Part shown: positions 1 through 64,000 of the stretch, one piece after another
Layout: each line of letters begins with the position of its first letter
Position numbering within the stretch: the stretch's first letter is position 1
Source of the DNA: Moniliella sp. 'wahieum'
Lineage: Eukaryota
Assembly (NCBI GenBank): GCA_003971905.1
Contig: RSEE01000006.1
Location: forward strand, 310,001-374,000
Length of the DNA stretch: 64,000 nt
Direction of reading: 5' to 3'
Notes under the pieces: generated by a model
Database searches by the model: none
Told to the model about the DNA's origin: nothing
Seen by the model: only the letters and a program-made list of their open reading frames with translations
Program-made: the position numbers and the translations under genes

Positions 1-1889
1 CCCGTGGCTCGGTCGGTGCCCTGGTTCCTGCGCCTGCACCATCAGTTTTTACCCAGGCAGCGTCACTTGCTTCTGTACCTTTTCCCAACCCTCGCCCGCC
101 CACGGATCAAAGGCCACCTCACTTGGCCCACGTGCCCTGTTGGGCCAAGAAGTGTTCGGAGCGGAGAAGCCGTGGTGTGGACGGGGCGACGCGACTTGGA
201 GCCGGAGGGGGCGTCGCGGCCTTGGCAGCAACGGGAGCGGGACGGACAGGCACGGTACGTCCCTCCCGTTCTTCCTCCTTATCCTTCTTCTTAGGGCTGC
301 GCAAGAGACGGGAAAGGAACTTTCTTTCTTGGGGGAGCCGGGAGCCGTATGGGGTGGGGTAGCCGGCCGAACGGGGGCCGACCGAACGGGACTAGCAGGC
401 CGGTGCGGTGAAGGTGTCCGTGTGGGTGCGGCTGCGATGCTGGTGGCGGTGCCAGCGGCGGTTGCCGCACATAGGCAGGCGGATTGGTCGGGGGAAGTAT
501 TTGCAGTCCTACCCGGAACGTTAGGTCACGGGCGTATTGCATCTCAAACTCTTGGCCCAAGAGCGTGGTCTGCCGAAGGGGAAAACGACGGTTGGTCTGT
601 ACCTTGTTCTTACCATTGTCGAGCCGAAGCTCAAAGTAGGTTTCAGCCTCGATCGGCAGCGATGCAGCCGCGGTAAAAAATCGACACGGAGAAACACTTT
701 GCCTGGGGGAAGCGGCGCCGACACGAGAGCCGAAGTCGAAACTGCAGCTGAAGCCGTAGACGGAGAGGCGGTGGCATCAGGCGATTCGGCGATTCCCATC
801 TGTCCCGTAAAAGTCAGTTCCTGCCACAAGGCAGGGGATCTCAACACGTACCATTTTGGTCGGGCTTCTCGCACGTGCAGGTGGACGGTAGGTATCGCGG
901 ATGGAGATCGTCTTTCGTTGGTGCATCTTATACTTGGGTCCTTGTTTCTGGATGCGGCTCAGCTCGCGTTGCAGGCCAAAGCCAAACTCTTTCTCAGCTG
1001 CGTCACCCAAACGGGGGAGGCTCGGTAGCTCGGCAACTGGTATCTGCCTTGTTTGTGTCTCAGGCAGTTGGACCTCGTCCATTTCGCCCTCCTCCAAATG
1101 AGCCGCTTCAGCTGGCATTTCGACCGTTTGAGGCGCCACTGTCGGTGGCTTGGCCGCGATTGGGGTCAACAACTCGGCCGAGCGGCTACACGGTGCCCGC
1201 CCTGCCTCCCGATGTGCCTCGGTGGGTTCATCAGCACGTCTGACACGAAAGAAGTGATAGAGGGAAGACAAAACTGGATGCGTCCTCGTCACCGTGCGCC
1301 CAGGGCAAGTCCAACCCTTTCCCAGCGTGCCCAAGCCCACCGATACACGCGGCGGGCGCGGGATCATGCGCTCGAGCGGACTGACGGGCGGTTCAAAGTG
1401 AGACACGCGGGAGGGACTAGGTTGGGGCGACCGTGTTTCCTCCCGCAGCTCGGGGACACGAGGGCGGGCCAGCATCGCGTGTGGCGTCCATACTGGTGTC
1501 CAAGGGAGGTGGCATGGGGCGACTGGGGGAATGGATGGGACGCAAGGGAGGGAAGAGGTCATGCGGGCAGCTTCTTCGTCAGCGGGTGTGCCATCGTCGT
1601 GGGACGCATCCAGTTGAGAGGAGAGGGAGGCGGTGCGATGAGGACGCCGTTGGCAGACCGAATGGGGGGTGGAGAAGTGGTAATGGACTGGGAAGAAGCA
1701 GTGGCAGAAGTGGCACAGCTGGACTCGAGATGGTACTCTTGCACGTCGTGTGTTTCGTCAAAAGTAACCGTCTTGCGACGGACCAGCGGGCGGTTGGTGC
1801 GGCGGCGGCGGCAAGGCAATGCCCAGGCCGATGCCGCGGGCTTGCGGGGGAGCCTGGCGCACCTGGAGCGCAGTCGGGTGGGTGGCCAT
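1..1889 (-). CDS. Hypothetical Pro/Ser-rich protein, running off the window's left edge; frameshifted
   Basis: ATG at 1889 (MATHPTALQVRQAPPQ...). Successive minus-strand ORFs 1559-1927, 777-1562 and 521-874 read as one low-complexity protein containing RRKTVTFDETHDVQEY. No family recognised. Confidence 0.45.
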
Positions 1890-3165
1890 GGGGATGGTGG
1901 GTGTGCAAGGGTGGTGTGTTCGCCCAAAGAAAAAGGAGGTACAGAAGTTTAGGATGGTGGCCGTGGGTTGGCGTAGACTCTACCAGGGGGTGGACTCCTG
2001 TGGACTCTCACACGTCATCTCATCGATCATCATGCATCATGCATCAAGGGTGGGGGCACTGAAATACTGAAATCGGCATCACGTGATGGGGAGCCGTCGA
2101 TATATTGCTCCACTGGGCCAGACTGGCGGGGCGAAGAGGGCAGGCCTAGCAGGGACTAGCGCAGTGTCGGCGCTGCCCCCCTCCGCTCCTTCACCACAAG
2201 ATCTCAGATGGAAAGCAGAAGATGCGAGGTCTACGAGCCAGTGTCGGGCCCCAACGACGTACTGCGTCCCGAGTACCAGGTACTGAGTGAGGAGTGAATT
2301 ATACGACGGCCTCACATGCACCCTGACCCAGCCCCAGCCCCAGTCTCTGCCCAGCTCCCAAACGCATATGTTCGCCCCCCCAGCACAGTCAGGATAAACC
2401 CCACCAGGCTTGGCAATATCCTGTCTGCCCTCTGCCCTCCGCCTTCTCTTTTTGGCATGCCTCGCTCACCACAGGTGCATCCTCTGGCTACAACACCTGC
2501 ATACACATTACTGCCCTCCCCCTGTTTTTGCATCTTGGCGACCATCCCCCTCTCCCCCCACGCGCACATTCATGACCGCCACCTCTGCTGCGATGTCCCC
2601 ACCAAAGCATGACAACGACAACGACGGGGAGCCAGGACCCGGTCTTTGAACCCGCTTCAAGCAGCGCTTGTCCCAGGGCACCCGTTAAGTGCGCGCTCCG
2701 TCGGCCAGAACCAGATCGATGCCTATCGCCAACAACAGCTCCACCTCGATCCTCGTCCGGTTTTCCTGTGCGCCATCGAGCTCTCCGACACGCTCGACTC
2801 CAAGTCTCTGGGAACTGAGCATGCGGTCGGGGGTACCACCGGGCTGTCCCGTGTGCTCCAACCTCGGTGACGCCCATGTGGATCAGCGCAGGTGGGTCGA
2901 AAGAACCAACCGTGAGCCAGTACCCGTGGTCCCTTCCATTGATTCCAAAGTGGCGACGGTGCCTACTACAGGTACACACAACAACAGCCTCGTTTAATGA
3001 AGGGCCGGTGCATGGCTCTCCTTTAACCGAAGCGCCCTCTTATATCTCCTCCCGGGATGCTCCCCACGGGAGAAGGTAAGGTAAGGGTATATGTGGGCGT
3101 GGTGATCTCAACAACCAACAGCCTAGAACATTGATCACCGCCGCTTTGCATTCTCTCTGTTATGT

Positions 3166-3334
3166 CGGACCTCTAATTCCTTCCCCCACAAAGCGTTCTT
3201 GTTGGCACAAAAGGCTCCTCTACTTTGACGGGCCTCTCCCTCATTTCCTTTTCGGACCTTTCATGGTTCCCTTTTATTAATACGGATCTTTTTTCTCACG
3301 GACCTTTCCCTACGGACCTTTCCGTGACGGACCT
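3166..3334. repeat. Cluster of seven CGGACCT-like motifs in intergenic DNA
   Basis: CGGACCT at 3166, 3253, 3299, 3313 and 3328; variants CGGGCCT at 3229 and CGGATCT at 3283; all in the same orientation. Confidence 0.7.
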
Positions 3335-4939
3335 ATTTCTCTTCCGGCTCTTTGATCATTTCTACTGCCTTTTCCTTCCTTCGGCTTTGCAGACGCCCTG
3401 TAAATTGATTTTGGGCGCACGTAATGTATAATGGACAAACCCTTGGATGGTCAATCGGAGCCACGTACTATTACGTTAGGTCCTGTGCTTCATATCCTGG
3501 TTGAACCGAGCCGCGTCGAGGCAAGAGAGAGAGCCCCTAGTTTGGGTGACTGTCTGCGTGCAAAGGCCGCAGTTCAGATCCGAGGTAGGTGCCGCGTACG
3601 TAGGTCGTCAGACCAATTGAAAAGGGGCCAAGGAACTCCGGGGTAACGCGGTAATAATCAGACGGTGAGTCCTAATGAAGAGCACCAAGCGCTACTGAGA
3701 GTAACCGCGGTTCGCAGTGTAATCGACGTGCGTCGTAAATTCATAAGTGTGGTAGAAGGCGGAATATAATGTGTAACTGTTGGGTGAACATCAGGAGGGA
3801 CAGGGACAGGATGGTCGATAAGAACCACAGTTAGCAAGCCTTTTTTTAGACAGGGCTGCTTATATACAGAAGGAACCAGGCCACGAGTGCCTCATGGCAG
3901 GTATAAACAACAGAATGTAGGGATCTTTCCAGAGAGGTAAGACTAACGCCCCGTGCTCTAAAAGGCGCTGAACCTGCGTGCCTAATCGGGCGCAGCAGGA
4001 AGGGCTCTGCCAAGACTGGACTCGATGAGATCGATGAGCGCTGAGCCTCAGCTCTCAGGCTGAGCACAAAAAGCATCGCACCACAATGCGCCCATGGCGG
4101 GGCCGCGGATGATATCCGCAGCATGGATAAGGTGTCCGCAGGCTCTCTCTCGCCAGTCTAACGGGACTGACGTGTGTTTGGACGAGATGTCCACGACATA
4201 CGGGCTCAGCGTCCTGAGATAACCGGAGCGCCCGTAACACGTTTTGTGTTTTGCTTCTGTTTGTGCTGTTGTCAGAGACTCTTTTCAGAATATATTGCCC
4301 TCGTTGTGGCGTTTCTTTCTTTCGTCAAGGCAGCTCTGCTTTTGCACATGGTGTTGTTGATGCAATTCATGACTGCGTGGTGATTGCGTTGTTGTATAGA
4401 CGGGAGGAACACAGCTTAGTTGGTTGGCAAGAAATGGAAGAACAACGCTTGGCTGGCTCGCCAATTTATATTTGTCCCTCTAAATTCAATAGTGTGGCAG
4501 ACACTAGTCACTAGTAGTCACTAGGCACTAGTCAGCTATAGTCCGGCCGTACTGTGAAAAAAAAGCATGTGCGCCCCACGGGCACAAACCGACTTGAGGA
4601 AGCAGATGATCGATGACGCCGAGCCCGATGAGTTCGGGGTGGCCCCCTCGTCCATCGAGCCCTCGGTCTGAGGCTGGGAGCGCCGGCAGAAGAAAAATTC
4701 ATCCGCTGGGCAGCACGGGGCAGCCGAACTTTAGGGCCCGTTCGATCGGACCAGTGCAAATCACATCACCCACACTCACGGACTTCCGCCGACCCGCCGC
4801 CTGCCGCCACACTTGCTCCGCGCAGAGGCTGTGCTGCTGAGCTCAGCCACCAGCCCGCAGTGGCTGCTGGGCAGAATGTTGGTGGCGGCCGCGCAAAGGC
4901 TCCCACCACCACCTCCTTGTCTTCTGCCGCTCGCCCACC

Positions 4940-7721
4940 ATGGCGTCTTGCGGCGCACCGGTGGCGGTGGCCACGTACTACCACACCTCCCTCATCACCC
5001 ACACCCTCTCCGCCCCATCCTCTCCTGCCCAGACGTCTGCCGCGCCGAGCAGCAGCTCGTACGTGTCCTTCTCTTCCTCCCCTCCCCTCCCCTCCCGCCA
5101 GCAGCTCGCTGACTCTGCCACCCCTCTTCCGCTTTTCCTCCGCTCCTGCATCCACTCCGGCCTCCGCTTCTGCCTCCGCTTCTGCATCCACTTCTGCCTC
5201 CGCGTCTGTCCCTGCGTCCCTTCACCTGCATCCACATCCACCCCCACGTCGTCTGCTCCCCCCACCTCCACGCGCCCCACATCCATCCTTGGCACCTCAT
5301 CTTCCCCCACCTCCAGCCAGCCCACCACGTCGTCCCAGCACACCACCTCCGAGCAACCCACGACTTCGTCCCAACCCACAACATCGTCTCAACCTACAAC
5401 TTCATCCCAACCCACAACATCGTCCCAACCTACGACATCGTCCAACCTACGACCCGTCTCAACCTACATCCTCGTCCCAGCCCACCACCTCATCTCAGCC
5501 CACTACCTCGGAGCGACCCACAACATCGTCTCAACCCACGACATCGTCTCAGCCCACGACGTCCAGCCAGCCCACTACCTCGTCTCACCCCACTACGTCC
5601 AACCAGCCAACTACCTCGTCTCAACCCACTACGTCCAGCCAGCCAACTACCTCTCAGCGTCCTACTACTTCTCAACAGCCTACCACTTCGCATCAGCCTA
5701 CCACTTCGCAGCAGCCCACCACTTCGCAACAGCCAACCACTTCACAACGTCCCACCACATCCCAAGAGCCTACCACATCCCAAGAGCCCACCACGTCCCG
5801 GCGGCCTACCACGTCCCAAGAGCCTACCACCTCGCAACAGCCCACCACCTCGCAACGGCCTACCACCTCGCAACAGCCTACCACCTCACAGCGGCCCACG
5901 ACCTCTGTCCAGCCTACCTCGACCCCAGTACCGGTGATGGGGATGGCAGTGGGAATGGAAATACCTCTGAGGAGAGGAACGACCTCAGGCGGCAACGGGG
6001 GACAAACATCTAATGGCAATGGAGGAGACACTACTTCCGATGGCAACGGGGGGCAGACGTCTACTCGTGGGGAAGCGGAGACCGAACGTCTACCGGAGAT
6101 GGCACGGGCAACACCTCCGCTGACAATGGCGGAAGCTCGGGGCGGGTCCAACACAACAATGGTTCGGGTTCAGGATCGAACAACAATAATCGTCGTGCTC
6201 CTGCACCCACTCCCTGGCTTGGGGCCCGCCGGACTGTTCAGATTAATCCGCGGGCCGACAGTATTTCTGTTGAGACCACCTTGGTACCGTATACCACGAT
6301 CTTCTCTACTCCCTCCTGCACTACAGTGAGCGGGCAAATCGTCACGGAAACCCTCACGGCGTCAGCTGCACTTCCCTCTGGCGCAAGTGTAGAAACACTT
6401 ACCTCGGTCGTTGTTGTCCCCGGAACGACTATTCCTGGGGTCACAACGATTAATCCCTCAACCGAGGTTGACCTCTACAGCCGTCGTCGTGGATGGTGGG
6501 GGTGGTAAGGGTGGAAAAGGTGGCAAGGGAGACCCACAACAGGGAGGGCTTGCCGATGGCGGTAGTGGGGGCAATGGGAACCACTCTTCAAACGCAGGTG
6601 CGATTGCGGGTGGCACGGTGGGCGGAGTGCCGGGGCTGCGATCCTCTTGTTGCTTTTGCTACTTGTTTGGCGTAAGCGCTCGCGCAACCGCATCGCCGAT
6701 GCCGATGCTGCTGCCCTGGCCAACTTCGATGATAAGGATCAGCCCCGTGGACCGTTTGGTAAGGCGATCGCCGCCCTTGGCTTCCGTCGCCCACATGCAC
6801 GGTTAGACCGTCTCTTTGCTCCTGCGGGTGTTACGGGGAGTTCAGGGCATGGCCACGACCCCTACCTCGACGAGGAAGAGGATGAACCTGGCACGGGAGG
6901 CCGGGAAATGGAATCTACGGCGGCTGCACCTGCTGCTCACGGAGCAAATGACGTTGAGGCCAACGTATCGGAACCCCACTGGAGTGCACTCTATGGCCCC
7001 GGCGCCGATCCATACAGTTCCGAGGGCCATTACCCCCAAGACCCGGCTTTGGCTGCGCAGGGTCAGCAGCTGGGAGAGTATGCTGGCTGGAATGGAGACG
7101 TGGGTGCAGAGCAAATGTATGGGCAAGGTAACCCGTATACTGCCGGGCAGTACTACCCTCCCCCAGTCAATGGCGACCAGACGCTGCCTTCCTCGCTTCT
7201 GCTCCTGAAGCACAAGCAGGGCCGTTTGCCGATCCTCAGTATGGGGCGGTCCCTTCGCACGAGTCGCGCTCTCCCCACTCACTGGACCACCTGCTGGATC
7301 GAGACGATGGGCTAACCTCGTTAGCGCAAGGGGGCATCTCCCTGACTCTGACCGGCCTGGGGCAGCCCCCGCGTCGCTGTCGGGGAGTTTGGTATCGTCT
7401 GTACCGGCCGACAAGGACGGGTAGTGCAGCCGTCTGCGCCCCCTCGTCCTTCCATCCTCCCTCGGGCGATGCAGCTCGATGTGTTTCGCTGACAGCGTCC
7501 ATCTCTGACTTGGACCACCACTCACCGCGGGAAAGTATGTTGCTAGCGGCTCTCATTCCCATTCCCATTCCCACTCCAACTCGGACACACGCGACCCCTT
7601 GGACTCGACCCCAGCCGCCCTGGCGCAATCCGAGCGTTCTGCGTTGCTTCCTACCTCGAGCTCGGCCTCGCCTCCGGGCTACGACCACTATCCAACCCGC
7701 TATGGCCACTTGGACCACTGA
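4940..7721 (+). CDS. Mucin-like single-pass membrane protein (Mid2/Wsc/Skg6-type architecture) with SQPTTS repeats
   Basis: Long Ser/Thr/Gln/Pro ectodomain, then NAGAIAGGTVGGV...LLLLLVWRKRSRNR (transmembrane segment plus basic stop-transfer, ~6590-6690), then an acidic/Tyr-rich tail ending PPGYDHYPTRYGHLDH*. Several frameshifts; start uncertain. Confidence 0.7.
5310..5920 (+). repeat. Coding 18-bp tandem repeat (S-Q/E-P/Q/R-P-T-T-S type hexapeptide), roughly 30+ copies
   Basis: Repeated TCG/TCC CAR CCN ACN ACN TCN units with synonymous third-position variation. Confidence 0.9.
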
Positions 7722-8131
7722 TTATGCCCCAATGACCATGCCTTTTCCCCTTTTGCTTTTCATGTTGCGTACTGTTCCGCCTCGCTTTTGCACTTCTCGT
7801 CTCGCCTCTGTCTATTCTGTCCTGGGGTCTGTTCGTGTTTATGTCATCGTTTCATCTTTGCCGCCAATGCTACTTGGTCTGCTGCCTCTTCTTCTGCCGA
7901 CAGACCATGTTCTGTTCCCAAGGTTATGCTATCCACAGGTCGTCCATCGTTTCTCCTAGTAGTTACCGCCTTTGTACATTTGCGTGCTTCTTCAGAGAGT
8001 GCATGCATAGTGAAAAGATACCAGGAAGATGGGAGGAATACAGAGGCAATCATGCGGCCTTGCACAGGCCTTTTTCGGAGCGGTAGGGAAAGGGAAAGGG
8101 AAAAAGAGACAAAGAGGTAAGGGGAGGAAAG

Positions 8132-11100
8132 CTAAGCGTCGTCGTCCGTATCGGGCTCGCGCTCGCCGCCTCGATGAGCCACTTGGCTTACGCAACCGGC
8201 GGCGTTCTTCCTGTGCCTTCTTCTCGTTACGGGTCATCTTTTTCTTTTGGGAGCCTTGGCCTTGAGCTTGTCATGTCGTCTCCCTTCTCCTCGTCACTGG
8301 GGATCGGGGTGCCATGGCCGAAGGGGCGGCGAGGCGAGCGGAGTGCCAGCCTTGCTGGCCAGGCGGCTGGCAGCCGGGGTGGTCAATGGGGGTGGTGCCG
8401 TCGGGCGTTTCGGCGCCTTCCTCACCAAGCGCGAATCGTCAATCGCAACCTTGGTCTTGCTTGTGATCTGACCATTGTCCACGTTCCAGATCTCCGAGCA
8501 AAGAGCCGTGACAAACTCCATGTTGTGGCTGATCAGACCACCGCGCCCGACCACTCCTTGATTGCGACGGCCAAGCCACCGAGCGTGTCGCGGTCCAAAT
8601 AGTTCGTCGGTCGTCCAGCACCAACACTTGGGGCTTGTTCCACAGAGCGGCAGCCAGCACCACCTTGACCTTTTGACGCCGGACAGGCCCGCCATCTGGT
8701 GGTGCTCGCAATCTCGCCGTTCAGTCCTACTGCCTCGAGGTGCTTGCGGATCTCCTTCTGGCTCAAGTCGCGGGCACCGCACCCTCACGAGACGACTCAA
8801 AGTCGTCAAATTGCTGTACGAGCTTGGTAAAGCCCAACTCAATCAGCCGCTCGCGCGGAATCCACGTGTTGAACTGTGCTGCAGGACCCTGCCATTTCAC
8901 CTCGTACTGGAACGATTTCTTCAACTTGGCCCGCCCCACCAGGAAATCCACCCGCCGCGTCTCGCCCGTCTTGCTCGTGATTGGCACGGCCATCTGCGCT
9001 CCTCCTCAGACGTCATCTTGCGCGTCGCCTTCTCCGTCAGCTCGCGGTCCGAGCCAGACTGGAAACGCCAGTAATGTATTGGATCGGAGTCTTTTCCAAG
9101 TGCTGCTCCAAGTGGTGGAAGGCATGCTGGGCCATCATGGCCACACGCAAAGCCGGGTGCTTTTCCACCTTGCCCTCTTGCGGCACCACCTCCCCCGTCA
9201 AGCACTTGATCAACGTCGACTTGCCCGCCCCGTTGGGGCCCAACACACCAATCCGGCTCGACAGGCTAACAGCGGCCGAGGCGTGCGAGATGGAGGGCTT
9301 CTTCATCCCTGGGTAGGTATACGTCACGTCGGACAGTTTGAGAATGGTGCGTGTATGGCTGCGCACACCCATCAGGTGCCCTGGCTCGGGGAAGCTGAAC
9401 TTGACAACCGACGCGTTGAGCGAGTAGAACGTCTTGGCCTCGGGCTTCTTCTCGACAAAGTCGGACAGGTTGCCCTTGTAGTACTTGATTTTCTTGTTTT
9501 CGTAGTGCATAATGTCCGTGCACACATTGTCCAAGAATCCCGAGTCGTGGGAGACGGTGAGGACAGTGATGTTTTGTTGGACACGAGGTAGTTCTCCAGC
9601 CAGGCGACCGAACCGACATCCAAGTGGTTCGTCGGCTCATCTAGAAGAAGAATGTCGGCACCCACCAGCATCGCACGCGCCAGCTCCAACTTCATCTTCC
9701 ATCCACCCGAAAGAGCCAACGGGATGCGTCTGGCGCTCATCGTCAAACCCAACGTCCCGCAACGCCTGCGCCACCTCGGCCTCGGGCTTGCCTTCAATCC
9801 CCTTGGAGTGCAGCACAAACGGCAAGATTGGCACACTGCCATCTTCGCCCTGCAGCGAGTGCTCCACCATGATCGTGCGCAGCACATCTTGGGTCGGGTA
9901 TCCCTCCACCTTGCCGTCCCGCATGGCCTTGAGCAGCGTCGACTTGCCCGATCCGTTCGTGGCCACAATACCGTAGCGGTGGCCACGGTGCAGACGCAGG
10001 GTGGTGGTTAAGCAGAAGCAGACCACCGTACGCAAGGGAGAACTGGATGTTGCACAACTGCTCCCCCTCGATATCTTCGTCGTCTTCTTCCTCTTTGCCG
10101 TACTTGGCCTCGTCCAAGGCAACGTAGTGCTTGCGCAGCGCATCGCACACATCCTCGGCCTTGGCGGCGTCCCCCAAAAGACGCCGCAACACGGGCAGGA
10201 CATAAGTTTCCTTCCATGCAGCCTCGTACACGATCCGCTTGGCCGACAGACGTGCAATCACGTTGGCCAAGTACTGGATCCCAACCTGGGCCCACTTGTC
10301 GGCCGCCAGCGGGCCTTCCGGCATGACTGGCGTCAGCTGGGCCACGATCGTGTCCACAGCTGCCTTTTGGGCTTGGGCAAACTCCTCGGCTTTGCTCTCG
10401 GGCCCTTCTCGGCTCCAGCACCTTCCAGGTCCTTCAGTGCAGCATGCAACGTGTCCAGCGCTGACTTGGCGTGTTCCCGTACCTCCGGGAAGGAGGCCGT
10501 GTCGTAGATCCGCTGCACGCCAGGTGTGAGAGCAGGAGGAAACGTGCGGCCTCGCGTGGGTCGCGCACCAGCTTGCACAGGTTCTCAACCACAATTACCG
10601 TGCTGCGCTGCACGGTCTGGTTGCGCTCGTTAAGCGCACGCGACAACAGCGGTACCATCACCGCCAATGCCGGGCCCGTCACCTCGGCCACAAAGGTGGT
10701 CGAACTCAATTTCTTGATGCACTGCGGCACCGTGTCGGGCTTGTTCATGCACCCCACCAAGTCGGGGATGAAAGGGCGGAGATCGTTGTTTTCCAACGTG
10801 TTCTGGCACACCTTGGTCGCCGTCTTGACAGCCTGCTTAGAGATCTGGAGGACGGAGACAGGATAGGGTTAGGACAGGTCGATGGAGGAGGCCAAAGGAA
10901 ACAGGCTGAACATACCTCGGCCTTGGTTTCGTGCATTGAGTGGGTTAGAACAGGAATCAGGTCTTCCAGCACCTCACCAATTTGTTCCGAGTCGGCCTCA
11001 GACAGGCGCGAGAGCAACTTTAGCGTTCCCACTTGGTCTGCCACTTGGGTGCACCGTCCTTCAAGATCGAGTAGAGGCGGGTGAGCACGTCGGGTGCGCC

Positions 11101-11678
11101 CTCGGGGGGCACAAGAGACAAGGGCCGAAGTGGCATGTTCGGCCGCCTCACGGACCGAGTCGGATTTGTCAGCGTACAAGTCGAGGGCGGGCGGAAGCAG
11201 GTCCATCAGCCACGGCTCGGCACCCAGCGCAAACGGTTCAGCGTTCTTCCCCGCACACTTGTAAGCAATGGTCTGCAGCGCAACTGCCGAAGCCTCGCGC
11301 TCCAGCGCCGACTTTTTGTTCGTCGAGGCAGCCAGGAGGAGGCAGTGATCCCCTCGGCGTCGAGGACGCGCAGTCCGCGCTCGTTGATGTAGGCTGCCAG
11401 AGCATCGGCGCCAACGGGGCCTCCTCGGACGAAGCAGTGTAAAGCGTGCGGAGCAAGGGTTGGACCTCGGGCGCAGCAAGCTCAGCGGCCTTGCCATCGC
11501 CCTTGGGATCGGCCTTCTTGGGAGCAGCAGAATGCGCGGCGCCGGCGCGGGAAGGCTTGGCGGTCGCCGCCGCCGCACTCAGTGACCCCCCACGGCCGCT
11601 GGAGTGGATATGCATCCCTCCTCCCTGGGGGTTGAATGAGGACGCGCTCGCCGACAGAGGCTTGCTGGGAGGCGCCAT
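8132..11678 (-). CDS. NEW1: eEF3-family ABC-F ATPase New1/Elf1 (HEAT repeats, two ABC domains, chromodomain insertion)
   Basis: [22 protein letters not shown] (HEAT); [48 protein letters not shown]; chromodomain YEVKWQG; New1-type C-terminus [17 protein letters not shown]...DTDDDA*. One intron ~10846-10914; many indels. Confidence 0.9.
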
Positions 11679-12083
11679 GGGGGTGGAGGTGGAGGTGGAA
11701 GGGTGGAGATGGGGAGCACGGGTGGATGGGTTCCCTTTTTTTTCGTTTCCACGCCGGCCGCAACGCAAAAAATTTCAGCCGACACTGGCGCTGCGCCGGG
11801 GAATGCCCCCGTGCCCCTGGGCGCCTCCGCACCGCTCCGGCCAGCCGGAACGCAATCTGAACCAACCGGCAATCAGTCACCAGTCATCGCCAACCCTCGG
11901 ATCCTTGCGCCCACGCGCTTTTTCCCATCCCGCCTCCATCTACTTGCCGCATTTCCTCGCGTCTGCCTTCGCTCATCGACCCTAACGAGCTGGGCTGATC
12001 TATATGCGCACATCGCTTCCGCACCATCCTGTGCATACGCCTTTGCTTTGCCCCTCATCGAAAAAAGCACCGTCAAAAACGGT

Positions 12084-12560
12084 TTAGGTCATGCGCACCA
12101 ACTGCGCCAGCTGAGCGCGGACCCAAGGTGTGTCCTCCAGACGGTAAACAAACGTCGACTGGTTAACGCCGATGCATGTGCGCTCATTGGCCAGCTGGTG
12201 CACCAGATGCACGCCGGCACCCAAATCCGGATCAGTCTTGCGTACACGCACCTGTACTGGCTCCATGGCGGGGGTGGTGAACTGGAAAACGTAGGTGTAG
12301 TACTCTGACGACATCTGCCTGTCCTTTTTGTGATGGGGACCGTGTCTGTTTCCTGGTCAGCGTCTGCGCCGGTCACCTCTCCCTTCGTGGTCAGCCCGGT
12401 CAGCGTCTCGTCAGCGTTGATTCGTGGGTATACGCCATCAGGCGGTGGCTTATTGTATCCCTGCTTGGTGGGGATATGGCCTGGAACCTCGCCTGAGAAG
12501 GAAGCGATGGACCTACCCGCCTGCCTGATTCAACGATGGAGCCAACGGACGAGGCAGGGA
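12084..12560 (-). CDS. Hypothetical protein, fragmentary
   Basis: Protein-like minus-strand stretch (...INADETLTGLTTKGEVTGADADQETDTVP / MSSEYYTYVFQFTTPAMEPVQVRVRKTDP...). No family recognised. Confidence 0.3.
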
Positions 12561-13269
12561 CTGGACGATAGTGGGCGAAGAACACTGGCCTTATAACCAA
12601 GCAGTCGACGCGCCCGCTAATAGAGGTAGTCTCCGGGTGAGAAGGCGAAGGTCACCGATCGCGTGGAGTACAGAGAAGTCGCCAAGTGCCGCGCTGCAGA
12701 TAGCACTGAGTGCGCTATAGTACCTGCTGTGACCCTTCCCCTTCGTTGATAAAACATTTGTGGCGTGCGGGGTGCGACAGCGTAAGGACAACCAAAAGGG
12801 CTTCCGGATCGTTGGGCGACAGAAGGGCATGTGGTGTTCGGTACACCCACCGTTACCATGTGTGGGCGCCGCCGGCGACCACCTCGGCGCGACCACAATA
12901 CCCCCCTCCCGCCGGGTCGACCAATAGACAGTGTCTGAGCCTGCATTTGAATTGGGCAAAGGATGACAGCAATCGATCTAAGATCTAATCAAGGGTTTGA
13001 AGACCTTTCAAATTGCATAGTTGCAATCGTTGTTCAGATGCTATGCACACAGCAACCGTGGTCTATGCGAACACTCAGGTCCTCCTCTTCAGAGGTGGCT
13101 GCATCTCTCTTTGAACAGGGAAATGTGGAAAGAACTGGGAAGCCATCAATGTTATGCACACTCCTACTCTCTATGAATAAGCGCATCAACAGAAGTGAAC
13201 AAATGGCGCGAAAAATCAAATGACATTGTCCAAACGGTAAAAACCAAGTCGGCAGTGCCCGGTGGGAAC

Positions 13270-15145
13270 CTAGATCCGGAGGAAAAAGCCCTCATCCGTC
13301 AACTCGGCACGGATCTGACGAGCATCTGCCCCGGTAGGCAACTTCACATGAACCGGCGGCGCGACCTGAACAAAATCAGAGTTGGAGCTGTCGGAGCCAG
13401 AGTCCGACAGATCATCCTCCAACAAAATCTCCTCGCCATCGTCCGTCGCGTCCCGCACATGCGCACGACGCTTCGTCTTGCTCGGCCATAGCCCACTGAC
13501 CCGCACGTCCCCCTCCGACGTCAAGTTCACATCCAACTTGCTGGCGTCAAAGTTCGACGCGTCGAATTGGAGATTGGGCGAGAAAGGGTAGAAGAAAAGT
13601 GGTTTGGACTCCGACGCAGGTTCGGTGGTAGGCTCTGGAGTCGGCTCTTGAGAAGAATCTGGAGTAGGCTCTGCCGTAGACTCGGGGGTTGGCGCCGTGG
13701 CGGAAAACCGTTGCAGACTCCGGGTGGATTCGCCGGTTGGCTCCGCGGCAGGTTCCGTGGCAGGCTCGGTAGCAGGCTCGGTAGCAGGCTCGGTAGCAGG
13801 CTCGGTAACGGGTTGGGCGGGTGCCTCCTCCGGAGCAGAAGAGGATGCAAGCTCAGGGCAGCGGGTGTGGCCTTTGGCGTCGGCGAAGCTCATCGATGGC
13901 CTCTTCATGCTCGGGAACGTCCAAAACTTGAGCCATGAGCTGACGAATGATGCTCACGTACGGATCCTCATCCGGTACAGATGACGATTCCGAGGCAACT
14001 CAGCCTCATCCTTCTGGGCTACGCGTTCCTTCAGTGCTTCAGCAACTGTGGTCAGCGGGTCCGATGGTTCAGATGGAGGGGGTGAGGGCACAACAACGGT
14101 AGGCTGAGCCGACTCTGAGGGTTGTGTGGCCTCTGTGGTAGCAGAATCGTCTCCGCACGAGTGGGCAGCTCCGGCGCGGCGTCCTGGAAGAAGATGATTC
14201 ACCCGCGGATTCGTTGGGGGCAGGAGACGCATCCGTTGAAGAAGAGGCAGCGGCATCATCAGTAGAGGCAGGTTCGGTTGGGTCCAGGACACGGTCCATC
14301 AAATGGAACGAGCGCACGCGTGAAAGGGTCTTCGTCCTCCTCCTTCTCTTGTTCCTGCTGCTGGGGGGAGCGACAGCCGAGTCATCGTCGATTGTCTCCC
14401 TGGCGCGCGAAAGGAGTGTTTCCAAGATCGAAGTGAAGAACTCCTCCTCGGCCGCCTTGGTGGGGCCTCCGTGGTCACCTCACGTTCGGTCGCAGGGGCT
14501 GCGGCGGGAGACTTGGCGGGTGAGGGCGAAGGCTCCTGGGCACAGGCACAGGCACCTGACGCGCAAGCGCCCGCGGCGCAAGTGCAAGATCCCTTTTCAG
14601 AGCAGCCGGACTTGTTCTCTTGTTCCGACGAGACTGGGTCCAAGGCGACGGTCCATGCCAGACTGGGCTGGGCCTGCTGCTCACCCAGCGTTGGTAAGCC
14701 GCTTGTCTGGCACGTTGCAGCTGGGCTTCGTGAACCTTAGCCCAACGACGTAGTTCGGCCAGACGCTGTAGCTCGGCTTCCTGGCGCAGTTGAGCCTGGA
14801 GACGAAGTTGAGCTTCGACACGGAGTTCAACTTGACGGCGAAGTTCGGCTTGACGACGGAGCTCGGCTTGCCGACGGAGTTAAGCTTGACGGCAAAGTTC
14901 AGCTTGAAGACGAAGTTCGGCTTGCGACGGAGTTCAACTTGACGGCGAAGTTCGGCTTGCCGACGGAGTTCAACTTGACGACGGAGCTCAGCCTGGCGTG
15001 CCTCGTGCTGCGCGGCCTCGACCAGTGCAGCTTCAAGATAGGCTTGCTCGGCTGCAGCCTGCTGTCTGGCTTGGAGGGTACGATAGTCGTCGAGGACGAT
15101 GCGCTCGTACCCGGGCTGGTAGACGAAGGGGTAGAAGCCTGACAT
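13270..15145 (-). CDS. Large protein with N-terminal RRQ(A/V)EL repeat and a C-terminal alpha-crystallin/Hsp20-like domain
   Basis: ATG at 15145 (MSGFYPFVYQPGY...). C-terminal FDASKLDVNLTSEGDVRVSGLW...VHVKLPTGADARQIRAELTDEGFFLRI* resembles Hsp20 beta-strands. TATA and HSE-like element upstream. Confidence 0.6.
13740..13812 (-). repeat. Coding 12-bp repeat encoding TEPA
   Basis: (AGCAGGCTCGGT)n on plus; EPATEPATEPATEPAAEP in ORF 13270-13908. Confidence 0.85.
14745..14995 (-). repeat. Coding 18-bp repeat encoding RRQAEL/RRQVEL, about 13 copies
   Basis: Plus-strand units such as GAGTTCAACTTGACGGCG / AAGTTCGGCTTGACGACG. Confidence 0.85.
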
Positions 15146-15351
15146 GGCGGGGTGTGGCGGTGGATGTGGGAGAGATGAGAAGAGCAGGCCGAGGGTGCTA
15201 GCAGCGATAGCTTTTATACACTCTCCGTCCGTGGGGATGAGCACAGGGTGATATGGATGGATTGCGTCGCTGGCCATCCCCGGCATTCGTGAGCGTCGAC
15301 GACGCGTGTCGGCTGCTCGGTCGATCATGGCCGCAGGTGGTGGAGCCGTGG

Positions 15352-15371
15352 CGAAGCTACTAGAACCTTCG
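15352..15371. promoter_or_regulatory. Heat-shock-element-like array upstream of the Hsp20-like gene; TATAAAA on minus strand at 15212-15218
   Basis: cGAAgcTACtaGAAccTTCg gives four alternating nGAAn units with one mismatch, ~210 bp upstream of the ATG. Confidence 0.55.
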
Positions 15372-15592
15372 GCAGGTGCGGGGCCACGTGACTTGGGCAC
15401 GGCGGATGTGACATGTGACATGTGGCATGTGACACGCAGGAGGCGGTGCACGTGACGTAGTGGCAATGCTAATTTGGTTTTGGTTTGCTTGGCTTTGTCC
15501 CGCGCTTTGCCGACAGGCCGACAGCGCCGAATTGCAATTTCAAGCGCCAACACTGCGGGCAGCTCGCACAGGGCCAGCGTTGGCGTACTGCA

Positions 15593-15599
15593 TGACTCA
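15593..15599. promoter_or_regulatory. Gcn4/CpcA-type element TGACTCA upstream of DAHP synthase
   Basis: ATGACTCAA ~110 bp upstream of an amino-acid biosynthetic gene. Confidence 0.55.
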
Positions 15600-15706
15600 A
15601 CCGCTTTTTTTGTCTCCGCCAGAAGACTGGGCAGCCACACCGGCCCCAGCACTGTCGATCCACCCGCGCCTCTGCCCATCCGCGCCACCACCACCGCCTG
15701 CCCGCC

Positions 15707-17351
15707 ATGCCCGCCATGCCCGCCCACTGGACACCAGCTCGTGGCGCACCAATCCTGTCGCCCAGGACGTTGTATATCCCGACACCGACAAGCTCAATGG
15801 CGTCTGCCAGCGCCTCAGCTCGCTCCTGGCCTCGTAACTCCGGGAGGTGGAACGTCTGCGGGGTGTGCTCTCTACCGAGGTTGCCGCCGGCCGTGCTTTC
15901 CTCCTCCAGGGCTGGCGATTGTGCCGAGCTGTTTCGTACTGTGATCCGGCCAGATCGAGGCCAAGCTCAAGCTGTGTTGGTCATGAGCCTCATATTATCT
16001 GGGGCGCACGGACACCCGTGGTGCGCATTGGGCGGATCGCCGGGCAGTACGCCAAGCCCCGGTCCAAGCCCACGGAGATTGTTAAGGTAGATGGCCAAGA
16101 GAAGGAGGTTCTTTCGTTCCGAGGAGACAATGTTAATGGCTTTGGGTTGGAGGAGCGCGTTCCGGACCTCTGAGCGGTTGATGCAGGGCTACTTCTACTC
16201 CACTGCAACGCTCAACCATTTGCGTGCGTCCTGGGCAGCGTTTGCGACTTGCATGCGCAATGCAGTGGTCCTTTGAGCACGTCCGCCCCCACCTCCAAGC
16301 AGTTTGAGGGCATTGTCGATTCCCTCACGGACTCTCTCGAGTTTATGCGCACCATTGGAGCCGACCCTTCCGGGGCCGGCACTCCTACTTCGGCCGCCGC
16401 TGGGCCGCTGAGCTCGGTGGACTACTACATCAGCCACGAGGGGCTTATGCTAGAGTACGAGGAAGGCGTACACGCTACGCTACCCTTCCCACCAGTGCAC
16501 GCACTCCGCTGGACTCGGCTGCGTCGACGCCAGCCAACTCATGGTATTCCCTCTGAGGAGGAGATGGGTGCCTACGCCCTCTCTGCACATACCATCGGCT
16601 TGGGGATCGGACGCGTCAAATGGACGGGGCGCACGTGGAATTTTTCCGTGGCATCCGCAACCCGATCGGGATCAAAGTGGGGCCGACGATGCAGCCGGCC
16701 GAGCTGGTGGCCATGCTGGACCTCGTCAATCCGCAGCGAGAGGCCGGACGGGTCACGCTCATCTGCCGCTATGGAGCCAGCAAGATCGACGCGCTGCTGC
16801 CGGCGCACATTCAGGCCGTGCAGGCATCGGCTCATCGGGATGCGGTGATCTGGTGCTGCGACCCCATGCATGGCAACACCGTCACCAGCCCTGGCGATGC
16901 CGGGATCAAGACGCGCCGGTTTGCCGACATTGTGACGGAGCTAGTGCGGGCTCTCAAGATCCACGCGTCGCTCGGCGCCGTCTTGGTGGTGCCCACCTCG
17001 AGTTGACTGGCGAGATTGACGAGTCCGGGTTCAGCGTGACAGAATGCTTGGGCGGGGAGCATGCAGCTCGGCCCGACGGACCTGGCTAAGCTGGTACCGC
17101 TCTCACTGTGATCCACGGCTCAACTACGAGAGAGTCTGGACATTGCTTTTGTCATCAGTTCCTTCAAGGGCTCAACGACGCAAGGCCGGCCGTACTCCCC
17201 GAAACGCCCATGCTGCTTTCAGCCGGGATCCCTCTGTCCACCGTGGCGCTTCGCCCGCGCCCGGACGGGGCCGAGCCATTCGGCCGAGAGCGGGTCACAG
17301 GAAGACGATTTGCTGGCGGAGCTGGTCAAGGGCATTGAGACACGGCCCTAG
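15707..17351 (+). CDS. Class II DAHP synthase (phospho-2-dehydro-3-deoxyheptonate aldolase)
   Basis: RAFLLQG(GDCAE), PVVRIGRIAGQYAKPRS, SFRGDNVNG, YISHEGLMLEYE, DGAHVEFFRGIRNPIGIKVGP, WCCDPMHGNT, GGAHLELTG, CDPRLN. Frameshifted. Confidence 0.93.
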
Positions 17352-17658
17352 GCCTTTTTGACGTGGCAAGAGGAGCTAATTTGTGGTTCCAATCCCCAAG
17401 AAACAAACGTACTTTGCTGCACAATTGGCATGTCTATGCGACCCTCATGAGGCCGCGGGGGGGCTGCTGTTTAGAAGTAGGCATATTTACCGTGACGTTG
17501 AATGATCACCAAGGGCGGAGGATGGAGAGGGGCCATGGTCCTCTAGTAGATATACACAGAATCCGTCAGGGTATGCATCATCGAAAACAGAAACAACCAG
17601 AATCAATGCTGATCAGCGGCTAAAAGCTGGCCTGACCTCCCCACAGTCGGTCAAAAAG

Positions 17659-17747
17659 TGACGAGAGTGGGATTCGAACCCACGCCCCGGAGGACTGCGG
17701 TTAGGAAGAACCTGAACACAGCGCGTTAACCACTTCGCTATCTCGCC
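17659..17747 (-). tRNA. tRNA-Leu(CAG) with short intron
   Basis: Reverse complement GGCGAGATAGCGAAGTGGTTAACGCGCTGTGTT-CAG-G[intron]..CGCAG, long variable arm, GTGGGTTCGAATCCCAC, TCTCGTC-A73, followed by TTTTT Pol III terminator. Confidence 0.9.
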
Positions 17748-17844
17748 TGGATGGTATCGGAGGCCGCAGAACGAAAGTCCAACAGCGGGGGTAGTTTTGG
17801 CATGTAGGACCCAGTGAACTACTACGGATCGAGACTGACTGGGT

Positions 17845-19893
17845 CTATGAGGTCGTCCTTGGTCGGCAATACAGCTAGCAGAACATATGCATGCAAACGA
17901 GCGTAACCCAGCGGCTCCTCCGGCCTGCCTTGCGTGCCCTTAGCGAGCCCGCGCCGGCTCGCGCATGTACAGCAGCAGGTAGGTGTGCCGTCGTGGCCGC
18001 GGACCGGCGGCTCGTTGTCTCGGCCACCACTGCCGCCGGCAGGATGGGCGTCAGGACCGTGTCGTCAATGTGTACCCAGCCTTCTGCCTCCTCTTCCCAG
18101 CGCGGACGGAGGATCGACGTGTGTAGTGGCCTGCTGAGGCATGGGTACCGTGGTGGTACACCACTGCAAACAGCCGGTACGCGCGCCCGGTGGAGAAGGA
18201 CTGGGTTTTGGCTCCGCCACCAGCGTTTCGGGCGGAAGGAAGAGGTGCTGGTCGAAGCGGACTTTTTTTCGAGCTTTTGCGGTGTGCCCACCACCGGATC
18301 AAACAAAGCGTTTCAGCTGGACCAACAGCACAGCTGGCAACTGCTCCAGTTGTACTTGCTTTGTGATCCTCGTCGTCTCGGTCGCTGTGGAGGTGGTGCC
18401 CATGACTTCCACATGGCCAGCTGGGCCAGTGCATCCTCCACCCGCACCACATGCGGGTCCGCAATATGCAGTGGCAGGGTTAGGAAGCTTCGCGCGTCAC
18501 GCTTTCGCGCGTGCGGGTGTGGCCTGCACCCGCACGCGCACCGGGCGTACCAACGACCGTGGTGTACCGCAGAGGAGCGCGTCACCTCCAAACAGACGAA
18601 TGATCGGAGAGAGTGCCTCGTTGACCCCCGACAGGCCCGAAGAGGATTGGCCAACCGAAAAGTAGGCTGCCGCAAACGTCTGCGCAACCTGAGCTGGCGT
18701 CGGACGGTTTGCCTGTAGCTGGGCGAGGAGGCTTGGCCTTGCTGATGTAACAGCTTGCCATCCGTTTTCGGTGCCCGAGACAGGCGAGGAAGGGCGGGGA
18801 ACGCACCCCGCCACCAGCGGTGCCTCGGACTGGGATGAAGTGGCGTACAGAAGTTCGTCGTGCAAGGTATCGAGGAGGAGGTTGAGGAACTCCTCAGCAT
18901 GTTGCGTGGTGCCGTATTGCATCGCTCGCAGCGCCGATCGGCCGCTCTGACCCATCGCATCGTACACCCCGGTCGGCACAAAGGGTTCTGGCGCGGGCTC
19001 GGTTTTGGGTAAGGGGAATTGGGCCACAAATTCAACCATGGCACGAACCAGCTGCCCGGCGGCCGGGCCCGCCGGCTCCACTTCCTTCCCAAGCGATGGG
19101 AACAGAGCGAGAGATGTGTGGGAGCAAAAGCGCCTTGGCGTAGCTCCTTAGCACGGAACAGGTTCGCAAACGGAGCGCAGTGCACAGAGCTTGGAGAATG
19201 CTGTTGGCGAAGCACATGTTGCCTGTGTTGATCAGCCCGCGTGGGAGGACGGGAGGAGCAAGCGGGTTGCTGGCTGCGTGGTTTAATGCGGCTTCGAGCG
19301 CCGCTGCTGAGGCAGATGGCACACCAGGAGGCTTCGGGGAGTCAGACGTGGGAGCGGGTGCGGGGGTGGAGTTCGGCACAGGACCCTCGTAGATGGTCAG
19401 GCTAGGACGGCTTTTCACAGCATCGAGCTGGGTCCAGGCCTTGGGTCGTGCCCATGGATTGGACTTGGGTGGTGGGGGGTGTGGCGGGGGGAGGGGCAGG
19501 CGGACCAAGAAGCTCAGGGGGGGAGAAAGGGTGGACGAGAAGACGATGGGATTCCTTTTCGATGCGGCCGAGGGAGAGGACGCAAGGGTGAGGGGCACCC
19601 AATCGGAAGCAGGGTGAGACGGGCAGCGTCGCCAGGAGAGCGACATGGAGGGCGCGGAGAGTAGCATGCAGAGGGGGAGAAGAGCTGAGCCAGAGTGCGA
19701 AGGTGGGGGGTGCGGTGGGGGAATGGTGGGTGTAGCGCGAGGGCGGTGGGCACGGGCAAAGGGGGCGGGGGAGGAGCAGAGGGGGTAAAAACGCCCGGCG
19801 GTGGGGGGTCGCGGGGGGTAGTTGTGGCTGATGGGAGGGCGGAGGAGGAGGCGGCATGGAGGCGGGTGTGGAGACGGACATGGAGGCAGACAT
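17845..19893 (-). CDS. UBP3: Ubiquitin carboxyl-terminal hydrolase, Ubp3/USP10-like
   Basis: Cys box PRGLINTGNMCFANSILQAL; His box YRLFAVVYHHGTHASAGHYT; WVHIDD; LSPIIRLFGG; Pro-rich N-terminus. Confidence 0.85.
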
Positions 19894-20274
19894 GGAGACG
19901 ATGGCCGCGGGCCTCAGGCCGAGTGGCTGGTATCGCTGGTGGCGTTGGGCGTGGGCAGGAGGAGGAGGACGAGAAGAGCGCAAAGGGGGGGTGGGTTGGG
20001 TTTTAATACGAGGTGGCCAGCATCTGACGTAGAGACTGGCGCCGTGCGGGAGGGTGTGGTGGCGGGCAATTCCGCTCTGCTGTGGCCGGACGATGGCTGG
20101 TTTTTTTTTGGATGACCGGTGAGGCGGTGAGGCGGTGAGCCGCCCAGCGCTGCTTTGGCTGGGGCTACTTGGCTCGCCGCACACTCGTCACGCGACCCTT
20201 GGCAATCCGCCCTAACCGGTAACCCCGTCCCACCAACCGGTAACCCCGTCCCACCAACCCCCCCCCCCGCCGCC

Positions 20275-21050
20275 ATGTCCGACCCCGGCGGCCCCGCCGC
20301 CCGCCCGTCCATCCGCATCATGCGCCGCGAGCCCAGTGCCGCGTCTGCGCCTGCCTCCATCTCCGCCTCGGGCTCGGCCTCCGCGCCCGTTCCTCCTGCC
20401 CCACCCCGCCGCCAGCAGCAGCACCAGCTCCCCCGGCAGCCCATCCAGCAGCAGCCGCACAAGCCCTACCCCCAGCACCAGCCCAGTTCCCCGGCTCCCC
20501 ATGCCGCTGCCGCTGCCCGCAACGGCGCCACATGACCATGCAAGAGCGCGAGGCCGCGTACCAGGCCGCCCGCGCGCGCATTTTCGGGCCGTCGGATTCT
20601 AGCTCCCTCTGCGCCCTTGGACCCGACACCTGCAGCTGGCAGCCGCGCCCGCCGCCGTCCGCCCGGGCGACTGGGTCTTGGACCCGTCCGCGCCGCAATG
20701 GACCCCACCCCGTTCCTTGGACGCATCCCCATCCGCTCACCGATGAGCTGGACCCCGCAACGACCACCTGCCGCAGCGCCTGGGCCTGGTCCATCCACGC
20801 ACCGAGCCCGTTTTCCCTGTGCCCTCGCCCCCGCGGCCGCCGGAGCCGCGGCCGCGCGGACGGAGGAAAGAGACGCCAGAAGCGTTCCCTGCCCTGCGGG
20901 AGGGAACATCCCTGGTACGGCCGAGCGCAGGCGTGGGGGGAAACAGGGGCCTACCTCGCTCCCTGCCCGGCCGGACTGGGTGATGGCTGCGCTGGAAAAG
21001 GAGCCGTCGTCGGGCGAGCGGCAGGGCCCGGCGGAAGGACTATGATCTAT
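20275..21050 (+). CDS. SUZ-domain protein (SZRD1-like)
   Basis: PSIRIMRR ... MTMQEREAAYQAARARIFG matches the SUZ signature. Ends approximate. Confidence 0.75.
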
Positions 21051-21162
21051 GTCTATACATCATTCATGTAATGCCATGTCCCACGGCCACGAGTCGAGGT
21101 ACACAAGTGTAGGAAGGAGGAGGGGGAGAGGGGGAGGGGGAGGACCAAGAAATACATTCACT

Positions 21163-22557
21163 TTACGCCTGCACCCGTATCCGTTCTGATGCAGCTTTGT
21201 CCTGTCGGTTCATCACTGCCAGTCCGAGCTGTTCTCGTGGCACAGTCTCCACAAGGGTCACTGAACACCCCCCGGGAACCAGCTCGTCCAGATAGCGTAG
21301 CCCAGCAAACAGCCGCCTCACTGCTTCGTCGGCCGTGTGAGGCCCATGTTGTACACGTATACTTCGGCCTGGCCTCGGGCCAAGAGAAATGTGAAAGCTA
21401 GAACGCCTGAAGCGACGGGATGCGCATGCGCAGCTGCCTCTACTGTCGCTAGGAGAGGCGAGCCACGGGCGACCATGAGCCCCGCGACGAACCGAGGGGC
21501 GCGAGTGGTCTCGGCCTCTGGTTGAAGCAAGTCCTGCAGTCGTACCCCATCCTTTCCCACATCCAGCGCGATCAAGGAGGATTGGGAGAGTATGGCGGTA
21601 CTTCATTCCCAGGTTTGTGGGGGCCAGTTCGAGTTGCGCGTCCCGTTCTCGTCCCGCCGATACAACTTGACCGTTACCTGGCCCTCCCTGTGCCACGCAT
21701 TCCGCCCGGTCCAGGACCACTTTGATTGACTCTATTGCCACGCCACCTGGGCGGAGAACACGGAGTTGGCCAGGCCGGCTCAGACCATCCACCACTGTCG
21801 ATTCCGGTCCCATGCCCGACGCACCGCCATCGAGAATGTACCGTATCCCTCCCGCGCGGATCACGACCCAAGGCATGGTCCAGCGGTCCACCCAGATCAT
21901 GAAACCGCTCTGCGCACGTTGGCGAGTGACGTCCAGACGCGTTGGCCGACGTTGCAGCGAGTGGGCAGTCGGAAAGCGCAATCAAGCGCGGGCCAATGGG
22001 TTAGACGGTATTCTCACCCCTACTGTGGCCAGCTGGGCGGTGACGACGGGCGAGAGCACGCCTGGCTTGACGGGGAAGAGAAGGGTCAAGCTGCCGGGTC
22101 AAAAGTGGTGCATGAGCAGAGAGTAGACGGGGGGCAAGGCGTGCGTGTCGCACAGCGAGGCCGGGCAGTGTGGGCAATATGCACAATGAGCGGGTTGTCA
22201 CTCGGCCGGCCATTGGCAACGAAGATTTTACGCACGACATCAGCATTGCGGGCATCCGCACCCAACCCATACACCATCTCGGTGGGAAAGGCAACGAGAC
22301 CGCCGGCTTTCAATTCATGGGAGGCGAGGCGAGGGAAGTCTGGGCCTGCTCTCCGTCGGGGGTGGGGGAGAAGTGGGGCAGCTGGGTCTCAGGGGAGCCG
22401 GGGGCAGGGAACTGGACGGCGTGCAGGGGGCAAGGGAGGATGCGGGTGTCGAAGGCCGAGCGGGGGGAGAGGCGGAGGGCAAAGGAGACGTCGATGCAGA
22501 TGCGGACATGGCCAACGGGACGCGCGCAAGCAGCCGCGAACATGTGTGGTGGAGCAT
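21163..22557 (-). CDS. SUA5: Threonylcarbamoyl-AMP synthase Sua5 (possibly degenerate)
   Basis: [79 protein letters not shown]. Several normally conserved positions are altered. Confidence 0.85.
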
Positions 22558-23051
22558 CCACCTTGGGACGGCTGGCTGCGTTCTACCCGACTTATCTTTT
22601 TTTATCTTGTCCACACACGGTTAAAATACGTCACTATCACTCTCCACCCATGCATGACTAGATGGCTCTGAGATCTGATTCGTCGTCCAGCCTCCAACAA
22701 GTCCAAAAGAAAGAAAAAGAAATCAATTGATTGCACCGATGCCCCTACCCCCCCGAGCTCTCAGAAACAGACCCACAGCCATCCTGCTTGGCCTTTGAAT
22801 CGTAAGCGCCAGCCTCGCAACACTGCCGCTCCCACAGAGAGAATATTGGGCACAGCACCAGACAGCACACTACGACGCATCCTAACAATGAATGGGCATG
22901 CGGCACGGCATAGAATTTTCGAGTCCCGCCGTCCCACTCGTCAAGCGTTTCTGCGCAAGCCTCATGGATACAGCCGGACAGGGTAAGTTGCCAGTACCCT
23001 TCCCCCCACAGCGGGAACATGACACCTCAAGGCAGCATAGTAGCGGTGGAT

Positions 23052-23522
23052 TTACTCCTGGTCAATGACCACCGTCTCGAGGCCCTTGAACGAGGTGATG
23101 CCAAACACGGGGGTGGCGACAACGTAGAGCTTCTCCTTGGCGTCCTCGTCGTCGTTGCGCTTGCGCTCAAGACGGACCCGGATGCGGCGGGGCACCGACT
23201 TGACACCCAGCTTCCAGATCTCCTCGTTCAGCTTAGGGTCGATGCGCACGTCCTTGACGCTCATCGCGCGCTGGGCAAAGCGGACCACCTCCTTGATGGC
23301 ACGGGGGGCCGTCTTCTTGTCCTGCATGCGGAAGACGCGCTTGGCAAGGTGGATCGTGTACTCGCGCTGCGGGAAGATTGGTCAGCCCATGCACACCAGC
23401 AAACTTCGGGACCAAGCGAGAGCGAGCGCATCCATAAATGGCATGGAGGCCGCAAGCAGGGGAACACGTACGGTCACGACGTCCTTAAGGACGGAGCGCT
23501 GGGTCTTCTTGCCGGGAGCCAT
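23052..23522 (-). CDS. RPL31: 60S ribosomal protein L31 (eL31), two exons (23522-23472, 23366-23052)
   Basis: [65 protein letters not shown]...CTGAC...CAG intron. Confidence 0.97.
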
Positions 23523-23666
23523 TATGCTAGGTCTTGAGGTGGTGGGGTCAGGAGCAGGAACGGGGTGGGACAGCTGGGGAAACCAAGCCGGCCGCGAAGC
23601 CTCGAATAGAAGAGGCTAACACAGGCCCACTGCGTGCTTGAAATTGCCGCAGCAACTATGCGATTA

Positions 23667-23712
23667 CGCCCTAGGGTTAGACTCGTCGATTGGGTCACGT
23701 GCCCCACGTGAC
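23667..23712. promoter_or_regulatory. RPL31/DUF4112 divergent promoter: GCCCTAGGGTTAG plus two inverted GTCACGTG E-boxes
   Basis: GTCACGTG (23694-23701), CCC, CACGTGAC (23705-23712); CCCTAGGG palindrome just upstream. Confidence 0.5.
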
Positions 23713-23969
23713 GATCTGAAAATACAATATTGAATTGGTGGTGTTTCAACTTTCAACCGCAGGGATGCCAGAAAAGGCAGCCGTGTGACGTGGTTGTGAC
23801 GTCAGGGACCGATCACCGATCACCGCGCGGGCGGGAGGCCCGACAAGGCTCAACGACGTTCAACACGCGCAACTAAGCCTCGTTTTACTTGAGCCGTACA
23901 CCGCCACAGCCACTTGTTTGTCCCGGCGGGGGGTGCGCACCGCTGTCAGCTCCCATCACCATCCCCAGC

Positions 23970-24652
23970 ATGGCCATCTGGACCTCCGTCGCCAAAAACC
24001 AGGCAGACAAGTACGCCGCCAAGTACCAGCCCGAAGTAAGTGCCTTCCGGGGCAGCGTAGCCAGCGTCTAGCGAAGCCCAACGCCTCATCCGCGGCACTA
24101 ACATGAGTCTTGTGTCATCAGGACCCGTTCTACGAGTACTACCAAGATGCCAAGGGCAAGCAGAAGCGCCGCAAACGGGCCCCCCCGCCTGGGTTAACCC
24201 CGCACGAAGAGAAGGTGTGGAAAAAGATTGCCAAGCACGCACATCGCCTCGACCGCGGCATCCGTATCGCCGGGCTCCGGTTTGGATACACCGCCATCCT
24301 GGGCATATTCCCCTACGTTGGCACTGCCGCGAATGGTGCGCTGAACTACTACCTCGTCATCAAACCAGCAAAAGAAACTTTTGAGTGTGTATTCTCTCCC
24401 TTTGTCGATGCAGTGAGGCGCAGAGCAGTGCTGACTCTGGCCGTATCCCAGTTTGCCGTCGGGCACGGTGGATCGGATGAAGTTTAATGCGATGGTTGGG
24501 TGTGCGGTTGACCTCATTCCACTGGTAGGGGACATATTCCTCGCCGTGTGGGGAGCGAATGCACGCAACGTCACCTTGTTGAACGGCACTTGGCCACGTG
24601 CGCCTTCCACAGCCGTACATGGCCACGTATGAGGCACACAGGTTCAACTTGA
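23970..24652 (+). CDS. DUF4112-family membrane protein, three exons
   Basis: AHRLDRGIRIAGLRFGYTAILGIFPYVG and VDLIPLVGDIFLAVWGANARNVTLL; introns start at GTAAGT (~24036) and GTGTGT (~24385). Confidence 0.8.
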
Positions 24653-25483
24653 GCCTCATGGCCCAGCCTCCAAAGCCCACCCGCCTTTTCAGATGCCGAT
24701 TTTCCCATATTACTATTACTACCCCTCCTCTTCTATCGTTTCTCTTTGTTGCCCGCTGTACCCTCTCGACTTATACACTGTCGTTACCCTGACAAGCAAG
24801 CGTAGAGTGCACATGCGTACTAGAATTCCATATTCACCATCTAGCTCCAGTTGTCGAAGTCATGATAGCATGGCATTCAAGTGCCGTTTTTAGTGATAAC
24901 ACCGGTACCAGATCATCTTTTTACCACGCTCGCCTTGGGCGCCAATGCTCTCATCGCCACCGTTAGGACCAATATAATCGACGGAGCCCATCGTTGGTAA
25001 TGGTATTAACGGTCTATATTGACGGGACGACCTGGTCTATGTTCTGGATGTGATCGCTGCGATTCATATGTGGTGGTAATATGTAATCGAGATCAAGGCG
25101 AAAAACGATTAGACGTATGGTTGACTTTGTTGGCCGGCCGGTTAGCCGGGATTGGTCGCAGCGACTTCACCTCGCATATTGGCCCATCCAACCGCATTCA
25201 GGTCCGAAAGAAACAACACATTATTCCTCCTCGTTCATTCATCCAGCAGAGGCGGCTTTCGAGAGTATAGGGGGGGAGGGGATGCACGCGGGCAGCGCAA
25301 TAGAAAAAACAACGATAGAATGAAACGGTATAATATCGGGAGCCGGGGGATGGAGCGAGGAAGGGCAACGTAAAGGGAACAGAGGTAAGGTTCGTATAAT
25401 GGCCAACGATGGGTGTCTCTGCTTCATCCCCCGTTGGTCCCAGCAAACACGGGGACGGAACTAGCAAGGAAAGGGTGCAAAGC

Positions 25484-26564
25484 TCATTCCCGTCTCCATG
25501 GCTGGCTGTGGAGATGGTCGCGCGCCCAGCGGGCCGAGGCAAGGCTCATGTTCAGCCCCGGGTCGACGGGCAAGAGGGGGGGAGAGAAGCGAGGGTGGTA
25601 TCTTGGTCTTCGGAATCTGCCCCTTGGTCATTGGTAGCGTGTTGATGCATACTAAGAGCCACAGTGCCCAGGTAGGAATGCAGCACATCCGGGAGCGCGT
25701 CCGGCACCTTACTGATACCTCCCACGGGGCTCTGGCACGCCAAGATCCACTCCACGTCCAGGGGTGCATTGATCAGACCATGTGCGCCCAGCAGCGCCAG
25801 CGCGGCGCCGCACCAGAAACTGTAGCACACATCGGGCTTCTTTTCCCTTCGGCCTGAGAAGCCAGCGCCGGGGTGGACAGGATCGCTGACTTGCTGCGCT
25901 AACAACCAGCGTGGCAGTTCGTCCAGTTTCCCATCCTTTTGCCAGTGCGCAAGTTCGCCAGCCAAGGCAAGCGAAGCAACGGCACAGTAGGTGCTTCCGC
26001 CATGGGACTCTTCCCCTGGAGCTTGGGAGAAGGCGCGGTCGTACGTTTGGCAGCGGGCTAGGTAGGTGAGAGCCATGCGCACGTCGATCGCATCCCATGC
26101 ATCGACCAAGTGGGCCACAGCAAATGCGGCATAGAGGAAGCGCACATCAGCTTCGTCCGTGTTGGGTGACGCGACAAACGATCCATCGGGCCGTTGGCAC
26201 GCCGTCAGCAACGCACGTACCCCACCGCGATCCAGCCGCGTAAAGTCGTCGCGCAAAATACTGAGCACAAGCAGCGCCGAGTAGGTCATGACCACGTTCC
26301 CACCGCGCGGCAACGGGGCGAGCGAGACGATACCGGCACTTGGGCTGCCGCGGAACCCACCAGTAGACACTTGCTGTGCATACACCCACTCCTGTAACCC
26401 GGCAATCTCGGCCGGCGGCACCTTGGCCTCCACCTGGCCCAGTACGTCCAGCGCACCCAGCAAAACATGCCCAGCGTCATCCGGCTCGACTCTTCCTCGG
26501 CGTATGCCGAGGGCATGAGGTGCAGATGGCGCAGGTAGAAGCCCGTGTGTTTCTTGACGTCCAT
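25484..26564 (-). CDS. CDC43: Geranylgeranyltransferase type I beta subunit
   Basis: DVKKHTGFYLRHL, GGFRGSP, MTYSALLVLSILRDDF, CQRPDGSF, EADVRFLYAA, ESHGGSTYCAVASL, GFSGRREKKPDVCYSFWCG, GGISKVP..PDVLHSYLG. Confidence 0.9.
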
Positions 26565-27633
26565 CGAAACGCGCCAGAGGGGGGTGGCGGTGGCGGGGCA
26601 GCCGAGGAGAAAAGGGGAGCCAGCTTACCCTGCCTCGGTGGCCGCTCGCTCGCAATTCCGCCTGCTGTGGGGTTCTTATTCAACGGTGGGTGAGCGCAAA
26701 GGCCAGGCGCAGCGTAGAGCCCCATTCCGCCTCTCGCCTCCCCCACATGCTTATCTCCCCAACTGGCCTCTATTTCTTCCTACTTCCAGTGGGTTGCACT
26801 CACTTGAAAAGGTTACATGGTTACACCGAGACGAAATCCACTGCCTGCGCACAACTCAGTTGCCACAAGCAGAAATAGCCATCCGCCCGTTCGCCTCTAA
26901 AACGACGATACCATCTTCAGGTCTTGGCCCTGAACTGACCAGTTGATCCCCCCACACCACAACCTCAGATCCGCTCTACACATGGGAACATACAGGGGAA
27001 GGAGATGGGCATTGAAGGTACCAGGCACAAACGGCACTGGGAAGAAATCGGGAGGCAGGGAAAGGCAGGGAAAAAAAGGTAAGGCGGGCAGTAATCCGGT
27101 CGGGGTACACCACGCAGGTCGCAACCACCCACAGCACGGACCTAGTCCCAACAAGAGAACGGAGGCACGACGTGTGTAAGCGCGGGGGGGACGCGAAATG
27201 GCAGTGGAAAAGGGGCGTGGGAAGCAGGGGAGAGAGAGGCAAGAAAGGGAGAACGAGGGAGGAGAGGAGGGTAGCGAGAAGGTAGGAGGAGGCAAAGGAG
27301 AGGAGGGGGGCAAGCAAGGAGAACGAGAAAAAAGTAGGACCCGAATCCGACGAGGAGTGAGCGGCGGAGTTCGATGTCCTACGCCCTCCCCCCCGCCCAC
27401 TTGAATGGAAGGAGAGGAAGGCACCCGAGCAAGCTGCCACAGGCACAGCATCGCGAACGGGGCGGGGCACGAGACAAGAATCCGAGCCCTCCCAAGGAAC
27501 GAAACGAGGGACAGGAATCCCGTGCCTAGGTTACAGAAGAACCTAGGCACCGAGGGAGGTAGAAGTACACGGGGGATGTACAAAGCGGAGAGCGGAACAA
27601 AGCAGACACGGTAGTACAAAAGTGTACAAAAGT

Positions 27634-28863
27634 TCAGACCATGAGTTTAGCAAGAAGGGTCTCGATCGTCTGAGGGGCACCAGGCGGCGGGGGCGGGGCC
27701 GCACTCGGGGTCGGCGCAGGCGCGGTGTAGTGCGTCGTGGTGGCCGGCGCGGGGGCGGGGGCGGGGGCAAGGGGCGCCAAACTCGGTGCAGGTGGGCTTG
27801 GGGCGGGGGGCGTGCCACCCGTAGGGGGCGTCGATTGCGAACCAAATGTGTGGTTCGGGAAGAGGGTGGCGAGGCTCAGGGTACGTCCGTGAGAGGGGGC
27901 CTGTGCGGGCGGATAGGGATGCGAGTGACCACGGGGATGCGGAGTAGGATGCGCGCGACCGAGTGTGCATGCGGATGCGGATGCGGGTGCGGGTGCATGT
28001 GGGGCGGGTAAGGCGGATACATGTACCGTTGGCATGGTGGGGAGGAGGGTGCACGGGGAACGGGATGTGGGTCGGCGGAGAGAAGGTAGTAACGGGCGCA
28101 GAGTGGGGCGCACTGCTTAGGGGCAGGCCCATTGCAGGCGGGGCAGGCACAGTGGGAGAGACCTTGGTCATGCGTCCGAGGGAAGGAGAGTTCAGGGCAG
28201 CAGAGGGGTGTGAGGAAGCGGCAGGAATGGCGGGGGATGAGGCATCGGCACTGGGAAGAAGAAGTGTCGCTACTCAATGCCGGCACAGCCGGTGCAGGGG
28301 ATTCGGGCGAACCACGAAGGTTGGAAGTGCTAGGCTTGAACTTAGGTGCCGGCAAGGCCTGGGCAGAAGGAGACATGTGGAACGAAGGCCCTGCGTACGA
28401 CTTTTCCCCGTCAGCGATCGCCGTGGTAGCCGGAACTGGGACAGCTGGCGTGGATGCTGCCGACTTCTTCTTGTTCTTCCGGGGTTGCGGGTGAGGCGCG
28501 GTGTTGGTGGGAGTGCTGGGGGGGAAGAGGGCTGCTGCCAGGTCAGATCGGTGGTGGATGTGGGAGCAGAGCTCGATACGGGTGCCGAGGCCAGGGCCGA
28601 ACGTTTCTTGGCGCTCTTCTTGCTGGGTGTGAGGGAGTGTGCAATGGAGGGCGACGGGGAGGCGAGGGGGAGGGCGATGGCGAGGCGGCAAGCAGCTGCT
28701 GCTGCCAGGTCAAGGCGGGGCTGGAGGCGGCGGCAGGTGTGCGCTTGCTCCTCTTCTTCTTGCTGCGGCGGCGGTGGGGGTGCCGGTGGTGGGCATGTCC
28801 CAGAGGTCGTCCTGTGGTTGGCGGGCAGTGCGGGGGGAGGGAGCAGACATGACAGCGAGCATC
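27634..28863 (-). CDS. PNRC/Edc1-like proline-rich protein (putative decapping co-activator)
   Basis: YAGPSFHMSPSAQALPAPKF matches YAGxxF...P.LPxPxF; two LTWQQ motifs; probable intron ~28175-28260; ends QTIETLLAKLMV*. Confidence 0.65.
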
Positions 28864-29216
28864 GTTGGGCGGAGGAGCAGCGGGGCGAGGGTTGGGGAGG
28901 TGGTGGTGGTGGGTGTTGGGCGGAGCGGCGGCGAGCGCCCCAGTGGCAAAGCCAAACTGAACGCAGCGTGGGAGCAGGTGACGTTTCATTGCAGCTCTCC
29001 TGCCTGCGCTGGCGCCCACCACTAGCCACTCGGCCAGCCACCGGCGGCAGCGCCCGCGATAACCGACACTGCCCACGTGCCTCCCCGTGCGCCCTCCCGT
29101 TTCGGGCACCTTCCCTGTCAGTCCACGCCATCACCAATTCCGCCGGCCGCATCCGCTTCCGCCGCGGAGAAAAATGAGTTCCGCCGGGGCAGCTTATCAG
29201 TCGCCCCAAAAGAAAG

Positions 29217-29301
29217 CGAATCCTGCCGGGGTCGAACCGACGACCATTACCATTACTCTCGAAAGCCGGAAAGTAACACTCTACCACTGAGCTAAGGATC
29301 C
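29217..29301 (-). tRNA. tRNA-Arg(CCG) with ~13-nt intron
   Basis: Reverse complement GGATCCTTAGCTCAGTGGTAGAGTG-TTACT-TT-CCG-G[intron]T-GGTAA-TGGTC-GTCGGTTCGACCCCGGC-AGGATTC-G, then a T-rich terminator. Confidence 0.85.
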
Positions 29302-29500
29302 TAGTGTGTTTCGCAAGCATGAGGAATTCACCCATAGCAGCCGTCGCTATTTTCATCCAGGCGCACGACAATCACTACCTTCCATCTCACAGATGCCGAT
29401 GGCCGCGTCAAGCTTCATACATTACCCCTTTGAGATAAGAACATCTATACGCCAAGAAAAAAAACCCAAACAAACAAAAAGTACAAGCACATCCTCTTCC

Positions 29501-32500
29501 TCAGCATGCGACCCCGGCCGCTACCGCACCGAAACCGGCGGCTCGGGCAAATGGGGCGACGGAGCACGGCTGGTGCCGACGGGGGGTGGGTAGATGCGTC
29601 AACTGATCCCACACGGCTTCCAACCGCGCCACCTCCTCCTGCACGTCCTTCACCCGCGTCGCATTCCGCCACGATAAGAGCGAGGGCAAGTGGCGCGTCA
29701 AGTCCTGCAGCGCCCCCGCACACGCCAGCAGGCGCGTGCGCGTCGCCGTCGCCTCGTTCCGGGGAACGCTAAGTTGCGCCAAGGCCGGTTCGGCTCGGCT
29801 GCGTAGGCTGGACCCAGCCGGGGTCAGGTACGATGGGATGGACAGTTGTTCGGCCCAGACGCGGGCGGAAAAGACCGAGGCGTGCAAGAACGCATCAAAC
29901 GCCATATCGAGCAGCGGGTGGTTCCAGATCCGAGGTGCCTCGGACGGTGTAAAGTGCGGTGCGAGCGGGTGCCCAATCGTTGGCGCCAAGCCTGAAGATT
30001 GCGTCGCCGACTCCCGTGTCAAGCGCCGCATCGCGGTGGAAATGTCGGCGACAAAGCCGGTAGACACTTGGATCGTCGCCACCCTCTGGCTGACTCATCA
30101 AATCCATCTCTGGTCGGATTGATTTGAGTTCCTCCAGCACCTCCAACAGGTGGAACGTGCCCAAGGTGAGTGCAGCACCAAATAGTACAGCATCATCTGC
30201 GCATCCGTGTCCAACAGTGCATACGCCTGCGTACACGCTTGGACCAGCGATCCAAACGTGCCGTAGTGCCGTCGAACAATATCTATAGCCAACACAGCCG
30301 GCGCGGGTTGCCGCCGGATGCGGGATGCCGGCATCCACCGCCTCTTGCAATACCGACACTTGGCGCCACAAATAGATCTTGAGCGCGTTGGCCCAGTGGA
30401 AGGAGAGCATAAGGTCGTCTCCGCCACGAGGTGCAACGGCCTTGGCCCGCGCCAAAGCCAACGAAGCTTGGTGCCACTGTTCCGTCGGGCGGGGACTGGA
30501 CGACCGGTCGGCCCCACTTCCTCAACCCTTCCGCCCGAAGAAGCAATGGCGGCATGCACGTGCTGCAGCTGTGGCGCATGCGTGTTGTAGTACTCCAGCC
30601 CTTGGAGCGCGCGCGGCATCAATGCATTCCTCGGCAAAGGACGAGGACATGGTGGAGCTGACGCGCCACGAGATGGAGTGGCTATTGTCAAAGATTAGGG
30701 TGGCCCACGCCCGTCTCCAACAGCCCAACAGGGTCGGGATCAGCGACGGCGATACCGGAGGTAGCTCGGGCGGGGGCAGAGAAGGTCTGCGCCGCGCCCA
30801 ATCGCGGCGAGACAGCACGAAGATGTGCCTCGGCTGCTTGGCGATGGTGTTCCGTCACTTGGCGCGCAAGTTTGCGTGCCCGCACCACCAGTTCTTCCAT
30901 CTGTCGCACGCCACTTGTCGCGCGAATCGGCATTCCCGCGCGGCACGCTCCGCCATGTATTCAGCTCCTCATCGTCCGACGGACGGGGCGAAAGTGGATC
31001 GACACTGGCCGCAGAGGCTACGCTGGCATTAAAGGGAGGAGGGATGATAGAAAAGAGTAGCAGGCCATACGCGACCCGGAACGAAGGCACCGGCCAACGG
31101 GAAAAGGAGTCGCGTGCATGCTTCCACGTAGCCCGTTGGGCGAGCAGATGGAGGGGTTTGGCACCCGCACGCGTAGGGGGCATCGTAGCGCTGGTGAGAT
31201 ACTGGGCCCCAAACGCAGTGAGAACAGCCTTGATAGCTTCGTTGATTTCGTCCTGAAGTAGAACGGAAGAGAGATCGTGAGTTAGTGGAGAGCGTTCCTA
31301 CAAGGGGAGAAACGTACCCAAGACCGTCTGCGCGCACGCTGGGTCCATGCCGTCTTTGGCTTGCCCGCCTGAGAAGGATCAATGGACGTGTCAAACGCAG
31401 CATCAAGCAGGACGGAAACCAAAAACAAGTTAGGTTGGGCTGCGGAGGAGGAGGAGTTGTATCCTTGCTTGTCGGCCAGACCGATCCCAAAGTCGGAACC
31501 GGAAGAAGTCCACTCGGACCAACTGGCCTTGCTGTCGTGCAGAACGTTCAACAACTTGCCCGTCTCATCTTCGGCAGGAATCACTCATCAAGCGTCTGGA
31601 AGCGGCCTGATCCGGAACCAAAGGAAGAACGTTCCCTCGGTGCTTCGAGGGTGAGACGGCGCTCCATCTCCTCTGCAACAAAGACAGGCTTGACGTAGGA
31701 GCATTCATGCGAGAGCCACAACGTCATGGGTCCCTCCATAATCGAGCATACAAGCAGAGAGTACGGGATACCAGTGTCGCCATCATGGCCCCGCGGTTGA
31801 TGGAAGAAATGGTGCGTGTGGTGCCGGAATGGCAGCAAGGGACTCCAGTTCGTCCAGCAAGCGCATTGCCTGGGCAGCATCCCACGTTTCTTTCTGCATG
31901 GCGCGATGCGGTAACAGAGCTTGCTTCCGTTCCTCCTTCTCCTTCTCCTGCCCCTCTCTCCTTGACCAGAGAGGAGAGTGGACGACCATCCAGACTCGTC
32001 TGGTGGAGTTGGCTCCGGTCGCACCGTTTTGAGGGAACACTTACCGTGTCCGACGACAGCTTCCTCCCCGACGAGGCGGCCGACAGTTTCCTTCCGCTGG
32101 GTGGAGCATTCTGCGTATTGTGGAAACTGGTTGCTGCCTTGATCATAAACACTTCGTGGGTCGTGCACTCAATTCCGCGGCGGCGACAGGTCGAGCACCC
32201 GACCACTGGCTTGCCCGTCACACCAATATCCGAAAAAGTAACCGACATTTGCAGGTCGCACCCTTTCTTGCTCGCACGGCACGCATCGCACGACGAGTTC
32301 TGTCGTCGGCCTGTGCGGCTCTTGCCGGCCTTGCTCTTGACCGCCTTGAGCGTGCCCGTGGTCCGGAGGGCGGGGGGCAGGGAAAGGTCAGAGAGGGACG
32401 TGGTTGTCGAGGGATTGTGGTGCATGGGAGGAGGGCCACCATGTGGGGTGCCAACGGCTCGAGTTGAGGTGACGTTTCTGAGCCAGAGCCGATAGAGGGA

Positions 32501-33015
32501 ACGGACAGGTGGGACGGTCCCGACACTGAGGCGGTCGAGGGGACAGAAGGGGCTGGCAAGGAGGGCGCCGAGGTGGTGCCGGGGCTCGCATTGGGTCGGA
32601 ACTCGGCAGCGTGGGCGGATGGGTGGGCGGTATGTTGCTCAAGCCACTGGTTGGTCCATGTGCCGTTGAGCAGGTCGGATCCCACGTCAGGGGCAAAGGG
32701 GTTGCCAAAGTGGGCACTCCTGGGGGAAGGAGTGGGCGGAGGAGAGGGCGTGGAGGTTAAGCGGGGACTGGGAGAGGAAGAGTGCATCGTGCCCGTTTTG
32801 TGATGGAGCAGCGACGGCAGGGTCAAGGAGGGGCAGGGGCGCGGGAGGGGCGGAAGTGACGAGGACTGCTGGGGAAGCTGCTCGGGTGGGAGCATGCCAA
32901 GAAAGTCGAGGGCAAAGTCGGTAGCGCCCAGTTCGGGCGGGGCGGGGCCGGGGAAGAAAGGGGGGGCGTCGTTTGGGGTGGGCTTGCCGTGCAGGTCTGC
33001 GGAGGAGGACCACAT
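29501..33015 (-). CDS. Zn(II)2Cys6 transcription factor, AlcR-like DNA-binding domain
   Basis: RRQNSSCDACRASKKGC-x20-CSTCRRRGIEC at ~32160-32310; LLVCSIMEGPMTLWLSHECSY and later helical regulatory-region ORFs on the same strand. Confidence 0.85.
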
Positions 33016-34112
33016 GGCGACAGGAATAGCAAGGAGGACGGGGAGAGGGGAGGGCGGCGATGGGGTGGTGGTGGTGGCGATGGTGGCGATGGTGGCGATG
33101 GTGGCGGCGGTGGCGATGGTGGCGGCGAGTTGGACCAAGCAGGGGGGGGAGTGGGGAGGTGGCAAGCGCTGCGCAGGGATTGACGCTGATGCATGGCTGA
33201 TGGATGCGTGAGGGGGGCGACTGATGAGGCCGAGGCGGATGGATGATGGGTGATGGATGGTGATATGGATATGTGATGGATGATGGATGACTACGATGAC
33301 GCATGCTGGCGGATGGGTCTGATCGGTGAGGAGGTGGCCGTGGGCGATGGGTGATGCGGCAGAGGGCCAGCGTGTGGGTGGGGATGGGCGCAGCCTCGCA
33401 AGCCCGGCGCTGTGGGACTGGCGGGGTGGCTGGGGGCGTGTGCGCACCCTGGGACAGCGTGTCGCATGTGTACGTGAGTGGCGGGCGACCGACCGACCGA
33501 CCGGCCGAGGGATGCGGGCGGCAGGCACAGGACGGCAGACACGCCGCTGAGACGGCGGACTGAGTGGGCGTGTGGGAGCGCCAGGCACGGTGCACGGGCG
33601 GTGGCCCAGCCAGGATGCAGGACCCAGCAGCCCCGCACAGGTGCAGCGCTCCAAGCTCCACGCGCGCTGCGTCCCAACCCAGATGGAATTCTGTCCAGCG
33701 CGGGGCAAGCAGCCCAAGCCAAAAGCCCCAGACGCCCAACCTCCTGCGCGCTCCTGCCCCGACGCACCCCCCCCGACCCCACCCCACGCGCCAGCGCCGC
33801 CAGCCGACATCACCCATCCATCACACTCGCACACATCACTGCATCACCCTCCCCCGCATTCCGCCCGGCCAATAAAAACCCCGGCGTCATGCATCACACG
33901 TCAACCGACACGCCCCCCCACACTGCGCTTGCGCTGCCCCGCGCCCCACAAACAATTCCGATGCGCTGCGGGCCAGGCCCAGCGCCCCGGGTGGGGGCGG
34001 CGGGCGGAATTAAGGCGCGGCTGCATGCTGCCGGCGCACATACTACGGTTGGGGGATCGGCTGCCGAATAAGCTTTTGGCGGCTGTCCATTGTCTGCGCT
34101 GCCCGCGTGGGG

Positions 34113-37100
34113 CTACAGCGTCATGGTCATTGTCATCGTCTTGGCATGCACCCCCAGCACCGGCGGCCCCCCCGCAAACAGCGTGTGCAGCAGCTTGAGG
34201 TACCGCAGCGACCGCAGCTCGTCCTCCGCCGTCCCCGCCTCGGGCGGCGGCAGCGCCGTCAGCACCACACTCGTCCCCCCCGCCACCGACGAGTGGTGCG
34301 GATGAGCTCGTTGAGAATCAGATACTGCGCCTTGTTGGGCAAGTCGTTGAACGAGATGAGCGGAGGCCCGCCCGCGTCGGGTGTGGGAGATCCGTAGCGC
34401 ATATGCGAGAGCGCAGCCGCGAAGACGACCGCCCGTCCCCGCTGCCCGACCCCGCCTCGCTCGCTTGTGCCTCCACGTCCACCTCCCCGCCGCCCTGCTC
34501 CGCCTCGCTCCCAGCCTGCTTGTCCCCTCCGCGCGGATGCACCGCAGTCCCAGACGCAGAGGACGAAGAGGAAAACGAGGACCGCACGCCTGGCCCCGTC
34601 CCGCGCACCGTCGCGTCCCCGTCCTGGTCCGCCTCAGACTCGAGCGGGGACGATGAACGCGGGGGGAACGAGGGCCGGGCCCGCGCCCGCGGCTCCTCCA
34701 CCGTATGCACCCTTCGCGCCAGGGAAGCGGACATGCTCTGCGACCGGCCCTTGTGGCGTCTGCGCGTAGTATCACCGTATTCGATCGGCCGGTCGCAATT
34801 CCCGCACCTGGGGCGGCAATCTGGGACTGGGAGCGCGGGCTGCCACTGTTGCCCCATTGGTCCGGGTCGAAGGTGGTAAAGCTCGTCGCTTAGGTCGCTG
34901 TCCGAATCCGACTCGCTCCCGAGCTGGAGGAGTCGGCGTCGGAGCTGGTGGACAGACGGGTGCGCGCCTTGGGGTGCGCGAGGCCAATTTGGATGTTGCG
35001 TTTAAAGTAAGCCATATGTTCGGGCGGGAGGGTGAAGCCGAACAAATTTTGTTGTTTGCGCGTACGGCGTGCTGGGCTGCTCGTCCGGTCCGTCGTAGAC
35101 ACGCGTTTTTTCGAAAGCGCCGCTTGGGCACGTCGGGCACGCCGGGCATCTTCCTTGCGCAGTTCCTTCAACGTCTCCCACCACGGATCCAACTCCAACG
35201 CCCGTTCGATCCGCTCCGACGCCTGTGGCCCAGCACGATCGCCTCGTACGCATTCACCTGGGCCGTGCGCAGACAAAACACTCGTAGCTCCGCTCGGACA
35301 CGCAAGTTGTCCAGCAAACTCTGGATCCGACCCGTTCCTCCACTTGCTCAGGCACTTCGACAAACACATTCACCCGTAACTGGTGCCGCTTCCAGGCACC
35401 GGTCATGCTCAAGATCGTGCCCAAATGCAAGACCATGGTATAACTGTCCCAGGTGCGCGACTGATCGTTCCCAGGTTCCGTACTGGCAATCTGCACTGGC
35501 CACAGGTCGAGGTACTTCTTCTCTTCCCCACTGTGCGAGGGAGAGGAGGAGAACCAGGAGCCAGCACCATGGGTCGGATGGAGCGCTTGGGTGACCGATG
35601 TGTCCAGGTGCGAAAAGCCATAGGCAATGGCAAAACTCTTGTTGAGCGCCAACGTGTCCTCCATGATGCCAACAAACGCTTGGGCTCGAATGGGGGTTTC
35701 GCGTCGCGCCTGGTCCGTAGGCAGCTCTTCCATCCAAAGTCATGTAGCCTTGCGGATTCTCTTCCTCACTTTCCTCGGTGGGCTCGCCATGCCGCGGATC
35801 GTAATCTCGCTTTCGTCCGACCCGGCGACCAAGGATTTTTGCCGTGGATCCATCCGGAGCGGGAACTGCATGTGCGACGGAAAGCCCATCACAACAATGT
35901 TGGGCGCATCCCGCCCAAGCCACAGGATAGAATCAAGTTGCGTGCTCCCTCGCGCTCGTCACGCGCAATGACAATGTCGACAAACGACTTGATGCCCGTC
36001 AAGTCGATCAGCTTGAGCCACGATACATTTTGCTGTTTCAGCTCGGATAGGCACTCAGCAAAGTCGCCCTTGAGCACGTGGCCCAATACGTAGAGGGAAC
36101 CTTTTTTGAGGGCGTTGCAGAAGATGATCGTGTTCCATTCGGTGCGGGGGTTGTTGGCCAACAGCAGCACTTGCGGACGCCAATACTTGACATGGCCCTT
36201 CCGCTCATCGATCCGCAGCATCTGACGACGCGAGATGTAGTAGTTAAGTTGCGCGTCACGTCGCCCCACGGTTTGGGCGGCGCATAGATGTGCACCGCCA
36301 CAAACAAGCCAAAGGTCAACACGAGGCATTCGAGCGCCGCCCACCAGTCCGTGAAGAACATGGCGCCAAAGCTGATCAGCGTGCCGCCCCAGGCAGTGTA
36401 AATGTTCCAGTACCGGAACGAGGGCCGGAAGCTGGGCGCACCCCCAGCCTTCAAGGCAGCCGTGGCAAAGCACAGCGTACCAAACGTCAACAGCGTCGTC
36501 ATGGTCACGAGCTGCGCCAACGCATTGACCGAATCGACCACCAGACCAGCTGGCAAAAGAGGTAGGTGATCAAGATGGCGTAGGTGGGTGTATCGCTGAC
36601 CTCAGTGCCTTGGGCAAAGACATTGAGTACCGGAAGCAAGTTGTCCCGTGCGATCGCCTGGAGCACCTTGGCACACGCCAAGACGCCCATCAAGGTTGAA
36701 AATGCCGTCGAGGCCAATGCGCCAAACGTGATCAGTTGCGGACTGAGCGCAATGTCATTCACGATCCCAGCGTCGCTGTAAAAGCTTTGACGATCCACCG
36801 TCGAGGCAAGGATGATAAAAGTGCCGAGGTAGATGATGAACGTGAAGACCAAGGACCAGTTGGTGCCCTTGGGAATCGACTTGCTCGGCTTGCGCAGGTC
36901 GCCAGACATACTGGCCCCAGCTAGGATCCCATTGACAGCAGGGAAGAGCACGCCAAAGACCGACTGCCAGCTCTCGGGTTTGTCCCCCGTCGAGGATCCG
37001 GCGGCCCCCGAGGTAAAGTGCGGGAAGCAGTTGGCTTTCAACGTGGCCAGCGACCAGCCGGTAAAGTACGCGCCCCGCTCGGCGTCGCGGAAGGGGTGCA

Positions 37101-38254
37101 CGGCAATGCTGGAAAGGGGGATGGAAGGATGGCAGCAGAGAGGATAACAGCGAGACCGAGTGTGGCGCGGGCAAACAGCCGGCTTCCAACGAGACAGACG
37201 AGCATGCAGAGCAAGAGCAACAGGCTTCCATAGAAGAAGAGCCAGATGGGACCCTCGGGCAGACCATCGGACATCCTCGACTCGCCATACGCATCAGTCA
37301 AGCTCTCCACAAACCCAAGCACGTTCATGGCAGCGTTCAACGCTTGACCAGCAAAAAAGATAAGGCCAATGCTCCCGCCAAACTCGGGTCCGAGACTGCG
37401 GGAGATGAGGTAGTACGCTCCACCGCCGCGCACTTGACCGTTGGTGCTAATTGCATTGAGCGACATGGCGGTCAAGGTATCAATCGCGTAGCTGACCACC
37501 AGCAACCCAAACGCACCCAGCAGCCCAACTTGGCCAATAATAAAGCCAAAGCGAAGAAAGAGAATGATACCGAGGATCTGCATGGACATGACAGCGTTAG
37601 TACCGCTCGGCCCAAACCAGCGTACCTCCCCACGAGCAAGACACATACATTCAAGCTGACCGGCATAAACACCCCGTCCCACGTCCCCAGTTTCCTCGGC
37701 GCATACTCAGCAGGGGAGATCATGCCGCCCGCTTTGGGATGGTGCGCGGCGGGGCGGGCGCAACGTCGTCGGGGAAAAAGGAATTTTCTCGTTGCAAACC
37801 CATCTTGCGTTTCTTGTCGGACCCATCTGCTTTCACACCGGGCTCAAATGTGACGCCCTTCTTGCCATGGCGAGAGGGAAGCGGAGCATTTTCCCCGGCC
37901 GGGTCGCTATCCAGGGCACCGTACCCCCGAGCATGTGGTAGCGAATGCCCATCCTCCTGCCCGGCGAGCAAGGCGCGGTCCTCCTCCAAATCAGAGGCAG
38001 CAGGACCGGGAGACGCAGCCGACGATACGGCCGCCCGGGGCAAATCGTCCTCCGAGTTGCGCCGGTGGAAGCTGGCCCGGACGGAGTGCGGGTCAGCGAG
38101 GCTGGAAGGACGGGAATACTCGTCGTTAGGCGGGAGGAGACCGGACTGGCGCGCCTCATGGTTCGGGCCCTCAATCGAGTCGCGGGCGGAGGAGAGACTG
38201 GGTCAGGGCTTGGAAGTCATCGCGGTCGGATGGCCTGCTGACGAACTTGGACAT
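34113..38254 (-). CDS. VHC1: Cation-chloride cotransporter (SLC12/Vhc1 family)
   Basis: KLGTWDGVFMPVSLN|ILGIILFLRFG, AISTNGQVRGGGAYYLISRSLGPEFGGSIG, FGVLFPAVNGILAGASMSGDLRKPSKSIPKGT, APSFRPSF, KYWRPQVLLL, GLGGMRP; ends PPVLGVHAKTMTMTMTL*. Confidence 0.95.
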
Positions 38255-39283
38255 GCCCGCGCACTGGGGGGCAGGTTTCGACGGCGGCGGTGGGAAGCGG
38301 TGGCGGTGGCAGAGACCAGTGACCAAGATAGGAGACCGCAACCCGCGCCAAATCCAATCGGCAATCGGCCGCAATCGGCAGCCTCCCAAAAGCCAATCGC
38401 TGCTGCCGCCTCTCCACCCGCCCAGAACCAGGCCGCGCCAATTGTGACATTTCATTTTGGCGTTGGTGAAAAACTCCCGTCATCGATCATCCTTCTGATG
38501 TCACCGGTGTCACCGGTCGCCACGGCTTCCATCACAGGCGCAGACACGAGATAGGGTTATTGTGCCAGGTGCTTGTGTCTGCCGGTTTGCATTGTGTGCA
38601 ACAACAAAAGGCACTCATCGAACTCATCATCCACCCAAGAAGTATATACACAGGACACAACCGAGCCGCGCCAGCGGGTCTTCCATTCCTGGCGCACACC
38701 TCTTTTCTCAGCGGGCCAAGCCTTTTAGTGGGTAACAGGCATCGAGACGAAAAACCTAGTACGGAACTCGGAGAGACTCATCATCGTCCCCGACTGGCTG
38801 TGTGTGAGGCCCGAGACTCGCAGGCCTTGTGATTGTGTTGTGTTGTCATTGTGTTGATCGACTCTCGGATTGGTCAGGAAGAAGGTAGGATCTTCATTAA
38901 TCATTGCCGATCCGGGGGGGGTGAGGATGAGGTAAGTAGTGTCAGGTCTGACATGTGGCAGGTTGTCCAGCTACTGTTGTAGTGGGCTCCGCACAACCAA
39001 CTAAGTATAAAATGTCTGTCGTCACGCTGAAGGAGACAACGCGGCGCGGGGGCAGTGTAAATCAAACACAATCAATTGCAAGAGGGGCTACCGGCCCTGT
39101 AATACTATGTTGGAACCTCATCAACGTTCTCAACAACCTCTCAGCTCGGGCGTGGGGGCTAGTGGTAGCTTGACGTCTATATAGTCCATCTACTTGAAAG
39201 GCTTCTGAACTCCAACTGGAGCTTTTGCCCACCCACAGCCAGTACCCCTAACATAATCTTCAGCCCTCACAACTTTTGGCTTT

Positions 39284-41285
39284 ATGCCCGCCATGATGCC
39301 ATTCTCTCCTACAAGCAGGGGTTCTTCGTCTCTCCAAAGCATCGCTCTTTTACTCCATGAGAAACTTCCACCTCCACCTCCACCCGCCCTGCCAACGGTC
39401 AACATCCGCAATGGTATCAGCGCCAGAACTGATACCAACGGCACTCCGATCCAGTTCTCGCTTAGCCCTCACATCAGTTCTCAGATTAAAGCTGCCTTCC
39501 ACGATATGTGCAACGATGCCCTTCGCTCCCTGCTCGACCGCTTCCGCTCAGAACTGGAGACGACCGCATCCTTCAATCCGTTGAGTCCTGCCCAAGTCGA
39601 AGGGGTCATCAAGCATGCCTACCAGTATGCCACCCAAAGCATTCAACAACCCCTGCCTGACCTACTCCAAGCCATGCGCGCCAGCCAAGGGAGCACGATG
39701 CTCAGCAGCCGCGCAGTCTTCCTTTCTTTTGTGGAGACCTTTACCCTCTATGTTTCTGACGAGGTTCTATCTCCTCTTTTAGATGTGGTCCGACAAAAAC
39801 CTCATCTCTCAAAGCGCCTGCGGGCAGGGGTCCAGCATGCAGAACCGGCAGCGTCCCCGGCCGATTCATCCCCAACAAGCCGTCGCTATTCTGAAATATG
39901 CGTTTACCCTCTCCCCGCATTCTACATGGGCCGAACAGCAGGTCCTCAGCGACCTGACGAAACTCCGACGAGCACAGGTTACCGCTTGGGTACGTTACTC
40001 GCGGCCCCCACGGCGTGTCAGACAGAGGGATGAGAGAGGAAGCACTAACATGAGAGAACACAGCAACAGAATCAGCGACACCGTTCCAACCCCATCAAAG
40101 GGAAAAAACAAGCCAAGCGGGCCAACAATGGAACGCAATCAAAGGCTCTCCTGATGGCATCCCGTCTCGCTCGCCTTTGTCGAGCATCTCTGAACGGGGT
40201 AGAGACAGCTACGAATTTCAGGGGAACCAACATGAGGAAGAGATGCAAGAGGACAAAAATGATGATGAGCAAGATGCCCTGTGCAAGAAAAAGAGGAGGA
40301 AGAGAATGAGGAGGCTCAATGCGATTGGGGAAACCATGGTAAAAGGGACCTGCCCCTTTCCTCATCAAATTACGACCAAATTCTCGAGCAAAGACAATCT
40401 CGAGCAGGGCGAGTATGTTTTCTCTCCCGCGCGCCTCTGAGCAACTGCTTTTGACCGGGATTCAGCACTGTTCGCGTCCCACGTTCCACCACCGTTTCTG
40501 ACGACAGCTTTATGGGCATGGCGCCAATGTATTTCAGCCACGGCCTATCCCTCTCCAGATCACCCGAATCCCAACACTACTTTCGAGTGGGTTTAGCCCT
40601 CAAGCTCCTACTATCTGTGATGATGGTGGTCCGGTCGACTTAGGTGTGTTGGAGCATGCTCCAGATCCCCACTTCGCCCCCCCACCACTGCCTCAGTTCC
40701 AGGTCCAGCCTCCCTTCCGGCGAAAATGGGCACTGGACTCTGGTTGCGGCACATAAGCCAGTGGCAGGAGTCATCCCATCCCCCAGGGGCCTTGACAAGT
40801 GTACCCTTCTCTTTCATCCCAAGTTCTTTCTCAGCATTGGCAGCGCGCGCAACCCTTTTGCCCCCCTGCACATCATCTATGCCAGGCACCCCACATGCCC
40901 ATCTTTATTCCCCGGACGCATTTCAACCAGGCTCATCAGCCTTACTACCCCTCCCACTGTCTTCAGCACACCACAGTTTGGAGATGGCGGCCCGATGTCC
41001 TACTTACGTTTGGATGAGACTAGCATGGTTGAGCACCAATTCGTCATCACCTTCGTTACATCTACTCCCGTGTCAGCCAGCACTACCCTTCCTGCGCAAC
41101 CGAGTTCGCCTGAGATACTAATAGAGGTCCTATCTGCTAATCAGCCCCCTAAGTGTGAACGATATGTGGAGGATGGGGACCAATCGTCATGTTCGTCTTC
41201 TCTCCGTCCGTTTGACCCTGGCTTCACCCTTAAGTCTCTGCCCTGCAATTTTCTGCTCTCATTCAACATCTTTGCCATCACCTAA
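39284..41285 (+). CDS. Homeodomain protein A (HD2-like, atypical helix 3 WQQNQRHR)
   Basis: RQRPRPIHPQQAVAILKYAFTLSPHSTWAEQQVLSDLTKLRRAQVTAW | intron 39990-40063 (GTACGT..ACTAAC..CAG) | QQNQRHRS. N-terminal ORF 39284- joined by a frameshift near 39795. 3' end uncertain. Confidence 0.75.
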
Positions 41286-42234
41286 AGGAAGAGTGCTGAT
41301 GTATTCCGACGGATTGTCAGTTCGATAGTAGCACACTGATGGCACATCAATTCCCATGTCCTTTTCTTTTCCTCTGTCCTTCTGCTCTTGCTCAATATAT
41401 ATGGAGCTAATACGGGCACACATTGTCTGTGACGCTACGATTGGAACACTATATATATGATTGACCACAGCAAGCGGCCACCATCCCACGTCTTCCCTAT
41501 CGACACGGTTGTAACCTTCCCCATGAACAACACCTGTATCCACCCCGATTCTCCACCATCACGACACGAAGAAGATAATGCGCATTGGTGTGGCCAAAGA
41601 GTATGAACGGAAAATGAACGACACTCTTGCAATAATCAGTGGGGAAATATGGCAAAAGGCAAGGCGCAAATAGGTGCTCGTGAGAGGGCAGTGATTTCTC
41701 TCTGACCTTGTGCGGGAAAAGTCGGCTCGCCCAGTGTGCCCCTGGGCGGAGAGCGATAACTGTGGAGCATGAGCAACACTTGCCTAGTGGCCTATGCGGT
41801 GGCTGTTGAAACTCGTATTCTCTCACAGTGACGCCCACCCCGACTATACGACGACGGTGGTCCATCAGGCGCGACAGCACTGTAGGAAGTACTCTCTCCT
41901 TAGCCAGGGGGAATGGGGTGAGGTAGCAGCATAGCCGTTTTGGGTTGATAATGAACACATCTCAAAGGCCTCTCAATATGAGGGGCACTTGATTCTGCGC
42001 AGGTGGGGGGCCTTTACTGCTCAATAGGGCTCGAAGGTAAAAACCTATTAAAGCAGAGACCTCGTCCATCCCAATCTTGCTCCTGGTCTCTGGTCTCGCC
42101 CACATTCATATCCTCTCTCTTCCTCTCCCCATCGCCAGCCATCCCAACGTCCCTTGATCGCGCTCTTCCCTTTGTCTGACCACACACCCCAACCCGCGCC
42201 CGATCCCGAATTCAAACACGGCACCGAGCACGCC

Positions 42235-43524
42235 ATGGACGGAACCGCGAATGCTGGAAGTGCACACCCTTTGAACCCTGACATCCAAACCGACTTTCGC
42301 GACCGGTGCATGCATTGGCTCCGTCCCCGCATGGTCCAGTTTCGCTCCCAACTATGGGGCATCAAGGACGCTTTCGGCATCAACCATTTCAATCAGCTCC
42401 AGGTCGACAATATTTGCAAGTGTGCTTGCCAGTACGCCTACGAGGGCCTTCGGCAGATAGCCAAGGACTTGCCAGAGGTAATTCCGGTTCGTGAGGACAA
42501 CAGCCGGACGATTCGCGAAGAACAAGTCTTTTGGGCCCATGTCACAACATTTATTAACTACGTCGAGGTTGAGGTCCTACCCTGTCTCTTCAAAGTGGCA
42601 AAGGGCCTCAAGTCCGTTGATCCCATTCCCAACCAAAAAGGGATGAGTAGGGAGGACAACAACTCCCGTACCCGCAAAAGGGAGGACATACCCGACGATA
42701 AGGCTCATGTTCTGAAGCAGTCCTACAACTTGTGCAACACTCCTACCAAGGCTGAGCAGCGCGAACTCAGTCAGCTGATTATTCTTAAATACAAACAAGT
42801 TAATGGCTGGGTATGCTTTGGTGGCGCTCTCCTCGTGTGTGAGACCAAAAGTGTGTGTGAAAGACCAACAGTCTAACCCGCATGTGTGGAATGCTACAGT
42901 TTCAGAACAAGCGGTACCGCTCCAAACCCTCCAGCAATAACGAAGAACCGAGTGTGCGGGCCGGGAGCATCCTCGGGCAAAAAAGAAAGTTGACGGAAAG
43001 TGAGAGTCAAGATCCGGGGAAAGAGGCAATGAAGGCAGTGAGGGAAGGAACCTGGACCAGGAAGCGGTTTGTATGAGCACCTTTTTCGGCGATGCGGACA
43101 ACCTTGACCTTGTCTCGCAGGAGCCTTGGTGAGTTTTCCCCATATCCTTTGTTGTTGCTGTTTTGGATTCTGACCGTATGGTGGGCTTCCAGCCTGCGCA
43201 GCCCATTCCCCGCTCCCGAGTTAGCCAGTACTCAAGGTCAGCCTAACCCCGCCGAACGTAGTATCAACTGTTGGTTTCGGAATAAGGATGCATTTTCGGA
43301 TGTATTTTCCCAGTTTATTGTCAGCGGCCATGAGTTCCCCGACTACATTCCGGGCGATTTCGGCATTCCGAATCCCAGTGACCCTGCCATGCACACTCCC
43401 CAATGAACCGGTGACGCTCGCTGCCTCGACTGTTGATTCGTTCTGTGCGCGGGCTGCGGAATCTCCCTTTGTTTGCGCTGAATCACTTCCCTTGCCATTT
43501 TCTCGTTCCCTTCAGCTTGCTTGA
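42235..43524 (+). CDS. Homeodomain protein B (HD2-like, WFQNKRYR)
   Basis: RKREDIPDDKAHVLKQSYNLCNTPTKAEQRELSQLIILKYKQVNGW | intron 42811-42899 (GTATGC..TCTAAC..TACAG) | FQNKRYRSK. Second intron ~43129-43192. 3' end uncertain. Confidence 0.85.
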
Positions 43525-43991
43525 AGGACTTATGGCTGCCTGCCCTGCCTTCTGGTATGTCTTGAAGGTGTTCCTCTGTTCTTCCTGTTCTCAAGTTGCA
43601 CATCGCAATGCAGCTAACGTGAACGCCTTTTTATGGCTGTGCGACTGCCCTGCCTTCTCGTAACACGCGTTGAAGTTCAGCTCGTGTTGGTCGTAGCGTT
43701 CCCTATAGCCACACTTATAGCACTCTCACCTTCACTAGATCCTGAATTTTTTTTTTCTGTGTGATTAGTGCACGCTTCTGTTGCATCTTGTGCGTTTCTG
43801 GCTCGCTTCTACAATATGTCGAACGTTGCTGTGCAAGTCAGTTAGAGTTTTTTTGCATTATAATTTGGCACGCCCTTTCTTAGTTCACATCTCACATGCA
43901 ACCCTTGCTCCCCACATAATCCCCCTTTCGCCTGTCGTGCCCTTCTTCCATATACCACACTCCCTCACCACACCGATCCCTAACGCCTACT

Positions 43992-45106
43992 ATGGACGCC
44001 GGTAACCCCGTTTCCTCTGTGCCGTTACGCAGCCCTGCGCCGCGCGAGGTGCGCCAAGCGCCACGCTCGCTGGCCGTATCGAAGGTCTGCCATCGCTGCT
44101 TGTCCCGCTCGACGGACTTAAGCCCGACGACGAGGACGTTCGGGAGATCATCGAGGCTTCTGAACCTACTCTCCGCCCCATCCGTCGCTTGCTCTACACA
44201 GGCATGGCCTATGGCACAATGCGCGTCACCACGGGCAACACCATGCAGACCCCTTGGGGGACTGTTGCTCGATGGGCGCAGTACCATTACTTCTACCTCG
44301 ATGAGGGGCGGGTGTGATGTTCAACTGCTGGGTGTACGAGGGAATTCACCGCGTCCTGAGATTCAAGCCCATCCGGCCCCCCGGCAAGCCACCGCAGCCC
44401 TTCAACTCCGTATTCAAGATGAACCTTCTCGTTCCCCTAAGCCAAGCGCGATGATGCCGCCCCCCTCAGTCAGGCACCCAGCCCCACCGTGCGTGCAACC
44501 TGGGCCAAGGCCTACTTGACCCCACGCCGTGCCCCAGACGGGACAAGCAACGCCACCCCACCATCGTCTCCCTCTTTCGAGAATGACGGCAGCTCTTCGG
44601 CGTTCTCTTCCCCTTCCAGATCATCCCATTACATTACAAGATGCTCTCAGTCTTTCCCAGAGAGCGAGACGTCGTTGCCCGTCAATTCTGAAGCCAGTTC
44701 CATTAGCACGCCTAATCAACAGGAGTCCGTCGAAGAGAGGCAAGCGAGCCAGTTCAGCCTCATGTCTATTGACAACTCTGGCAGATGGGGGGCTAATGCG
44801 CGCCCCATGAGTGGCATTGAATATACTGGCTCATTTTCCTTAGTCCGATCTCCCCACGCATCCCTACCCGTTCTCCCCCGTTCCACACACTTTTTTCGGC
44901 AGAGAGCGATGAGCAACCGTCACGTGACAGCGATTGCACCCCCAATGTTGTCCATTCATGGTCGTCCAATGACTCGGATGATTTCCTGTCCTGTTCTCCA
45001 CACCTGCTCTAGTTTCCGCCTTGCTGGTGAGCCTGGCCATGTCTTTCACGTCATTGGGCAACCCTTCTTCCCTCCCTCCTACTCCATAAGTCACTTGCGA
45101 GGCTGA
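43992..45106 (+). CDS. Hypothetical (orphan) protein, frameshifted
   Basis: ATG 43992, then protein-like frames LAGRIEGLPSLLVPLDGLKPDDEDVREIIEASEPTLRPIRRLLYTGMAYG..WAQYHYFYL / FNCWVYEGIHRVLRF, then Ser-rich ORF 44489-45106. Confidence 0.45.
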
Positions 45107-45515
45107 AGGACAACAGAAAAAGAGAAGCGTATCGTCAGTCTCCCCACCTTTTACAAATAGGAGCATTCAGATCACCGTTCCTGTTTTTCCCTCTGTTGAA
45201 TCTTATTAGTTCTCTATAGTAACAGGGCCCCAGACCCCCATTATTACACGACAACTAATACTAGCAACTACGCCTCCCCCCTCCCACAACCACTTCATAT
45301 GATGTACGAAAACCGAGCATGTGCCCGCGGTACGAGCATATGCTCTGTAGTCTACATGATGAGAAGGATCGCTTGGACACGCAAACACTTTTCTTCGTTC
45401 TTATTTTCCGACCGGTATGTGGACAGAACCTTATTGAATCGTATTCTATTCCCGCAGTTCTCCGTCCTATACACATACTATAATCCTTTCTTTGTTATAT
45501 TACCTTGAAGTTGCA

Positions 45516-47155
45516 TTAGGATGAGGTCGTTGGGGTGTCCGGATGGGTACTGTGAACGACCTGAAGAACTTGTTTGTACAGGGTCTGGATTTGGACCAGC
45601 TTCTGCTCATGGTCTAGCCGGCGGCACTCCTCCAAACATGGCCAAACCGCCTCTGGGTTGATCCAGTCGCCATCAAAGTCGCCGTTCATGAAGGTGCCAA
45701 TGTTGCTGACTGATATGCCAGCGCGGTGGTGTCAGTGACGGGGACTGAGGGAAGTTGTAGGTGCGGATGCGATCCCAGCGGTCCAGGTCTGGACCTGCTC
45801 GATGCGCATTGCCACACTATCTGCCATTTCGGCCTGGCGAACACGTTCTTGCAAACGGGCCCGGAGAACCATCCACGCCTTGGTACGGTTTTGGTGCTGG
45901 GAACGACTGTCCTCAATGCGCACAACGGTGCCCGTGGGTTCGTGTGTGAGGCAATGGCGCTTTCGGTTTTGTTGACGTGCTGCCCACCGGCACCAGAAGA
46001 GCGCATGGTTTCGACACGAACTTCCTTGGGATCAATATAGAATTCGTCGCTCTTCTGTTGGTTCGGGCATATGGGCAGCACGACGGTAGCCATGGTACTG
46101 GTTTGGAGCTTTCCCGTGCTTTGGGTGATCGGAACGCGCTGGACACGGTGAAACGCCTCCTTCCCACCGCATTCGCTCGTAATGTTGATCCTCCCTTCCT
46201 CGCCGGATCGGGGGTCGGTGATGCGCATCAACACTTCCTTCATCGCTTCCGAGCTCTGCTGGGTGGTGGTACTGACTTCCATAGGAGTAGCGGACATGAT
46301 GTCTACCAGCCAGCCAGCATTGCTAGCAAATTTTTGCAGCATACGGGCCACCTGGTTGGTAAACAGACCTGCTCGCCCCCACCCACACCAGGGCGGCATT
46401 CGACAATGACGCCCTCTGGTTCGACGCCGGCGCGCACTTCGCGGGTACCAGTGAGGCCCGTAGTCACGTCGGCACGCACACTGGCCGAGCTAGCTCGGGC
46501 CTTGATCAGCTGGACACCCGCTTTGTATAGTGCGTCGTACAGGGAGATAATATGACTGCGAATAGACATGCGCTCCTCGGCCAAGCGTTGCATTACCGCC
46601 CGCTCCTCCTCCTCTGCCAACGCACGCATCTCCTCGTCCGCGTCGGCGGCAGATTGTGCGGCGAGCTCGCCGACTGTACCTGCTGCCGCTCCAGATCGAC
46701 GTATGCCTGGTACCGGTAGTAGAGAGGGTCTATCAGGCCGAGGGCACGGGATGCCGATACCGAGACAGAATGAGGGTTGGCTTCTTGCTGCGGGCGCGGT
46801 GGGGCAGACATGTACCAGTCAGTCGCCGCACATGCCAAAAAGAACAAGCACGTACCTGGGCATGGAGAACGTCGCGTACGTGCAAAAGCCGCTCCACCCC
46901 GTTCAGCACCGAGTCGGATCCAAAGCGTTCGGGGAAGCGGGCTGCCAGGCTTTCGCCCGTTGCGTCCTTCTTGGACACGACAACGGACGTGTGCAGCGAG
47001 CGCAGCTGGCGGGGCGGGGACATACGTCGCAGTAGGCATGGCGGCTGTGACGGCAGCCGTGGCGGCCGCTGTGGGCGCGGCAGCACGCGTGGCGGAGGCC
47101 ACACCGGCCTGACCGCCGCCGTGGACGAGCGGGCGAGGAGGTGGCGAGGGACCAT
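45516..47155 (-). CDS. MRF1: Mitochondrial peptide chain release factor 1
   Basis: HRVQRVPITQSTGKLQTS (PxT motif), MRSSGAGGQHVNKTESAI (GGQ), EDSRSQHQNRTKAW; Arg-rich presequence-like N-terminus. Confidence 0.92.
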
Positions 47156-47572
47156 GGGTGGCAGCAGGAGCAGCCGCACCACCACCCGGCACCTCTCCGA
47201 CACCACTCGCACCGCCCGCCCCACTGCCCGAAGAAACGGCCGCGAGAAGCCAGCATTAAGTACTGCAATTGCAATGGATCCATCATGCGTCATTGCATCA
47301 TCATGCATCCGCCCTGCAAAAGCGGAGCGCCGTTCCAGTTGCCCATTTCAAATGCAGCCTACGCACGTGACTGTGCCCGGCGGGCGGGCTGACGTCAGCG
47401 AGCGCATGGTCTGGGCGCTGGTTCGGGCGTTTGAAGTTTGACGCTTGGACACTGAACTTGAACGTTCAACGGGGCGACTGAATTCACGCCCATACAATTC
47501 AGTTCCAGTCGGCGCCAACTCACCACCGCCGCTGGGATCGCCTCTCACCCACGGCCCCTCCCACCCGCTGCC

Positions 47573-49123
47573 ATGGCTGCTGCGCCCATCCCGCTCGTGC
47601 CCATCCGCTCCGCCTGGCTCGATGCCAACGCACAGCGCATCCGCAGTCGCCCCATCCCCTGGGAGGGATACCAGCGTGCCGATCTCGTGTCCGCCGCCGA
47701 GCTCAAGCTGATTAAAAAGGTCGACAAGCCCCGTGCCGGCGGGGAGACCCCCGTCGCCGACGCAGATGCCCCCGAGTATGCCCTTCTTTACCTCCGTCTC
47801 CTCACCAAGCTTTCTCGCACCGACACGCTCCAGCAAATCCTTGTCCTCATCGACGACCTCCTTACTGGCCGTGACGACCGCGCCCAGCTCCTGTTCGCTG
47901 CTGCCGCCGATCCGGTCGATGCTCCGGCCGATGCACCTCTGCCCGCTGCCCTGCCCTGGGGACCATTTCTGAAGTATGTATTACTTTCCCGGCCTCCTTC
48001 CTCTCCCACTTCTTCATTGGCAAGGCTAACAGAAGATCGTACAGACATTTGGATGCCCAGGATGAGTTTGTGCAGGTCAAGGCTGCTCAGTTCTTGTTGC
48101 TGCTTCTCGTGTCGGAAAAGACACCCCCGCCGCCTGGCGTGTTTGCCCGTCTGGTCGACTACATTTACACCCTTCTCCAGAGCGCTGGAGAGGACTGGTG
48201 CGCCTTCGTTCCTTACTGGTACCGGGTATGCCGACGGCAATGCGCTCGACTTGGCTACCCAGCTGCTCAATGCATTGCTGCGCAACAGCCGGTTGCGCAC
48301 TCGATTCTGGCCCCTTTCCTCCCCGTTGCTCAAGAAACTGTTGGACATCCTCAGCAAAACGCTCGGTGCTGGTGCTGCGGCCGGGGCGGGCGCAAGCGCA
48401 GGGTCGTCTACTCGTGCCACCGCTGGCGGTCTCGTGTCGCAGTATCAGTACCAGATCATCCTCGTTTTTTGGCTGCTTTCGTTTGATCCGCAGATCGCTG
48501 CTGAGCTGAACGGTGATCAGTTGCCTGTCATCACCGTGCTTAGTGAAGTGGGCTCCGCGACCAACAAGGAGAAAGTTATCCGCGTCGTGATGGCAACCTT
48601 TGCCAACTTGCTGCGCAAGGCCCCTGAGGTTAATGCTAATGCTCTTCTCGGAGCCAAGGTCTTGCCTCTGGTAGAGAACCTGGAAGGGCGCAAATGGAGC
48701 GACGAAGACCTTACTACTGCGGATTTGCACGAACTACAGGAGGCCTTGGCGGAAAAGTTGAAGAGCATGACCACTCTCGATGTTTACCTCGCCGAGCTTG
48801 ACTCGGGCCGGCTGACATGGGACAACCCGCTGCACGAATCGGACGAGTTTTGGCTGTCGGCCACCCCGCAGCTGTTGGAGGATCACTGTACTGGTCTCAA
48901 CAAGCTGCTTGACCTGATCGCTCACGGCGAAGATCCTACCACCCTCGCTGTTGCAGCCAATGATCTGGGCAAGATTGTGGTCGTGTCCGAAACGGCCAAG
49001 CGACTGGCTAACCTCTCCCCGGCCAAGGTGCGGCTAATGCAGCTGATGTCTCACGACGACAAGGACGTCAAGTTTTATGCCCTCCACACTGTTGGTAAGC
49101 TAGTTTCGGCAGCATGGCGGTAA
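47573..49123 (+). CDS. VMA13: V-type ATPase V1 subunit H
   Basis: IRSRPIPWEGYQRA, QYQIILVFWLLSF, KEKVIRVVMATFANLL, RKWSDED, YLAELDSGRLTWDNPLHESDEFW, LAVAANDLG, VKFYAL. Intron ~47976-48044. Confidence 0.96.
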   Translation: MAAAPIPLVPIRSAWLDANAQRIRSRPIPWEGYQRADLVSAAELKLIKKVDKPRAGGETPVADADAPEYALLYLRLLTKLSRTDTLQQILVLIDDLLTGRDDRAQLLFAAAADPVDAPADAPLPAALPWGPFLKYVLLSRPPSSPTSSLARLTEDRTDIWMPRMSLCRSRLLSSCCCFSCRKRHPRRLACLPVWSTTFTPFSRALERTGAPSFLTGTGYADGNALDLATQLLNALLRNSRLRTRFWPLSSPLLKKLLDILSKTLGAGAAAGAGASAGSSTRATAGGLVSQYQYQIILVFWLLSFDPQIAAELNGDQLPVITVLSEVGSATNKEKVIRVVMATFANLLRKAPEVNANALLGAKVLPLVENLEGRKWSDEDLTTADLHELQEALAEKLKSMTTLDVYLAELDSGRLTWDNPLHESDEFWLSATPQLLEDHCTGLNKLLDLIAHGEDPTTLAVAANDLGKIVVVSETAKRLANLSPAKVRLMQLMSHDDKDVKFYALHTVGKLVSAAWR

Positions 49124-49265
49124 CAACCTACCCTCCTCTCCTTTCCTTTCCTCCCTCCCTTCTTTTTCCTTCGCCCCCCTCCTCCTTGCCCTATTAGGAT
49201 GAAAGACCATTCAATGCCTTGCCTCGGCGGGGATGCGATAGATTGGTATATAGATCTCAACGTCG

Positions 49266-50431
49266 TCAAATTGCTGCTGGTGAGAGCAAGAGCGGGACGG
49301 GTTTGGGTGGCAAGAGGGCGCCAAAGCGAGCAAGACAGTCAGCCGCTTCATTGCCCACATCGCCCGCATGCCCTTTGACATAGACCAGCTCGGGTTGGCG
49401 TTTTTTCATCATCCCCAGGATCCAGCGCAGAAGATCTTGGTTTTGCACCTCATTGCCATCGGCCGTCCTCCACCCGCGCCGCTCCCACGCAGAAGACCAC
49501 TGGGTCAGCGCCTTGATCGCATATTGACTGTCGGTATGAATCCGTACGTCCACCGACAAGGGAGCCTCTCACACACCCGCCCAATCGCCATCAACTCGCC
49601 GCGGTTGTTGGTCTGCAGACCTTCAAGCCGCCCAGCCTCGGTTAGCCCCACATACTCTGACGTCGAGGGGAAGTAGACCCCCCACCCGGCGCGCGCGCTT
49701 TGCTTCCCATTCGACAGACTCGACCCGTCACACCACACATTTACCTTTCCTGCCCGTTCCGCCTCGGGTTCCCGGCCGCTAAATCGCTGCAAAATCGAAC
49801 GTAGATGGGCAGGGAAGCGCAACAAGTCAGAGTCTGGTTGAGGCGGAGCGCGCACCGGGGCAGGCAGGACCACGTCGTCCGGCAGAATGATGGTAGACCG
49901 GGCGGCGGGCTTGGCCTGGTCCTGACCCTGGCCCTGGGGGGGGAATACTTGGCGTGTCGAAGGAGGGCTGGGCCGTACCCAGGCCTGTGCTTCGGCATCC
50001 TGGCCGAGCTGGAACTTGCGAAACTTGGCTCCCGGGTACGACCGTACAAGCGGCTCCACCTCCGACCACGACGTAAACACACCCGTCTGGCGACCGGACT
50101 TGACGGCATACAGGGCTTGCGGCGGGTTAGGACGTAGCTTCTTCGCAGCTGGTCCCTCGGACGAGGGCGGCGGTGGGGATCGAGCAGGGAGGGAAGACGA
50201 TGCGGAGGATGGGCCAACTGCGTCGACCCAGCGCTGGGCTTGGTCGGCTGAGCTGGCGGGGAATTTGCGATGGACCGCGCCGGGGAAGCCCTTGGTGGCC
50301 TGTTCGGCTTCGGCCCAGGTGGGGAAAACGCCGCATTGGCGTCCTCGCTTGACTGCGTACACGTACTGTTGCTTGGCCATCGGGACAGAAGACAAGGGGA
50401 GGGCAGTGGCCAGACGCGCCAGGTAGGACAT
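49266..50431 (-). CDS. RNH1: Ribonuclease H1 with two N-terminal hybrid-binding domains
   Basis: YAVKRGRQCGVFPTW..GFPGAVHRKF and YAVKSGRQTGVFTSW..YPGAKFRKF; VWCDGSSLSNG, QTNNRGELMAI, IHTDSQYAI, VKGHAGDVGNEAAD. Confidence 0.95.
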
Positions 50432-51559
50432 GCACCCTTGGGCGCTTCAACAACAATCCACGTCTGTCTCGGGATGGTGAAAGCAGAAGATCCGCGGAAC
50501 TCCAATCTCCACTCCTTTGGCTAATCCCGAGGGAGGTTAATTAAATGAACCGGACACAGGGCGCTCCTAATCGGTAATCTTTCATTTTCCTCGGCCCAGT
50601 TGGGCGGCCTGAGCCACAGATGGGCGAGCTGGCCATTTTTTTGGTATCGACCATCGTCGTGAGGCCTGAGGTGTTGGGGAGTTTCGGGTGGAAGAGCTGC
50701 CACCAGGGGGGGCAGATGGAAGGCAATGTGTCAGACTCACGCCGTGCTAGGGGCCCCTTGGCCACTAGACCCGTATGGGCACTATGGCGTGATTCTTATC
50801 AGTTGGGAGATCCTGTGTCCACCTCTCGACTGTGCCCCCTTCCTGAGGAGGTACATATACCTCCTCTGCGTCCATAGATGTATGCAATCCATCTGCGCCC
50901 TTTCCCCCATCTCCGTATCCTGACACAATGGCACAGGATCGGGCCGCTTGCCACATTGGAAAGTCCAAGCACACATGGCAGCCATTTACTCTGTTGCGTC
51001 TGTCGAGGACGACGTGTGTTCTCCACGGGCGCGGACAAGGAAAGGGACAGTTCCCAGGCCTACTTCCGTTGCAAAACCGTAGACTGTATGCGCCTAGGGG
51101 ACAACGTTTGGTGATGATGCCGATGACGCTCGTACGAAGGAGAGACGTATAACGATGCCCGGGGCGAGAATCTGGGTTACAAGGGCCGATCGTCTCTAAG
51201 CGCTGAGATTGGGACAGGGCTTGGTGTGAGAAAATTGGACTGGGCCCGTACGTTGATGAATAGCAAGGAGAGGGGAATCATGAACTTGTCATAGTTGCGG
51301 TGCACAGAAAAGTACAATAAATAGCGGGGATTCGATGAGGAGATGGGAATAGGGAAGGGGAAACCAGGCCGTTGGATGCCAGTATGCAAGGTGAAAACAA
51401 CGCCGCGCGTATTGGTTGTGTGGGCACCAGTACAAATGCAATATGCATACTGACAGAACGATGCACAGAAAAGGGGAAAGGAGCAAGGGGGGGGGAAGAT
51501 TAAGGAAGAGGAAAAGGGAGTCAAAAGGCAAAGGGGGAAAATGGGACCTAGAACGGCAA

Positions 51560-52710
51560 GCCTACAAAAAGGAACGGCCAAAGTTCCCTCCAGCTGTCAC
51601 CGGAGAGGGCACCTCTAAGACTGCCGAATGGACCAGGTTGATGGTCTTGAGTGCGTTCCTGCGATGCACGGCTGTAGTAATGGAGATCTCTGAGGCGCTT
51701 GGGAGATGAGCTCAATGTTGATCTGCTCGTCGGCCAGTGTGGTAAACATCTTGCCTGCCACACCGATCATGTTCCGCATTTCTTTCCCAATCGGCGAGAC
51801 AAGTGTCATGTCCCGGATAAGCGATACTGTCCCAACCGGGATCATCACTTCTTTGATTTGGAGCAGTGATGGTTGGAAGCACTGACGGCCATCCAGATAT
51901 GCATCATGGAGGTGGCGATCAAATCGACCGGGACGCCGTACCTGTTCAATACACTGAAAATACGTGCGTAAAAGTCGGACGCCATCACCCCTCCTTGTGT
52001 CCAGACCGCTGGGAACAGGTGCGGACCCAGAACCAAGCACGGCGTGTGAAGGCATCTGTGCCCCGATGACCAAAGGCTTACTAGGCTGGTCGATGCTCAT
52101 CAAATGTGGGCACAATGACAGCCCCTTCTGTCCCATGATTCATGATGTTTTGATCCGGATCGGGATGGTTTCGCGGATCGCCTGCTCCATAGTGAAAGGA
52201 TGAATGCCCTCCGAGCCGTAATGTGTAAGCTCAGCCGCCTCTTCAGGAGAGATAGCGGGAATGACACGGGCAGAGGGCACCTTGCGAGGATCGGCAGTAA
52301 ACACTCCGTCCACTTCCTTTCTAAATCTGCAGCTCCTCTGCCGCCACTCCCACTGCACACAGAGCGCCGCACAAAGATCAGTGTACCTGTGCCCGACTTG
52401 GTCCAGGATCGACTCGGGGACCGAACCAAAGGATCCAGTGACGACCGGGACGTGGTCGAGTGGCACAGCGTGCAGAACATCGCCTAGCCGGTGAGCCAGG
52501 TGGGAGTAGAAGAAGTGGTTCAGGACGGGGGCGTCAGCGCTAACCCCGGCTTGCTCCAAAAGCGTCGCATCAACCACATTCTCCAGAGTGACCAGTGTGC
52601 TGGGAGTGCCCTGTTCCTCTAGCGCACTTGCGACCGTCCGGCACGACATGCGTTCGCCCAGACCTAAAATCGAGTCCTTGGTGCGTGGGGAGGTCTCATC
52701 GATGATGTGA
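51560..52710 (-). pseudogene. HOM3: Truncated, degenerate aspartate kinase
   Basis: IIDETSPRTKDSILGLGERMS, KEVDGVFTADPRKVP, HPFTMEQAI, ACT domain GKEMRNMIGVAGKMFTTLA..INIELISQ. N-terminal KFGG region absent, TAG at the conserved Trp, altered motifs. Confidence 0.75.
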
Positions 52711-52997
52711 GTGAATGGTGATGTTAGCTAGTACCCTCAGGCCGCCTCAAGGGGTGTAGGGAGGAAAGAGGGCGGCGGTGGGGATCGGAGAATTAAGGAG
52801 TGGGCACGCTCGTGTGCGCCGGCTGAGGTAAGCAGGTGGGTGGTGGGTGGGTGGTGTTGCTCCTGTCTCTGGCGCGTCTCAGCTGCGGGCGGAGCGTGGC
52901 GGAATTTACATTTTTCCTCTCCCCGTAGAACGAATGGGCCAACCACACCGCCCCCCTCCTGCCTCCTCCCTCCCACCGCCCGCCGCCCGCATTCAGC

Positions 52998-55900
52998 ATG
53001 GACCCGGCGCAGCAGCTCGCCACCCTCTTCCAGGCCACCCTCTCTCCCGAGCTCGCTGTCCGCAAGGACGCCGAGACCCAGCTCGCCGCTGCCCAGAAGA
53101 CACCTGGGTACGCTCCCCTCGCCCCCACCCTGGTAGCCACCGACCAGCTCCCCCTGCTGTGCGCCTGGCCGCCGCCACCAACGTCAAGAACCTCGCCCGT
53201 TCCGGATGGGTCGCCACGGACGACTTTGAACAGGTCGTTCCCGACTCGGACAAGCCACAGGTGCGCACCCAAAGCCTTGCTGTCCTCTGCAAGTCGCCGC
53301 CACCTCGGCCTCTCCTCCTCAGCCTCCGTAGCCAGCTCGCCGAACTCGTTGCCCAGGTTGCCGATCACGCTTCCCGATGCTGGCCCGAGCTTCTTGACGA
53401 GCTCGTTTCCCGCCTCACTGATCCGGACCAGGGCATTCTCTCTTCTGTCCTCAACACCGCCACACCATCTTCCGCAAGTGGCGCGCTGCCTTCCGCTCTG
53501 ACGCCCTTTGGTCCGAAAACACTTGTCCTTGCCAAGTTCAATCCTCCTTCCTTGAATTGCTTCGCAAGACCGACGAGGCCCTACCAATCCCTCACTCCAC
53601 CCGCCCAGGTTCCCGCTCTGGCCAACGCCCTCAGTCTGGAGATCTCTCTTTTCTACGACTTGAGCGCCCAGACCTTCCACCCGCGTTCGAGGACAATCTC
53701 TCCACTCTCATGTTCCACTCCTTCTTCGCTGGCTACGTTTCTCACGGCCAGAATTGGGGGTTGATGCTGACGACTCTTCGGATGAGGCTGGGCCACTAGA
53801 GAAGATTCGCGCCGGGATCTGTGAGGTAGCCGAGCTCTATTGCCAGCGCTTCCTGGATGTATTTGAGGAGGCACGTGCCACCGCTGATTGAGCAGTGTGG
53901 GAAATGCTCTCTTCAACCGGACCGGGGGAGAGATACGACCTGCTGGTGGCCAAGGCCATTGGCTTGCTCTCTACTGTCGTCCGCATGGGTAACAACAACG
54001 CCATGTTCTCCTCTTCTGATGCCCTGCAGCAGTTGACGCAGTCCATCATTCTCCCCAATGCTCAGCTGCGCGAGGCAGACGAAGAGTTGTTGAGGACAAC
54101 CCGATGGAGTACATTCGTCGTGATCTCGATGCAGGCACAGCGGCCGCCACCGCTGTGGGTGCCTCCGGTGCAGGGGATACGTCAGATACTCGTCGCACCG
54201 CCGCGTGGGCTTTACCCGTGCTCTTTTGCACAAGTTCCCAGAAACCATGACGGGCATCATCGAGGGCCACATTGCCCAGTACTTGAGTACCTATGCTGCG
54301 GACCCCGTTACCAATTGGAAACAGAAAGATACCGCCCTCTACCTTTTGACTGGTGTGGCGATCGAAGGTGCCACACGCCAGGGGGGCGTGAACAGCGTCA
54401 ACACCCTCGTCGATGTGGTCCAATTTTTCTCTACCAATGTGTATCTGACCTTGAGGCCGCTCCCGGCTCCGTCCATCCTATTCTCCAAGTCGATGCGATC
54501 AAGTTCCTCTACACCTTCCGCAACCAAACTCACCAGCCCCAACTCCTTTCGGTGTGCCCCTCTTGGTCCCACATCTCCAATCCAGTCGTACGTGACAGTC
54601 TCCTATGCTGCCATCTCGATCGAGCGGATCTTGTTATGAAGCAGCCTCTCCTGCTGGTCTGCGGCCGCCGCAATGGGCACCTCGGCCTCGGCCGGGGCAG
54701 CAAGTGCGGCCACTGGTTCCGACCCCCGCTGTTCACGGCGGCGGAAGGTTCAGCCATTTGTGGAGCGCATCTTGATGGCTTGTTTCCATACCATCCTTTC
54801 CGGCGGCACCCCCGAAAAGATTGCGGAAAACGATTCTGATGAAGTGTGTCATGCCTCATCCTCACCGCTCGCACACCCTCACGCCGTTTGCCACACCCAT
54901 TTTGGGCCAACTGACAGCCATCTTGGTGGAAGTAGCCAAGAACCCGTCCAACCCCCGGTTCAACCAGTTCCTCTTTGAGTCCATTGCCGCCCTCGTGCGC
55001 TTTGTCACCACCAGTGCTGGCGACGAGGTTGCCGCCCGGCTGGCCCCTGAGCAGTCCCTTTTCCTCCCTTTACCACCATCCTCCAAAATGATGCCGCCGA
55101 ATTGTACCCTACGTGTTCCAAGTCCTGGCGCAGATCTGGAACTGCACCCGGCCTCGGCATCCGGTCTGCCCAGCTCTTACCAAGAGCTTGTCCCTCCGCT
55201 TCTTCGCCCGCCCTGGGGAGCAACGCGGTAATGTCCTGCTCGTCGTAGTCTTTTCCAGGCGTTCCTTGCAATTGGCGCCCAATCGTTTGTCGCCAACAAC
55301 AGGTGGTGAACCTGATGGCATCTACCAACGGCTCATCACCTCGCGTGCTCTCGACACGCATGGCTTTGACCTGCTCCTTGCCATCCTCCGGTATTTGCCT
55401 GAGTACGTCTCCCCCAATCCCCGCATACCCCTACCTGTTCTTGTACTGACCACCCGGATTGCAGCAACGTGCTTACGCCGCTCAAGAAACCCGCGTTCCT
55501 ACTCATCCTCCAGCGGCTGCAGACGGCGCGGACAGACAAGTTTACCCATGCGTTTATTGGGTTTATTGGTGGGCTGGCCTGTCTGCCGGCGCCGTACCCA
55601 GGCGCCGTGATCAGCGCGGTGGACGAGGTGCAGGCCGGTATTTTTGCTCAGCTCTTGTCGGGCATTATTGTTCCCAGCCTTCCACAGCTCCCGGCGTACC
55701 AACAACGCCAGGCGCTCACAGGTATCGCCCGGCTGCTCAAGGAACCTGCCATGCTCGCACCCCCGCTCCTCTCGGTCACCCCAGCCCTGGCGCGCTCACT
55801 TGCTCAGACCGTCACGTCGGTGCCGCCGCTGCCAGAAGGGGAGGATGAGGCGATGCACATGCTCGATCTCGAGGAGGGCGGGTTCCAAGCATCGTTCACC

Positions 55901-56056
55901 AAGCTTGCTGCTGCCCAAGCTCCAGTTCGGCTCACCGACTTGGCCTCGCTCCCACTTGCCGAAGCTAACACTACGTCGGTCCAAACGTTTGTTCAGGCTG
56001 CGCTGCAGCACCTTGCCGCCCATGCCCCGGCCGAGGTCAAGGCGGCCCTAGTGTAA
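52998..56056 (+). CDS. CSE1: Importin-alpha export receptor Cse1/exportin-2
   Basis: LFQATLSP..RKDAETQL, FYDLSAQ, IILPNAQLREADEELF, NWKQKDTALYL, HPILQVDAIKFLYTFRNQ, SYAAISIERIL, KNPSNPRFNQFLFESIAALVRF. Intron near 55400-55465. Confidence 0.93.
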
Positions 56057-56477
56057 CTTCATTTTCGTTTTCGTTGGAGCTCTCCCCTTTACCTAGTATG
56101 ATCTTCCTTCCAATTTACTCCTGCATGTGTCTCCCCCCACGGTCTTCTTCTCTCAGCTATGGCAACTGGAGATCGTTTGGGTGTTCGCGTCTAACCCCCA
56201 TAGTACCACTTCCCACCTAGGTTCATGAAACGAAAGAGAGAATATGCTGGTACACGGTGGTGGAATCCAGCTGAGCAGACTCCATTGCAATGTTCAATCC
56301 TGGCGCGCTCGGGAGTGTTGATTACGTTGATTGATTGTTGAACTGGTCACCAGTCACCGATCAGGTGCTCGCATGCGTTTTCGTCAAGTGAGCCACAACC
56401 TAACCAGTAAGAGCAACGTGGTATCAATAGCACCCCCCGCCCATCGTCCATCGTCCAGCGCCACCCCCACCGCCCCC

Positions 56478-57525
56478 ATGTCCCTCTCCTCCTCCCGCCC
56501 ACAGACACCCATCCGCCGCATCTCCCGCGGCAGCATTGGTGCGTCCCCAGGCGCAAGCACCGGCGCCTCCTCCGTTCTTCCCCCCGCGCTCGCCCACCTG
56601 GACCAGGCACTAGGCCTGCTCGGCGATGAGACCAATACCCTCGAGGCCAACCTGGCTGCGTGGCAGGGGATTGGAGAGTCACTCAGTGTGTTTGGCGAGT
56701 CTTTCTCCGAGTTCCTATATGGCCTGCGCATGAATGCCTTCACGGTCGACTGGTCCGAGCGGCCGCTGCCGGATGCGGCGACAAGCGTGCAGGAACGCAA
56801 GCAGCTCCTCGCTTCCCTCGGTACCACGGCATCCAACCCATCTGCGACCGCTGCTGAGAGTACCATATCCTCCCATTCTCTCGCTGCCGACACGACCTAT
56901 GCCACAGCCGATGAGTCAGCTGTGACAGATGCTTCCTTTCCGCTCCCGCCACCGCCCACAGCGGCCGTGCCCAAACAAAGCACAGGACGAGCCGTGCCAT
57001 TCAAGGTAACCCAAATTGGCGCCCCCGCCGCATCGGGAACAGGCAAGCCAGGCAAGAGCGCACTCAAGAAGCCTTCGGCGCCGACCAAACCCAAGTTGAC
57101 ACCGGCAGAAAAGAAGCAACGCGAGGTACGTTGCCCCTATAGGTACTTTATTCGGCCTATTTGATGTGCTCTGACCGTGTTTCCCTCTGGTCTTCCCAGG
57201 CCTTTGTCACCGACACGATTGACCGCCTTCCCCTCGAATGCGCGGCTCGGACCCGGCGCTGACCAAAGTGGCCCAGACCACACTGGATGCATTGATCAAC
57301 GCCGGCGACGCAGGCTCCCATTGTACGTACTCGTGCCTCTCTTCTTTCGCGCTGAAAAAAATGCTAACCTATGTTGGTGGGTCCTAAGTGCCGGACCTGG
57401 TGTCGGCCACGAAACTGCCGCGCGTGCAAGTCAACAAGGCCCTCAATGCACTCGTTTTGGCCAAGCAAGTGGTCAAGGACCAAGATGCCGGTGGGGCGGT
57501 GTACGTGCTGAACGTGTTGCCTTGA
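56478..57525 (+). CDS. DAM1: DASH/Dam1 complex subunit Dam1, three exons
   Basis: RPQTPIRRISRGS; LGDETNTLEANL..IGESLSVFGESFSEFLYGLRMNAFTVDWSERP; introns start GTACGT at ~57126 and ~57323. Confidence 0.88.
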
Positions 57526-57761
57526 AGGGGTTGCGATTGGCGTGTATATTATTGTACTTGTACTTCTGCCTGGTGACTATGTGTACATGATCGCGGGTTC
57601 ACCCAAACAGAGTCGTGCAGGCAGGTGAGAGACAGCGGGGAACCGACCTGGTCATGGCCCAGGACCAGTCATGCAAATTACGATGAAAGCGCGAAGAACG
57701 AGAATGGCAGGGGAACATGCAGGAAGACCAAGGGCATGGCTTGTTGCGACCATGGACCCGA

Positions 57762-59559
57762 CTAGGCCTGCTCGGGGAGGGGCGCAGAGCTACCCGCTTG
57801 GACTTGGCGTGCCTCCTGTTGAGAATCAGCAGCCGCCTTGCTCATTGCCTCGATCCACACTTCTGTCGGGATCGGTCGCGCGACCGAGGAAACATGTCGG
57901 GCCAGAGCCAACACAGGCAACCGACGTAACAACCGCCCCGAAAGACCTTTGGTCTGGCGGGCCAGTTGGGCCAAAAGAAAACTAGCCCTGTCCGGGCCAG
58001 TGGGTGACGTGAGCATGGATGCGACGGGCCATTGCAACAGTGGCTGCGAACAGAGAGGGTCAGCAAACTCACGCAAGCCGCACGCCAGCTGATGGAGCGG
58101 GGAGGAGAAACGTACAACGTGTGTGGCCATGCCCTTGGCCATCAACTCCTCCAGACAAGTGCGCTGGATCCAATAGATGGCTTCCGAGGAAGGAAGACCA
58201 ATGTATTGTTTAATGTCGGCTCGATCCATGAAGGCCGAATCTGCAGAGAACGAGATCAGTAAGCCGTTTCAGTTCACGTTGGTTGAACCCCCCCACCAGA
58301 AAAGTCCACATACCCATCGCCTCCGAAATGTTGGAAGTGGTCATGACGAGAACATTCTTGTGGTGCTTGAGCTTGTCCAGCTGCGTGAGCACCGCATTGA
58401 CCACCCGTACTGCGTCGGAGGGTTCAAGGCCGCCCAAGGAAGCAGACCGTGCGGTCGCCAAACTTTCCACCTCATCTGAGAAAGGGTACGTGTGAGTATG
58501 AATTCGGATGAAGAGGACCGATGCGTACCAATCAAGATCACAACAAACGCGTCCTCTTGTTCCACCAGTTCCAGAATCATGGAAAACAGTCGCTGCACCA
58601 ACTTGCCCGACTCGGAAAACCATTTGGAAAAGAGCGAGTGGGAGTTGATCTCAACCAGTTGGGTGCTGGCATACTTGGTTCCCAATCGGATCGCGAGCTT
58701 TTGCGCCAAAGCCTTACACAGACTCGTCTTGCCCGTGCCGGGTGGACCATGGAGCAACACGAGACTGACCAAAACGGATGTGAGCGGGCTGTAAAAAGAG
58801 GGAAGAGAAAATGGACCACGTACCGATTCCAAGCGATGATATCAGCGTCAATGCCGCATTCGGACAGTTCAATGGTCGAGTAAATATACTGGAGCAACCG
58901 TTGCTTCACATCATCGTCGTAGATTAAACTAGCCCCCCCACCATGGTCAGAAAAAATAACCGGGAGAAAGAGAAAATCAAGAAAAGAAACGTACTTGCGC
59001 CACAAGCCATCGTACTCTTTTCGTGGCAAGGCGGCTGTGCTGGCGGCCGTGACGGGCTCCTCCTCGCCTTCCTCGTCTCCACCGACAGTAAACTCTTCGA
59101 TCGCATCCGGAACGAGCTTGTACAAATGAACGTGAACATGGATCTGGCTGAGAGTGACAGTGGGCTGCCCGTTGGCTAAAGAAGAGACACATGTTAGTAG
59201 GGATGCGCAAAATGGACGCGGAGGCGGAGGCGGACGTGGACCCAGTCCAAAAAAGACGCACAGCATTCACCGACGGCAATCATTTCAACGTTGGAAGCAA
59301 GCGTTGGATCTTCCTTCCATCCGGGAAGCTCCGCATTGCATGTTATGGACGGCATGTAACGCGCCAAGTATTGGTCGAGGGCAGTGACGAGAAGGTGGCT
59401 GGCGACACGCGCGTCGTAACGCAGCCGCACCTCGACTGGAGCGGATAGCAAGCCATATGGTCAGTAAACCGGACAGAAATGTGCCGATTACGATTACTAC
59501 GCACCATGAAGTACATCCACTGCAACATGAGCATCGGATGTCAGTGCCAGCTCGCCCAT
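57762..59559 (-). CDS. PCH2: Pachytene checkpoint AAA+ ATPase Pch2/TRIP13, multi-exon
   Basis: [106 protein letters not shown]. Confidence 0.96.
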
Positions 59560-59911
59560 GCCACGAGCGGTAGTGGTGGTAGTGGTGGTGGTGGTTGAGT
59601 TGGACTGGCCGCTTGTCCGAAGCGCCACGGCCCAAAGTCAACATGCACCACACCAGACATCACGTGACGCTGAGGAACACGTCCACCGCGAATGGTGTTA
59701 CGTAATAACCTGCCAGCCCGTTGCTCTGAGCGGCAGCAAAAAAGGTCCAGCTGCTCTGGCGGTTGTTCCGCTTGCTCTGGCGCGTCCGGGGAAGTACGAG
59801 GATCGTGACATCAACGCCACCTTCGGACGATTATCGATTATCTATGCCAAGGCTGCCTAGCGCAACACGCAGTATAAGAGCAGGAGTAGATGTAGTTCCT
59901 ATGGTCACCGG

Positions 59912-62547
59912 TCACCTTGGCAACGCCTGCCCAGCGAAACTTTCAATCCTAGTCCTTCGAGAGAGTGTAATTTTTCCTTGAAGCATGTGAACAAGCGGCC
60001 TGCTGGAAAGACTGAATGATGGACAGAAAGAGAACCACCTTCCTGAGTCCTGAGGGAGGTAGTCAGACGAAGAGGACAAAGGAGGATATGTAGAGTGAGC
60101 ATCAACGCCATGGAAAAGACCAGAAAGGTACCATGATGACTTGGCAGCCTCAAACGCGATCGAGCGATGCGAGGGGGAAGAGAGGGGTTGAACACATATA
60201 GATAACGCGATAGGGGAACTGTTGTGAGTGGGGGTCCGTGTACACACGCAATTCCGTAAGGTAGGAGGAAACCTAGCGGAGCGCCGCCAGCGACGTTCGT
60301 GTCCGAATGCGTAACAACTTCTTTTTGGACGAATCTGGCGTCCCAAAAGAGGGGGGATGGGCAGGAAGATGGTCCGGAGGCAAAGTGGGAGAAGGAGTGA
60401 TGTATGGGTCCTTGCGTACCGATACGAGCGAAGCCAATGATGCCTTAGACCGCAGACGGGACCGTAGGCCACCCTTTTTGGATAGGGAGGGAGTCGTGGG
60501 AGTGGTACCCGTTCCGGGGGTGGGACTACGCACGTGCTCTTCTTGCCTGTGACTTGAGGATGCACTAGGCAGAAATCCATCCCGCGAATGTTTGGAGGCA
60601 GAGTGAGAACTGGTCGAAGCCGACGTAGGACTGAAAGGGCGGGTGGAGGCAGGGCGAATAAATGATGGGGGTGAGGTGGGGGCGACGCCGCGCCGCTTGG
60701 GTGACAAGAGAGAGAGAGACGAAGAGGTAGCCAGGTAAGATGTGTTGCTCATGCCAACACTCCAATCGTCTTGGAGCCTTGGATCCAACCGAGATGTGTT
60801 CTTGTTTTCACCGATGCAGTCGACCGAAGCCCGGGAAGGAACGTCCTCGGTAGCGGCTGTGCCTAATGCCCAAAGAGACGACACTTTGCGGAGTACCTTA
60901 GTCTGTACCTTTGAGGATACCGCTGACGACAAGAAGGGCGAGGCTGGAGGTGAGGGTCTTCCCTCTCGGTTCTCCACCGCCCCCTGCCCGTTTGGCACAG
61001 AAAGAAGAGTGGCAGTAATATTTCCTCCTGAAGAGTCAGAAGTGAAACCGATGTCAGAGTCACGAGATTGTGACGTTGGCCAAGGGCTGTCGTCTAGGGA
61101 GGAACCGATCGACCCGATTCCGGTATCGTTCGAGTACTGCGTCTCCAAAGAGTGCTGACTCTGTCGCACTTGGGGTGAGGGTCCCGTGGGTAGATCCCAA
61201 GGGGAACGCGACTCGTGTGGTGTCATCGACGCGCTGAATGACGGTGTGAATGTATGAGGCAAAAGAGTATCCCACTCCCCCAATCCGGCGCCTGACAAGC
61301 GAATACTGAGCCGAGGCGGTTGGTGAGCTTCGGCCCGGTGCAAATACACGTTGGATTTGAGCCTAGGAGGGGTAAGTAGGGGTCTGTGGGTTAATCTGGG
61401 CCCGCCCATGCGAGCTAATGCAGAGCTGTCGGTTCCCTTGTCGGAAAGGAAAGTGCTTGATTCGTTGCGAGGAAGATCCGAAGCCGGCTCCGTTGCAATG
61501 GTTGAGGTTGTGGTGGAAGCACGGGATGCGGGCCTGCCTGATGAGTGAATAGAAGAACCCCAGCTTCGTACCTCTGCTAATTCAGTGGCGGGAATACAGG
61601 AGTTAGAATCCGCCAAGTAACAAGAAAAGTACCACAAGAATAAGTACATACGCTTGGCCTCGGACCTAAATGAACCGTGTGGGGGGGGCAAAAGAGATGG
61701 AGGGGCCGTGGGCGTTGTAGGCGAGCCGGGTATTGTTGTAGGAAGCAGATCAGATTGAGCGGAAATACTAGAGGCGGTTTCCACGGACGTGTCGCTCACT
61801 CGAAAGGAACTTGATCCATAGGGGGGAATGGATGCCGCGCTGACCCATGGCGATGGTGAAGAGAAAGATGACGGCCCCAAGACAGCATCGAGCTTAAGGA
61901 TACTGTCGCGTTCACCACGACAAGCAAATGACATGGGCGATGACGACGCATCCCGATTGGGCATATTGTGGGATGTCGTCGTGTGTTGGGCTCTGAGGCA
62001 GGCCAATGAGTGTGTCCAGCATCTCCTCTTGACCATCCGATTCATCCCACCGCGGTAGAGGATGTGGGTTTGGACGGGGAAAGGTGTGGACCAGGTCTGA
62101 GAGGAAGTTAGCAGAGCGAGACCGCATGCTTCCAGGAGTTGTGGCAGATGGCGGTTTGGCACTTGAGGGTGCGCTGCTGGTAGTCGTAGTTGGGAGCGGG
62201 TGTGGTGATGTAGGGCGATGACGAGGCGAGGATGGAAGGACGAGAGTAGCGAAGGATTTGAGGGCGCCAGGAGAGGGAGCCAGCCGACTGCCTTCGTCCG
62301 TCGCGGAAAGGACAGCCAGAGGCGGCAAGGGGGTATTATGGCCGGCGCCACTTTGCCACCGCGGTTGTTGCGCTGCCGTGACGAAGGTGTTGGTTTCCTC
62401 CTCCGTGTGGGCTGGAGACGAAGGCAGAGGCCGGGCCGGGGACAAGGGCCTGACGCGCTCCATTGGAATGGAGGTGGGGGGGCAGGGGGTGGTGGTGGCG
62501 CTCCAAGATTCGAACGAGGGAACCGAGTGGGTAGGCTGGACAACCAT
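59912..62547 (-). CDS. Hypothetical Ser/Pro-rich, largely disordered protein
   Basis: ATG 62547 (MVVQPTHS...) ORF overlaps a 756-codon ORF 60273-62543. No domain recognised; 3' end uncertain. Confidence 0.55.
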
Positions 62548-64000
62548 GTGTGGCCACGCTGGAGGAGCTGGCAGGCGAGCGGCAGCTGGGACTGCCGGGG
62601 CGAACGGTGGCCATTATTTTGCCTTTACACCCCCTCCTACTAGAAAACCAGACTGCGCACTAGTCAGACACATGGCCTGGGGCCAGTGTCCGCCGGGAGG
62701 GGTGCGGGGGTGTCCGCGGGTGCACGGCGCCAGTGGCTGCGTTTGGGTCGACATGGGACGGAAGCGTATCTGAGCATGCCGCCGGGCCATGCCCCGCCTT
62801 CCATGCGCCCCTCGCCGCTGACCGTGTGGCTCCGCCGGGCTTTGAACTGGGAAAGCAGGCGCAGCAATCGGCACTCGTAATCGGAGGCCACCATCGGTGC
62901 CTAGCAGGTTGGCCAACAGTTGGCTTGCTTTTGGCCCCTGGCTGTCTTGAAGCGTCAGGCTTCAAGCTTCACGCTTCACGCGTCACGGACATTCACATCC
63001 ACATACGTGTCACGCGCCACGCCCCTGGCTTGGACAAGCTTTAGACCCTCTCTTACATGGCCCCATCGGTTGTCACTAATAGACACTCTGTTGCGCCTCT
63101 CAAGCTCCAAGGTTTCAAGCTTCGAGCTGTTCTGTCGCCTCCGGCATCCTCCGAGATGCGCCGCTGCCAGATGGGGAGAGGGGTGGTCGATGTGACAGCA
63201 AAAAGCACAGACGATCGGATCGCTTATAAATTGCTACTGCGCGCCACGGCACCAATTCAGATCATCAGAAGCTTAATAGCAAAACTCTGCATATGAGGTC
63301 AGCCAGTCCGGCCTGAAGTTGGTAAAGCTAAATACTGGTAAGGCTTGTTTGCACGTGTGTACACCATGTTACACGTTTACACAAGTGTGGAAGACCGCGG
63401 GGAACGCCACGGCGTTTGTGTGGCTAAAATACTGCTGATGCTGTGCCTTTTTTCGGCAATATACCATTGTTCTCCCGCGTCTGTCTGAAACGAGCAAGCT
63501 GTCCCATTTCTTCAAGAAAGTCTCAATCCCCACATTGGACACAGGTCGAGTATATATATCGCCTCAAAAGCATGGCACTGCCACAAAAAGCTGGAAGAGT
63601 CAAGTGCACGTGGACCACATACCACAACGCTATCAATAAAAGGGCTACCCTAGGTATCTTACACCCCCCAGCCGCATTGATCCATCTCTATCTCTTCATA
63701 TAAAAGTAGCCTGTAAGCTGTAAGGCATAATTTTCACCTACTATACCCCGATGGGAAAAGGGAGCATAATCGATTAGACTCTCTATTAGAAGTATCATCA
63801 TAAGGCGCAAGAGGCGCAGTCTTTCTGTACATTGACCAAGAGAAAAACGCCCCTGGATGCTGGGGCTCTCTTCTCATGCATCTCATGAGATGTATGGAAT
63901 TGTTGCAAAATCTGAGCGCGCGGCTAAAGCTGAGCCATTCGCATTCGCACTCGCACTCGCACTCGTGCTCCTCCTGCTCGCCTGCCGGCTAAGCGCTCAA

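Follow-up and report, generated by a model that had tools for sequence, protein, structure and literature searches.

A tandem pair of candidate HD2-class homeodomain genes in a putative deep relative of the smut fungi

Basidiomycetes recognise mates by means of HD1-HD2 heterodimers, and the HD2 homeodomain class includes Ustilago bW, Cryptococcus Sxi2 and the HD2 proteins of mushrooms. The recognition helix carries the motif WFQN-R in HD2 and WFI-AR in HD1 (PMC13346205), and HD2 proteins have a classical 60-residue homeodomain that lacks three extra residues (PMC8305134). The N-terminal domain and the homeodomain take up the first 196 aa of the Phaffia HD2 protein (PMC4915694) and aa 1-195 of Flammulina bHD2-1 (PMC13346205). 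Introns within the homeodomain occur in HD2 genes of Flammulina and Coprinopsis, and one HD2 homeodomain intron was reported to be conserved across other basidiomycetes, with reference to work on the b genes of U. maydis and U. hordei (PMC3140503).

In the Ustilaginales, bE and bW are adjacent and divergently transcribed in all but one of the genomes compared in PMC10262431, and the only departure from divergent HD1/HD2 genes described there for the Ustilaginomycotina is a change of orientation in one species. The MAT locus of Agaricus bisporus H97 contains the tandem HD2 genes a2-1 and b2-1, interpreted as what is left of two paralogous HD1-HD2 sub-loci (PMC8305134), and Flammulina filiformis has an HD2-only sub-locus 72 kb away from its HD1/HD2 sub-locus (PMC13346205). 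Alleles of MAT that carry just one of the HD classes have been described in Cryptococcus neoformans MATa (SXI2a only) and in the Trichosporonales (PMC6730849).

The window analyzed here is a 64-kb stretch of DNA that contains two neighbouring genes on the plus strand, gene 1 (HD-A, ~39284-40643 or 41285) and gene 2 (HD-B, 42235-43406), with 39 kb of sequence upstream of them and 20 kb downstream. Both encode an N-terminal helical domain of ~110-130 aa followed by a classical 60-residue homeodomain and a short Ser/Pro/acid-rich tail, and both have a coding-like GC content by codon position (0.58/0.42/0.63 in the N-terminal part of gene 1 and 0.56/0.36/0.64 in exon 1 of gene 2). That the pair arose as old tandem duplicates of an HD2-class (bW/Sxi2-like) mating-type-family gene is, in our judgment, an evenly balanced proposition, and a current mating-type role is put forward more tentatively. 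The coding-like GC of both genes counts in favour of the former, and so does a drop in GC content to 0.52 at 40-44 kb, compared with ~0.55-0.66, and typically ~0.60, in most of the window. The pair resembles the HD2 half of a basidiomycete mating-type locus and has no HD1 beside it; a mating role is plausible, and the two genes may be the mating-type determinant in use today, a further sub-locus with HD2 only, or what remains of one.

Exon 1 of gene 2 (42235-42810) starts at the ATG at 42235 and is a 192-aa stop-free frame, ending in the codon TGG, which encodes a three-helix domain and homeodomain positions 1-48. Intron 1 (42811-42899; GTATGC...TCTAAC...CAG) is in phase 0 after homeodomain Trp48. 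Exon 2 (42900-43128) opens with FQNKRYR, completes helix 3 (WFQNKRYR) and continues into a basic and acidic linker, and the recognition helix WFQNKR is intact across the predicted splice (...NGW of exon 1 plus FQNKRYR). Removal of the 64-nt intron 2 (43129-43192; GTGAGT...CTGAC...CAG) joins two protein-like frames in register and leads into exon 3 (43193-43406), with the stop codon TGA at 43404-43406. The sequence-only reading had placed the end of the feature at 43524; after this second intron, the TGA is the most likely end of gene 2. The three exons total 1019 nt, one nucleotide less than a whole number of codons, and there is one apparent 1-nt frame break in exon 2, within ~43004-43073. 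The product would be ~339 aa long, with the three-helix domain at residues ~15-127, the homeodomain at 146-205 and a short Ser/Pro/acid-rich tail after it. AlphaFold2 predicted helices at residues 15-41, 54-77 and 89-127 of the exon 1 product (block pLDDT 62-80, falling to 49 at residues 81-90).

Gene 1 begins with an ATG at 39284, and the N-terminal part of its exon 1 (39284-39800) is an open frame for a Pro/Ser-rich leader of ~50 aa and then the paralogous helical domain. Homeodomain positions 1-48 are encoded by 39786-39989, which is translated in a frame shifted by +1 from that of the N-terminal part; both segments read earlier as gene 1 are present, but they do not share a frame. Intron 1 (39990-40063; GTACGT...CACTAAC...CAG) is again in phase 0 after homeodomain Trp48. 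Exon 2 (40064-40412) opens at 40064 with QQNQRHR, which restores N51 and R53, and encodes the end of helix 3 (WQQNQRHR), a basic stretch and then, in another frame, an acidic/basic region.

The N-terminal pieces of the two genes share 38 of 123 residues (31%; BLASTP, 51.6 bits, E 3e-13), and the homeodomain pieces align ungapped with 18/48 identities (38%, E 2e-7). When gene 2 pieces were compared with the gene 1 region by tblastn, the N-terminal and homeodomain segments were colinear (E 2e-14), and no convincing similarity was found between the C-termini. The sequence-only reading had described the N-termini as colinear and had named the lack of a significant alignment as the result that would speak against paralogy; the alignment is significant and, as judged from these comparisons, the N-terminal domains are true paralogues. 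The N-terminal strings that it quoted occur in the two reading frames, and its intron and exon coordinates were exact, with the phase-0 intron after the helix-3 Trp in both genes (39990-40063; 42811-42899). Because this position after Trp48 is identical in the two genes, the homeodomain intron predates the duplication.

The Pfam family Homeodomain (PF00046, gathering threshold 22.9 bits) was searched with unspliced exon 1 pieces. Its profile positions 2-47 (of 57) matched gene 2 exon 1 at residues 147-192 (E 5.2e-4, 20.2 bits); the final 10 positions of the profile are encoded in exon 2, which keeps the score under the threshold. The exon 1 portion of gene 1 was matched over the same positions 2-47 (E 0.069, 13.4 bits), again with the remainder beyond the intron. 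In both genes these profile positions correspond to exactly 46 residues, so the three-residue TALE insertion between helices 1 and 2 is missing. The gene 2 piece also aligns ungapped to a solved classical homeodomain, 2da1_A (E 0.095), and the Pfam search gave no Homeobox_KN match at E≤1 for either gene. We rejected the HD1/TALE class for both, given the missing insertion and a helix 3 that reads WFQNKR (gene 2) or WQQNQR (gene 1) and is not of the WFI-AR type.

The HD2 motif WFQN-R is found in gene 2 and is not found in gene 1, where a degenerate WQQNQR keeps Trp48, Gln50, Asn51 and Arg53 and has Gln in place of Phe49. Gene 1 would keep the fold-defining residues and, because Gln replaces Phe49, the DNA binding of its product is probably weaker or different. 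The predicted layout of gene 2, with N-terminal domain and homeodomain in about the first 205 aa, fits the HD2 pattern. The motifs and the Pfam matches bear out the earlier description of the genes as HD2-like: for both, the evidence supports a homeodomain of the HD2 (non-TALE) type interrupted by the same intron, a class assignment that rests on motifs and architecture because no sequence-level link to a named bW/HD2 protein was found.

We looked for relatives with gene 2 exon 1, which carries the N-terminus and the homeodomain except for its last 12 residues. This query had no match at E≤1e-3 among 1,835,955,588 protein representatives; none of the 22 near-length candidates scored at E≤1e-3, nor did any of the 195 longer ones at E≤10. 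No named bW/HD2/Sxi2 homologue was detected in the protein-library searches with this partial homeodomain, no related locus was found in metagenomes, and the sole lead was a Basidiomycota homeodomain cluster with a feature score of 0.86. The N-terminal domain of neither gene matched a Pfam family, and very large protein libraries held no detectable relative, in agreement with the sequence-only reading, which had called the domain unrecognised. For gene 2, this lack of relatives suggests rapid evolution of the kind seen in mating-type N-termini. A neighbouring gene has its closest named relatives in the Ustilaginomycotina, at only ~40% identity, and the sequence suggests that the host is a basidiomycete from a deep, so far unsampled lineage related to the smuts.

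Homeobox families were searched at E≤0.5 in the 119 open frames (at least 45 aa) of the 37.7-45.7 kb interval, and only the gene 2 frame matched. Elsewhere in the window, a homeobox or STE3 family was matched by 0 of 64 frames of at least 200 aa and by 0 of 263 frames of 90-199 aa. Six-frame motif scans of the window revealed no further helix-3 signature, WFI-AR-like or other, either intact or split after the Trp, and no pheromone-pathway gene was found in the 64 kb. The earlier claim that no HD1 gene is adjacent therefore held in the profile searches and the motif scans alike: the divergently transcribed HD1 partner, a feature of HD2 loci, is absent beside the pair and from the whole window. 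The neighbours are housekeeping genes (an SLC12 transporter, mitochondrial RF1 and V-ATPase H), none of which is known to be a MAT-flanking gene.

The Ustilaginales bW gene, in the b loci as described for U. maydis and its relatives, resembles gene 2 in having an N-terminal domain, variable in bW, ahead of a classical homeodomain, in having an intron and in the pheromone response elements near mating-type genes, and it belongs to the nearest sampled subphylum by the best named matches of a neighbouring gene. It differs in that it sits head-to-head with bE, whereas here the neighbour is a same-strand HD2-type paralogue and no HD1 was found; moreover, gene 2 has no detected sequence similarity to any named bW, and bW is ~640 aa long, compared with ~339 aa here. 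Kalmanozyma brasiliensis, an exception to the divergent rule, also has adjacent same-strand HD genes, but there one gene is a bE and the other a bW (PMC10262431), two different classes, whereas both are HD2-type paralogues here. The Agaricus genes a2-1 and b2-1 are likewise tandem HD2 genes with 60-aa homeodomains, and their identity of ~33% compares with 31-38% for our pair; in that fungus, of a different subphylum, an HD1 gene still lies divergently beside the first HD2 and mip flanks the locus (PMC8305134), and neither is seen here. Cryptococcus MATa and the Trichosporonales share with this locus an HD2-class gene without an HD1 in the same haplotype, but they have one HD gene, fused with the pheromone/receptor locus, with STE3 ~55 kb off in the Trichosporonales (PMC6730849); here there are two HD genes and no STE3 within 39 kb upstream or 20 kb downstream. 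The label "non-canonical" given earlier stands as far as the missing HD1 is concerned, but the arrangement is less unusual than it implied, in view of the tandem HD2 genes of Agaricus (PMC8305134) and the single-class alleles of Cryptococcus and the Trichosporonales (PMC6730849). Two HD2-type paralogues without HD1 in a deep smut relative could mean a sub-locus with HD2 genes only, which some mushrooms have, a MAT allele of a single HD class like that of Cryptococcus, or a new HD pairing rule, and any of these would add to the record of mating-type locus rebuilding. The practical value is limited for now by the error-prone assembly.

In the Ustilaginales, Prf1 activates mating-type genes through its site, ACAAAGGGA (PMC3248468, PMC4466345). 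Two exact copies of this pheromone response element bracket gene 2 on the minus strand, one at 42167-42175, 60 nt upstream of the ATG, and the other at 43464-43472, 58 nt after the stop codon. There are three exact copies in the 64 kb against 0.53 expected, a number reached in 3 of 100 shuffles, and one-mismatch copies are not enriched (16 vs 13.3). The probability of at least two copies within gene 2 ± 150 nt is 1.2e-4 under a local Markov model, for a motif that was noticed post hoc. The window scan gave no exact element at gene 1. The element was defined in the Ustilaginales, which are distant from the host, and its binding by a Prf1 homologue is presumed here. As Prf1-type sequences, the two copies around gene 2 are new support for a mating-linked role. 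Because its WFQNKR helix is intact and these elements bracket it, we infer that gene 2 is the member that binds DNA and that pheromone signalling turns it on; as with other HD2 proteins, its product would have to pair with a compatible partner protein through the N-terminal domain before it could act.

The strongest competing explanation, which we consider unlikely, is that the genes form a lineage-specific pair encoding ordinary homeodomain transcription factors that have no part in mate recognition, with the HD2 layout arising by chance and the true bE/bW pair lying elsewhere. The housekeeping neighbours and the 64 kb without an HD1 partner, STE3 or pheromone-pathway gene are in its favour, as are the undetectable homology to named bW/HD2 proteins and the low homeodomain scores (20.2 bits in Pfam; E 0.095 against solved structures), which leave the class resting on few residues. 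Conserved non-mating homeobox families, however, usually retain recognisable homeodomains and have orthologues across a subphylum, and nothing scored among the 1.84 billion representatives. The combination of WFQN-R, a helical domain just ahead of the homeodomain and an intron within it is the HD2 pattern, and the two exact response elements around gene 2 also count against the non-mating reading.

A decaying gene 1 beside a gene 2 that alone is functional is less probable still. The apparent 1-nt frame break between its N-terminal domain and homeodomain lies somewhere in ~39790-39850 and could be bridged only by weak-donor intron candidates, none of them credible; a second follows helix 3, near 40100-40140. 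When a tentative intron 2 (40413-40465, 53 nt; GTATGT...TTGAC...CAG) is taken out, the 40054-40437 frame joins the 40455-40640 frame in register, and the tentative exon 3 (40466-40643) ends in a TAG at 40641-40643. Directly after it, in the same frame, 213 more codons are open (40644-41285). This frame matched no Pfam family, its end weakly resembles the 3′ flank of gene 2 (tblastn, E 0.002), and it may encode the true C-terminus of gene 1, with the TAG an error or a nonsense change, or it may be non-coding. These features, the change of Phe49 to Gln and the lack of a response element would suit a pseudogene. On the other side, gene 2 likewise needs one 1-nt correction, gene 1 keeps its coding-like codon-position GC, neither conserved segment contains a stop, and similar breaks occur in conserved housekeeping genes of the same assembly: in SLC12 the frame shifts at two places where an intron would not fit; in DAHP synthase, profile positions 263 and 262 meet at 16599-16605, each read in its own frame; and the coding sequences of EF3 and CSE1 are scattered across many frames. 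This error-prone assembly is full of indels, and for this reason the frame breaks of gene 1 are not proof of a pseudogene.

Least probable by far is a self-contained pair, in which HD1 was lost and the two HD2 paralogues dimerise through their N-terminal domains, with gene 1 in the accessory role of HD1, so that in an unsampled Ustilaginomycotina-like lineage an HD2-HD2 switch would give self/non-self recognition, or constitutive activation if homothallic: the diverged N-terminal domains, the absence of HD1 from the window and the poorly conserved recognition helix of gene 1 would suit it, but dimerisation of the two products is purely an idea, HD2-HD2 pairing is not among the features described for the loci of PMC10262431, PMC8305134, PMC6730849 and PMC13346205, and an HD1 gene may simply sit beyond the 64 kb.

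The two homeodomain genes lie in tandem on the forward strand, and gene 2, the downstream copy, is the cleaner of the two. Its exon 1 runs from the ATG at 42235 to 42810 (192 codons, the last one TGG). Intron 1 follows at 42811-42899 (89 nt, GTATGC...CTAAC...CAG), and exon 2 opens with the residues FQNKRYR. A second intron at 43129-43192 (GTGAGT...CTGAC...CAG) has consensus signals, its removal joins two protein-like frames in register, and the stop TGA is at 43404-43406; all of these features are on the + strand. The three exons total 1019 nt, one below a multiple of three, which indicates one apparent single-base frame break within ~43004-43073. The predicted product has ~339 aa.

Gene 1 starts with the ATG at 39284 (+). 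The homeodomain as far as the helix-3 Trp occupies 39786-39989 (+) and is shifted to the +1 frame with respect to the N-terminal part; intron 1 (39990-40063, +, 74 nt, GTACGT...CTAAC...CAG) falls at the same codon position as intron 1 of gene 2. Exon 2 begins with QQNQRHR; further downstream the frame changes a second time, and a candidate intron 2 of 53 nt is present (40413-40465, +). A TAG at 40641 is directly followed by 213 further open codons in the same frame, so the 3' boundary assigned to gene 1 is only provisional. The end of this 213-aa frame (41217-41270) and the stretch just past the stop of gene 2 (43466-43519) resemble each other weakly and colinearly over 18 aa in one frame (E 0.002, from a small search). 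The resemblance may mark a shared 3' element and, if real, would favour an extension of gene 1 to ~41285.

The sequence-only reading had proposed that the two genes are paralogues with colinear N-termini, and had named a significant alignment between them as the test. The N-terminal domains, the helical stretches that precede the homeodomains, aligned colinearly with 38/123 identities (E 3e-13), and the homeodomain pieces aligned without gaps (18/48 identities, E 2e-7). When all gene 2 frame pieces were compared with the gene 1 region by tblastn, only the N-terminal and homeodomain segments were recovered, in colinear order (E 2e-14), and the C-termini had no convincing similarity. The intron coordinates and peptide strings of that reading proved exact when the sequence was read again: in both genes a phase-0 intron splits the homeodomain immediately after the helix-3 Trp (Trp48). 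Because this intron is common to both genes, it is older than the duplication. The only DNA repeats between the genes were short two-copy matches, without any mark of a recent duplication, and the lack of a DNA-level repeat joining the copies indicates that the duplication is old.

Basidiomycete mating-type homeodomain proteins belong to two classes, HD1 (bE/Sxi1) and HD2 (bW/Sxi2), and HD1 proteins have a hallmark three-residue TALE insertion (PMC8305134). In both genes, exactly 46 residues cover positions 2-47 of the Pfam Homeodomain profile, and the best solved-structure match, 2da1_A, is a classical homeodomain that aligned without gaps; the TALE insertion is therefore missing from both. 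The helix-3 motif has been given as WFQN-R in HD2 and WFI-AR in HD1 (PMC13346205). Helix 3 of gene 2, read across the inferred splice, is WFQNKR, which fits the HD2 motif and not the HD1 motif. The HD2-like class proposed earlier thus holds for both genes as regards the insertion and for gene 2 as regards the motif, but gene 1 departs from WFQN-R: its WQQNQR keeps Trp48, Asn51, and Arg53, with Gln in place of Phe49.

In gene 2, the helical domain lies directly before the homeodomain, and both are inside the first 205 residues. This layout is like that of the HD2 proteins of Phaffia and Flammulina filiformis, of which the first 196 aa (PMC4915694) and aa 1-195 (PMC13346205), respectively, were used experimentally. 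HD2 genes of Flammulina and Coprinopsis have introns within the homeodomain at identical places, and one of these is reported, after work on the b genes of U. maydis and U. hordei, to be conserved in other basidiomycetes (PMC3140503). In the pair, the intron within the homeodomain follows Trp48, which may be the conserved position. Taken as a secondary-structure statement only, the AlphaFold2 model of gene 2, built from a two-row alignment, has three long helices (15-41, 54-77, and 89-127), with a block pLDDT of 62-80 that drops to 49 across residues 81-90 and a mean pLDDT of 56.6. A Foldseek search of this model against the PDB found nothing at E<=1e-3 and returned generic helical bundles only (best E 0.66), from which no conclusion is drawn. 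A complex prediction with the two N-terminal domains together scored 0.00, but it was run without controls and bears neither way on pairing.

The N-terminal domain had been described as unrecognised, and it stayed so in every search made for relatives. The protein-library searches had the gene 2 exon 1 protein as their sole query. An exhaustive phmmer search of 1,835,955,588 representatives gave no match at E<=1e-3. Word-indexed searches gave 0/22 candidates at E<=1e-3 among proteins of near length and 0/195 at E<=10 among longer ones. In metagenome contigs, none of the 103 pattern matches obtained with a V-ATPase H anchor, or of the 254 obtained with the alignment of the two paralogues, was confirmed. 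The ESM Atlas, queried with the whole of gene 2 exon 1, pointed below threshold to a homeodomain cluster of Basidiomycota (score 0.86); queried with just the N-terminal 135 aa, it returned nothing usable. By a rough estimate, the phmmer search would have picked up any relative that matches gene 2 as closely as gene 1 does. These empty library, metagenome, and Atlas searches leave the domain without detectable kin.

The host was placed by means of the neighbouring V-ATPase H gene, which had 39 protein matches at E<=1e-20. The best named matches were all from Ustilaginomycotina (Tilletiaria anomala, 41% identity, 341 bits; Parajaminaea, 39%), followed by Testicularia, Kalmanozyma, Sporisorium, Tilletia, and others, whereas Agaricomycetes scored far lower (~200 bits); two further records had 76% and 70% identity. 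The host is thus a basidiomycete nearest to Ustilaginomycotina, with no close named relative in the searched library. The pair has no adjacent HD1 gene, as had been claimed, and Pfam frame searches and six-frame helix-3 scans found none in the 64-kb window. Among 119 open frames of at least 45 aa at 37.7-45.7 kb, gene 2 was the sole match to homeobox families at E<=0.5. Homeobox, STE3, and pheromone-pathway families were absent from the 64 frames of at least 200 aa window-wide and from the 263 frames of 90-199 aa in the rest of the window, and the motif scans of the window revealed no further helix 3, either intact or split after the Trp.

The Prf1 pheromone response element of Ustilaginales is ACAAAGGGA (PMC3248468, PMC4466345). 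The motif was first spotted by eye here, and the host is far from the order that supplies the consensus; three exact copies occur in the window vs 0.53 expected, a number reached in 3/100 shuffles. Two of the three flank gene 2, one 60 nt before the ATG (42167-42175, -) and one 58 nt after the stop (43464-43472, -). With the local sequence modelled as a first-order Markov chain, the probability of at least two copies within gene 2 +/-150 nt is 1.2e-4, and it is 7.8e-4 for both genes together. Gene 1 has no exact copy, and copies with one mismatch were not enriched (16 vs 13.3). The third exact copy (24397-24405, -) is inside or beside a DUF4112 open frame at 24107-24484.

The best-supported reading is that an HD2-class gene from the mating-type family was duplicated in tandem long ago. 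In this reading gene 2 would be the intact DNA-binding member, probably pheromone-inducible, and gene 1 a diverged copy; descent would be from bW/HD2. Regulation would be by a Prf1 homologue, and action via N-terminal pairing with a partner protein. We consider a present-day mating-type role of the pair plausible but less likely than not. The missing kin suits a fast-evolving mating-type specificity domain and a young lineage-specific family equally well.

The single elements of the locus all have precedent. In Agaricus bisporus, tandem HD2 genes are remnants of two sub-loci, but its MAT locus keeps an adjoining HD1 gene (PMC8305134). Flammulina filiformis has an HD2-only sub-locus 72 kb from the HD1/HD2 sub-locus (PMC13346205), Cryptococcus and Trichosporonales have MAT alleles with one HD class, although fused to the receptor locus (PMC6730849), and Kalmanozyma has bE and bW on the same strand (PMC10262431). 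In the portions of the literature examined, the combination is without precedent in a smut relative.

The frame breaks might be read as decay of gene 1, but the same defect is present in conserved housekeeping neighbours and we do not read them so. The SLC12 transporter gene (36400-37200, -) changes frame twice without room for an intron, the match to the DAHP synthase profile switches frame at 16599-16605, where positions 263 and 262 lie next to each other, and EF3 (8.6-12.3 kb) and CSE1 (52.8-56.1 kb) are spread over many frames; no break is seen in V-ATPase H (553 codons) or the prenyltransferase (375 codons). This suggests ~1 assembly indel error per kilobase in the window, which accounts for the breaks in both homeodomain genes and means that every gene model from the window needs correction. 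An intron could formally bridge the N-terminal and homeodomain frames of gene 1 in 12 ways, but every candidate has a weak donor, and an indel is preferred. Both genes carry the codon-position GC pattern typical of real genes in the window (gene 2, 0.56/0.36/0.64; gene 1, 0.58/0.42/0.63; V-ATPase H as reference, 0.61/0.46/0.65).

Upstream of the pair are, in order, EF3, DAHP synthase, UCH protease, Sua5, RPL31, prenyltransferase beta, and SLC12; downstream are a putative gene at ~44.0-45.1 kb, mitochondrial RF1, V-ATPase H, RNase H1, aspartate kinase, CSE1, DAM1, and a PCH2/TRIP13-like ATPase. GC is 0.52 over 40-44 kb vs ~0.55-0.66 (typically ~0.60) across most of the window. The sequence 3' of gene 2 has an 18-nt direct repeat (43540-43557 and 43645-43662), with copies that are 94% identical and 105 nt apart. 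The protein-like open frames at 43990-45106 (+), between gene 2 and mitochondrial RF1, match no Pfam family at E<=0.5 and look like an uncharacterised gene, apparently frame-broken too. A 783-aa open frame at 60276-62624 (-) has no Pfam family, and one of 565 aa at 4632-6326 (+) has low-complexity repeat matches only (Cementoin), with an overlapping frame that matches a His-rich family. An odd tRNA-like call by ARAGORN at 29216-29301 (-) has an anticodon of four bases (gctt) and lacks an assigned amino acid; it is probably either spurious or a tRNA gene damaged by an indel. The PCH2/TRIP13-like AAA+ ATPase (57765-58841, -; Pfam AAA_lid_TRIP13_C E 1.3e-16, AAA E 1.4e-12) belongs to a meiotic checkpoint family and is ~14 kb from the pair, on its downstream side.
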